Assembly (NCBI RefSeq): GCF_018350175.1
Contig: NC_058378.1
Location: 74,524,001-74,588,000, forward strand
Direction: 5' to 3'
DNA from: Felis catus
Lineage: Eukaryota
DNA: 64,000 nucleotides
The translations under genes were made by a program, and so were the position numbers. This document shows positions 1 to 64,000 of this stretch, in pieces. The notes under the pieces were generated by a model. The model did not search any database. It was not told the DNA's origin and was given only the letters and a program-made list of their open reading frames with translations. Position 1 is the stretch's first letter, and each line of letters begins with the position of its first letter.

Positions 1-166
1 TCACAGTGAGTGAGTTCGAGTCCCGCGTTGGGATCTGTGCTGACAGCTCAGAGCCTGGAACCTGCTTCGGATGCTGTGTCTCCCTGTCTCTCTGCCCTTC
101 TCCTGCTTGCACTCTGTGTCTCCCTCTCTCTAAATAAATAAATAAACAACAACAACAACAGCAAAA
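1..166 (+). mobile_element. CanSINE (SINEC_Fc2-like), 5' end outside the window
   Basis: Body motif GTGCTGACAGCTCAGAGCCTGGAACCTGCTTCGGAT, CT-rich tract, AATAAATAAA/(CAA)n tail. Confidence 0.9.
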
Positions 167-1921
167 CTTCAAGAAATAAAATATATGGTGGTTGTGAATT
201 TAAAGATCTTGGTGGCTATGTTCTCAGATGGTATTAGTTTTGTTCATACTAGGCTATCTTTGTGATTGCTGGGAACTTTCCAGAAAATGTAGTATTTAGG
301 AATTTCAGTAGGTCTTATCTATTTTCTCATGAAAGAGCAGATTATGGTTATTTCTTCAGGCATGTATGTTACATCCTTCTAAAAATAAACTACAGAATTT
401 CCTGTTATGTAAAACATATATATTAAAAAGGGAGAAAAATCCTTTTTCCAGCTAACATTTTTCTGCTCAAACTTGTATTTTTTCCTAGGCATGCATTCCT
501 TTATTTATATACTAATTAATTCCCCCAAAAAGACAGTTTACCATCGAACTATGCTCTTCTTTAGCAATAGTTAAATCTCTAGTTTATGAAAACCAGAACT
601 TATATAATCAGGCAAGAATATGTAACAAACCAGAAAGACTGATGTGAGTTAGAGTTTGGAACTAGTTTTGGAGATAGTTTTATCAGAACATCTAGAGCAG
701 ATTTTAGCACAAGACTCTAACTCCCGTTTTGTGAACGGAGAGGCACTCCACGTGTCATTAATTTTCCTGAAAGACATTTCTTGCCCTAAAATTTATTTCT
801 CTACCTCTCCGCTTTTTCCAACAGGTTCAAGATGCTGACTTTGTCAATAGTGTGGGGTCTGAGAATCTGCCTTATAAGAGAGCACCCTGGACATTTCTAA
901 ACCAGGCTGCAGAGAGACAGGCGCTCCCCAAGGGAAATAGTCTCCTAACTCTTCTCAAAAAAAAAAAAAAAAAAAAAGTAAAATAAAAACAAAACTTTTC
1001 AATGTCACTGAGTTGTGAATGATTTTTTCTGTTAAAAGAAGAAAAGCGCTATAATCGAGCACCCGAAAAGTGCCTACATAGTAGTTTATACACAGACAAA
1101 GCAGCTGGTTGAAAATCAACACTTCAGATCTTTCGTCTACATAGAGCCAAAATGCCAGTTCGCTTTACTGATGTCTTCGATGATTTGACTTTTTCCTACA
1201 AGGTTTACTGAGCTAACAAACTAGACACAGATTTATATATATGGTGGAAAGATTCTCCTGAAAGTGGGCACCGTTACATTAGATGACACAGTCCCGTGGT
1301 AGACCAGAAGGTCGCGTTATACGGAGAGGCTGCTTGAATTGGTCCTTCGAGATCCTGATGCATCATTTACACCTACAAAAAGTTGTATGCATCTGAACAT
1401 CAGACGCAGACTTTCTTGCCACTTTGGAGAATTGCTTTAAAATGTTCTCAGTAATTGCTATTTTGTAATATTTTTTTCCAGAGTACGCTGTAAAATCCTT
1501 CAGAAAGAGGTAAGGTGATGGGATGCGTCTGCTCCAGGTGCCTGGCCCTCAGGCCCTTTGGGCTGCCCCCTGACCAGAGCCTCAGGGTCGAGACCCACAG
1601 TAGTGCTGGTACCCGGTAGGGAAGAGGAAGTGTCTTCAGACCCGGCTCCCTCATACACTTCTTGGACTCAGCTCATCGTCCTTTTGTCCTGTCTCTTAGG
1701 GACTTGGTCACCTAGTTCCATCCACTTCGCCTCTGACTTAGAAATCCCGAGAATGTGATTTCAGGACATTTGTGGTTTCAGACATCCTTGTCTGTCACCT
1801 TGACCACTCAGGTCACTGTAGCCTGTTCCCAGAAAAGCCATTTGGGCACCGTGGGATATTAACACGCATGACAACAATGATGACGGTGACGATGCTAGCA
1901 TCAGCAACAATAGGGAGGTAG

Positions 1922-2418
1922 AAATAGCTCACAGCATGTTTACGGTGTGTCTGATGCGTGCGTAATACACACATGTATATTACCTCATTTAATTCTTACA
2001 ACAACCACGTGAGGCCGATTTTAGAATCCCCATCTTACAGATGATGCAAACGAAGCACGGGCAGATTAAGAAACTTGCCCAAGATTGGGGCGCCTGGGTG
2101 GCTCAGTCGGTGAAGCGGCCGACTTCGGCTCAGGTCATGATCTCGCGGTCCGTGAGTTCGAGCCCCGCGTCAGGCTCCGTGCTGACAGCTCAGAGCCTGG
2201 AGCCTGTTTTGGATTCTGTGTCTCCCTCTCTCTGACCCTCCCCCATTCATGCTCCGTCTCTCTCTGTCTCAAAAATAAATAAACACTAAAAAAAAAATTA
2301 AAAAAGAAAAAAAAGAAACTTGCCCAAGATTAAGTAAGTAGTGAGCAGCAGAGTCAGGGTTTGAACCAAGAGAATGTTGTTCTAGAATCCATGCTGTTAC
2401 TCACTTCCCTGTGCTGCC
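1922..2418 (-). mobile_element. MIR, interrupted by a CanSINE
   Basis: Reverse-complement MIR core (CTCATTTAATTCTTACAACAACC...CCCATCTTACAGATGA...TTGCCCAAG) resumes after the SINE (GGGTTTGAACC). Confidence 0.75.
2087..2312 (+). mobile_element. Full-length feline CanSINE
   Basis: GGGGCGCCTGGGTGGCTCAGTCGG head, GTTCGAG B-box-like motif, A tail. Perfect 19-bp TSD AAGAAACTTGCCCAAGATT at 2068-2086 and 2313-2331. Confidence 0.97.
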
Positions 2419-3873
2419 GTAAGCTAATCTTAAATTGACTAATGATAAATAGACCTTACATTTGTGTAGCTAGAAGCATTAATTTCGTATGATCTTCACA
2501 AGAGGTATGAAATGGCTATAATGATCGCAGTCTTAAAGCAAGAATACCACAAAATACTGTAACTATTTCATGCTGCCCTGTGGTGAGAAACCGTATAAAT
2601 ATTTAATTACTTATGTTGATATTCTTTCTACATCGAAGGAAACTTTTCCCCCAGTCCTGAGATGTTAATAGGTACAAAGATTTTTCCATTTGTCTCTTTG
2701 ATTTTGTTTGATGATAGCTTTAAAATTATTGTTTCAAAGCCCTCTAAGGTAATCCAGTAGAAAGAGTAAGCTTACTTTTTCAGGAAAACTAAAGGCCATT
2801 CAGTTCCTTCAAAGAAATTTGGGACAGATGTGTTTTTTCTTCATCTTCTTCAATGAACCCAGAGGAAGAAAAATGTATTTTATTTCTTGTGAAATGCACT
2901 TTACTGTTCATCTCTGTATGTGGGACTGTCAAAGTTTATAAGTTTGGCAGTGTTCTAACGTGGCCATTCTGTTCTCCTTTAGAAACTTATTAAATCTATA
3001 TTTATTATGAAAACCAGAACATGGCAGAAGTTTTTTTTTTCATCTTTTGACATTTACTTGTTGGTTAGTGTTTTTAAGTCATGCTAGATCTCAAACCAGA
3101 ATGACAAAACATCCAAGACTTAAGTGTTTCCAAAGCTTATTTGAAGAGGGGGGAGGCATGGTGAATGACGATGCCCGACACTTCTGTGCAATGTTTCATC
3201 TGAGAATCGACAGTGATGTGAGAGCCGTGAACTAACTCCTTTAGGTTGACGTAGGTTTTTCAGAAGGGGAAAACGAATGGATTACCCTTTTGTCAAGGTT
3301 TCGTCCAACAATGTTGCTAACTTACAACACGTAAGCTCCGTGGGATTTTTAGAAGTTTGGATGTGGTCTAGGTTGGAGACAGGTGAGCAGACTGGATGGC
3401 ATTTCCCGTTTCCTCTTGGATCTAGGATCCTGAGATTTCCCGCCCCCTCCCCAGGTCATTTCTTGGAACTCATGAAGCCCAGCTGGCCTGCCAACACCAC
3501 CCATTCCAATCTCCCTTGAGTTATCAGGCAGGCCCCCCAAGCTCCAATTTTAATATCCCAGCTTTGCCTGATGCTCTAGATATTTGAAAGAGGTTGGGAG
3601 TTGACATTAGCTGTGTCCTAGTGCATTGGAGAAGTTATTCTATTATCTTCAACTTATACTGGATGATTGGGTTTAACCACCTCTAAGAGGGTTTGGGGAG
3701 GTTTTAGCTTCATTCCCTTGTGATCACCGATGGCATTTTTTTCATTAACTAAGAAGCTTTTCAGGTTAGAGGAAATGGCTAATCATGTCATTTCTATTTG
3801 GGGCTCATTTTAACTTACTTCTTATTCAAAAATCCACCTTTAAATAAAGTGATTCAAGAATCACAATTATTTA

Positions 3874-4090
3874 AATTTTTTTTTTCCCAACGTTTATTTA
3901 TTTTTGGGACAGAGAGAGACAGAGCATGAACGGGGGAGGGGCAGAGAGAGAGGGAGACACAGAGTCGGAAACGGGCTCCAGGCTCTGAGCCATCAGCCCA
4001 GAGCCCGACGCGGGGCTCGAACTCCCGGACCGCGAGATCGTGACCTGGCTGAAGTCGGCCGCTCAACCGACTGCGCCACCCAGGCGCCCC
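3874..4090 (-). mobile_element. Young feline CanSINE (SINEC_Fc1-like)
   Basis: Diagnostic GGCGCAGTCGG, CAGCCAGGTCACG and TGGGCTGATGG variants on the minus strand. 17-bp TSD AGAATCAYAATTATTTA at 3857-3873 and 4092-4108 (1 mismatch). Confidence 0.97.
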
Positions 4091-5734
4091 TAGAATCATA
4101 ATTATTTATACAAAATACGTATGTTAACCCAGTCATAGTAATGAGTGGAAGATGAGATTTAAAATCTATTCCCTACCTTCACATGGAATTCAGCGTTAGA
4201 TACGGCTCCCATCTTGTGGTAACATCACTTCAACCCGCGAGGCTGATGGGGCAGTCTCGAGGAAAGCATGGAAACAGAGGAAGAATTCTCCACGGTTATG
4301 AACGAACATTCATATGATGGGGTGGGGGGAAAGGGGAGTTCTATAAACACTTTTCTACACTCCCTACACTTTAATAGGCTGAATTTTCTCATGCCCCATT
4401 ATTTTCCTGTTGGGTGCAGGAGAAAATAACTATTCTACAGATAGCTCACAAAAGAGTGGCCAACAACTACAGTTACATAGAATGCTTTTACACAGATTTT
4501 TCCAGAACCCATAACTTGAATGAAAAGCTCTTTTTTTCCTTTGCTCCACAGTGATGAGAACAGTTTGTTTGACTCATACCAAACCAAATCAAGCATTTCT
4601 GTGGGCACAAAGAGGAATGTGGAGCAAAGACAGATTTTCTTCCTTAAAAAAGAATATGTGCATGGAAAACAAAATTGCTTCAAATTTCACAACATCCTAA
4701 CCATTAAACACTGAAGGCGGATTCGGGTCAGTCCAATTTCCTTTGCAGATATTTGACTTTAAAAATCACATATTCAACTTTTAAAAATGGATTTGTGTGA
4801 GATGATATATAAAAAAAATCCCATGATATATAAGTCATGATGAGTTTCAGCTTATGTTTAATCTCTGCCTCTTCATCTTTAAGAGATGCAAATTGCCTTC
4901 AGGCAATAGCAGAGATGTCCTGCCCTATTTCCTCCAAATCAGCCCCTAAAGACATTTACATTAGAAACTCGGACTGACGCCTAAATAAATGAGTTTCTTC
5001 AAAAGGCTGGCTGCCCCCTATCTAGGAAATTAAAAGTCATTGGGGAGAATTTTATTTTAAAAAAGCAAAAACAGATAAGTACACTGTTCTCCGTCTCTCA
5101 GCCCAGCCCTAGTAGGACATTTTAGAATCTCGAATGACTGATCCTGTTAACCATGTGGCTAATCCTAAGAGGGAGAGCAAAACTTTTTCCAAAGGACCCT
5201 AGTATCATACTCTCCCAGTTGTTCCAAGACCTCAGCGTTGTGACTGTACTTATTCAAAGAATGTCATCTATTTGTTCTCCTCTTTGAGAATATTACATTG
5301 CCGATGTATTTTAGATTTGATCTGATTTTATTTGAAGCTACGATAATCCCTCACCACGCGTTGGAGACCTAGCTACAGATTTGGGCGTCAGAGCTCGGAG
5401 AAATTCTCTGTTTGTTCTCTTGTCCTTGAAGCAAGGAAAACATCATGGTATCTACCTTCCCACAAGGCTGCTGTGGGCACTGAAATTATGGAAAATCAGG
5501 TGACCAAGGTGTAGACTGAGTCTTTGATGATTGTCCAGGCCTCGTTTTCCTGCTCAGCCTTGCCACAAACCTTGCAACATAAGGAGAGCACGTGTCTCCG
5601 CTGTTATTCCTAGTGTGTAGATGAGGAAAGCAATGCTTAGCAAGGAAGAGCGGCTTGCCCAACATCACGGAGTTAGCAGGTGTGAGGACCAAGAAGCAAG
5701 CTTGATGCTTTTGACTCTCATCCCCATACTCTTT

Positions 5735-5748
5735 TTTTTTTTCAACGT

Positions 5749-5779
<31 letters not shown>

Positions 5780-5969
5780 TTTTTGGGACAGAGAGAGACA
5801 GAGCATGAACGGGGGAGGGGCAGAGGGAGAGGGAGACACAGAATCGGAAACAGGCTCCAGGCTCTGAGCCATCAGCCCAGAGCCCGATGCGGGGCTCGAA
5901 CTCACGGACCGCGAGATCGTGACCTGGCTGAAGTCGGATGCTTAACCGACTGCGCCACCCAGGCGCCCC
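5735..5969 (-). mobile_element. Young feline CanSINE (SINEC_Fc1-like) with expanded (TTTA)n
   Basis: Same diagnostic variants. Perfect 19-bp TSD TCTCATCCCCATACTCTTT at 5716-5734 and 5970-5988. Confidence 0.97.
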
Positions 5970-6229
5970 TCTCATCCCCATACTCTTTATGGAGGTGCCA
6001 AGAAATTCCTTTATGAATGGTAAGGTGCCTTACAAATGTGAGATATTACACCATCAGACCCTTTAAGCCTTACTCCTGACCTTCCGGGGCCAAGGCCAGG
6101 AAAAAACAGGGAAATCTTGGAAAGCTAAACCAATGGACTTTTAATAAAACAGTTGAGGAGAGAGGCCATGCAGAAACAGCAGGAAAATACCGGATATTTG
6201 GGGCAGAAAACTCAGCTGTTCGACAAAGA

Positions 6230-6540
6230 CTGGTCATTCATTGGGGAAAGAAATAGTGAGTCGACAGCCTGAAGAACAAGTTCACAAGAAGGAAAGGTGA
6301 CTGAAGCTCTCCCACCCCTTAGGAGTGCAATTCTGAACACATACTCTACCTTGGCTTCTGTGGGGATGAAGGTCCAGTTATTCACTGTGGTAAGTTGCTT
6401 GATCATGTTCTTCTTTTGCTTGAATGACTTCCCTGTCCTTTTCCCGTTTGCCCACCTGTGTTTCCTTCACCTTCCAAATAAACTACTTGCATCCACATCC
6501 TTCTTCCAGAATTGGCTTCTGGAGGAACCCGAACAAGACA
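6230..6540 (+). mobile_element. ERVL LTR 3' part (LTR33/LTR16-like)
   Basis: Ends CCAAATAAACTACTTGCATCC...GCTTCTGGAGGAACCCGAACAAGACA, resembling the recalled LTR33 3' terminus. 5' limit uncertain. Confidence 0.6.
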
Positions 6541-6656
6541 CATCCTGCTGAGGGAAATCATTGAGGAACCATTGTCCAGGCAGAGTCAGGGGCCACGGGC
6601 CAGCTAGGATACATGGGGAGAAGGGGCATCAGCCTTTTAATAAGAAGGAACTAAAT

Positions 6657-6867
6657 GGGGTGCCTGGGTGGCTCAGTCGATTAAGTGACCAACTCTTGAT
6701 TCTGCTCAGGTCATGATCTCTTGGTTCATGAGCTTGAGCCCTGTGTCTGGCTCTGCACGGAGCCTGAAGCCTGCTTGGGATTCTCTTTCTCCCTCTCTTT
6801 CTGCTCCTCCCCCACTCGTGTTCTCTCTCTGGGTCTCAAAAAAATAAATAAATAAACATTTTTAAGA
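6657..6867 (+). mobile_element. Older CanSINE (short form, GCCTGCTTGGGATTCTCT type)
   Basis: GGGGTGCCTGGGTGGCTCAG head. Near-TSD AAGAAGGAA(C/G)TAAA at 6642 and 6868. Confidence 0.93.
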
Positions 6868-6945
6868 AAGAAGGAAGTAAAGCCCTAATATGAAGGGTAT
6901 TCAGGGACTATTTATACCTTTCTTAATAGAAAGAGTCTATTCCAT

Positions 6946-7176
6946 GGGGCGCCTGGGTGGCGCAGTCGGTTAAGCGTCCGACTTCAGCCAGGTCACGATC
7001 TCACGGTCTGTGGGTTCGAGCCCCGCGTCGGGCTCTGGGCTGATGGCTCAGAGCCTGGAGCCTGCTTCCGATTCTGTGTCTCCCTCTCTCTCTGCCCCTC
7101 CCCCGTTCATGCTCTGTCTCTCTCTGTCTCAAAAATAAATAAAAAAACGTTAAAAAAAAATTTAAAAAAAAAAAAA
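6946..7176 (+). mobile_element. Young feline CanSINE (SINEC_Fc1-like)
   Basis: GGCGCAGTCGGTTAAGCGTCCGACTTCAGCCAGGTCACG, long A tail. TSD AGAAAGAGTCTATTCC at 6928-6943 and 7177-7192. Confidence 0.97.
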
Positions 7177-9589
7177 AGAAAGAGTCTATTCCCAAGGATA
7201 GGTGGAGTGTGTAAGGAAATGTTGCTGGCCATGGTGGCTGGTCTCAGGAATACAGGAGCAAAGACAAATTCAGCACTAATTAAGGCCAAGAGGGATCTTG
7301 GGCAAGATTTAACCCAACCTGTCGTTCTATGGATGAGAGACTGAGGAACAGAGAGGATGCATGTCTTACCCTGGTCAATGACACAACACTTAGTGGTTGG
7401 ACTCAAGCCTCCCACTGGTACTGTTTGATCTCTCCATGCTGTAGAGGCAAATGACCAAGGCAGAACTTTGGTTCTTAGTCTTCATAGTTATTTTGAAAAG
7501 AGTGCTTAGTCCTGTGGGCTAAGCAGAAATAGAAAAAGTCAAATTAAGCCTCAATTTCCTCTTAAGTGCTGGCACCCACAAAGAAGGGCAGACTACAAGG
7601 TCTAAAGTCTACCCATTTTAGAAGATGTGTATAATAAGCCTCTGTCACCTGATGGGAGTGCTGCTGTGAGTTTTAATTACTATTCATTAAGGGCACAGAT
7701 GTGGTCTGTTAAGTGAAATACTCTAAATGAATTGCATGATCGTTTTCCCAGGTCCTAAAGAAATGACAAACTTTTAAGGACCCAACTCTTTTGGCCAATG
7801 CTGATGTTGTATCATTATTACTATTATTATTATTAACAACATTATGTTATATGTAATATCAGATATTATATAGACCATGTATTGCATAATATCTCTATAG
7901 AGTATTAATAAATAATAAATATTGTATTGTATTGTCTGATCTCTCTCTCTAAATCCAGGTAAAAAAAAATATTTACTGTTGAATTTAACAGAGAGTATCT
8001 TCCTAAGAAGTTCTAAAATTGATTTCGGTCATGAAGGCTGTGCAGAATTATGCCCGCAGAGAACTTCAGGGACGAAGATGTAATAGTCTCCCCACTTCCT
8101 TCCTTCTTATAAGCGGCCCCAAATATTTAGGGAAGCATTCTACCTCTGAGGTACTTTACTCTGGTGAGCTCAGAGTCCCTCTTGTATGCTCTTTTCAAAT
8201 ATCAAAGACTGGCTCTAGAAAAACAAGACTTAGGTCTTAGAGGAGCTAACTTCAAGTGACTACCTGTGAGGCTGTATACGTACACATTTATATACATGCA
8301 CACAGCCTGATAGAATTCTTTGGAATATTTAACACACTTTTTAACAATATTGCACGTGTTTCTCTCTGCAGGGGACTACGTGGTTGTAAATAGGATAAGA
8401 AAGCAAAAACTGGATTTCTGGGAATGGAGGGCTGATTTATTTCTAAACAGTAAAGGGTGAAAATGGACAGGACCATTTAGTTCATGTACTCAATGTCCTA
8501 TGACTAAGGAAACTCAGGCCAGAAGGAAAGGACCAGTCAAAGGCCACCCAACTCATCAGTGGGAAGCCAAGTCTTCCAAATCTCAGTCCACCGTCCTCTC
8601 CCCAAGACCAGCAGGATGGTTTCCTTGTCCTGAGGAATGACTGTGCATTGGCTCCTTTGTGGCCATTCTTCCTTGGCCCACGGCACCTCTCCTAGACCAA
8701 GCAAAACAAATACCACTTATGTGAGAGTCCTCCTGGGGAGAAGCCTGTGTTTTGAGAAGAGGTGCAAGTTCTCCCATCCTCACTGATATTGGTCTGTAGA
8801 GATATCCAGACTCAAGAAGCCGCTGCAGTTTGGAGTGCTGAAACATTTGTGCAATTGTCATGATGAAATGCAAATGGAAGCATTTTGCAAGCTGTCCTTT
8901 ACCCTTGTCAGGGGCTCCACCGAGGAGGATCTGAATGTCAAGTCGCGTCTTTTCAACCCCAGGAAAGGATGGTGCTGACTCCACGTCCAGGAAGCAGTTC
9001 ATCAGTTTCATCGCCTCGTTCTCAGAGGATTTTCTAGGTGCGGACAGGCAGATCAAAAGGCCCTACGGGCTGATCTGGGCTCTTCGGCAAAATGATACGA
9101 TGGATGAACAGCTCTCTCTTTCTGCTGGAGTGCCTGGCAATTGAGGTGACCTTCGACACATAGAGGAGGCAGCCCCCTCGAATGTCACAATTTCAGGGCC
9201 CTAGGAGGACCCCTCCTATACCCCAACACCCCTCCAATACCCTCAAACCTGTTGGCTGGCCTCTAGAAGGACACTGTTCAAAACTCTTTCATGCTTGTTT
9301 TAGATCTCTAATGATGCACAAGAACCCCTGAGAAGAATAACCTAAGGTGTTATGGGTCGTTTTTTCCCCCCTTAAGGTAAATTAAGTCTTAGAGCCTGGG
9401 TTTTGATAGGGAATGTGAAAGCACATGCCAGAGGTACTTCCAGTAGGTAAGTGGAAGCAAATGCCATGCAGGGAGGGAAGCCGACCAGGGAGAGGCAGTG
9501 CTGGGGTGGACTAAGAAAAGCTGTACTTTTGGAGACTGTATCTCCTGCCATGACCTGTTCGCAGTGTTCTCAGAACTTAATTCACGCAA

Positions 9590-9760
9590 TCCTCCATCTG
9601 ATGGGGGAGACACTGTTAGCATCACCTCCGTCGGAGATGAGGACCGAGACACAAGAGATTAAGCAACGTGTCCCAGGTTACATGGCTTATAACTAGCGGA
9701 TCTCAAATCAGTCATCTGGCTCCAGAGTCCGAGCCCTGCACCGCTATAGTGACCGCTCAT
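9590..9760 (-). mobile_element. MIR fragment
   Basis: GATGAGGACCGAGACACAAGAGATTAAGCAACGTGTCCCAGGTTACATGGCT resembles the reverse-complement MIR core. Confidence 0.55.
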
Positions 9761-10741
9761 CTGCACTACTGTTTTGTCCTTGTGATGACCTGGTTGACCA
9801 CCTTGTCTTTCTCACCATTGAAATGGCTCGAACAAGACTCTTCGCTGCTCCCCATCTGGATGTCCTGATGAGTTCGGGACTTAAAGTCCCAAAGCTGTGC
9901 TGTCTTGATGACCCTTATGGAACACTGTTTGCCCGAGATTTGGGGAACCTTCAAGCACGGAGGTTTCGGTGCCCCCCCTTTGTAGATGAATGTCTCAACA
10001 AAGAGTAGAAAACAAGGTGAAAGGTAGGTAGGATGCAGGGCAGAAATGGAGGGCTACCTATTTATAATAGACGTGGGGAAGGCTGGACCGTTCCTGCTGA
10101 TATGGACTCAGCCCCAGAGTCCTAACAAGGGTTTTGTCTCTGTGGATGAAGGAGCACCACCCCGGTTCTGAGGCTCGATCATGGGAATGAGGTAATGGCT
10201 TTTAGGTTTGAAGCCCATTAATAATACAGGCTCTAGGGTAGACAGTGCTACCACCCACCCTGGTGTCCTTCTCCACACACAAATAGAAGACCGGGGTTCC
10301 CAAGCCATCCAAGGTAGCACTTTTCACAAATATCAGACATAAATAATTGAAGTGGCAATGTTCAAAAACAGGAGAGACAAAATCCCAGGTGATTTTGCTG
10401 TTTACCCCTCTCTCTGTGTGCCTCTGCCTCTCTTGCAGATCGTGGGCTGAGTGAGGACTTTGAATCACTGTCCCTCTAACACCTCAGCTAAATTCTTTCA
10501 GAGCTGTGTGGGGTTTTTGTCACGGTTTTGAAGAGGGTCAAACGACAGAATAATGGATTCTAAACGTCTTTCTTAAGTTAGCTGCGTGGACCAAAAGATG
10601 AAAACCAAAGGGTCAATGAATTAGATAGCAAAGTTACCCGTGTCCCGAGTATGGAATTTACTTCCCGCCCTGTCGGAGCCCCACCAAAGTAGAGAAAAGT
10701 CCAGTACAATCTATAGGATTAATTGTCACATGAATCACTTG

Positions 10742-10922
10742 TTTTTTATTTATTTATTTATTTACTTACTTACTTACTTACTTATTTTTAAGTTTATTTA
10801 CTTTGAGAGACAGAGAGAAAGCAGGAGAGGGGCAGAGAGAGATGGAGAGAGAACCCCAAGATTATGACCTGAGCCAAGATCAAGAGTCAGACGCTTGACC
10901 ATCTGAGTCACCTAGGTGCCCC
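10742..10922 (-). mobile_element. Older CanSINE with internal deletion
   Basis: Tail, GA-rich tract and head are present, but GAGAACCCCAAG joins directly to ATTATGACCTGAGCC. Degenerate TSD GAATCA(C/T)TT. Confidence 0.88.
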
Positions 10923-11499
10923 GCGAATCATTTAGTTTTGCAATGGTGACACTGAACCTCTGGCGTACAGCCTCATACACAAAACTCTTTTCACATTTAG
11001 CTGCAATAGATACAATTGAAGGATCCTTCAATTTCTCTAACAGTGTCAGGTTTGAAATTAGTGATAATCTTCCTCAGCTCCAGTTGTAGCCGTTAGTTAC
11101 TGAAATTAGAAGGAGGAGTTATAAGCTAGTTATAAGTTATAAGCTAGTTATAAGCTATGTAACCTGGGACACATTGCTTCCTATTTGTCACTCCCTTAAG
11201 TGACACGGGCCTAAAAGCAGCGGCGGCCAGGCCGTGCCCCCCGTTTCAACCCGACACGTTACATACGTGCTTCTACAGTTAATTGGTTATTCAATGCTTC
11301 GAATAAGAAGACTGAAGATGGATGGATTAGGCCACACCCACTAAATGACCCTGTGTAACAGAGGCTTCCCACGTGAAATATTATGCCCCAAAGAATCCTG
11401 TCGCAGTACTACAAATGTAGCAAGAAAATCGATGTCCCTCAGGCCCAAACTATGCCTCACGTTAGGCTCCCCCGAATGAACGGAGTCAACATTCTGGTC

Positions 11500-12107
11500 A
11501 CCTCCCTTCCCAGGTGAGGGAGAGCCAGAATCCAGGCAGAGCCAGGAAGGACGAGATGATAAGGGAAATACGGTCCTGTCGCGGGGCCGTATCAGACGCA
11601 GCGCTCTGCCAAGTCAATAAAAACCCGCAAGGGCACCGACACCCAACGGCAGGGCGAGAGGGGAAAGACAAGATGGCAGAGAGTCGCTTTTCTTTCCTTC
11701 CACGAGGTCCAGGGAAAACAAACGGGACTGTCAAAGCAAACTCTGTCGCCGCCGAGCACCGGGCTTGGCGGCCCTGGCGGCCGGGTCGCGCTGTTTTGTT
11801 TGGGCCGCCGGTGCGTTATTAGGCCTTTTGAAGAACAACCTCGCGGCGGGTCACGGAGCGGTCAGCTGCTCACCTCTGCTGTGGTTCCAAGCGGCCCACC
11901 CCGGCCGCGAGGGGGAAAGAAGGGAGCGATTTCTGCAAGGAAAGGGGCTATTTATAAAATAAATATAAAATCTCCTATCTATTATGCACAAATGATAGCG
12001 CCGGAGAGCTCCAGCGGCTGTCTGTGTGCCGAACATCAGCCTCCCGTGCGTAGAAATTGCCCCGTACTGAGGAGAAACACAATACAGTTCACCAAACACT
12101 TGGCTGG
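11500..12107. promoter_or_regulatory. CpG-rich, repeat-free candidate promoter/enhancer (runs into an N gap)
   Basis: Dense CpGs. MEF2 consensus CTATTTATAA at 11948-11957 overlaps TATA-like motifs on both strands. E-box CAGCTG at 11863, YY1-like AAGATGGC at 11670, CAATAAAA at 11615. Confidence 0.5.
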
Positions 12108-12543
12108 NNNNNNNNNNNNNNNNNNNNNNNNNNNNNNNNNNNNNNNNNNNNNNNNNNNNNNNNNNNNNNNNNNNNNNNNNNNNNNNNNNNNNNNNNNNNN
12201 NNNNNNNNNNNNNNNNNNNNNNNNNNNNNNNNNNNNNNNNNNNNNNNNNNNNNNNNNNNNNNNNNNNNNNNNNNNNNNNNNNNNNNNNNNNNNNNNNNNN
12301 NNNNNNNNNNNNNNNNNNNNNNNNNNNNNNNNNNNNNNNNNNNNNNNNNNNNNNNNNNNNNNNNNNNNNNNNNNNNNNNNNNNNNNNNNNNNNNNNNNNN
12401 NNNNNNNNNNNNNNNNNNNNNNNNNNNNNNNNNNNNNNNNNNNNNNNNNNNNNNNNNNNNNNNNNNNNNNNNNNNNNNNNNNNNNNNNNNNNNNNNNNNN
12501 NNNNNNNNNNNNNNNNNNNNNNNNNNNNNNNNNNNNNNNNNNN
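12108..12543. other. Assembly gap (436 N)
   Basis: Run of N. Confidence 1.
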
Positions 12544-15159
12544 TGATATTTTTCAGGGGTCCGCTAGGAAAGTTCCTTAATAAGCGCATTGTGCGGCCCC
12601 CTTCCGTCTCAAACCGTGTTCGTGCTAGCCAGCCCGAAACGATGGGCTGGGAGGCATTTTGATAGCAAGGTTCTTCTTTAATTAGAAACTAGAATAATAA
12701 TTTCCATGAACATGCAATTTAAAAAAAAAAAAAAAACAAACCATCAAACAGGAATCCCACGTCCCTGCTTCACTCTTCCCGTGGGGACGCTGGTTCCTGG
12801 TATTATCAGCCCAAAAAGAACAACGTTGTACGGTATAAAGCGGGACGGTTTTTCATCAAATAAGCAAGTTAACTTTATTGTGAGATGCCCCTTATTATTT
12901 TGCAGCGTAGGGGGAAAAGTATTTATTACTTATATTTCTACACATATGTGACCCACAAATGACTCTTATCTGAGCTTTTTAAAAATCCTTGTGTATTGAT
13001 GCACGTGGTTGTGAAACAGGGTGAAAAGTGAAGTCATACCAGAAAGAAAAATCCATTGGTCTGTCCCCAAAACAGTTACAGCCTTTCAATTCAAAGATCT
13101 AGTCTGTCTGCTCAGAGAACACTCAGATGTCAATAAAAAAAAAAAAAAAAAAAAAAAAAGGAGTATTTGAAGTAAGGTCATTTGAAAAGAATTCTCTTTG
13201 ACCATCTGGGACGGTGAACTGTTTACGTTTACACTGACATGTATTCTGTTTGAAAGACGTAAGTGATTACACCTAGCAACGATACGGCAAAGCGAAATCT
13301 CTCGTCTGGCATACGCTCCCGATTTGTCGATTGATAAGAGACAAATAAAAACAAGGATTTTTCTTCTTCCTTCCCCCCCCCCACCCCGAAGAAATTCAGT
13401 CTTCATATATTTAGGCACTGAGGACCTCCCTGCTTCCGTTTGAAGGGCTGTGTAAGCTAATCGTTAAACAATTTCTAAATATCCAATCAATGTATCTCAA
13501 GGGGCTTTCCTTTTTGAGCAAAACTCCTCCGGCCAGAAAAATCGTCCCCCTCCTTTCCGGCGGCGGCGTCATGGGTCTGCGGTGCTCCTGCTGCCAAAAT
13601 AGCTAAGTGCCCTTAAAGGCCAATGATCGTGAAACATCTGTGAAACCCACAGTGATTCGGAAATGTGGGATTGCCAGAGCATAGCTTTAAAGGGCAGCTG
13701 TTAATCCGGCTCTAAAGTCGACGTAAGTTTTGTACGTTTTCTCTTTTGCAACGTGGCTTTTGGTTTTGTATTGTTATGATTATATATTCTATACCTTATT
13801 TTATATTACCATATCTTACTGCTCCGACTTCTTAAAATTATATTGTTTTACGCAAATTTACAAACAGTAGCTAGCTACCGTTCGATCGGTTCGAGGGGAG
13901 AGCAGGGTGTGGAATTGGGGGTGAGGGGACACCACGTGGAGCAGCTGTAGTTCTCTGCAAAGAACTAGAACCGTCTCCTGATGTTGCTGTCAAACACCCC
14001 CAAACCTCACACCAACCATACAGGCTCACTGAGATCCCACACCCCGATGCCCCTAAATGCGCCAAGGCTATTATTCATTTGTGCTTCAGCTTTCATTGCG
14101 AACACACTGTGAAGATTTGTACGAAGACAAACAAGTGACCTCCCTGTCACTGCCTTGTTAATTCGTGCACACACGCATGCGTATGCAGGTATTTGAATCT
14201 AGAGGACTGCAATGTTGGGGCCTGCGTAGTTAATTCCTAGTTTTCTTTTTGCCACCTCTCATGATCTAACCACAAAAGTCGCTCGAGTCGAAGAGGCAGG
14301 GAAAGCTACTGAGTTAAGAAAGCGGTAAAGATGAAAAACAGCAGATTAAAAAAATATCCAGCTCAGGAAAATGCTCGTGTGGGAGACTTTGCCGTGACGA
14401 CCGTGATGTTTCTACGATGATCGTACCCAGATCCTTACAGCCCATCCCTCCGTCCCTATTGGGCCAGGCTGAGAGGGTGCTGGATCTTGGTCTCATCACA
14501 GTGAGGATAGAGTCACAATCCGCTGGGTTTTGATGAGCGGACCACTGGGTTATCACATGACCTCACCCCATCTCTGCCATGGACAGGCTGTGCTTCCGTT
14601 AACAAGAAGGTCCTGAGTTTTCTCATCTGGAGACCGTAATAATAACACTTAACAGGATGTCTTTGGAACTTTCTACATCCCCTGGAAATTAGAAAGCTAC
14701 AGTGTAACCTTGCCTTAGAAAAAAAAATCAGAGTAAATAATCTCTTCAACGCTATACCTTATCTGGTTATACCTCACACGCTTTACTTCCCTAAGGTTTA
14801 GCATCAACTCTGGTTTCTCGTTCAAAACATCTGCGAAGGGACAGAAGCAAAGAAGCATCTGGCTTGTCCCAGCAGAATATAGTCGTGAGACCCGAACATT
14901 TATTAAAGACATGCTTTCCGTGACATCCCGGAGAAAGCTAAAGGTATTTAAAGTGACGTCTGGGAAGGACTCGGTATTGTTCAGAGCAGTGTGTGAAAAG
15001 CCCCGGCAAACAGTCTACGTGATTCATCAAGTTCAGAGTTGTTGTCATAACGTGTCTACTAATAGTCATTAAAGCATCTTCGTTAGCCAGAGATAAATAC
15101 CGGGGAACGCTCGGAATCCAGCTCCCATGCTTTCAAAGCTGCCTGGGAGCAGAGCAGTT

Positions 15160-16100
15160 GCTTAAGTGGCTTCGCTGCATCCTGGCCTGAGGATCCAGCT
15201 TCCAGAGCGTGAGGCGGGGAGAACCCACCCCGTGGGTGCCGCTGACACACGGCGGCGAAGGGCCTCGACCGGACGGCGTGGGCCCTTCACCCCAGGATCG
15301 GGCGTCGGGGGTCTTCTGGGTGAGGAGGCGGCACTGCTGTCCCCAGACTCCGAGATTCCAACAGCCCCGGCGGGAACCGGGTGGACGTCGTCCCTCTTCT
15401 CGCTGACCCGGGCCCCATTGGCAGGAGCCTTAGCGAACCGGCCACCGGTGAGTGTCAACCAGGACCCAAGACTGTTGCCAAATTAGAAATCGGAGGGTAT
15501 CCGCTGAATCTGGACGCCTGTCCAGATAGTTCTTAGGCAAGTAAATCCTAGCAGCTTGCAGGTGCGGGAGCCTTACGTGGCGGCAAGAGGGGAGACTTGA
15601 TGAACTGCGGTTTTTTGGAGGATTGGGGTAGGGAGCCTTTTGGGATTCGGTATAAAAGGACTTGCTAAATCGCTTCCACCGGGTCAGTGGAGGAGTGGCC
15701 CTCTGCCTTTCACAACCGCCTTCAAATCCTGTGTTGGGCACCGGGGCAATTAGGACATTCCTTCCATTGAAGGATACGATTGAACTCTGCCTTTTAATGT
15801 CGTGATTTTGATCTACGTGAATTACTGATGAATCAGCCCTCCACGTAGGCACCCTCCCACCTGCTCGAGGGCAAACAGTAAAGAAAAGTGGTGTTGCCAG
15901 GCTGGATGCCCTTGGCCCCGCTCTTCCGGTTGGGGCTGCAGGCTAGAAAAGCAAAGTGGAACGAATGACACGGGCACTTCCTTGCCAGACAAACTATTTC
16001 TTACCTCCTCCGCAGCCCTGTCGCATCCAGGACTGTTTCCTTGGCGAGATGGCAACTTTCATGGGTGCGGTTGGACCGACAGCCTTATAGGGTGTTGTGG
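15160..16100. promoter_or_regulatory. GC/CpG-enriched unique segment (candidate regulatory element)
   Basis: Many retained CpGs (e.g. 15200-15450), no recognisable repeat, donor-like CCG|GTGAGT at ~15448. Confidence 0.3.
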
Positions 16101-16520
16101 TGGTGACCAGGCTCTCTGCAAGGGGCATCTTCATACTGTCAGGCTTTCCTGACATCCCAGAGAGGAGAATTTAAAAGCCACCTAGACCATGAGCTTTGCC
16201 CCCTTTTAAGAAAAAATAGGCAATCTTCAGCACAGGAATTTATTTTACGGTATTACTTTCAGAAGTTGCTGAGGAAGACACATCTTTCCGTGGAAGAACT
16301 CTTAGCTACAGTGTTGGATAGCCGTATGCAATTTTGCTGTGTTTTGCTTATCTTCACCTAAAACAAATGTTACGTATATGGGGAAGTGGCAAAAACTGTG
16401 AGATTAAACAAAGAGAATTAAATGTCATTGATTTCAGCTATTCTTTTAACATGAAACTCATATTCTTAGCTTGTCTTCTTTCCTTTAGGTTGAATTCCTA
16501 TTAGTGTGGTTCTTACTGCG

Positions 16521-16754
16521 TTTTTTTTTTTAATTTTTCTGATTTTTTGTTAAGTTTATTTATTTTTGAGAGAGAGAGAGAGAGAGTGAGCACGAGCCAG
16601 GGAGGGGCAGAGAGAGGGAAACACAGAATCCGAAGCAGGCTCCAGGCTCTGAGCTGTCAGCACAGAGCCCGACGTCGGGCTTGAACCCAAGAACATGAGA
16701 TCATGACCGGAGCTGAAGTCGGACGCTCAACCGACTGAACCACCCAGGCGCCCC
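16521..16754 (-). mobile_element. CanSINE (SINEC_Fc2-like)
   Basis: Full body ending CACCCAGGCGCCCC on the plus strand. Degenerate TSD CTTACT..GTTTTT. Confidence 0.95.
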
Positions 16755-18359
16755 TTACTATGGGTTTTTAATAGTAACATATTCATGCACAGCCTAGCGA
16801 CCCTCCCCCTCCCCAATATCTAAGAAATGATTATCAGAAAAATGAATCATTAGAGCTACTTTTTTTCCGGTAATCCGTGGGGGACCTCTGAAAAATAAAG
16901 GAGAAAACTTTGATGCAAAGCATTATTCATTGGACGTTATCCCCAAATCTTGTTGATGTAGTAGCAAGTAGTATTCGAGTACCTAATTTGGGAGTCAAGA
17001 CTGGAGAGGCCAGTCTATCCACTGTCTCTGACTAGTTCTGTGATCCTGGAAGAGATAGGACATTTTAAAAATGGGATCTCAGGGTTCCATGTATTATGTT
17101 GCTATTTGGACAGGGCACATCAATGGGGTTTTCTTCTGGAATAGGGATATTCTGCAATTCCATAGAATTCTTACATCTGGGGCATGTCACTGTTCCGGCA
17201 ACCTCCACCTCTTCTCTCCCCGTCTGATAGAGTCCTGTATCATACAAACCTGAGGAGGTACAAATGCGTGTCGCTCTGAATTATGTTCATGACGCAGGAG
17301 CCAACAAAACAAACCCCAACAAAGTAAAACTCCCTTGATGGAAGTTGGGTATGGTTCATTAATAGCCTTGAAAAAAGTGTGTTCAGAAACAGATCATCTT
17401 GTGTCAGAGGAAGTAAAACTGAGAATGCATCTTACCCTTCATTAACTAGTTTCTGGAACATTTCTATTTAGTCAGCAAGTTTTTAAAAGGGTATTTTCCA
17501 AAAGGGGGAAATGCAAATTAGAGGCATTGGTCATTACCCAGAAAATAAAGGAACTGTCAAAGAAAAATCTAATGAAATGCCAATGGCTCTGTGGACTAGA
17601 CATTGATGGAGCCTGACTATAATGTCATCCGTGCAATTGGGTCATGGGTCCTTGTAATTGTTGAAACTCTTAGAAGAGAAAGTTCTGAACTGCTTTAAAT
17701 GGGAACAAAGACAACTCTGCCTTATCTGAACTCCATCCTTTGGGTTGTGATACATGCAAAATACCAGAGTGACTGTAGTTTGGAGAATGCGTTAAGTGCA
17801 AGAGTGTGGGTGGCAGCCGGAGGTAGGGACTGCACTGTTATTGTGATATTCTTGGCTCCCACATGGGCAGAAAACTTCAAGATTGGTTCTACCTCTGCCA
17901 CCTGATGATAATGCAGCGTCTTTTATTATGAAAATTCATCACTGGCTGATGAGTAATTCAAAATTATCCTGATTCCCCCCTCCCCTTGTCCCCATTTGTC
18001 ATAAGGAATCTCTGCCGGTCTATGGATCCTCTTGCCTTATTGCGAATACTTTTGATCCCGAGTATATATTTGTGAAGGAAGGAACGAGTATATAACTGAA
18101 GGAAGTTAGGACTGTGGTTTTTGGCTATCAACTGAGGCGGGACTAGGTTTGGCTGGGGGCGGGGGGGGGTGGAGGGGGAGTCGTTTTTGTTCTGTTTTGT
18201 TTCGCTTTACAATTCAGCCTACAGTTCTTATTGTCTTTGACTTGTGAGTACCCTGTTCCAAACGGTGGACCCAATGACACCCTAACTGCACTTAGAGACT
18301 TTCCGAGTCCCTTAGAGACTTTGTGTGCCGTGTTAAATTTGGCATAATGATCAGTAAAC

Positions 18360-18550
18360 TAGGTAGGTACCAGAAGAGACAAGTTCTAGCATAGGCTCTA
18401 TTACCAACCTGTTCACACAGAGCAAACAGTTCTCCATGCTGCAGTCTCCTATTTGCAGAATGAGGATAATAATACCTGCCATATCTACTTTACAGGTTTG
18501 TCACGATGAACAGTCATTGAGATAATGGGCATTATTAGCGTAAATAAAGT
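18360..18550 (+). mobile_element. MIR fragment
   Basis: CAGTCTCCTATTTGCAGAATGAGGATAATAATACCTGCC...GAGATAATG matches the MIR core. Confidence 0.6.
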
Positions 18551-19833
18551 ATGAGATGGTATTTCTCATATAACTAACAATTTAGGCAACATAATGACAG
18601 TCTCGTGTCTAATTAGAGACATTTTACTTCACCGAGTCCTATGAAATACTGTTCTCCTTCTTACGTGCTAGGAAAGCAAAGTGCCTAGTGTTCTTGCTTC
18701 CCCAAAGTGATATAAACTGAATCAATGGCTGCGCATCCCTGATTTTTTTTCCCTACATCTAAGATCTACCGAATTTTAATGATGGTTACGCACAGAGTGC
18801 TTTTGGGGTCTGTTGCCCCCGTGTAGCCTGTCCCCACCATGTGCACTATGCTCAAGTGGTGGCCTTTGTGCCTGTCTCATTGTTATTCTCGGGTGCCACA
18901 GTCACTTGAATACTTGAGCAGGGGAAGCAACGGTCCCAACGTCAAGTCACTTTCAGCGCTTGAGATCTGAAAGGCAGCCACTTGGAGTTCATTACACTTT
19001 TCTACTCAACCCTCCTGCCTTAACATTGTATTGCACGAGAATTCTAAATTCACTTTGGCTGCGTTACAAGGCCTGTTTTCTGCCTGGATGCCCAGGTCTC
19101 TCTTTCTTTCTATTGTCTCGGGTTGGTGTCCAGGAATAAAGGATACTTAACATTTAAAAAGGCAGAATTGTTTGCAAGGAAAATACTTCCCGCTAACTGG
19201 CTCTCCGAGAACTTGAAAGACTCAAATGAGGACAGTCACTTCCTTTGGAAGCATATTTATTTCTGTGCATCTTTTCTGGAAAAAAAAAAAAAGTTACCTC
19301 TTTGTGTGTCTTACTCATCATTATGTGTGTTTACAGAGTCCATGAGAAGTTCACAAAAAGAGAATTTCTTAGTGCGAAAGGCCCTTTGTTGAACAGGAGC
19401 TTTAATGCTTCCATACCTGGCCGAATCTCTTTTACGTATGACGACAGAAACCTTTTTCTTAAGCTTCCTGTGACCCACTAGGTCTTTCCACTGGGACAAT
19501 GAGGTAAACTATGTGAACGTATAAATGCCTTTCAACACGCTTTGGCATGTTTTTGTCGATAGAGGTAATCGACTAGGAATTAATTCGCTTCCCTTCTGCG
19601 TCTTGGGCACAGTGCGCAATAGCACTGTGAGCTTGGATAAACCCTGGATGCCTTAGCTTTCCTGTTTTAAGTGCGGCGTATCTAGAAAGTATTCTTTGTG
19701 GTGGTGTGTGATTTAGAGACGTGTGTCTGTCAGCTTCAGAGAAAGAAAAGCCATTTGACCACTTTTGAAAGGGCCGAACAGCGGCGGTGGGCTTAGGGAG
19801 GTGGGAGGGAACAAGGCCCGCCTGCGTTTGTAA

Positions 19834-19870
19834 GTGTGCGTGTGTGTGCGTGTGCATGTGTGTGCGTGCA
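19834..19870. repeat. Mixed (TG/CG)n alternating purine-pyrimidine tract
   Basis: GTGTGCGTGTGTGTGCGTGTGCATGTGTGTGCGTGCA. Confidence 0.85.
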
Positions 19871-19923
19871 TTGTTTTCCACAGGGAAAAACTAATCTCTT
19901 GGCTTAGATCCACCTTAGTATTA

Positions 19924-20198
19924 NNNNNNNNNNNNNNNNNNNNNNNNNNNNNNNNNNNNNNNNNNNNNNNNNNNNNNNNNNNNNNNNNNNNNNNNNNNNN
20001 NNNNNNNNNNNNNNNNNNNNNNNNNNNNNNNNNNNNNNNNNNNNNNNNNNNNNNNNNNNNNNNNNNNNNNNNNNNNNNNNNNNNNNNNNNNNNNNNNNNN
20101 NNNNNNNNNNNNNNNNNNNNNNNNNNNNNNNNNNNNNNNNNNNNNNNNNNNNNNNNNNNNNNNNNNNNNNNNNNNNNNNNNNNNNNNNNNNNNNNNNN
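19924..20198. other. Assembly gap (275 N)
   Basis: Run of N. Confidence 1.
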
Positions 20199-21349
20199 CT
20201 CCAGGAAGTTTGGCCTGGTGGGTCCTTTAGAGAAACTGGGCGTCCTGGTACCTCCCCGGGGAGGCATGCCTCACTAACCAAGCTTGTAAGGATATCACAG
20301 AACCTGTTGGACCTGTGGGGGTGGTGCCTTGCTAATAGCTTTGGCCATTAATTTCCCCCCTCTTTTTTTTTTTTCTAATTTCTTCTTTCTCAAGAGGTTT
20401 CAGGCTCAGCTGAACTGTTCCAATAGCCTGGGGGAGATGTGACTTCACGGAGTTATAAAACACAAAAAGGGAAAATGCTGGGAAAATTGCGTTGCTAAGG
20501 TTCAGTAACTTGTGGTTTCAGAAAATGGAACACTTCTGGACAACGCAGATGGCAGGAAGGGCCATGGTCATCGTTGGAAAACCACCTTCCCCTTTAGGGG
20601 TAGCAGTAGGAACGAGAGAGAACACCTAACCTCTAGGGCACACAGCAGGGGTGCCTTCCTTCCCTTCAGGAAGTCTTTGCTGAATACTGAACGGATGAAG
20701 GAAAGGAGAGGTATTTCCTGTTACCAGAAATGTGACTTGAAGTCAGTGCAGTTGTGGGCAAAGTTGTGTGAGTTAAGGAGGCCATATGACCTGTTAAGGT
20801 AGAAAGAAGGCGGGGGTGGGAGGAAAAGTTTCCCCTTCCTTGCTGTTCAGTCATTGCCCTTCGACAGCCTCTCCTGGGTAGACCAGATCACCAGCAAAAC
20901 AGGGCCGGTTGTGCTGAGTATTTTGCTAGGTACCTTGATGAAACCACGGAGCTGTATACCTTGTATGCAGAGTTTCTCACCAATACCTTCCGTTGTTATC
21001 CAATATTGACCACGTAACCTTGAGAGCGGTGAATTCTCTCTCAGTTGCGCTTTTAGTGAGACCAATGAAAAAATCCAAGGATGCTTCCCAGACCTTGAAT
21101 TTGGAACACTAGGAAGCCCTAACTCGTTAGATGTCGACTTACTACATGGATTCAGATTCAAAGTTTCCATTCTCTTAGAATAGGACTCCCATGACAACCC
21201 CAGCTAACCTTTAGGTTGAGGATTTTATTTACCCTTGTCATGTATGCAGTGCAAACATTTTCTCACCCTGTTTATTTCATCAGTATTATCAGATAATTGC
21301 ACAACAGCATCTTACAGCTCAGAGCTACCTCTGAGATAATTTGAAATAA

Positions 21350-21460
21350 CAATTGCCTTTTGCAGATGAAGAAACTGAGGCCTGGGGAGATGAAGTACCT
21401 TGCCCAAGGTCGCTTGGCTTGTCGAGAGCAAAGTTGAACTGTAACCTGAGCCTGTCTGTC
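21350..21460 (-). mobile_element. MIR core fragment
   Basis: TTTTGCAGATGAAGAAACTGAGGCCTGGGGAGATGAAGTACCTTGCCCAAGGTC. Confidence 0.75.
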
Positions 21461-21859
21461 TGTGTCATATCCTCCAATTATGGCTTGTTGTCCTTAAAAA
21501 CTCACGTCATGTGCCACTTCTCAGTGGCAATGTGAATTCCTTAAACCAATCATTTTTAAACTTTTAAAAAAGAGATCCTTTATTGTGCTTATTATATGGA
21601 TGTAGGTAAGCAATAGAAATGCCTTGAAGTGACAGCGGTAGGGGTAGGAGGACCTGAAGCCCATCATACTAACATCGCCCCATCTTCTGTCCGTACCCTG
21701 GGTGGTCTCTGAGACAAATCCAAGGAACCCAGGTGATCAGAAACTCAGTCTGGAACATCACCACTTGTGCACAAGAAAAACCACCTAACATCTATCTGCA
21801 TCTATCTGTCTGCACATGTCTGCGCATTTCGATCAAATGAGTTTTCAAAGCCTTGGCTT

Positions 21860-22218
21860 CATCACCTTGAAAATCACCAACCGAGGGCTCACGGAACAAT
21901 ATTATCTCCCGGTAACACAAAGCTTGGCACATCCTGGCTGTTTAATAAATTTTGCTGAATGAATAAATTAATGAAGGGTAACGCTTCGATCCCTGGAAAC
22001 TCTTCATTAGCTCTCATCGTCTATTGCTCTTTTCCTGTCCCATGTGGCCAAAATGCATCACATATACCTTGCTAACTCCCTTTTTGTTGTATTTGGCTCC
22101 GTTGTTACTGGTTTCTCCTTCTTGACTGTGAGGTCCTGGAGAGCAGAACTCCGAATTCCCAGTGCTGGGACACAGTGGGCCCAGAGTAAGCTTCAGTAAG
22201 AGCTTATTGTTAAATGAA
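21860..22218 (+). mobile_element. Two L2 3'-end fragments
   Basis: TTGGCACATCCTGGCTGTTTAATAAATTTTGCTGAATGAATAAA, and TTGACTGTGAGGTCCTGGAGAGCAG...CAGTGCTGGGACACAGTGG. Confidence 0.6.
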
Positions 22219-22255
22219 GACTGATGGGAAGTACATCAAACCTGTAGTGCTAAAG

Positions 22256-22477
22256 CAGAGTTTCTCAATCTCAGTATTATTCATGTTTGGGGCTGGAAAA
22301 TTCTTTGTTTGGGGGACCGTCCTGTATATCGTAGGATGTTTAGCAGCACCCCTGGCCAATACCCACTCCAAGCCAGTAGCAGCCTCTCCTAACCCCAAGT
22401 TGTGACAACCAAAAATGTCTCCAGACATTGCCAAATGTCCTCTGGGGGGCAAAATCGCCCTTCACTGAGAACCACAG
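22256..22477 (-). mobile_element. MER20 (hAT-Charlie MITE)
   Basis: GTTGTGACAACCAAAAATGTCTCCAGACATTGCCAAATGTCCTCTGGGGGGCAAAATCGCCC. Degenerate TIRs and 8-bp TSD TGCTAAAG/AGCTAAGG. Confidence 0.92.
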
Positions 22478-23462
22478 AGCTAAGGGATGTCTTGTTTTCT
22501 TTCCTCTGAGCTTCTGTTTCAGATGGACTCAGTCTGAAATGAGGCCGTTCCAAAACGTAAAATGTCTTGGTAAGTAAAAATAGGTAATGGTGTTGCTCAG
22601 ATCTTGGAATTTAAGAATAAGCATCGTCAGCCATTAGTTCATTTCACCCTCTATATATTTTATTTGGAGGGAATTTTAGTGGAGAACATGATGTTTGCTA
22701 GTTTGGGAAGATCATGTTCATTTCATGAAGGAACATAAATGCCAGTATTCTCTTGAGCCATTGGTCTGAAGTTGGCCAAATGCCACAGTTTCAGGATAGA
22801 GATAAAAAATGGCAGCTTCATATATTCTGTCATCATCAAGAAACTAGACTGGCAAATCAGTTGTTTTTCCCATGTTCTCCCGCTTTGGATGGTTTAGCCG
22901 AAGGCCCGTAGGATTTTAAACAGATGCCCAGCCCAAGTCCAAGACTCCAAGATTTAATGGCACCTGTCTACCTCATCCTAGATGTTACACGATACCTAAG
23001 TATCATGGGATACATCTTTATTTGAGACAAATAAAATGCCATTGAGTATTGATTCTCCCTAATGGAACTGGGCCTTTCCACTTCGAATCTAATCAAGAGT
23101 TTAAAGAAACATTTAAGAAAAAGGTCCCATTTCTCCCTCCCAGAAACATATAAGCAAGATGCAGAAGCACAAAATACAGTTCTCTAAAATCGGCATCCTC
23201 AACCTCTCACTCTTCTTATCCTCAGTCTTAAATTATCCTCTCCATATAGGTCATTTCCCAACATCTAAATATTAACAATTTGTAGCCTCGGTATCCCCAA
23301 TTCCNNNNNNNNNNNNNNNNNNNNNNNNNNNNNNNNNNNNNNNNNNNNNNNNNNNNNNNNNNNNNNNNNNNNNNNNNNNNNNNNNNNNNNNNNNNNNNNN
23401 NNNNNNNNNNNNNNNNNNNNNNNNNNNNNNNNNNNNNNNNNNNNNNNNNNNNNNNNNNNNNN

Positions 23463-24421
23463 AATTCAAGTTAGTTAACATACAGTACAGTATTGGTTTC
23501 AGGAACAGAACGCAGTGATTCATCACTTACAAAGAACACCCAATGCTCATCCCAACAAGTGCCCTCCTTGATGCCCATCACCCATTTAGCCCATTCCCCC
23601 ACCTACTTCTCCTCTAGCAACTCCCAGTTTGTTCTGTGTATTTAAGAGTCTCTTATGGTTTGCCTCCCTCTCTGTTTTCCTTATTTTTGCTTCCCTTATG
23701 TTCATTGGTTGTCTTTCATAANNNNNNNNNNNNNNNNNNNNNNNNNNNNNNNNNNNNNNNNNNNNNNNNNNNNNNNNNNNNNNNNNNNNNNNNNNNNNNN
23801 NNNNNNNNNNNNNNNNNNNNNNNNNNNNNNNNNNNNNNNNNNNNNNNNNNNNNNNNNNNNNNNNNNNNNNNNNNNNNNNNNNNNNNNNNNNNNNNNNNNN
23901 NNNNNNNNNNNNNNNNNNNNNNNNNTCATCAGTCAATGGGCATTTGGGCTCTTTCCATAATTTGCCTATTGTTGGTAGCACTGCTATAAACATGGGGGTG
24001 CACATGTCCCTTCAGATCAGCATTTTTGTATCCTTTGGATAAATACCTGCTAGTGTAATTGCTGGGTCACAGGGTAGGTCTAGTTTTAATTTTTTGAGGA
24101 ACCTCCATACTGTTTTCCGGAGTGACTGCACCAGTTTGCATTCCCACCAACACTGCAAAAGTGTTCCTCTTTCTCCACATCCTCGCCAGCATCATTTGTT
24201 TCCTGAGTCGTTCANNNNNNNNNNNNNNNNNNNNNNNNNNNNNNNNNNNNNNNNNNNNNNNNNNNNNNNNNNNNNNNNNNNNNNNNNNNNNNNNNNNNNN
24301 NNNNNNNNNNNNNNNNNNNNNNNNNNNNNNNNNNNNNNNNNNNNNNNNNNNNNNNNNNNCCCATTTCTTAATTTGTCTTTTGGGTGTTGAGTTTAATGAG
24401 TTCTTTATAGATTTTGGATAC
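23463..24421 (-). mobile_element. 5'-truncated carnivore L1 (ORF2 C-terminus and 3' UTR), broken by N gaps at 23305-23462, 23722-23925 and 24215-24359
   Basis: Minus-strand translation CTPMFIAVLPTIGKLWKEPKCP is the L1 ORF2 C-terminal motif. Carnivore L1 3' UTR sequence AATTCAAGTTAGTTAACATACAG...TTAAGAGTCTCTTATGGTTTGCCTCCC. Confidence 0.92.
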
Positions 24422-24567
24422 TTCTTCTTTTCATCAATGCCCAAATAAAATGACTCAACATGTCCCTAATACTGCAGGCTCTTGAAAGTCCAGTATTCCT
24501 ATCCCGATATTTCTATAGGTCTATCCATTCACACATTCATTCATTCAACAAATATTTATTGAGAATA

Positions 24568-25010
24568 CAGATCTTTCTTGATAGGGTTACATCCCAAAAT
24601 GCTTTGAATAAACCTAACCCACCGAACTTCATAGCTTACTTCTTAGCCTACTTTAAACGTGCCCAGAACACTTCCATTAGCCTATAAATGGGCAAAATCA
24701 TCGAACGCCAAGCCTACTTGATAGTAAAATGTTGAAAAATCGCTGTAATTTATTGATCACTGTACTGAACATGAATAGAATGGTTGTCTGTGTGCGGATT
24801 GTTTACCCTCATGGTCGCATTGCTGACTGAGAGTAGTGGGTCACTGCTGCCCCGCATGATGAGACAGTCTCTGCATATTGCTAGCCCATGAAAAGATCAA
24901 AATTCAACGTTCAAACATGGTTTCTACTGAATGCATATCACTTTCACATCATCAGAAAGTCAAAAACTTGTACGTCAAACCATGGTAAGTTGGGGATTGG
25001 GGACTGTCGG
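24568..25010 (+). mobile_element. Tigger5/MER47-type non-autonomous TcMar transposon inserted in an L2 tail
   Basis: CCTAACCCACCGAACTTCATAGCTTA...GGGCAAAATCATC...GGTTTCTACTGAATGCATATCACTTT. TA dinucleotides at 24566-67 and 25011-12. L2 tail CATTCATTCAACAAATATTTATTGAG lies just upstream. Confidence 0.85.
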
Positions 25011-26130
25011 TACCATGTGACTACGACATACTAGATTTCTACTCTGGAGCTCAGGTCCCATCGCATCCCCATCGTACCTCCTGCTGATGAGCTCTCTCCA
25101 TCAACTTTGCCTCCTGTCAGTTCACCGTATCTTCTTTATTCTCCAGAGCAGCGCAACTCAAGGCTGCATGACGTAGTCACAGAAGTTGATGATATTACAG
25201 AAGATGACAATCGCTCACACAAGAAACTGCTTGAAATCACATAGCAGTCATCACTTGTCCTTAAAAGACGCTTTCCTATCCCTGCCACTAATGACAGCTC
25301 ACAGGCCACCTGACCTCCTCAGGATCTGCTTAACAGGCTGCCATGTTGCCGGGCCTGCTCTCTCTCTTCCCAGACCAGAGGAGTCACTTCCTCAAAGCTT
25401 CCTTCCCATTTACTACCGAAGAACATTTCCTGGTTGTGGTTCTTGTTGCTTGTAACTTTATTATCTAATGTCAGTTGGGCCTTTTGTATCAATCACCTCC
25501 TTCCAAATTTTTAATCATCGAAGAAAACCTATCAAAGTATTTTCCTTTGCAAGAGATCCTACATCCTGAGCAAGGCAACACATTAACAGATGCTTTGCTT
25601 TCCCCTTTAATTTTCCCCAGTTCTATTCTTAGGCAGAGTTCTTAAGCAGCACATCATCCTTTGTGATAGACTGAAGGCAGCCGGCAATTTATTTTCCTTT
25701 ATCGAGAGCAAAGGCACTGGGGTAAATTTTTAAAAATCCTATTACATTATTACCTAAGTGCACTCACTTCTCCCTTTAGCTCTGCTCCCAGTGGAAACAA
25801 GTGACTAATCCTTATTAATGCCAATTATTAAAGAGGAATGGCTGTAGCCCTACCTCAGGTCCACTAGATTTTTCCTTTTGAATAACATTGGGATACATTT
25901 TCATGAAGGGGGTAGTTATAATGAATGGGTCACACTGACACTTGTTGATTTACTTATTCTATTTCTGCCCAAGGACCATTGCAAAGTATGGATTAACTCA
26001 GATTTGGAAATGTAAATTCTATCAGAAAAAAAAAATAGCTCATGCTATTGAATTGAACATTTGAGCCATCCTCAGAAAATTCAAACTATGAAAAGACAAG
26101 ACTATATTTTCCTCTAGGAAAATTCTGAAC

Positions 26131-26500
26131 TTCTGCACTGACAGCACAGAGCCTGCTTGGGATTCTTTCGCTTCTTCTCTGTCCTTCCCCAACTCGTACT
26201 CTCTCTCTCCCTCTCAAAATAAATAAATTCTTTAAATATTCAAATTTTTAAAAAGAAAGCACTTACCTCCCCCCCCCCCCACCATGTATCAATACGGGGA
26301 TGATATGATAATACTAATACTCACTATGGCTGATCAAGAGTCTGCCACATGCCGGACTTTTTTCCTTGGTGTTTTTAGATATTTTTTTATATTTGTGTCT
26401 TGGAGCAACCCGCCACGATGGGCATTTTCTCCATTTGCAAACAAAGTTAACCACCTTACTGGAGACCCACCATCAAAGTGGGTGGACAGCAATGCAGGCT
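26131..26500 (+). repeat. Local direct duplicate of ~28060-28423 (3' half of a CanSINE plus flank)
   Basis: Colinear match, e.g. GATAATACTAATACTCACT(A/G)TGGCTGATCAAGAGTCTG and GGCATTTTCTCCATTTGCAAA occur in both copies. Confidence 0.92.
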
Positions 26501-26560
26501 GATTCCTTTTTGGGTATAAAATGGAAGGGTGTCAGAGGAGGTGAGCTATTAATGGGTATT

Positions 26561-26772
26561 ATTTTAAGTTTACTTATTTATGTATTTTTAGAGAGAGACA
26601 GAGAGAGTGAGTAGGGAGAGGGGCGGAGAGAGAGAGGGAGAGAGAGTCCCAAGCAGGCTCCACGCCGTCAGCGCAGAGCCCAACATGGGGCTGGAACCCA
26701 CGAACCATGAGATCGTAACCTGAGCCGCAACCAAGAGTCAGATGCTTAACCAACTGAGCCACCCAGCCACCC
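26561..26772 (-). mobile_element. Older CanSINE
   Basis: Full body. TSD CTATTA(A/C)TGGGTATT at 26546-26560 and 26773-26787. Confidence 0.94.
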
Positions 26773-27094
26773 CTATTACTGGGTATTTTCTATCTAACAT
26801 TTAGATGAGCATGCTTTCCAGTGTGAGGAGCTAGTAGAAAACTCCCCTGTGGTACGTGTGAGTGAGGGTGTGAGTACACAGCTGCTTCTGTGTGTGTAAA
26901 AAATGAATACGTGAATAAACCGAATGGTGATGAAACAGATCCTGAAGTTGGCAACTATATAACCTGGACTACTGCAAATAAAATAGGAACAAACATCATA
27001 AGGGTATATATTTTTTAATTTAGACACAAATATTGGTCTGATCTTTCCTGAAGTGGAATTAACTTTGTTACTGATTCTTTTCATGGATGGACAA

Positions 27095-27310
27095 CATTTA
27101 TTGAGCACTTACAATGCCCCAGATACTCAGCCTAACCCTTAGCACTGCTTTTATCTTCACAGCAATCCCATGAAGCAGTTGTTCGTGTTCCCATTTTACT
27201 CATGAGGAAACTGAGGCCCGGGAAAGAGAAGTCACTTGTCCTCAGTCCTATCCGTGAAAGGACGGAACCAGGAATCAAGCCTGGCTAACTTCACAGCTGT
27301 GTGCTTTACT
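27095..27310 (-). mobile_element. MIR
   Basis: CATTTATTGAGCACTTAC...CCCATTTTACTCATGAGGAAACTGAGGCCC...TCACTTGTCC. Confidence 0.8.
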
Positions 27311-27825
27311 GCATCACATTGACTCTTTTGAAACGAGCTCGATTACTCCTCATTTTGTTCTGATTTTCATACCTCATTTCAAAACTCACACAGTGTTTAG
27401 TCTTTACTATGTTAAGGTATATGGTGGCCTTTAGCTTAAGCTTCTGATCTGATCCTGACGATCTTAGTAAATACAGTGACTCTTGCCTGGTCCCATCACA
27501 GGCAAAAGCAGAAATGATGGCTTCCACAGAAGTCACGTGCTCCACAATTTTGTTAAAGTTTTTCTATCCTTAAAAGTCCGGGTACATTTAGAACCCTCAT
27601 TTACGTCGTGAAATAGCTCTTTGTTCTTAATATAATTTTAAAATTGGCACTTGTAAATCCTGGTATAATTCTTTGCACATGCTAAGTGTTCGATGAAGTT
27701 TTGTTGACATAAGTAAGCATATTACATTTTTTTGTAGAATAAAATATGCCCCAAGAGTACTTAAAACCTGTGAAGTTTGGAAATAATTTCAGTTCTCAAA
27801 ATAGCCAGCCAAATTTGTATGATTT

Positions 27826-27859
<34 letters not shown>

Positions 27860-27964
27860 AAAATGAGTTGCCAAGTATTTTCTTATGATCTGGCCTTAAT
27901 GTTTTTTTTTTTTCTTTATCACCTTCAGATGACATACATAATTTGTTTAGAAAGTACTTATCTT

Positions 27965-28179
27965 GGGAAACCTGGGTGGCTCAGTCAGTTAAGCATCCGA
28001 CTCTTGATCTCGGCTCAGGTCAGGATCTCATGGTTCATAGGATCAAGCCCCACGTCAGGTTCTGCACAGACAGCACAGAGCCTGCTTGGGATTCTTTCTC
28101 TCCTTCTCTCTCTGTCCCTCCTCCACTCGCACTCTCTCTCCCCTTCTCAAAATAAATAAATTTAAAAAATTTTAAAAAC
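27965..28179 (+). mobile_element. Older CanSINE (source of the 26.1-kb duplicate)
   Basis: Complete head and tail. TSD GAAAGTACTTA at 27950-27960 and 28180-28190. Confidence 0.93.
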
Positions 28180-28956
28180 GAAAGTACTTACCCCCTGCCC
28201 CCCACCGTGTATCAATGCAGGGATGATACGATAATACTAATACTCACTGTGGCTGATCAAGAGTCTGACACATGCCAGGCTTTTTTCCTTGGTGCTTTTA
28301 GGATTTTTTATATTTGAGCCTTGTAGCGATCCACCGCGATAGGCATTTTCTCCATTTGCAAATGAAGTTACCTGCCTTCCTGGAGACCCACCACCGAAGT
28401 GGAAGAACTATAATCCGAGCCTGTGTTGGCCTATTTCCAGTGCCCCTCTCTGCTCTTTTCTATGAAGACAATAATCCCTGCTCTTTGTGCAAATTTATGC
28501 TATGGAACTTGCTCACATCACTCTTGTGTACCACAAGGTGAGATATTTAGCCATTTGCATTTTATCTGCTGATAGACATTTGCAGATGACAAAGGGACGG
28601 TAATAAGTGAAACGGCCTACAGTCTTGCTTTGTCTCAAGTGACTTCTCTTCCAGAGAGTCCTCCCCGTCACCCACACAAGCTCAACACAGTTAATTATTT
28701 TAATTAAACACATACCTATATATTTCCCCTGGAGTTATTGCATGGTATGGGACTCCGGATCCTTGGACTAGATGCCTGGAATCCTTCCCCTGGTTCCAGC
28801 TTTACCGCTGAATGACCTCTCGAATGTCACTTAAAGTCTCTGGGCTCAGGCTTCTTCATCTGCTGTCTTAGTGGTTGGCCAGCTCTTGCATACATTGATT
28901 TTTTCAATAACATTAATGTCTTCTAAAAATGATAAGACAAAATACGTTTTACCTAG

Positions 28957-29466
28957 TGTAGTGGGCTAGACAGTGGTCCCCCCCAAAAGATAAATTCCCC
29001 CCCAAAAGATAAAAAAAATCCTCACCCCTGGAACCTGTGAGTGTACCTTATATGGCTAAAGAGTGGCTATTATCTTGTATGGAAAAAAAAAATATGATGA
29101 AGTTAAGAATCTTAAGAAGAGGAAGGTACCCTGTATTGTCAGGGTGGACCTTAAATACACTCAACGTATCCTTATAAGAGAGAGGCAGAGGAAGTTTTGA
29201 GACAGAAAAGGAGGCGGCCATGTNNNNNNNNNNNNNNNNNNNNNNNNNNNNNNNNNNNNNNNNNNNNNNNNNNNNNNNNNNNNNNNNNNNNNNNNNNNNN
29301 NNNNNNNNNNNNNNNNNNNNNNNNNNNNNNNNNNNNNNNNNNNNNNNNNNNNNNNNNNNNNNNNNNNNNNNNNNNNNNNNNNNNNNNNAATACACTTATT
29401 TTTTATTTTGTTTTAAGCCACCCAGTTTGTAGTAATTTGTTACAACGGCCACAGTAAACTAATATA
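28957..29466 (+). mobile_element. MaLR solo LTR (MLT1C/D-like), containing N gap 29224-29388
   Basis: TGTAGTGGGCT...CCCCAAAAGATA...CCTGGAACCTGTGA...TTTTAAGCCACCCAGTTTGTAGTAATTTGTTACA...AACTAATATA. 5-bp TSD CCTAG/CCTGG. Confidence 0.9.
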
Positions 29467-30094
29467 CCTGGTTATGCCACAAAATGCTTCTCCTGGATTT
29501 TTCTGGAATACTTGTAGGGGAACACTTATAGAGGAAAACGCACAAGACCTGAATATTAATTAGGGCTTCTCAACTCAATATGCACCCTAATGTAGCACTC
29601 AGAGACTGTGATAGGAAATGTGTTTAATCTCTTCTTTTAGAGGAGGTCTGAGCTTTCACTTGAGTTGGCTATACTGAGAATAAGCTTATGTGTTGGGGGA
29701 AACCAGTTCTTGCTGGAAAGTATAGGGCAAAGAGGAGTGAAAAGAATATTCCCAACACCCTTTTCAAGAATTGTAAAAGACTGTCTTAATTGCCAAATCC
29801 AAATTGGAAATGAAAACATGTTATGACAGGAAATCTGTATAGGTAGGATCGGCAAGGTGGATAGATACAGGCTACATCCGACTCAGGCCCTGGAGTGTCA
29901 GAAGAAATTCCTGCAGCATTGGCCCATGGTTATGAGGATTGAGAACTACAAATAGAACGGGAATTATTCATGGATAGCAAGGTGTTGACTTTTAGAGAAG
30001 GATCTTAAAAGTCTTATAATCCAACCCTTGAAATGTTGGTTGAATTTCCTTACCTCATAGCCACATTATCACCTGACTTCTACAAACCTCAAAT

Positions 30095-30345
30095 ATCATT
30101 CATTCGTTCATTCATCCATTCAATATTCGAGTGTCTCCTACCGAGGCCACAATAATGGATCAGACTAGAAATGAACAGTCTTCTGTAATAAGATGTAATA
30201 GGAGAAAGAGAACATCATAGTAGAGAAAGACACAATGGGCTGAAACAGCAAAGCTGAGATGACCACCTCTGCCTGGAGGACTCAGGGCCAGCATCGTAAG
30301 AAGTGATATTTGAGCTGAAGCTTAGCAGTGAATAGCACTTGCCCC
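30095..30345 (-). mobile_element. L2 fragment
   Basis: CATTCATTCGTTCATTCATCCATTCAATATTCGAGTGTCTCCTAC...GTGATATTTGAGCTGAAGCTT. Confidence 0.55.
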
Positions 30346-30899
30346 CGGAGGCAGTTCATTTCCTCTTTGAAAAGTCCTTCCTTACATTGAACCAAAATGT
30401 GTGCTTCATTAATTTTTACCTCAACTCTGAATGGTCATTATAAGCCAATGACTCTAGGGACTTTGATCTCAATGGGTGGAAAGGTTACTAGGAATGTATA
30501 AACTCTGTTTTCAGTATGGCTTTGCTTTATGGAGGGTCTTTTGAAAGGAAAGTACCGAATATTCTCATTTCTTGGACAATAAATTCTTGAATAAGAATTT
30601 TTAGGGATTGTCAGAGGAAACTGCTTTGATAGTTAATATTACAGCAAGTATGAATTCTTAAGGAAATGGCCCAACTTCCTGCACCACACTTCTGAGTAGA
30701 TCTTCCCCATATGTGCTAGGAAGGTATAGAGATAATAATGTAAGAACAGTGTAAGGTGTGTGACATGTAAAAATACAACTGCTTGAGCCAGAAGCCTGGG
30801 AGACAGCAGAGATGCCTCTCCTAGGTCATCACTTCCTGCTGGTTCTAGCTTTGGCAGGACTCCGTCCATTCCTCCCTGGCCCTGTGGCCTCCACATCTC

Positions 30900-31335
30900 T
30901 CCCCTGAATGACTGCGTCGGCCTCCTGCCTGTCTCCAATCTTCATTCACACCTTTCTCCTGGCCATTCTCCATCACTCCTGGTGATGCTCAAAAATGAGA
31001 ATTTGATCATGTCTTCCCAGCCTAAAGCTCTTCAGTGTCTTTCTATGATATGAGAGGCAAATCCAAACTCTTCTGTGTGGTTTATAAAGTCAGTGGGTGC
31101 TGGACCCACTGGCCTGTTCAGTGACTTGCAGACCACGGTCATCTTTGCTCCCTCGTTGGCCATGACACTTGACTTCTCTTAGCTCCTTGAAAACACTAGG
31201 CTGTACCTCATACACAGGCCTTTGCACAGACTTTTCCCCTAGCTGGAAACATCCTCATGCTTCTCCCTTTCTACATCTGCCAGTGCCCCTGCCTCCAGAA
31301 AGCTCTCAGCCTCTGTCTGTCTTTGTCTCTCTGTC

Positions 31336-31373
<38 letters not shown>

Positions 31374-31692
31374 ACACACACACACCTCTTTAGCCCACCT
31401 TGCTCCTGCTTCTCCTTCATGTTTTGGTTCAAATGGCTCATCTAGCAGGTAGTCAGCTCCCCATAACTGTCTTGGCTTCCCCCCACTGCAAGCTTCCCCA
31501 GAGCCCTTACATTTCTCCTTCTACTCAATACTCTTCACTCTTTAATTCCTTGGTTAATGCTTGTATTCCCAGCTAGACTGGGAACCCCATAAGAGCAGAG
31601 ACTACAACCCTCTGGTTTAGTTTTGTATCTCCAGTATTGAGGACAGTATCTGACACATATTGGGCCTTAGGTATATATTTGTTGAATCAAGA
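30900..31692 (+). mobile_element. L2 3' region with internal (CT)/(TCTG)/(CA) microsatellite at ~31310-31384
   Basis: AAATCCAAACTC...CAGGCCTTTGCACA...CTAGACTGG...TATATTTGTTGAAT, typical of the L2 3' end. Confidence 0.75.
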
Positions 31693-32329
31693 AAAAAGGG
31701 ATTTGAATAATTGGCATGAACTTAGGAATTGTTGGGGGGGGGAACAACTTAGGCAAACTCAGAGGGGGATTATGGTATTCCCTAAGAGAAACAGAAAAGT
31801 AGGATAATTTCTTCCTCTGTCAAGGAATTGGCTCTGAGAAAACCAGGCTGTGGGACGTTGGAGAAGTCGGCTCAGGGCACTGCAGTGAAATGCTCTGGAA
31901 GCCAGGAAGGGCTGCTGCACTAAAGGGAGCTGTTATTACTGTTTTTTTGTGCGGAGTAGATTTCTTGTTCTCCTCCCTTTGTATGCAGGCAAAGAGTGGT
32001 CTCTAGGGTGGACCACCAAACAGTAAAGCTGGGGCTGGAGAGACAGCCTTTCATCCAAATTTAGCTTCTGAATCTCTGAAGGGTCCTGGTTTCCTAAATC
32101 CCCCAACTTGGCCTTCAGGACCCTCCACAATCTGGGAGCCCTCTTCTCATCTGGTCTTTTCTTTCCCTTTGCATTGCTTTCCATTAAACACCCTTTGCTT
32201 CAGTGACTCAGAAATCAATACATGAAAATCCAACAGGCACTCTTTTTCTTTTCTTTTTTTTAATAAGACCTTGTGTTAACAGCTTTAGGAAACCCTAAGA
32301 AGGACCACTTAACAGGTACTACCATGGGC

Positions 32330-32510
32330 ATGGAAACTGATCGTCTGGATTCAGGCCCCTGCTTTGGGGTTTTCTAATTCTCTGATCAGAGCAGGTCACC
32401 TAATGTCTTTGAACCTACTTTATGTGTTTACCCGTGGAATTGTTGAAAGATGGGATGAGATAATACACGTAAAGTGCTCAGCTGGGCCCTGGATCGTAGT
32501 AAGAGCTCCA
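32330..32510 (+). mobile_element. MIR fragment
   Basis: TCTGGATTCAGGCCCCTGCT...GATGAGATAATACACGTAAAGTGCTCAGC. Confidence 0.55.
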
Positions 32511-32514
32511 TAGA

Positions 32515-32635
32515 CGTCACTGTCATCATTGTTATCATCATCGCCATTGCCCTCGTCATCATTGTCGCCATTGTCATTGTCATCATCGTCATTATTGTCA
32601 TCATGGTCACTGTTGTCATAATTGTCATCATTATG
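32515..32635. repeat. Degenerate (CAT/TGT)n trinucleotide low-complexity tract
   Basis: GTCACTGTCATCATTGTTATCATCATCGCCATTG..., 3-nt periodic. Confidence 0.9.
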
Positions 32636-33662
32636 CACAGTACCCCACTTCAGTGGGAAATTCAAGTCATGGGCACACGAGTAGCTAACACACAAAAGAG
32701 TGTGCTCTAAGCATCCAATGTCATGGTATTTCCTTTTCCTGACGTTTCCTTTCCTCTCCTCCCACTCACTTCTGTCTTCTTCCTTCAGAGCCAAGGACCC
32801 TTCACCTTGATGAGTTTGCTCCTTTTCTGCAGGCTTCCCCAGGCTTTGCATCCCTGCCGTTCTTACTCTTTCCCCTCTGGACTCATGGTGGAATCACTCA
32901 TTTGGTTATGAATCATAGGTGGCCTTTATACTCCCCATAGGCTTTGTTTCCCAATGTTGACTTCCTGAAGGCAAGCCTGAGTCTTGGTTTTGGCCTTCCA
33001 CAGATCACAAGCAAATATTCCTTGAGCACCCGTCATGACAGCGTGGGCTGTGGGCACACCAAGCGCCGGGGCTGAGCTTAGCTGGATGGATGCTCAGTGA
33101 GTGTTTGGGAATAGTCTGATCTAGCATTGTTTCATCAGAGAGTGAAAAGCTCATACCCACTTTTGTAAAGAATTAAATTATTTAAGCACCAAGACTGTTT
33201 GTAGCTTACAGCAAGTAGTCAATTAGGTGACTTAAATTAATTTTTGGCAGCAGCTAAATGGAGCCTCAAGTCTTTTGTCTTTAAACAGCTAATCCAAAAC
33301 AAAAAAAATAATAATTAAGTATTTCTGAAACAATATTATTCACAGACTTAAAATATACAATTTAATTAAATTTGTGGTCTTAATCTTTTTATAGAAATTA
33401 ATTTCAAGTTCATTCAGAAAAGAAAGGGCCATGCATACCTCAGGATTCTGCCTATGAACGTTCAACACCCAGCCTACCAATTCTTGTGATATCTGGGCTG
33501 GGAAGGAAGATATCCTTAGGTTCTTCTGAATGAGAATCAGACTTCTTACTTATTCATGGTTTTATTTTTTGGGGTGTTTCGAGGTTTGAGACATAAAACC
33601 TGGCTTCTTTCTTAGGGATGCTGAATGGATCGAAAATTTGTAAAAGAGACAATATTTAAAAT

Positions 33663-34105
33663 ACGGAAGCAACCCAAGTGCACATCAACAATGAATGGAT
33701 AAGCAAAATGTGGTACATCTATATAATGGGACATTACTCAGTCTTAAAAAGAAAGGAAATTTTGACACATGGTTCAACAGGGATAAACCTTAAAGACATT
33801 ATGCTCAGTGAAATAAGCAAGTCAGCAAAAGACAAAGACTGTGTCATTCCATTCACAGAAGGTACTTAGAGTTATCAAAATTAAAGACAGAAAGTAGAAT
33901 GGAGTTTGCCAGGGACTGGGGAAAGGGGGAATGAGGAGTCATTGTTTAATGGGTACAGAGTTTCCGTTTTCCAAGATGGCAGCAGTCTGGAGATGGATGG
34001 TGGAGATGGTTGTACAACTCTATGAATGTATGCAACCCCACTGAATGATACATGTAAAAATGGCTAAGGTGGTAAATTTTTTGTTAGAGGTACTTGACCA
34101 CGGTA
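33663..34105 (+). mobile_element. L1MB-like 3' end
   Basis: GGAAGCAACCCAAGTG...GAATGGATAAGCAAAATGTGGTA...TTGTTTAATGGGTACAGAGTTTC...GGAGATGGATGGTGG. Confidence 0.9.
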
Positions 34106-34219
34106 GGAAAGTTAATAAGAAATGCATAAATTAAAATCCTAGTAAAAAATCTGCAACACATATGCAAAAGTTTCTCTAGAAACCTCAACTTTACCTGATA
34201 CTAATAAACTACTCGACAA

Positions 34220-34830
34220 TGGTTTTTACCAGTGTCTCTTCCTGTCAGCGGTATATCTGAAAATCTTCACCAGTACTTAGTTTCGTCAACCTTTAAAGTT
34301 TTTGTGAATCTGGAATGTTATCAGTTGTTTTCATTTGTATCTCAATAATTACTAGTGAGTTTTAAAAAATGTTATGTGTTTATTGGCCATTGAAATATTC
34401 TCTTCTATGGGGGCGCCTGGGTGGCTCATTTGGTTAAGCATCCGACTTCAGCTCAGGTCATGATCTCGCGGTTCAAACCCCGCGTCGGACTCTGTGCTGA
34501 CAGCTCAGAGCCTGGGGCCTGCTTCGGATACCGTGTCTCCTTCTCTCTCTGCCCCTCCCCAGCTCATGCTCTGTCTCTTCCTCTCGTTCAAAAATAAAGA
34601 AACATAAACAAAAATTTAAAAAAATATTCTCTTCTATGAATTGTCAACTTATATCATTAAAACATTTTTCTTTTGGGGTGTTCTTCTTTTTCTTGTTGAT
34701 TCCTAAGAACGTATACATTCTGAATGCTAAAAATTTTATTGTCATCCATATGGAAAAAATCTTCTCCCAGTTGAAAGCTTGTCTTTTAACCCTGTTTATG
34801 ATGTTCTTTATTTTACAATTTTTTTTATCT
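34220..34830 (-). mobile_element. Old L1 (L1M/L1ME) ORF2 fragment hosting a CanSINE
   Basis: GTTTTCATTTGTATCTC...TGTTTATTGGCCATT...TCTTCTATGAATTG...AATCTTCTCCCAG. Confidence 0.7.
34410..34621 (+). mobile_element. CanSINE (SINEC_Fc2-like)
   Basis: Perfect 17-bp TSD AAATATTCTCTTCTATG at 34393-34409 and 34622-34638. Confidence 0.96.
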
Positions 34831-34842
34831 GGCCAATTTTTT

Positions 34843-35055
34843 AAAAATTTTTTAATGTTTACTTATTTTTGAGAGAGAAAGAGACAGAGTGCCAGTGGAG
34901 GAGGGGCAGAGAGAAAGGGAGACCCAGAATCCGAAGCAGGCTCCAGGCTTTGAGCTGTCGGCACAGAGCCTGATGCAGGACTTGAACCTGCGAATCACGA
35001 GATCATGACCTGAACTGAAGTCAGACACTTAACCAACGGAGCCACCAGGTGCCCC
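34843..35055 (-). mobile_element. CanSINE (SINEC_Fc2-like)
   Basis: Full body. Near-TSD CTGG(C/G)CAATTTTTT. Confidence 0.95.
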
Positions 35056-35289
35056 TGACCTGGGCAATTTTTTGAAGTATTTAGGATATGCTGTCTTCCC
35101 AACCAAAACATATTTTTCTTTCTCCTTGTTGTTAATACCCATTTAGGATAATTTTTAATACAGTATTTTGCTGCTTATGCAGTCAAAGCCTTGGTTTTTC
35201 CATATTAAAGATTTTGAGCCCTATCATTGTATAATTATCAAGATGTTAAAAGCATATTTCTCACCTAATAGATCTCTAAGTTATGCATC

Positions 35290-36020
35290 CACCCTCTCAA
35301 GGTCTGAAATATTTTCTTCCGTGTCCTCTACTGCTGTCTTAATTCAGGCCATTTAAAAAAGTTCTACTTGGGTCATGGCAGTATCCTCTTAACTGGTCCA
35401 TGTCTCCAATGTATCCTTCTTCTCATCCATCTACCACAGTTGGCCAGTTATCATCCTAAAGGGCAGAGCCGATCATGTAATTTTTATGCTAAAAAAAAAC
35501 ATTCCACACCCATTCTTCTCCATTATTTGAAATAAACTTCAAATCCTTAATGTGCCCTTTAGGCCACTTCGTAGTCTGACCCAAAGGCTTTTCAAACTTC
35601 ACTACAATTCTTCTAAATCTACTTCCCAAAGCATCAGCCACAACAGCCTTCTTGATTCTTTGTATGTGACATAAGCTTTCCTGTCTCCCTTTGTATAGTC
35701 CTCCTTGCCCATCACAGTCTTTCATCTGGGAATGTGCATCCCCTACTAACTACCTTCCATAGCCTGGCTCGCACAACTTCTCCTCCTTAACTTCCCCTTC
35801 CACACTTAGAATAAATCTCTTCTTGAGCCTCACTTGCATTTTCCTTCGTGGCCCTATCAAAGCACTCAACCACGTATTCCCATTATTAAATGGATTATTT
35901 ACATCTCTGTCTCCCTTAGGAAATTATAAGCTCTGTGATGACTTAACTATGTCTTATTCACACTTGACCGTGGTACCTAGAATAGGGCCTGGTACGTAGC
36001 GCTCGTGTGTGTTGATTACA
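35290..36020 (+). mobile_element. L2 3' region
   Basis: TCAGGCCAT...CCTCTTAACTGGTC...AAATCCTTAATGTG...GTCTTATTCAC...CCTAGAATAGGGCCTGGTACGTAG. Confidence 0.7.
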
Positions 36021-39000
36021 TGTTCTTGCCTTTAATAGAAGGGCTTGAACCTAGAGAGGTCAAGCAAACACTGAAACCCTGAAAGAGGCACAGGGAATGA
36101 GGCAACTTTGTGAAACTCTGAACTGGCCTCCTTTTCTCCTTCTGTTGTTGAGAAAGAGAAGTTTTATGAGAAATCGATCTCTCCTGAGAACTTGGCCCTG
36201 CAGCCTGGGGAATGATGTGGTGTGATAGGACAGAGTTGTCAATCTGAATTTTTTTTAAATGGTTTATACATTCAATGTATTGGGACTTTTAAAATTTCTC
36301 AAACTCAAAGGATGGTCAAACTAAAATGATGCAGAGCGGAAAAAAAAAATCTAAACATTGTACAGAAGGTATTTTAACTAGTCAAATGAAAAACAGATGT
36401 CTTAAATTAAAACACATAAATTATTTGAGCTTAGAAATTTCATATATCTTTGTGATGAAAATCTATCACTCAAGACTTAATAAGATAGATTTTGAAAGCT
36501 TACATATTTGTATGTTTAGTTAATTGATGACATTCAATAAAATGTCTCTTTAAAAAGCTGCTTAAAATTATAGACAACAATGATTATGTTGTTATTATAT
36601 TATTGCCACTCGGGTATTACTATCAAATCTTGTTTAACTTTGGAAAGCTCAAAAGATATACATAGTGCACGGAAGAAAATAACAATCATCTGTATTTCCA
36701 ATACCTATGATTAAGCATTATTAATTATTTCTTAAGAAAAATTACTCCTCACTTGTTAAGAAAGATTACTACTTTTTATAAAAGTGATACATACTTATTA
36801 TAAAGAATTCACAACACTTAGCAAAATACAGAGATACATAAAAAAATTTTCCTTAAAAATGTCAATCATTTCACAAATTTGTATATTGACTTTCACAAGG
36901 GCCGAGTGACTCTTCTGGGTCTAAATTTCGGGAAAGTTTTTAAGCTGCCCTATGGAGTGTTAGTATTACTCTTCTGGGAAATATCAATTTCTGTTTTATA
37001 CTTAATAGTTACAATGAGGTAGATTTTCAAACCTTGGACCAGTTCCATTCTGAAAGAGTAATGTCCTCTTTCATGGGTGAAAATGGAATCAACAAATTAT
37101 GTAATAAGAATTGAGAAAGCCATCAGCTTGAAACTTCATTGAGGACTATTCTAATTGGGGGAGATCGGTGTTGGGGTAGTTGTATCTACACTTGATCTTA
37201 GCCAAAAGGCTGGGAAGCGATGGAGCCTGGGGGGCGGGGGGTGGGGGTAGTTCTATCGATTCAGAGATCCTGGAGAGTATTTACAATTCTGCCGGTTTGT
37301 TTACTGCTCCTGAACATATTTCCCTAAGAGCTGGAATTTACACAAAAGCATCTGTAGCAACCTTGAGTCTCTTCTTCCCCAGGGCCTGCCATTCTGTCTG
37401 GGGTGGGCCAGCCAGCAGGTCATTTCTGAGAAAGACACCCCTCCTCGTTCTCGCCTCTTCTTCCAGATGCAAAGATTCCTAAGAAGGCATCTGAAGACAG
37501 TTTACCTCTGTACCAAAATCTTGGGTAACAGAGGCATCTTCTCTTAGGTGTCACCTAAGGAAACAAAAATGCAATGAAGACGGGACGACACATCCCATTT
37601 CCTCTGCAGTGTGTGGGGAAGTGGAGGAAAGCCTCTCTCTCTCTGGCTGACTCCAGGACGGGGACTTTAGATGAATTGCTATTTGTCTTTATTAATAACT
37701 TATTGTGTCTTTGTTAATAATACTTTGACATGGGATGTTTTTGCCTCCAAGATCGGCAGCAGAGCAAAACTCCTGTAAAAACATTTATCCTGCTTAATGA
37801 AAGGGTGCTCCAGGGAGAACACTTGATGGGAAAATGCATCAGGCTGAAATTGCATATATAGCTGGGCGTATCCGTCTAAGTGGAACTAGAGCTGAGGTCC
37901 CTTTTGGTGACATAATCCACAGAAATTGGTATGAGAGACGTCAGCGGGGCAAGTCCGTGGTGATCAAGGAAAACCACACTCAGTCATCCTGCACAAGAAA
38001 TAGCAGGAGAGGAAGCCAGGACTATACTGTATGTTAGCTAACTTGAGAATAAACAAACCAACAAACCAACAAATACATAAATAAATAAGAAATACTAGCA
38101 GAATACTTTTTTCCTGCCTTACTAAAAAGTGCTTTCTACCTGAATGACTGAATGACTCTTATTTTTATAAGTTCTCAAAAACCGGTTGATCTATCTTTTC
38201 CATACAGGGGATCTAGCTTCTAGAAAGAGTGGAGCTATCTTCTGCGCCCAAGTGCCTCCCCGGCCGGGATCCCTGGCTCTGCCACCGGTGAAAAACGAAT
38301 GAGAAATAATACTTCGTTCTCAAGTTTTGTGACAGCCACACCATGTTTGTGAGGAGCTGGCATTATGGACTTCACTTAACAGATGAAGTGGCTTGTCTCA
38401 GGTCACGTGGCTAGGAAGTGACCCGGATAAGACTTGAACCCCCTTTTTTTTTTGTCTTCAGCGTTTTGCCTCTGACTCCACAGATCCTGGGCAGTTTCGA
38501 GAATATGTTATTATTCACATGACACTTTTGGCGTTATTATAAAACCAATCCCATGAAAAGCTTGCTCGAGAACCATTTGGAGGAGTGAATTTTATCGGTC
38601 TTATTGGGGGGCTCCAATCCTGGCCAAGTGGTGCCCTGAGCCAATGTGATCGTCTCCTTCTGCTGCAATCTTCTAGAAATTCAGGATAAAATGAAAAAAA
38701 TAAAATCCAAAAAACCACGTAGCTGAGCTTGAAAGAAAGTAACATCCTCAGATACAAGAGCAAATGCAAAGCCAGGGCAGAAAGCTGGCCAACTGTTAAG
38801 GGGCTGCCGTAGGGTTATGAGTTTTAAGCCTGAGCAGGGTCAGAAGCTAAAACCTGAGATCTTCACAAGGGGTTTTAGAAAGGAAAGATCCAGGATCTTA
38901 TAAAGGAAGCAACGTGAGGTGTCTCTCTGCCTAGAACTCTGCATGGGGCGTTGGTAGGGGTCCCCATGAGAAATCCAAATGAACTCACATAGATGCAGAG

Positions 39001-40544
39001 GCTGAATGTCACTGCTCGCGTGGTGTGGACATTCCACAGCAGGAAATGAATATAAAAACCAGTCCCCGACCTGCAAAGCTCAACAGATGCTAAACCAAGA
39101 TGGTTCTGTAACAGTATTTTCAAAACCTGAAACACAAGGGAAATAGTCTTGTGGCTGAACGTTTTTTGTTTTTGTTTTTTTCTTTTAATATGGCATTAGA
39201 ACTGGTGGTCACTACGAAACTTTTATTAAATAAATGATTGCCTTGGGAGCCCAATCCCAAGCTAAATCACTAACCCTTTCGGCAGGAGCGTGGGGTGTCT
39301 CTCCACGCCCAGAAGATTGGTCAATTTAGTTCCTGTCCTCGTTAATTAATTCTCTCTGCTACCAATTTAAAATTTGAATTAAAAAAAATAAAGAATTCAG
39401 CCAAATCAAAGAAAACTTGTTAAGTTGACTTAAATCATTACCAGTATAATTTTTAAAATTAGTTTAGGAAAACAGCAAAGGATATTAAGTAGAAATGATG
39501 TGAAATTGCTCGTTGAGTTGCTCTGTAGGACCAAGAGCCCACAGGGATACGTGAATTTTTTCTTTAACCTTTTCGGTAATTACTTCAGAGTAATATTCTT
39601 CTAATTAGGTAGCTTTCCAGTTGTCACTGTCTTCGTATAAAACTTTCGACAGTGATTGATTAGAGGGATTTGTCAACTTTGGGTTTCCAAGAGCTTAGGA
39701 ATATTTCGATGACCTTGAAAATAAATGGGAGTACACCCCTTTTTTCATCCTGGTTCCGGGGAGGCTCAAAGCCAAGAGGCGGCTTGTTTACTTTCACTGT
39801 AGCCCCCACCCCTCTGCAATCCCACTGAACCTGCCGTGACCTCCTTTGACCAAGCTTCTTCATCCACAAGGCAGCCAGAGAGCATCTTGTGGCCAGATGT
39901 GCGCCCCCCACACCCAGCGTTCCTGGGCTCGAATTCATAAATCCCCTGCTACCCGCACTGACTGCTTTCTCCCCGCTAACAAATGCCTCTCTGGACCGCT
40001 GCTCCCTGACCCACTTCCAAGGCAGGGAGGCGATTGGCCAATTTCTGAAATGACACAAGATCGATGAGGTGTCGTCATGCCCAAACCCAAGAAGATGACA
40101 GTTAGGCCTCATGCCCAAATCCTCCTTCTCCTTTCTTAGCAGGCACCAGGCTGTGGAAGTCATCCTGTAACACCACTGGGTCCGGGTAGTTCCTCCATCC
40201 CAGCAACACGGGGTGTGTTTGTGTATCCCGTCCACATAGGTGCAAACACCATCATAGATATCCAGTCCCCTTACTGATCCTCCAAGGTCTACGCATTTTT
40301 TTTCTGTCTGGCGTTTCTTACCTCTCAGTGCATTGAAAAAATGCTCAGTGGTGGAAAAGATACTTGAATATAGTACATTAGCTCCAGGAAAGCCAGGTTG
40401 GGTTGTGACTGTCTCAGATCCATATTCACCGGACAGAAACCATTTATACACTTGGGTCCACATTTCCCGCTTCTTCATTCTTTTCCCTTTACTTGTGGGG
40501 CCATAAGCAAGTTGACATTTACATAGCTCTTAACTAAAGATTTC

Positions 40545-40740
40545 TATCTTTATTCTCCCATCTGATGCTCTCTACAGCCCTGTGAGATGGGCAGTCCTGG
40601 TGTGTGTTACAGACGGGGAAAGCAAAGCTCAGACAGGTGGAAGTGACTTGTATAACATCACATAATCGTAAATGATACGGCTGGTTCTTCAAACCCAAAC
40701 CTCCACTCCCTAATCCCGAGACTTTCTGCTGTAACATTAC
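40545..40740 (-). mobile_element. MIR
   Basis: CAGCCCTGTGAGATGGG...TTACAGACGGGGAAAGCAAAGCTCAGACAGGTGGAAGTGACTTG. Confidence 0.7.
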
Positions 40741-42459
40741 CAAGTCTCCGGAAGGTATCTTCTTCAGTCTCCTTCTCGTTTTGATGAGTGAACTGAGCCC
40801 CAGGACTTCTGACGATTACCTATTTGCAAATAGATAATGATAGAGCTGGCAGGGGCCAGGTCCTCCTTGCTCTTCGTCCATGTCTCTTTCTACTCCCCTC
40901 TGCTCCTGTCCCTGCCCTCCCTGCACTCCACTGTCCCATGCACCCAGACAGCATGCATGGTGATCTGTGTTCCCGGCACGAGTGGTAAAGAAAGCTACTG
41001 CACTGATCCCAGGATCCTATGTTTCCAAAACTTGGTGGCACTGGATCATCAAATGAACGTCGCCCACCTCTCATACTCAGCTCCGTTGTCTTATAGATTT
41101 TTCTCCTTCTGACTCTCAGATGCTTTTATAGAATGAACTAGCAAGTCCCAAGCAACGGGTTACTGAGACGCAATGGATATGGACAAGCAAAACACTTCTC
41201 AGGACAGTAAACTCTTTTTTTTTTTTCTTTTTTTCCTTTCAATTTTTGTCATGAGCCATGTTCTCTCCTTGCCTTCTTTACAGTTCTGGAAACACAGAGG
41301 CAAGGCTTGATTATTATTATTTCTGCAGCAGGATTTCCTCATCGCTCGTCCTTCCGGTCACTTTGGCAACAAAACGACATCTGAGTGTTGTTGCCAGAAC
41401 ATCCCCCTTCCCAGTCCCAGGATTTCCGTGCCGTCACTCATGACATGCCACTTGTCCAACTCTGATAAAGAACAATGATTGTCTCTCTCATTTCTATAGT
41501 TCTTTACAGCTTATAGAATCCTTGCCGATCATTTTTTTTTCTTTTACAATTTCATTTACTACTAATAAAGCTGAGTTTCAAAAACCTTAGGGAATTTGCC
41601 TCAGATCAAACAGCTAGCAAGCGGCCAACCCATTGACTCCAACACCAATGCCACGGGGCAAACCCTAAAACGCATCAACCCATCATCAGAAGAAACCTCG
41701 CAGGCCTGGGTCAAAATCGCCAGGGTTTATTGATCATGCAGGTTCGATAAGAGGCATTGGAGGATATTTGAAGCAGTGATTAGATATGTCTCTCCACTGA
41801 ACTTTACATTTTTTCAAAGGGGATGCTTGTGGTAAGTTACTCGTGGTCATAGCCTTGAATGACGCCGGGAACCACCACCCACCCGATGTTTTGGGGAAAA
41901 TGGGAGTTTCTCTCTAACGTAACTTGGGTGAAACGTTGACAGCGATTTCTCTTACGTGAATAGAATCATAGTTTTATAACGGAAAAACCTGCCTCAGTCT
42001 TCGGGACTCTGGAACTGAAACTGGCTATGGCTACCCCCCCAACACACCCACCCACTTGCCCCCTAACATTCCCAGCTCCTGGCTTTCCATCCCTTTCTGG
42101 AACAGAGCCAGTAGGGAGAAGCTTATTTTCTCACAAAGCAGCCTTTTGGGTTTTGCCAGAAGTCTATGTTATGGAGAAGTTCTTAGACCAACAGAACAGC
42201 TCTGCTTCTGCCTATTAGCTTTCATTTTTAGCCTGATGAGGGAATTCGGGCCAGACAGGTGAGGTGTCCCACGGGGGTCATGGCCCCTAACAGGGCTGAC
42301 AGAGCCAGCAACCCTGTCAACGAAGGGCCTTTCCAAAGCATATTCCCTAGACAAGAGCAAGGGTTCTATTCTCCTCTGTCCAGAGTTGATCTGGGCAGGA
42401 AAGAGCGCCTGGGTGGTACTTGGGTATTTCTGAGGGATGGCCGCGGTGACCCGCACTTT

Positions 42460-42606
42460 GCCGGTAATTGTCACACTTTATGGTATTTGCTTAATTGTCT
42501 GTGAGCTCCATGAGGACAAGGACTGTGTCTCTCTGGCTTGGCAGTGTATCCAAGGACCGGGCACCCCTCTTAACGGTGTAAAGACTTGCATTCTCAATAA
42601 ATAAAG
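42460..42606 (+). mobile_element. L2 3' end fragment
   Basis: CTGTGAGCTCCATGAGGACAAGGACTGTGTCT...CTCAATAAATA. Confidence 0.65.
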
Positions 42607-42981
42607 AATAAACCCCAATTCCCATCCCCCTCAGGACCTCTCTGTCCCCTATCCACGCGCTTGCCCCAGTCTGCCACTGAAGGTCATGCGAACTTGTCCC
42701 AAAGGGACGGGCTTCTTGTTTTAGAAACACAGGATTCCTGGGACCGATTTGGTCATCGAGACGCAAGAGCCAAAAAAACACGATCCTCATGTTTGAACTT
42801 TTCTTGTCCCTCAGAGATCATCGTCAAATTTTTCACCTCGAAAAAGTCGGGAGGAGAATATTAAATGCAAATGGACTCTGGCAGGGTGAGTGATTATCAG
42901 GCCAGTACAAGAACGCACTTCTGCGTCCACTCTTGAGGAGGGAAGGAGGCAAGGTCTCAGCTCTAAGTGGGAGATTTATTT

Positions 42982-43177
42982 NNNNNNNNNNNNNNNNNNN
43001 NNNNNNNNNNNNNNNNNNNNNNNNNNNNNNNNNNNNNNNNNNNNNNNNNNNNNNNNNNNNNNNNNNNNNNNNNNNNNNNNNNNNNNNNNNNNNNNNNNNN
43101 NNNNNNNNNNNNNNNNNNNNNNNNNNNNNNNNNNNNNNNNNNNNNNNNNNNNNNNNNNNNNNNNNNNNNNNNNNNNN
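42982..43177. other. Assembly gap (196 N)
   Basis: Run of N. Confidence 1.
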
Positions 43178-44214
43178 TCTTGTTCGCAGACATTTGATAT
43201 TTGCAGATGTGCGGCCAAATCTGCTAACTACCCACTTGCCAGTTTAGCTCCTGATTAGAAGTGGAACTAGTGAATTATCCACATTTGAGTCCAACATTTG
43301 AAGAATAAATGGGTCCAATTAATTCTTTGTCACATCCTTGTCAAAATAAGAGCACTATGCCAAAGAAAAGAAAACAACCGCCTGTACCTACAGAGGGTAA
43401 TTTGGGATATCAGCAAACAGTTAATCTTGGAAAACACCGAAACATTGCAGGGTACAAAATATTTGCAGAGTGCTCTGCCGGTGAGCTGAGATTTCCTATG
43501 GAAAAGGAGACAAAGACCCTTTCGGGTGATCTAGAATGCTGCCCACTCCATTTGGTCCTTGTTGTTAGAGGCTGGGAGGAAGGGACCAATTCTAACTCCT
43601 TAATTAAAACTCAAAACAAAAATTGAGATTGCAGGTGCCTAAGTAGAGGGTGAGATTTTCCCAGACGAACAACATTTTTACGCTTGGTTAGGCATCTGAT
43701 TGCAGCCTCATAAACATTTTCGTAAGCATTCTTATTTTTCTCCCCTGGAATTTTTCCGTGCATCTGTCTTTTTACATTTACAGGATTCCACCTTATTCTG
43801 TCTTTGCCCGTAGGGCACATGATATGACCTATGAAGTGTCATGCTGGGAAAAGAAACCGTGATCCCAACTTTCTACTCAGAAAGGTATCTGCTTCTGCAG
43901 TAATGATTACGTTGCTGCTTGGACCATGTCCACTTTTCACTTCTGATTAAATGTAAAGTTCTGATTACACCATGTCTCGGGAACACACAGGAAAATAGTA
44001 TCGTGAAACATTGTTTAAATTCAGTTTCATTTTTATGGAATGTCCATTATGAGCGATTCGATCAAAGCTCATTGCGTCTTTCCAGACATTTGGATGTTAG
44101 AGGCTACATGGCATGGCCAGAGCCTGGGGAAACAGGAAGGATTGGGACAGGTCATCGATTCACCCAGGTGACAGACACCCGGCTGTGGGGAGCGGGGCAT
44201 GAGAGAAGATGCCT

Positions 44215-44758
44215 ACAATGAGCTTCTCGTGGCTTCAGGGTGCTTTTAAGTATTTTGAATTAATATTCGATATTTAAACATGGAGAGATTTGGGGCACCC
44301 GGGTGGCTCAGTCAGTTGAGCATTTGACTCTTAATTTTGGCTCAGGTCATGATCTTAGGGTCCATGAGTTCGAGCCCCACGTTGGGCTCCACGCTTACAG
44401 CGTAGAGCCTGCTTGGGATTCTCTCCACCCCACCCCACCCCCCGCCCTGGCCACTCTCGCCCCCTCCCCTGCTTATGTTCTCTCTCTCTCTCTCAAAGGA
44501 AAAACATATATAGAAATTTAACATTCAAAAGCTAGATTTCTGGCTTTTCTTGAAAAAATCCAAAGATCTGGCAACACTGGACCTGTCTTCTTCCATGGCA
44601 GAGATCAGCTGGACGAGAGGAATGGCTGCCCCATTTAGGCAGAGCATGTGGCCTCCAAGGTGCCAGAGGTCCTACCATGTCCTAGTACTGACACCCTATG
44701 CTCTTGGTTCATCACCTTTACCTGACAGCTCCTGTGGCTTCTGAGTTTGTGACCCTTG
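44215..44758. mobile_element. MER102-like hAT-Charlie element, interrupted by a CanSINE
   Basis: CTTGAAAAAATCCAAAGATCTGGCAACACTGG...GGCTGCCCC...TGAGTTTGTGACCCTTG matches the recalled MER102. 5' limit uncertain. Confidence 0.7.
44292..44505 (+). mobile_element. Older CanSINE
   Basis: GGGGCACCCGGGTGGCTCAGTCAG head, GAGCCTGCTTGGGATTCTCT, short tail. Confidence 0.92.
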
Positions 44759-44984
44759 ATGCGCTAGAATAAATGCAGCTTCGGTGTTTGATGGGGTCTG
44801 ATTTAATTCTTGCCTCTGCCCTGGATTGTGTGTTGACTTGGATAGGATTTATTTTACTTTTTCTGATTCTAAATGAATACATGTTAATTTTGGAATGAAT
44901 GAAAGTGAAGACAAGTAAAAGTACAAAAAAGAATCGCCCAACTTAATAACTATAATATCTAAGTGGGTCACCCTTCGTTTTTTT

Positions 44985-45170
44985 CCTGTGATTTCTTAGT
45001 ACAATTGAGATAATACTGTATGTATAACTTTGTGCCTGCTTTCCACTTAATGTCATTATGCCTGTATTTTCCTATGCTTTGATAAATATCACATTTAATA
45101 ATTATACAGTATTGCATTGTATACGGTATACTTGACCATTGGTCTGTTGCTGGCCATTTTCTTTCTTTCT

Positions 45171-45219
<49 letters not shown>

Positions 45220-45600
45220 TATTATAAGTAATACTTTGATGGACATTCTTATGTATCAGTCTCTATTAAAGTTTCAGATTATTTCCTTAGACTAGATTCC
45301 AAGAGTTGCAAATACTATGCCAATGGGTAGGAAACTTAATTTAAAATTCATGGATCGCATTACCAAATTGTTCTCCAGAGGGTTGTCCCAAACTACGTTC
45401 CTACTAGTAGTATATAAAAGTTCTTATTTTATTTCAACTGCATAGCTTGAGTAATTTGGCTCATGAGGAAACAAAAATTGATGTGTTAAAGGTGGTATCT
45501 CAGTGGCATTTTATGTATATTTCTCTCACCAGCAGTGGATTTGATTATATTTTTACATTCAATAGCTACTTTAATTCCTTCTGATATAAATCATTTATTG
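44985..45600 (-). mobile_element. Old L1 (L1ME-like) fragment containing (TTTC)n at ~45158-45217
   Basis: ATTATTTCCTTAGACTAGATTCC...CCAAATTGTTCTCCAGAGGGTTG, reverse complement of the L1 3' region. Confidence 0.7.
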
Positions 45601-45859
45601 AATAACTTGTTTAATCTTAGCTTCATTTTCTTCCTCTATAAAATGGGTATGAGGCTCCACCTGCCTAGTAGGTTAGTTTTGTGAATTAAATCAGAGTGCT
45701 TACATAAAGATCTACATCCAGGATAGGCACTTAATATGAGTCACTGTTCTTTATTTCCTTGCAATTAAACATAAGGTCAAGCTACACTTTTTTGCTTTCT
45801 CTCTGTTGAATAAAACAATGTTGAACCGCAGCCCCTTAGAAACTCGATCTAATCATACC

Positions 45860-46070
45860 AGACATTTGTTGGTTCTCACTATGTGTTAGGCACCGTGGGT
45901 CTTCTTTGGGTGTTCACAAGAACTAGGAGGTGGTCGTCATTATCCTTGGTCTTCAAGTGAGAAGGCTGAGGTGTGGTGAGGTTTAACCACTTGCTGGAGT
46001 GGAAGAGACAAGGCAAGCTCGAGCCATCTCGTAGTGGAGCCCACCCTCTCAACCATCAGGCCGCACTATC
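45860..46070 (-). mobile_element. MIR
   Basis: CATTTGTTGGTTCTCACTATGTGTTAGGCAC...GGCTGAGG...CTCTCAACCATCAGG. Confidence 0.55.
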
Positions 46071-46345
46071 CAGTGAGGGGTCCTACTCGGTACTCTGGTC
46101 CACCAGTGGGGCTACCCAGATTCCTACCTCCTCTGCTCTAACACGGTGATCTGACGAGGGTCACACCCCAGTTCTGGGCCCAGCATTCTCCTTGGTTAAA
46201 TGAGAGGATCTGAATAGATGATCCCGAAGTCCCATCCGCGGGTACAGGGGTAACTTTACAGACAGGTGTGTGTGCACACCTATCTGCACACTCACCCGTA
46301 GACACACTGAGAAGTCAAGCAAGCATATACATGCTCATGCACTCG

Positions 46346-46439
46346 TGCACACACACACACACAGACACACACACATCCCTTGAGGAGAGCCAACCCTAGT
46401 AAACCAAGTTTTGGGGCTGTTTTTCTTCCTAGTCTTCTA

Positions 46440-46486
<47 letters not shown>

Positions 46487-46600
46487 AAATACATATATAC
46501 ACAAATATGTATACATTATAATAAATTATGTAAAATATATACACTCATATACTTGAATAGGTAAGTATACACATACATATACATATGCAAATACACATAC
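46346..46600. repeat. (CA)n, (TA)n at 46444-46481 and TA/CA-rich low-complexity sequence
   Basis: Directly visible dinucleotide runs. Confidence 0.95.
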
Positions 46601-47694
46601 ATGTGCTTATTGTGTGCTAGACTTTGTTCTAGAAGCATTATTGGTATTCATTTGCTCAGTCCTCACAATGATGCTGTGCGGTAGCTCTTATTATCCCATT
46701 TCCCAGAGGAGGAAGTGTAGGTACAGCTCTAAGCACGTGCTCGTACCCACTTTCCTCTGCCGCCCTCGTAGATGGAGTTGTTGCTTTAAACAAGTTCAAA
46801 TAAAGTACGAGTAATCCCTAAGGCTTGACAGAATATATGTCTTATCAGTTTTTACGTTAATATAGTCACAGAAGCCTAGCCCAAAAGAGATAAGATCATG
46901 AGCACTTATATCACCTTCTCTGCCGTGACTTAAACTATGTTTCCTCTGTTCATAGGAATACATGGAATCACAGCATGGCTTTGAGATTTTGCCTTCTTCA
47001 ATTAATATTATATCATAAGCACTTCTATGCCACTACACAGTCAGCACACCCAGAGTTTAAAACTGGGGACTAACGTCTTATCAGGTGACCAATCTATTCA
47101 TTTACTTACCCCTTATTATTATGTTACTGTTATTTCCAATTTTCTTCACAGTTACCAGCCACACGGCAATGAACACATCTATTCATGTAGCATTTCATTT
47201 TTCTTGGGGCTATTTTTAAAAATCAATTTAAATCAAAATAATTACCTGCCGTTGATGACTTTTGGTTTCAAAAATTAATTCTGTAACTTCTAGTGCTCTC
47301 ATAGTCCTTAAATTATGACCAGTGATTGCACTGGAAGATGACAGAGAAACAAATACAATAATGGATACGTGTAGTATTCTGCACCCGAAATTTGTGACAA
47401 AAACACACAGGAGATGCTTTTGCAAGGGGATTTAACAGTTGTTTATTTTCAAAGCAGTTTTTTTTTTTTTTTCTTAAAGGGAAGTTCCTCCAGGGCCGGT
47501 TTATTTTGCAATGATCACAATTTCTTTTTGAGCTTGCAACCGAAGGGTTCGAAGCTCTTCTAAGTTGTGTGGCTGGATCTACAATTATAGGACAACAGAC
47601 ATAGATGTTTCCCTAGAAATTTAAGGACTAATGAACACAATTAAGAAAACGTTTATGTTTAGCCTGAGGAAGAGAGGCCGTGGAAGGGAGGTCA

Positions 47695-47807
47695 TTACCG
47701 CAACCATCTCAGTTTGCCAGAACCAAGGGTTTCCTATCTAGGACATGGGACTTTCAGCATCACCAGTGGGAAGGTTCTAGGCAAACTAGTAGGTGTCGGT
47801 CACCTTA
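47695..47807. mobile_element. MER81-like hAT-Blackjack MITE
   Basis: CAACCATCTCAGTTTGCC...GGGTTTCC...GGACATGGGACTTTCAG...GGCAAAC...GGTCACCTTA. Confidence 0.7.
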
Positions 47808-47971
47808 ACAGGGATTCGACATTTTCTGTAAATCCTCCAAGGACAGAAACCAGGCCGAGGCTGAGTTCTCCAGCTTAGCATCAAGTGGACCACAATGGAG
47901 CAGCTCAGCTTGCCGGTCTCAGAATACACTCAAGACAAAGCAGGGCAACACACGTTGACTCTGCAAAAAAA

Positions 47972-48150
47972 GCAGTGGTTCTCAAATGGTGCTACAGAGT
48001 AGGATCATCTGGGAAACATTTAAAACTCCCCGTGCTCCGGGAACATCCCAGAACAATTAAACCCAAATTGCTGAAGGTGAGTTCAGACTTCAGTAGTTCT
48101 AAAAGCTCTTCAGGGCGATTCACACACCAGATGAAGGCTGAGAGCCTGTG
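47972..48150. mobile_element. MER5A-like hAT-Charlie element
   Basis: CAGTGGTTCTCAAA terminus...ATCATCTGGG...AAAAGCTCTTCAGGGCGATT. A second MER5-like piece around 48210-48527 hosts the SINE at 48247. Confidence 0.65.
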
Positions 48151-48246
48151 CTGTAGGTTGAGGCTTCCAGAACTCTCCTGCTTGTAGGAATCACCGGCAG
48201 TCTTCATGAGGGCAGTCTTAATCAGTAGCTCTGAGATGCCACATTT

Positions 48247-48456
48247 TTTTTTTCAACGTTTATTTATTTTTGGGACAGAGAGAGACAGAGCATGAACGGG
48301 GGAGGGGCAGAGAGAGAGGGAGACACAGAATCGGAAACAGGCTCCAGGCTCTGAGCCATCAGCCCAGAGCCTGACGCGGGGCTCGAACTCACGGACCGCG
48401 AGATCGTGACCTGGCTGAAGTCGGACGCTTAACCGACTGTGCCACCCAGGCGCCCC
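48247..48456 (-). mobile_element. Young feline CanSINE (SINEC_Fc1-like)
   Basis: Perfect 14-bp TSD GAGATGCCACATTT at 48233-48246 and 48457-48470. Confidence 0.97.
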
Positions 48457-48646
48457 GAGATGCCACATTTCTCAAAAGCTCTCAGAACAAGGTGATGCTG
48501 CTGTCCTAGGGAGCAGTTTGAGTACTGAACTTGTAGCAGAGACTCAGGCATTAGAAGAGGTAGGGAGAACACGTGTACGGCTGGGGAAGGGGGGTGAACT
48601 TGGGAATTACAACGGGCCAACCTCACTTTAAAGATTCGGAGGTCTT

Positions 48647-48862
48647 GGGGCGCCTAGGTGGCTCAGTAAGTTGAGCGTCCAACTTTGGCTCAGGTCATGA
48701 GTTCATGGTCTGTGAGCTCGAGCCCCGCGTCGGGCTCTGTGCTGACAGCTCAGAGCCTGGAGCCTGCTTCACATTCTGTGTCTTCTTCTCTCTCTGCCCC
48801 TCCCCTGCTTGCACTCCTCTGTCTCTCTCTCTCTCTCTTTCAAAAAACAAACATTAAAAAAA
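48647..48862 (+). mobile_element. CanSINE (SINEC_Fc2-like)
   Basis: Full body. Degenerate TSD AAGATT....GGTCTT. Confidence 0.94.
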
Positions 48863-50216
48863 GATCTGAAGATTTTCGGGTCTTTTTTTAAAAACCACAA
48901 GTTAAGTCTCCTTCAAAGATGTTTTGAAATGTAACTTTTTCTTCAAAAATGAAAACAAGAAATCTAAACCCCCTCCCGTTAACAACACAATGTATATGCT
49001 ATGTTTGGGATCACTGCTGGAACTGTTAGCAGAACAAATTACATCAATCATAACCCAATTAGTTAATATAAATTATCCTGCCCTCATTTTGTTTAAACAA
49101 ATGAGAAGAGTTGTTATCGTAGATTGGCTCCGATGGCAGAAAACTTTCATTTCTACTTTGCTTTCAGAGCTTTTTGCCTGAGAGGGGGCATTGGTCTTCA
49201 GGATAGAGTCTAGATATGGATATGCCCCTCTGATGGGTGAGCGGCCTTGGAATCTTTCTATATTTGGGAGATCGGACCCAGCCAGGAGGAAGACACAGGC
49301 TTCCTGCTTGTCATAAATACTCGCTTCCTAAGAATCATTCTCTAGCAAGCAGGAACCCAAAGACAGGATCGGGTGCCATTCAGCAACTGGAGGCGTCTTT
49401 CTGGGGAATGCTAAACTCACCCGAGAGCCTCAAAGACAGCCTGGACTGTTGGTTAAATCGGGGATCTGGTTGGGATCTGAACTCCTGGGCTGGACACCTG
49501 GTTCCATCACTTCTAAGCTGTGTAGCAGTGAATAAATTATTCACATTTTCTAAGGCAGCGGTCGTCCATCCTGCAGACCTCACGGAGCCATGGTCGGTTC
49601 TGTATTTCCTTCACGTTTGCTTCGCGAGCCCAATTTTCCAGGCAGAGGGACATCTGCTACACCACGCTGATGCAAGAGTGATTCTTGTAAATTCCGTTTT
49701 ATTATTTGTCTCTTCTGATGAAAGTGCTTTTTAAAAGTATTGTCTGTGTCAGGACTTGGAGGTGGCAAAAAGATGGAATGTTCATTTATTTCTTTTTTTG
49801 CGTGACTCCCTGACTGGTTCTCAAACCCATTGGCTGTGTGGCCCAAAGGAAAGAAAGTTGGGAGTGAGGGGGGTACAGGAGGAGATGGGAGAAATCTCTG
49901 GAAGAAAGTACTGGAGGGTCCTTTGCTCCGAGTGGGGAAAGGTCTTGGCCTACCCGCTGCCCGTTCTCGTTAGCGTTTCACGTCTGCCCAGGCCATTCCT
50001 TTCGTGGAAGAGGGCCACTCACTTTCTAAGATGCCAACATCTTAACGACACCATGACCGACATGCTACTCTGTTCCTCGGGCCTCCTTGAAAGTGGAGAG
50101 ACAAGTCCCAACATCAAATGCCCAGACACTGAAATCAGGGACAAAGAATGCCATAACGTTCTAGGACTGGACTTCTAAGACTAGAGCATATTTAACTTAG
50201 AAATCTTGTCTGCATG

Positions 50217-50412
50217 GTGGCACCTGGGTGGCACAGACAGTTGAATGTCGACTTCAGCTCAGGTCGTGACCTCGCGGTTCGTGAGTTCAAGCCCTGCATC
50301 GGGCTCTTTGCTGTCAGCACACAGCCTGCTTCAGATCCTCTGTCCCCTTCCCTCCCTGCCCCCCTCCCAACTCTTTCTTTCTCTCTCTCAAAAAGAAAGA
50401 AAGAAAGAAAGA
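50217..50412 (+). mobile_element. CanSINE with (GAAA)n tail
   Basis: GGCACCTGGGTGGC...GCTCAGGTCGTGACCTCGCGGTTCGTGAGTTCAAGCCC...CAGCCTGCTTCAGATCCTCTGTC. Confidence 0.92.
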
Positions 50413-51049
50413 TATTGAGCCCTACTTCTTTGTCAACCACTTACTCAGACCACCTCATCTCATCTTTCCAGCAAGCTTCTGAAGCAGAAGTTGCATGTAA
50501 CTGCTTCATAAAGAAGGCAAGGTTCCAGAGAGGCTGGCTAATTGGCCAAGATGCACAGCGAACGGTAGGGCCTGGATCCAAACTTGCGTCTCAGGCTCTG
50601 TCTTTCTGCTCCTGGTTCCGCATTTTTTTCCAGTTTGATAAATGCACCTGTCCTGACATCTCATCTGTAACAAATAAATAAATAAAGACCGAACGGAACG
50701 CGGTGCTCTGCTCCACAGGATCACCCTATTACAGGATTTCAAAGTGCTTTCAAAGTATTCAGAGAGGGCATGTCTTCCTTTAACCAGGCGTCGAACGTAA
50801 GTAGATGCTGTCTGCACTAAGGGTCCTTTGGGGGTCTTCAACTCCACTAGGAAAATGGTGTGAACCATGGATTCTCCAGAGAGATGCGCGTGTACACGAA
50901 CCTACAAACACTTGTCCAGAGGTTCCGGCTCCCAGGTGCCCGGAAGCCTGCGATGAAGCAGTTTTAAGGACTGGAAGTGTCCTCACTGCCCCAACTTCTC
51001 TTCTTTGGAGCTTTCCTAGAGACCAGCTTCCAAGGACACAAACTTCTAC

Positions 51050-51235
51050 TCATCGGTCAGATGTTTATTGAGTCCGCCAGGGACTGGACCGGGCACAGGG
51101 GACACAAGGGTAAAGGGATGTGACCATCGCTGTTGGGGCACTTACAAGCTAACGAGGAGAGAAGCAGGTAAGCAGACTGTGGAAGCGCGTCAGCGCAGTG
51201 GAGGAAACGCGGTAGCTGAGATGGACTGGGGAGAG
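51050..51235 (-). mobile_element. L2 3' fragment
   Basis: CAGATGTTTATTGAGT...GGGGACACAAGG...CTTACA, reverse complement of the L2 tail. Confidence 0.5.
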
Positions 51236-51294
51236 CGAAACGAGAGCCGGTCCTGCAGAGAAATCCAGATTGTCGAAACGGTGAACACAGTGGG

Positions 51295-51868
51295 CATTTA
51301 TCATTATTTTTGTGTGCCCAGCGTTTGAACCCCATCGTGTTCGTGGAGAAGACCACTGCCTAGAACAGGCAGACCCAGAACGATGCAGAGCCTTCTTCGT
51401 CCCATTGAAGCCTCAAGTTCCAAGATTCTGGTTTGCCAGCTTCCCCTGCACTTAGGGGCACAACCCGTGGCTTAATCTGCACCAATCCCGGGACGGGGAG
51501 TCCCCAGGCTTGAATCGGGAGCTGGTGCAGCATAAAGGTAGGTTCTAGCTAGTGGCCGGGATTCGGCAGCAACAGCAATGGCTGTACCCAGTCTCCAGAG
51601 ATGGCCGTCGCAGTGGCTCAAGCACAGCAGTGGACCCCCAGCAGAGGTGGGGGAAGCACTGCGTTACAACATAATGTGTCTGTGACTGCCATGGTGGCAC
51701 CCACCGGATTGGCTCCGTAGCCCCCCCTTGGGACTTGTGCTTGGCTGCCTGTCCCCAGCCACAGTTTCCGGGGCTCCCAGAGATATCGTGATTCGCCCTA
51801 CATCAGCTGAAGCTTAAGTGATCAAGTGTTAGTTTCTGTGCCTTGCCCTCGAAGACCCACCTGATGCA
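51295..51868 (+). mobile_element. MaLR solo LTR (MLT1I-like)
   Basis: CCAGCTTCCCCTGCACTTAGGG...CCAATC...TTGAATCGGGAGCTGGTG...GTTAGTTTCTGTGCCTTGC...CCTGATGCA resembles the recalled MLT1I layout. Confidence 0.6.
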
Positions 51869-52385
51869 ATGACTTGCTGTGACCAGCACAGAGCAGACTG
51901 GTAAATCTGGTGTGTGCCTTTGGACTCCCATGGGGATACCTAGTTAGTCCATAGGAAGTCTGATAGCCAACACCCAAAGTATGTCAATAGGAATAGAACT
52001 AGAACTTACTTATCACATTACCTGTTCTTTTTTTTGGGGGGGGGAGTTATTTTGCTTACCACTCACTTTCCTGAACATCGGTCTCTAGGCTTTTATATTT
52101 GTAAATTTTCTGCTTGTGATCTCTCCACTCTCATTTTAGACTCGACTAGAGAGTGCAGATGACACCTGTGTAGTGAGTGCCTAACGAGATTCACACAGCG
52201 GGGGCAGTGGGGCTACTATATGGAAATATAAGATATAGTCCCTGCTCTGAGGGCCCTTAAGATTTGGTTAAGATAAGACATGTACATATGTCAAGATAAA
52301 AACCCAATTCCATGAATGCTGTTCCGTAAGCGACACACACAAAAAAGCAAGTAATTACATCACATAATCATGACGTGGTTTGAAG

Positions 52386-52690
52386 TGTTGGGGTTCAGAA
52401 CCCACAGCCAAGAAAGAATTCTTCAGATGTTTTCTGTGCAAAAAGATGGTTTTATTAAAGCACGGGGACAGGACTCATGGTCAGAAAGAACTGCATTATA
52501 AGTATGAGGAGTGACTGATTATGGAAGATTCTCCATCCTATGGAGCGAAGGGTGACGTCAGGGTCCCAGGAAATTGAATCTATAGGTTTCTGGATGTTTG
52601 CCTATTGATATAATCGCTTTTTTTCTTTGTATATCATTAAGACAGCTGTAAATTGATAGAGACTCAGGTCCTATATGACTGTGACACAAT
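52386..52690 (-). mobile_element. Carnivore-specific ERV1 LTR (CarLTR1-like), partial or solo
   Basis: TGTTGGGGTTCAGA...CCAAGAAAGAATTCTT...GTGCAAAAAG...TTTTATTAAAGCACGGGGACAGGAC, with AATAAA on the minus strand. Confidence 0.8.
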
Positions 52691-54171
52691 AAATCAAGTA
52701 ATATTGTATAACCATAGGAACGGAATCTGTAGACTCTAAGCATTCTAAAATAGCCTCATATTGAAGTCAGCTCAAGACTTAGCAGCTAAGTTGGACACAC
52801 TTTGACAGTTTGCTTTGACAATTAAGTTACAGGTCATTGTCAACAATAATCACATAGCAAGATTTTTGTCTGGCCCCTTACCCATCGCCTCAGCTCAAGA
52901 AAATTGTCACTGATGACATCCACAAAGGCACAAGGCAGGCGGGCCAGAGGGAGAATCCTTTTGGGTTCCGTTTTGACGTTAAGTTCTCCAGAGATCTTGC
53001 TTTAGGACGAGCTTTCGTGTACCCGTCATCTGACTGTTACAGAGACTTATTAGCCTTAAAATCTCTCCTTCGTTGGCTCCCAGAAAAACCTAAGAACAGG
53101 AAAAGGATGAGAACTGCAGGGTGAATTAGAAGCACATTAATCAAGTTTTGAAAGAGAAGCTCGTGCAAGTTTGTCCCTGGATGGTGTCATTGACACGCTA
53201 TTTTTTTGTTGTTGTTCTTAGCACCAAATTTAAAATAAAAGTTTACGAAAAACCCAAGTGGAAATAGATTATATGAGCCTTGCATTTAGAGGTGCCATCT
53301 CTTCAAGTTTTCACCCTCTAAGAGTGTTAATATCTTCTGCGCAAAGACACCGTTTGTCAGCATTTTCTGTCGTTCAGAGTTACCAAACAGTTCATTTTTT
53401 ATTCTTTGGCCTAAGTCAGCTGAAATTCCCTGAGTGCAGACGTCTTGAGTTTTGTGTGTGTTTTCAGTCACCTCCTTGTTTGGGGGGAATTTCCTTTCCA
53501 AAGCCTATTAGGAGAAGGGACAGAATTTGGAACTGACCTATGTGTAGTTATCCAAGAAATTTTGAGGGAAGGGGGAAGGTGCAGAGGATTAGACTCTCTT
53601 GGAGAATGGTTGGTATCTATCTTTATGAATAAGCTCAGCAAGACTTAAATGAGTTTTAAAGGCCCTCATAAAAGAGCTGGGGAAAGTCACTGGGGGAGGA
53701 AAAATACAATATTTCTATTGCAACTGCCAGTGATCTTTATAAACCCTAATTAAGCCCTGCTGGGGTATAAAATATCCCAACTTTTATAAATGACTCTGTC
53801 AACTGGACAATATGCAATACTTAAATTCCCACAAGATTCACATTCATTTTCAATAGCATTTTAGTGAAGGGAAGAATATAAATATTCAGTTGGAATAGTA
53901 TTTCACTCGAAGAAGAAAATAATCTATGATTTATTTCCGTACCAAGGCGCACAGCTCTGGTTTCTTAGAGTTTGGCTCCTCGTCTTGGATCGGCAAAGGA
54001 AAACCACACAGTGTTGATGTTGATGGTGACACTGTCATTACTGCTTTTAAGCCAGCTGCTGTTCCCTGGCTTTTTCCCACCATCAGGGTAGGGTTTAAAA
54101 TTCACAAAATTATTTTTTTCCTTCAGCCACTGCATTAGTTATGCAAAATTTTTCAAATATGTCTTAACAGC

Positions 54172-54378
54172 AGCCCCTGGGTGGCTCAGGAGGCTAAGCA
54201 TCTGACTCTCGGTTTTAGCTCAGGTCATGATCTCCCGTTTCATGGGTGTGAGTCCGGCATTGGGCTCTATGCTGACAGCGCAGAGCCTGCTTGGGATTCT
54301 CTCTCCCTTTCTGTCTGTCCCTTCCCTGCTTGCCCGTGCCCTCTCTCTCTCAAAATAAATAAATAAACACTTTAAAAA
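54172..54378 (+). mobile_element. Older CanSINE
   Basis: CCTGGGTGGCTCAG...GAGCCTGCTTGGGATTCTCTCTC...AAAATAAATAAATAAAC. Confidence 0.92.
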
Positions 54379-54389
54379 TACTTCTTTAA

Positions 54390-54601
54390 GGGGTGCCTGG
54401 GTGGCTCCGTCGGTTGAGCGTCCGACTTCAACTCAGGTCATGGTCTCGCGGTTTGTGGGTTCGAGCCCTGCATCGGGCTCTGTGCTGACGGCTCAGAGCC
54501 TGGAGCCTGCTTCCGATTCTGTGTCTCCCTCTCTCTCTGCCCCTCCCCCACTCACGCTCTGTCTCTGTCTCAAAAATAAATAAACATTAAAAAAAATTTT
54601 T
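54390..54601 (+). mobile_element. CanSINE (SINEC_Fc2-like) inserted in the tail of the previous SINE
   Basis: TSD AATACTTCTTTAA at 54377-54389 and 54602-54614. Confidence 0.96.
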
Positions 54602-54720
54602 AATACTTCTTTAAAAGAATAAAAGATGTTTTTCCAAGGATCATTGATCAAGATTAAAACATAGTAACACTGTGCCTATTTTCAAAGGTAAAAAGAAAAT
54701 GAAGCAACCTACAGTGAAAG

Positions 54721-54860
54721 ACAAAAAAGAAAGAAAGAAGGAAAGGAAAAGAAAGGAAAGGACAGGACAGGAAAGGAAAGGAAGGAAAAGAGAAAAGAGA
54801 AGAGAAAATGAAAGAAAAGGAAAGAGAAGGAAAAGGAAAAGGAAAAGAAAAGAACCAAAA
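54721..54860. repeat. Polypurine (GAAA/GGAAA)n low-complexity tract
   Basis: About 140 nt of almost exclusively A/G. Confidence 0.95.
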
Positions 54861-55509
54861 AGCACATGGATACCTGGTGGAAAGCATGCAGGGCTAAAGT
54901 GGTCACAAGTCCTGGACAAAAAATGTTTATCCATTAAAACAAAATGGGTAAAATCAACACGATTTTTAAAACGATCTCCCTTTTAAAAATGGCATGCACG
55001 TTTGAGAAGACCTGACAGCAATCTCGTCCGTGAACATGACCAGGGAACATTTATGAAGGTAACATGCCTGAGCCGCTTTCCCAAAAAAAGAGGAAATCTG
55101 TGCAGTGAAAGGAGGCTAAATGCTAGAGAAGCAGTGAGCAGTGCATTGGGCGCTGCAGTGTCCTTGGCTGTGCTTAACTTCCAGCCAAAAAGAGGTGGAG
55201 AAGGAATGGAAGCAGACGTAATCTGCGGACTGCCAGGTACTCCGGGGGCTTCGCACAGTAACCTGAAGATTTAGGCCCACGAAGGGCAGCACTGGTTAAG
55301 CCATGCCAGCGGGGTGACACTTTGTTGAAGCTCTTTTACTTCCCTTGGCTGGGAATTCATACCTGCCCATGGATTATCTTTTTGATTATGACTTGGCTTC
55401 CCATGGGAATTCTTACCACCACCTCCACACCCACTCATCGTCCTGGCTCCCATTTGGTTACTGCTTCTGCCATGCTCTGTCCTCCCTTTCCTGGGATGAA
55501 TACCTGTGC

Positions 55510-55682
55510 AACATGTCCCCACAGTCCTTAGAGGTAGGTACTATGACTATCTCCATCTTACAGAGGAGAAAGCAGGCACAGAAAAGTGAAGTAATTGCCC
55601 AAAGTCGCAGACTGAATAAGGAGCAGAGCTGGGTCTTGAGCCCAGACTCAAGTCCAAATACTATGCTCTCACCCACTCTTTG
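55510..55682 (-). mobile_element. MIR
   Basis: GAGGTAGGTACTAT...CCATCTTACAGAGGAGAAAGCAGGCACAGAAAAGTGAAGTAATTGCCCAAAGTC...GCAGAGCTGGG. Confidence 0.8.
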
Positions 55683-55892
55683 GTACTGATCATCTTGGCT
55701 GTTTGTAGGAATATTCCACACAGTGGGCAACTGTTATCATTAGTAGCATTCAGTGTTGGCCTCTTGTGAAGTTGGTTCACTTGGGACAGTGTCCAAGAGA
55801 CCAATGAACTGTAGTTTATTATTCTGGAAAATATCTTTTTGGTTGCTTGCAAGTACATTTCATGAAATAGGCATTCAATAATGTTAGTTATT

Positions 55893-56097
55893 AAAAATGT
55901 TTTAAGGTTTATTTATTTTTGAGAGCGAGAGAGAAAGACAGAGCATGAGTGGGGAGAGGCAGATACAGAATCCAAAGCAGGCTCCATGCTCTGAGCTGTC
56001 AGCACAGAGCCTGATGTGGGGCTCGAACCCAAGAACCATGAGGTCATGACCTGAGCCAAAATCAGACACTTAACCAACTGAGCTACCCAGATGCCCC
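55893..56097 (-). mobile_element. CanSINE
   Basis: Full body. Near-TSD AATGTTA(GT/AC)TATT. Confidence 0.94.
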
Positions 56098-56651
56098 AAA
56101 TGTTAACTATTGTTAGCTAACATGATCATTAGTATTCTCAGCATTATTGGTTTCTGATGAGTTTAGTTAGCGTGACATAGTCTAGAAGAGAATAATCATT
56201 TCTGGTTTATTGTTCTAGAGAGTACGCAGTTTCTAGGACAACCAGGCTGAGGACCAGACTTGGTCTGAGTTTCTGTTGCAGAGTCATCCTCGGAAATCTG
56301 CCTAAGCATGTCTGTGACTCTTCTTTACCTCAGGTTTTTACAAAACAATTCGTAATCAAGATGGCTAAAATAAAGTTGAATAAGATTAGAAATTATGCGT
56401 AAAGTAAAATAATTATATAATTATACTGAATAATAACAGTAATGAAATACAGATTTTAGTTGGAGAATAAATCTAGTTCTGAGCTTCCTGATAGCCACGG
56501 TGAAAAGGAAAATCCAGCAAGATACATACCTTTAATTGGTAAAAGTAGTTTATCACTTCTTGAGAAGGGATAAACTTTCTGGTACTGAGTCTTAGAGTTT
56601 ATTATGTACATCCTCATCAAATAACAATAGGGGAATGAATCTCATCAAAAA

Positions 56652-56890
56652 GTAATTTTTTGTTTTTTGGGTTTTTAAAAATTTTTTTTCTTAATCTTTA
56701 TTTATTTTTGAGAGAGAGACGGAGTGTGAGCAGGGGAGGAGCAGAGAGAGAGGGAGACACAGATTCTGAACCAGCCTCCAGGCTCTGAGCTGCCAGCACA
56801 GAGCCCTACATGGGGCTCGAACTCACAAACCGTGAGATCATGACCTGAGCCGAAATCGGACGCTCAACCAACTGAGCCACCTAGGCGCCC
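56652..56890 (-). mobile_element. CanSINE (SINEC_Fc2-like)
   Basis: TSD CTCATCAAAAA at 56641-56651 and 56891-56901. Confidence 0.95.
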
Positions 56891-57367
56891 CTCATCAAAA
56901 ACCAGTTTTATGAAAGATCCAGACATGTTGTTCATATTGATGCTTCTAATTCCAACTGATGATAGAAAGGTAGACACAGCGTTGAGTTTCAGGACGGTTT
57001 AGTGGAGGTTGTGTCTACACTGGAGTCTGGTACAATGATTTGCCATCACCTTAGAGCATAAGAGACTGAGAAGAACATGACTGAGGTATCTCCATCAAGC
57101 ATCTCGAGTTTCAGTCATGCCTTTGATGGGCAATACAGAGTATCCATTCAACAATGAGCTGGCTGGTTAAGAGTTGGTTGCAGAGAGTTCTAGTCTTGTG
57201 AATGCCAAGTGGGGATTGGCTCACAAGACTGATTTTGTTATGCTTATTAAGAAGCCCAACACGCATTTTTTTTCTCAACAGAGGACAATTTTAATTATAT
57301 TTGTAGTGAATATCTGAGAGAGTATTTCAATACCTCATGTAGCTATGAACACATTAGAATGAATTTC

Positions 57368-57498
57368 TCTACAGTTTTTCTATATAGCTTTAAATAATTT
57401 CTCCTACTTAACAAAGCATGTGTATATATATTTAATAATAAATCTGTTTATATTTATATCTATAGCTCTATATATCCATCTTCATATATAGGTATATA

Positions 57499-57539
<41 letters not shown>

Positions 57540-58524
57540 CTGTGTGTATGTATTTTGATTCCATATAAGATTCTTTGAATTTCCTTGCTCAAGTTTGAAA
57601 ACTACCGACTCATTATTAATTATTATGATTTCTGCCCAAAGTTTTATCCTCTAAGTTTGAGGCATTTAATTCAACCATATTTTAATTGTTGTCAGAACAA
57701 TTTGTTATTATGCTAAATTTAAAGTATTTATTTATTATGCTAAAATAGACATTCTCATCCACAATTCTCTATGTTCCTCTTGACAGGCCTCCAGATAAAT
57801 GCAGAGAAGTGGAATGGCTGATTCAAAGGATGGAAAGTTTTAGAACTTTTGGTACAGATTTTCCAGAAGAACTAAGTGCCAATCGCTCCCTCCAGCAGTG
57901 GGCTTGCCTGACTTTGCGACTTATGCCTAGTAACAGTCAGGCTGATTTCCATTTTCTGGGCACCGGTGCTCTGCCCACAGTTTATAGTCGTGTCTCCTAT
58001 AGTCCCACCAACAACCTTGCAAGGTTGGCCTTCTTTCCCCACGCAAACAAGAGCGAAGCTCAAAGAGACCCAGTTGGGGGGCGCCTGGGTGGCGCAGTCG
58101 GTTAAGCGTCCGACGTCAGCCAGGTCACGATCTCGCGGTCCGTGGGTTCAAGCCCCATGTCAGGCTCTGGGCTGATGGCTCGGAGCCTGGAGCCTGTTTC
58201 CGATTCTGTGTCTCCCTCTCTCTCTGCCCCTCCCCCGTTCATGCTCTGTCTCCCTCTGTCCCAAAAATAAATAAACGTTGAAAAAAAAAATTAAAAAAAA
58301 AAAAAAAAGAGACCCAGTTGGGCAGAGTTACAAAGCAAGGAACAAGGCGTGCTGGAATTGGAAGTCACTTCAGAGTCTATCTGGCCTGTCTGCGTCCCAC
58401 ACTCAAACTACAGGTGGCTCCTTACTCAGAGAGGGAATAACCTGTTCTCTCATTCTGTTCCCATCCTATCTCGGGTGGGTTCTATTTCCAGAGTGTACTT
58501 GAGCCTCACAGGGCTTCCCTGTCC
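57368..58524 (+). repeat. Left arm of inverted duplication (near-identical core 57790-58358; contains (TG)n at ~57503-57537)
   Basis: Reverse-complement match to 61650-62781. Core is 323/325 identical after removing the SINE and one TSD copy. Confidence 0.93.
58078..58305 (+). mobile_element. Young feline CanSINE (SINEC_Fc1-like) inside the inverted-repeat core
   Basis: Perfect 16-bp TSD AAAGAGACCCAGTTGG at 58062-58077 and 58306-58321. The empty site is visible in the right arm (CCAACTGGGTCTCTTT, ~61926-61941). Confidence 0.98.
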
Positions 58525-60067
58525 TGCTCCATTCTGTTTAGAATGAGCTTCTGAATCTACGTATTATGAGGTCCTCCTGGCTTTGATTGACAGGCAATAT
58601 CTTTTAAAGTGAAAAGTATTATGTTTGGGTCTTCCTTTAGATGGTGAATATAAGATCAGGGCTCCTCCGTCCTGTCTGGGCCGCAAGCCAGCACAGATCT
58701 TGAGTTAGCTTTGCGTCCTGCTTCGAGGCCCCAGCCACAGAAAGGGCAGGAGAGGATGGGGGAAGTGGCAGCAATTATATTAATTAAAATAAAATACTAA
58801 CTTTCTTTTGGTCTCTTATTCAGCAATAATTCACTTAGCGGAATTAGTTCTTTTTTACTTAGAGCAATGGGCCTGACTCATGGGTGTCTCTGCAAGCCAG
58901 ATTTCATGGTCTGTGTCAGAAATCTCTCTCTAAATTCTTATAAGTTGTGTTTCCTTCTATACAATGCATTTTTGAATGCCCACGGGGCTTATCCATCAAA
59001 CTCCCTCGGCTGGCTGACGTTTCTTTCTCTTCCCACCCCCAAGTTTGGAGAACACAGATCACTTTAAATGCTGGATTAAGTCCAACCCGTAAGATCCAAA
59101 GCACAGAACTCAGACTAACACGACCTATCTTGGCAGAGGCGCATCATGGCCGCCGGTCCCACCGTCTTGCTGGCTGGCTCCAGAGTCACCCCAGGGCCCC
59201 CTTCTCCTGCCTGACTCTGATCTTTACCATTTTGGCCCCTTGAGGAACCAGCCCCACCGCCACGGATGCCCCTCTATTTCAGCTTCCAGAGTTCAGCTTG
59301 GGGTAACTCCCCTTCCTCTGAATTCATCACTAACTCAGACTTTCCTCCTCCCCTGACGTCCCTGTTAACTGCCTTTTAACCCCCGGGCCAGAGAGAAGCT
59401 TACCTGTCCATCCAACAGTGGTTCATCCCAGCCCCAACTCTCCTGTTCCATGCCAATACTGATAAAGACAGAGGCTTCTGAAGAGTGACATTCTGGGATC
59501 GATGAGCCCCTTCAGAGAGAGAATGTCTCCCACACATGAGAATTCTCGGGCTAATGCTATCACTCCCATGCCCCCTGTGCTCATGGCACTTAAATTTTAT
59601 ACCTCAGACGTTCTAGCAAGTTCCTAAAAGGAATCACAAGTCAGGCAAATGTCAACCTTCAAATTAATTTAAAAATCTTCTTTTCCCTCACACCATACAC
59701 AAAAACAAACTCCAAATGGGTGAGAGATTTACATGTAAAACATGAAACCTTACATGGACTGGGGTAAAGCACAGGTGACTTTCATTAGATAACTTGGATG
59801 CGGGAAAGGTTTTCCAACAATGACTCCAAATCCAGATGTAACAAAGAAAACAGTGAGTTAAAACTTTGTTTTGTGTGTGAAAAGGATCATAAGTCAAAAC
59901 ACAAATGTTAAACTGGAATAGCATACTGTAGCTGCCACATAGATCACAGACAAAGGTTTACTACCTCTTATATATAAAGAACTCTTAAGAATTATGGGGA
60001 AAAAAGAGTAAACTTGACAGGAAAATGGGCAAAAGAGATAAACAGAAAATTTACAAAAATTAAATAA

Positions 60068-60093
60068 ATGTATATATATATATATATATACAA

Positions 60094-60144
<51 letters not shown>

Positions 60145-60154
60145 AATGTATATA
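60068..60154. repeat. Compound (TA)n microsatellite with repeated AAATGTATATA units
   Basis: Directly visible. Confidence 0.95.
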
Positions 60155-60509
60155 CTATTGACCTTTGAATAATGTGGGGATTAGGGGCACCAAACCCCTG
60201 CAGAGTATAAAACTCATGTATAACTTTTCACTCCCCCCAAACTTAACTACAAATAGCCTATTATTGATGGAAAGCCTTATCGATGACATAAACAGTCCAT
60301 TAACACATATTTTGTGTGTTACATGTACTCTGTACTATAGTCCTATAATAAAGTAAGCTACAGAAAAAAGGCGCTATTAATGTTATAAGGAAGATAAAAT
60401 ACATTTATAGTGATGCACACATGGGGAAAAATCCATGTATACATGGGAGAAAAATCCACGTCTAAGTGGACCCCCACAGTTCACACCCGTGTTCTTCAAG
60501 GGCCATCTG
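60155..60509. mobile_element. Tigger2-family non-autonomous transposon inserted in the L1
   Basis: Degenerate TIRs CTATTGACCTTTGAATAATGTGGG and CCCGTGTTCTTCAAGGGCCATCTG. Internal ACTTAACTAC-AATAGCCTA and AATAAAGTAAGCTA. Preceded by TA. Confidence 0.85.
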
Positions 60510-61649
60510 TGCAGAAATGACTCTTACACATCTAAGACACATTGAACTTCACTTACGCTAAGAAAAATGCAAATTAGAACTGCACAGAGATGCAACTTCT
60601 CCTGAATAGGATAGGCAAAATGTCAAAACTTTGATAACATCTTCCTGATGAGGCTTTGAGGAAATGGATACTCACACACTGCTAGAGGGTGACATCTAAT
60701 TATGTACACACTTGCCAACTGGCCTAGAAATCCAACTTCTAGAAACTTACCCTGAAGATATACCCCCAGGAATACCAAACAAATTATGCAGAAAACTATT
60801 CCTTGAAGTCGCAATTTATAACAGCAAATTATTAGAAGGCGTCTAAATGCCAATACTTAGGAGAATGGCTGAGAAAACAATGATACAGACTCACAGGGAA
60901 GTAATTTGCAGATGTTTAAAAAAGAGGAATGAAGATTTATATGAACTGATAGATAATAACTTTCAGGATATGTTGTTAAGTGAGGAAGAAAGCAAGGTGG
61001 AGAAGAATATATATTTATATGGAAATATATATAATATATATGGAATGTGCTAGATGTGCATAAGACAGAAAGAAAAGTAAGATTTCTCCCCAAAAGAAAT
61101 ACATAAAGAAGCATAAGCCAGAAATGAGTCAAATGGGCTATTTACTAGAGGTGGATGGGATCACAGTTGAAGGGATGAAGAGAAGATCAAATTTTTAGTG
61201 GTGTATAGTGTTGACTTTTGAATCATGTTTATACTCACACATAGAATTAAATCAGAAACAATGGCAATACAAGTGGGAATAAATCGATATAACTGGATAT
61301 GAAATTGATGACGTAATCAAACAGAAGGAAAAAAAAAGTTAAGCTAAACACGTTTGGAGCGTATTCCTGACTGCACACCATTAATGCTGAGGACGTAAAG
61401 GAATCCAACTTGACTCAGTAGATTCGTTGTTCGTAGCGGTGCTGGTAGAGTGTTTCTGAATGTTGCATTGTAGGACTGAGAAAATAAGTAAGCATACTGA
61501 TGTTGCCCAGAACCAGTGTCTCCCCTGTGGATAAAGGGAGATAAAGAATAAGAAAAGAGGAGCATCATATGATTTTGGATTAGACTTGGAGGTATCATGT
61601 GTGTGGGGGAGGGTAGGTCCTGTTCATATACCCCTGTACGAGGTGTGGG

Positions 61650-62781
61650 GGACAGGGTGTTAGTCTCAGCTAACCTTCTGGGGAATGGGATCCAAACCAG
61701 TCAGTGAAGAAAATGGGATGATTATTCCCTCTCGTGAGTCAAAAACAAGTCATGGTTTGCAAAAATTAGACATGAAGAGATACAAAGTCACAGGAAATGA
61801 GACCCTGTCTTCAGCACGTCTCTTGAGGTAGCATCAGCCAAGCGGGAAAAGCATGGGGGTCTAGAGAGACCCAGAGAAAGGACTTGCCATTCCAGCACGC
61901 CTCGTTCCTTGCTTTGTAACTCTGCCCAACTGGGTCTCTTTGAGCTTCGCTCTTGTTTGCGTGGGGAAAGAAGGCCAACCTTGCAAGGTTGTTGGTGGGA
62001 CTATAGGAGACACGACTATAAACTGTGGGCAGAGCACCGGTGCCCAGAAAATGGAAATCAGCCTGACTGTTACTAGGCATAAGTTGCAAAGTCAGGCAAG
62101 CCCACTGCTGGAGGGAGCGATTGGCACTTAGTTCTTCTGGAAAATCTGTACCAAAAGTTCTAAAACTTTCCATCCTTTGAATCAGCCATTCCACTTCTCT
62201 GCATTTATCTGGAAAAAACAGTCAAGATAGACACAGAATTATGGAGGAAGATGTCCATTTATAGCACGATAAGGAAATACTTTAAAAATTGGCAACAATT
62301 AAAATATGGTTAATTTAAATTTCTGAAACCTAGACAATGGGGGCACCTGGCTCAGTGGGTTAAGCATCCTACTTAGGCTCACGTCATGACCTTAAGGTTC
62401 CTGAGTTCCAGCCTCATGTCAGGGTCTGTGCTGACAGCTCAGAGCCTGGAGCCTGCTTCAGATTCTGTGTCTCCCTCTCTCTCTGTTTCTTCCCAGCTCA
62501 CCCTCTGTCTGTCTGTCTCTCTCTCAAAAATAAATAAACACTCAAAAAAAATTTTTTTAAACCTAGACAATGAAATCCAGGCATAGAAATAAAATATATA
62601 AAAGTCAGTTTTATAATGATAGTTTTTAAAGCTTATTTTAGCAGGGGAACCTAGAGTTAAAATCAAAATATATACACATAGCTAAACGGGTAGATATGTA
62701 GATAGATTTATTTTTTGTTTAAAAAAATATACAATTACTTTGGTGATTAGGAAATTAAATTAAAATCATGCAAACTGTAGA
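61650..62781 (-). repeat. Right arm of inverted duplication (near-identical core 61889-62213)
   Basis: Anchors outside the core: CAACAATTAAAATATGGTT (62293-62311 vs 57673-57691), TTATTCCCTCTC (61722-61733 vs 58429-58440), GGACAGGG (61650 vs 58517), AAACTGTAGA (62772 vs 57368). Confidence 0.93.
62340..62558 (+). mobile_element. CanSINE (SINEC_Fc2-like) private to the right arm
   Basis: Perfect 14-bp TSD AAACCTAGACAATG at 62326-62339 and 62559-62572. Confidence 0.96.
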
Positions 62782-63217
62782 CACTATCTCTGTCATTCCT
62801 TCTACATTCATTAGCTGGCATTCTTTGGTGAAGAAAACCTTTGCCTTCTCCCTCTCCCGCTAGCACCCAAAGGTTTTTGTTTTTCTTTTTGTTTTGAATA
62901 TCACTATGGAGTCCTGGATTCTTTGGGCTATGATCCATAACTCTCTGCTGCTCAAATTGTCCTAAATTTGGCAGTGGGAACTCCTTAGCTGACTCCTGTA
63001 TCTTTTCAACAGATCTCCATCCGTCTTTGAGTGCTTCCTTGCCTTCTGACTCAAGAGACTCCAGGCTCATCCCCCTGTACTTCTCTCTCCCCCAGCAGTT
63101 TCTCTGAAGAGCCCCCGTTTCTATTAATGGAGAGCTTGGGAATTAGAAAACAAGATCTGGGCACTCGCAGGGTTCATTGCCCCTGGAGTGTCACTGCTTC
63201 CAGAGTCTTCCAGTGAC
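62782..63217 (-). mobile_element. L1MC4-like 3' UTR segment, opposite orientation to 59686-61597
   Basis: TGCTCAAATTGTCCTAAATTTGGCAGTGGG...TCCAGGCTCATC...AAGATCTGGGCAC matches the reverse complement of the recalled L1MC4 3' end. Confidence 0.8.
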
Positions 63218-63827
63218 TCTCCTAGAGTCACCCAGTCTTCCAGGGTGAGTCTTCCACACCCTCAAGTGTGTTATTATCTGAATCCTCATTTAAAAAGAAG
63301 GATTTTTCACTTCTGCATAAGGTCAAAAATACTAAATGTCAAGATTTACAGCATTTCCCCTTTTTCTCCCCTTCAGACCTCTTTGTTGTGTTAATCAGGA
63401 TGGCGGGGTAGAGAGATGAATTGGAAAATAAGTACAGAGACGAAATGGATTTACACAATGGTACAGTGCCTCTCTCTGGGACCCAGCCATGTGAGAAAAG
63501 CAAGCTGGAGTTTCAGAGAAACAGAGGAGATCCAGCCACAAAGAGAGCAGAAAGGCTTTCAGAAGGCTGATGCCTGCACAGGGTTTTAAGAAGTTTTGCG
63601 GTTTCTTATGTGATAAAATTTTCATTTTCTACCCCTTCAAGAGACTTCAGTGAAGACATTACTTCTCTAGACCTTTGGATTAGACTTGTGTTTCTCTTAA
63701 TGGTGACACCAAGCAGAAATGGTTCTTAAAGCAAGTTCAAGAAGGCCTGGGATTATTTGGATTATAATTATTATTAAGGGAGCATTCCACGTAAGGAGCT
63801 AAATATTACAAATTCCTGTTTTCAGAA

Positions 63828-63985
63828 CAGTGGAATGGAAAAGAAATATGCTCTGGAATTAGAAATGGTTTTGTAATCCACCCCCCCCCTCACCCCCACC
63901 ACCACCTCGTAATTACACAATCTTGGCCAAGGTACTTAATGTTTCTGAATCTCATTCTATCTGGAAAAATTGTAGATGACTTGGA
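63828..63985 (+). mobile_element. MIR fragment
   Basis: CAGTGGAATGGAAAAGAAATATGCTCTGGAATTAGA...CTTGGCCAAGGTACTTAATGTTTCTGAATCTCA. Confidence 0.6.
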
Positions 63986-64000
63986 AATAGTCAAAGAGTC

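Follow-up and report, generated by a model that had tools for sequence, protein, structure and literature searches.

An old inverted duplication in the cat genome whose near-identical core was probably homogenized by arm-to-arm gene conversion

How can two heavily diverged arms of an inverted duplication share an almost identical center? The arms in question (57368-58524 and 61650-62781, ~1.1 kb each) are inverse-oriented copies of old non-coding DNA in a 64,000-nt stretch of the cat genome, which is called the window here. We consider it probable that the central 325 bp were homogenized in the cat lineage by neutral intrachromosomal conversion, mostly from left to right and in more than one round, on an old non-coding duplication. 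No gene was recognized by eye in 8000-19900, 20500-32499, 32501-56500 and 56500-64000 or in the list of long open reading frames. The features of the locus are listed in Table 1; the young SINE in the left core presumably belongs to a carnivore family, and the older SINE in the right outer flank diverges by 16-23% from the other SINE copies compared.

Table 1. Features of the inverted duplication (positions in the window)
Feature	Position	Strand	Remarks
Left outer flank	57341..57789	+	AT-rich; left-type in orthologs
TG microsatellite	57499-57537		In left outer flank
Antisense L1 ORF2 relic			Left outer flank, near core
Left core, outer part	57790..58077	+	288 bp; 1 difference from right core, at 57918
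16-bp perfect palindrome	58012..58027		Left core; copy at 61976-61991 in right core
SINE target-site duplication, first copy	58062-58077		3' end of left core outer part
Young carnivore SINE and A-tail	58078..58321	+	Left core only; target-site duplication 16-17 bp
SINE target-site duplication, second copy	58306-58321
Left core, inner part	58322..58358	+	37 bp; 1 difference, at 58344
Left inner flank	58359..58524	+	Diverged, large indels
Spacer	58525..61649		3.1 kb, unique DNA; orientation same as in orthologs
TA microsatellite	60066-60154		Within spacer
L1-like relics			Within spacer; spotted by eye
Right inner flank	61650..61888	-
Right core	61889..62213	-	325 bp, without SINE; inferred conversion recipient
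Right outer flank, proximal	62214..62339	-	L1 ORF2 relic; contains 19-mer anchor
Older carnivore SINE	62340..62572	+	Right outer flank only; 14-bp target-site duplication
Right outer flank, distal	62573..62816	-	Homology borderline vs window background

The original prediction described a near-identical core with abrupt edges, a 3.1-kb spacer and diverged but homologous flanks, and all of these were recovered. The two parts of the left core (57790-58077 and 58322-58358) differ from the reverse complement of 61889-62213 at 2 of 325 positions, and the identity drops sharply on either side. The gap between these two parts, to which the prediction gave no name, is the young SINE. Both mismatches (57918/62085 and 58344/61903) lie in a CpG context as predicted, but the second does not represent CpG decay in the left arm, because its left A is the state of all five left-type ortholog rows determined there (four lineages). 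Homology of the flanks was judged by local alignment scores against shuffles and against real window stretches of the same size. The score of the inner flank (49.5) was reached by 0/300 shuffles and 0/528 stretches and that of the proximal outer flank (139.5) by 0/300 and 0/532, while the distal outer flank (79; 0/300 and 0/536) is borderline with a background maximum of 76. No arm homology was found outside ~57330/62830 (119/300 shuffles reach the score) or inward of ~58560/61620 (57/300). Taken alone, the percent identity of the inner flank is 74.5%, vs 72% for shuffles with the same aligner. In one alignment the flanks agree arm to arm at 88/125 positions (70%), compared with 37-52% against five further L1-like stretches chosen by eye in the window, of which one was verified as L1 ORF2. 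Among exact flank matches, the 19-mer and 12-mer that had been singled out as private anchors are the longest. By simulation, however, a 19-mer run would be expected in 10-62% of flanks with 70-80% identity.

Near-identity of this kind might arise when a short-read assembler fills one core with the reads of the other. The window contains seven N gaps, and an independent contig of a cat-like right arm (P0002) departs from the right core of the window at two sites where the window has the left-arm state, with one further difference at the window's own site. Nevertheless, two independent cat-like ENA contigs reproduce both cores at the protein level, which argues against the consensus collapse named in the prediction as a refutation: P0001 gives the left core and the SINE junction (91/91 residues, from 57830), and P0002 joins the right core to the right inner flank. 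P0002 differs from the left core at 2/151 determined sites and by one base of length. The arms also retain their own SINE and two differences. A collapse, which we hold to be extremely improbable, would hide at most one or two true differences.

The core had also been labeled as L1/MIR-derived. An L1 ORF2 origin is supported for its outer part, since the arms align to window stretch 23927-24214 above 100/100 shuffles and this stretch matches residues 1130-1185 of L1 ORF2p (E 1.6e-23); when the arm peptide itself was used as a query for L1 ORF2 similarity, no match was obtained. The MIR origin, a resemblance by eye, was not confirmed: a profile built from nine window copies picked by eye had no match in the core, and in leave-one-out runs the same profile missed 2/9 of its own copies and scored a third at -0.9. 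Independent L1 insertions as the origin of both arms are contradicted by the flank identity and by the shared non-L1 inner flank.

Orthologous DNA was reached by a proxy: the core happens to be spanned by a frame without stops, and this frame led to gene calls from unlabelled public contigs. The rows were thus found by likeness to the core; their alignments were anchored on the window, which shortens the window branch, and all cross-lineage sites were back-translated from gene calls, with about half of the sites lacking a determined base. Near-duplicate cluster members (P0005, P0010, P0020, P0021) were excluded from site counts, P0006, P0008 and P0012 were used only for core/inner-flank divergence and for scoring arm type and orientation, and P0018 (2742 aa, eight stretches) was excluded. 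P0001 and P0002 begin inside the core. The inner flanks scored as left-type in 6/6 left rows (P0003, P0004, P0009, P0013, P0015, P0019) and as right-type in 4/4 right rows (P0002, P0007, P0011, P0014); the right arm of lineage B was not found among the gene calls. In metagenome contigs, an exact 25-mer had 0 matches and a profile scan gave 222 pattern matches, of which 0 were confirmed. Left and right arm types are each present in distant lineages, with flanks that group by arm. The duplication is therefore old, as had been claimed, and by the sequences compared it is likely older than the divergence of several mammalian lineages.

In its strong form, the original prediction saw a mammal-wide inverted repeat with a core kept identical in each species and a spacer flipping recurrently. 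The age of the duplication, with both arms surviving in at least two lineages, agrees with this reading, as does the near-identity over 288 bp, which exceeds the minimum of ~200 bp given in a review (PMC3924818). The left and right cores of lineage C group together in two of three tree models, at only 39-40% support; internal support in the core tree, the proposed check of clustering by arm or by species, is 36-80%, so that the tree is not resolved. Lineage C is the only non-cat lineage in which both arms were found, and there the reading is largely refuted: its cores are 13-20% apart, with gaps (12/90 and 16/90 mismatches in one count of the sites determined in both), and stand without homogenization. 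Its left and right gene calls come from two pairs of equally long contigs (8435 and 12995 bp), and judging by these lengths both arms would lie on one contig. In a Logan contig file every 31-mer is distinct (10.1101/2024.07.30.605881), and only 0.4% of simulated arm pairs with 5% divergence had no 31-mer in common; the contigs of lineage B also span the core unbroken. Across lineages, the state at position 77 follows the arm. As for flipping, 4/4 informative lineages (B, C, E, F) join the left outer to the left inner flank as in the window and none has the inverted orientation (lineage D was tied, and other lineages lacked one flank). We therefore regard the mammal-wide form as very unlikely. 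The divergence of the arms before the lineage split came out as 7/97 in the core vs 6/29 in the inner flank (p = 0.07), a comparison that was set aside because its cross-arm inner alignments were unreliable.

Transfer from arm to arm, the central claim of the prediction, is supported by left-lineage states that sit in the window's right core. Derived states of one arm are found in the other at a 2-bp deletion near core position 47 and at positions 77, 88, and 150 (few sites, back-translated). The deletion occurs in both window arms, P0001, P0002, and the left arm of lineage B; it is absent from seven other rows (five left-type or outer-only, two right-type), and one further row, P0013, matches its length. 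At position 77, the right core of the window agrees with 5/5 determined non-felid left rows (four lineages), whereas both right lineages have G; at position 88 it has the left state of lineage B, with A in both right lineages and in P0002. These few sites suggest that the direction was probably mostly left to right. Under loose criteria, the window carries a right-type state at 3/7 arm-diagnostic sites (177, 195, 260), none of them robust. In P0002, one site and perhaps a second still show the old right state while the window shows the left state; the second is a C-run one base longer, for which a sequencing error is possible and whose length is not cleanly sorted by arm.

A single repair event (a long conversion tract or a template switch), in which the right core was overwritten from the left before the SINE inserted and no exchange followed, would fit the abrupt edges without clear intermediate strata (70-93% identity in 30-column windows of the outer flank), the uniform left state of the more robust informative sites, and the clustering, at the left outer edge, of five substitutions with a 2-bp deletion. 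It is at odds with the SINE, which looks older than the core difference: 3 private non-CpG changes were counted in 160 SINE sites and none in 2 x 309 core sites (p = 0.009). The signal weakens to p = 0.04 or 0.21 when one or two of these changes are assigned to the source element, and to p = 0.02-0.24 when CpG sites are included. The old right state of P0002 at position 88 would in addition require a later event or a parallel mutation. We judge a single event unlikely, and there was probably more than one round of conversion.

Under repeated conversion, a break in one arm would be repaired on the other arm ~4 kb away, and tracts would stop at indel-rich heterologies, leaving sharp edges. A tract across the SINE site would have been copied before the SINE insertion, and later, shorter tracts may have kept the 288-bp outer part level. 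We marginally favor conversion that set in late, once the arms had already diverged, over continuous conversion since the duplication. More doubtful is a true restart, in which the arms stayed apart for tens of millions of years (at ~80-85% identity, where those of lineage C still are), were re-coupled in the cat lineage through homeologous conversion and went on exchanging short tracts even when the SINE insertion had reduced the shared block to 288 bp, with conversion states still varying among cats. If true, it would be a dated natural counter-example to final termination and a newborn inversion substrate.

Selection on a functional core (regulatory, hairpin-forming, or a small coding exon) could also keep the copies alike. 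Both cores can be read through in one frame without a stop, the arms could pair in a transcript of the locus, and orthologs diverge by 15-17% in the core, compared with 19-23% in the inner flank. This lower divergence is, however, expected because the rows were found by core likeness; the repeated frame switches in orthologs show that the frame is not conserved, and the left core tolerates a SINE insertion. We found no Pfam family at cut-off for the stop-free frame, which together with the frame switching speaks against a coding role. A structured RNA is likewise rejected, as the Rfam search of 57300-62900 gave no match at threshold and 85/100 shuffles fold as well as the core. A functional core thus appears highly improbable. 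The predicted palindrome is present, but looks incidental: two other such 16-mers lie outside microsatellites in the window, and it is imperfect in the rows of lineages B, D, and I.

Copying from arm to arm by DNA repair is a known process, and nothing new is added here at the level of mechanism. According to the reviewed cases, non-allelic gene conversion needs ~200 bp of identity, is faster at short distance (Mansai et al., 2011; PMC3924818) and leaves tracts of 50 to several hundred bp (PMC3924818), and the conversion reading draws on the fit of identity, distance, and tract size to these published conditions. The paralogues are older than the identity of their core (2/325) implies. As in the concerted evolution of nearby duplicates described in these reviews (Fawcett and Innan, 2011; PMC3924837; PMC3924818), old paralogues carry a young-looking block, which is near the ~200 bp minimum, at short distance and with edges at indels. 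The cat arms differ from the cases described there in being non-coding relic DNA and in being homogenized in one lineage only, among those seen; moreover, the block is near-identical despite the SINE that splits it, whereas such insertions are described as ending pairing (PMC3924837; PMC3924818).

The FLNA/EMD inverted repeats (HsInv0389) are described with 11.3-kb arms that are >99% identical and occur in all eutherians studied, in both orientations (10.1101/2020.04.20.051185; PMC3961182). The cat repeat resembles them as an inverted duplication common to distant mammals with arm-to-arm identity; it differs in its 0.3-kb block, in the non-identical arms of lineage C and in that no inverted orientation was seen. 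Primate X palindromes, as reported by Jackson et al. (2021; PMC8981503), share arm-to-arm conversion and compare with the raised GC of the L1 part of the cat core, but they are large, gene-bearing, and conserved across species. Their conversion is GC-biased, whereas the bias in the cat core is not significant (AT-to-GC vs reverse changes 7:1 in the felid core and 58:39 in other lineages, p = 0.15; left flanks 7:5, right inner flank 1:3). The L1 part of the core has 45% GC vs 34-39% in three old L1-like window stretches, and a younger L1 piece also has 44% GC in that part. Small human inversions reported by Giner-Delgado et al. (10.1101/501981) likewise have a few-kb spacer between highly identical inverted blocks, a substrate for recurrent flipping; unlike there, a flipped haplotype was not observed at the cat locus, which makes the locus a potential substrate only.

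The near-identical core dates the last repair event and not the duplication. The value of the locus is that of a compact, apparently neutral test case, which offers unconverted outgroups for an old duplication, two SINEs as time marks, and sites diagnostic of the arm. Existing carnivore genomes would make it possible to ask whether conversion restarts between arms near 80-85% identity, and whether ~290 bp are enough to sustain conversion or to flip a 3-kb spacer.

The near-identical core anticipated by the original prediction is present in both arms of the inverted repeat, with 2/325 differing sites once two SINEs are left out and an immediate loss of identity at both edges. The colinear, diverged flanks were recovered as well. 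No shuffle (0/300) and no background stretch of the window reached the homology score of the inner flanks, on the spacer side (0/528), or of the outer-proximal flanks (0/300 and 0/532), while the outer-distal part is borderline (79 versus a background maximum of 76); beyond it the same scoring detected no arm-to-arm homology. The outer flanks share 78% identity in a pairwise alignment (336 ungapped columns, 21 gaps), whose aligner inflates identity. In a multiple alignment the figure is 70%, compared with 37-52% for five other L1-like stretches.

Coordinates of the inverted repeat and of other features in the window
Feature	Position	Strand	Remark
Left arm	57368-58524
Right arm	61650-62781		inverted relative to left arm
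Spacer	58525-61649		3.1 kb
Left core	57790-58077, 58322-58358
Right core	61889-62213		compared as reverse complement
Core difference 1	57918/62085		G ancestral; A in right arm recent
Core difference 2	58344/61903		A in left arm: old state of that arm
Stop-free frame, left	57749-58105	+	single frame spanning core
Stop-free frame, right	61811-62221	-	single frame spanning core
L1 segment	23927-24214		encodes ORF2p residues 1130-1185
Left-arm patch	57775-57789		five substitutions, 2-bp deletion
Patch 9-mer, recurrence	58587		in spacer
Core deletion	~58050-58056		2-3 bp; core position ~264
Direct duplication	26131-26511, 28060-28436		86% over 369 columns; 1.9 kb apart
GC- and CpG-rich	~11500-12100, ~15200-15700		no exon found by eye

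A SINE flanked by a 16-17 bp target-site duplication accounts for the gap in the left core and differs by 4-7% from four young window copies; the right outer flank holds an older SINE. It is by the look of these SINEs that the window was assigned to the cat family. Of the proposed L1/MIR origin, L1 is supported for the outer part of the core, which aligns to the L1 segment with a score above 100/100 shuffles. For the inner part, MIR was recognized by eye only, and a profile built from nine window copies (which missed 2/9 held-out copies) gave no match. Rfam and Pfam returned no match at threshold, and predicted folding of the core is not unusual.

Protein collections (gene calls on raw contigs) were searched using the frame that is stop-free in both cores. 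In all, 22 proteins came from three index searches, a full HMMER scan and three cluster look-ups; the protein P0018 was left out of the comparisons. They shift frame relative to the window and were therefore treated as translated neutral DNA, back-translated to degenerate DNA with only the sites fixed by the residue being counted. They carry no species labels and were assigned to groups B to I by sequence. Pieces of the locus appear in public collections as proteins reported by gene callers, and orthologs do not preserve the frame.

Two independent ENA contigs reproduce the cores at the protein level, arguing against the collapse during assembly that had been named as a concern. P0001 (624 bp) matches the left frame in 91/91 residues, including the SINE junction, and P0002 (752 bp) joins the core to the right inner flank (0/47 determined flank sites differ), diverging from the window's left core at 2/151 determined sites and one base of length. 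From these two contigs, both near-identical cores are real. Logan, which omits partial gene calls for non-human runs, gave no cat-like match, weakly and indirectly in keeping with this because contigs of that kind would be interrupted at identical cores.

Groups B, C, D, E, and F carry left-type inner flanks and groups C and I right-type ones, which indicates from sequence that the duplication is old, as proposed. Their divergence from the window is 14-22% for the core and, in most cases, 19-25% for the corresponding inner flank. Such divergence is comparable to that between cat and dog, or between cat and other laurasiatherian orders, and would date the duplication accordingly.

Homogenization appears not to be general across lineages. 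Group C contains left and right gene calls on equal-length contigs, in two pairs. Each 31-mer occurs once in Logan contig files (10.1101/2024.07.30.605881), so arms on one unbroken contig have no common 31-mer. Simulated arms lacked one in 0.4% of cases at 5% divergence (unlikely) and in 28% at 10% or more (plausible). Between the two cores of group C, 12/90 and 16/90 sites differ; with part of the inner flank added to the core, the arms differ at 17/112 to 23/114 sites, with 6 gaps. Group B contigs run through the core unbroken; no group B right arm was found among the 22 proteins, and the core tree gave internal support of 36-80%. The predicted gene conversion is supported for the window, whose right core carries left states, and is not supported as a general property.

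These left states include A at position 77 (found in 5/5 non-felid left rows determined there; both right lineages have G), the B-left states at positions 88 and 150, and a 2-bp deletion common to B-left and absent from seven other rows (P0013 equals the deletion rows in length but differs in sequence). If the arms still exchanged in the ancestor of B and cat, position 77 alone gives the direction. Positions 177, 195, and 260 hinted at right-to-left transfer and failed closer inspection. P0002 shares A at position 88 with both right lineages; its C-run near 250 is longer, a feature of both right rows that C-left also shows. These states point to a more recent tract in the lineage of the window, or to the merging of one or two real differences in the window's assembly. 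The left-core SINE carries three private non-CpG and four CpG changes versus its subfamily majority, while the cores show no non-CpG difference in 309 sites (p = 0.009; 0.04 or 0.21 if one or two SINE changes were inherited from the source element). Among felid core changes, those towards GC outnumber the others 7:1, which is not significant. Both window arms, P0001 and P0002 carry the core deletion, which most ortholog rows lack.

The best fit would be break repair in which one arm serves as template for the other, ~4 kb away, and tracts stop at heterologies. A tract across the SINE site would predate the SINE, because later copying in either direction would have moved or erased it. According to two reviews, gene conversion needs a minimum of ~200 bp, is faster at short distance, and acts mainly above 80% identity, although possible below, with insertions and indels ending pairing (PMC3924818, PMC3924837). 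Conversion that was continuous in the cat lineage needs no start at low arm identity; a late start there fits the observations that intermediate strata are lacking, that the outgroup is unconverted, and that P0002 has A at position 88. The locus works like palindromes with arm-to-arm conversion and like the FLNA/EMD repeats, but it lacks the two defining features that were tested for the mammal-wide recurrent-inversion type.

The suggested flipping of the spacer between species was not borne out. With six core-adjacent codons, the site of a felid left-arm change cluster, omitted from scoring, B, C, E, and F have left-type outer flanks joined to left-type inner flanks, as in the window, group D is tied, and no recombinant arm junction was seen among the proxy groups. 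The call depends on this exclusion: scored with the codons included, B, D, and F favour the right outer flank. The left-arm patch, no more than ~15 bp from the core's outer edge, is confined to the felid left arm; with its 9-mer recurring in the spacer, it is possibly a repair scar, a post hoc reading. Elsewhere in the window, the direct local duplication has an end of copy without a visible A-tail and comprises a SINE 3' half plus ~230 bp of downstream flank.
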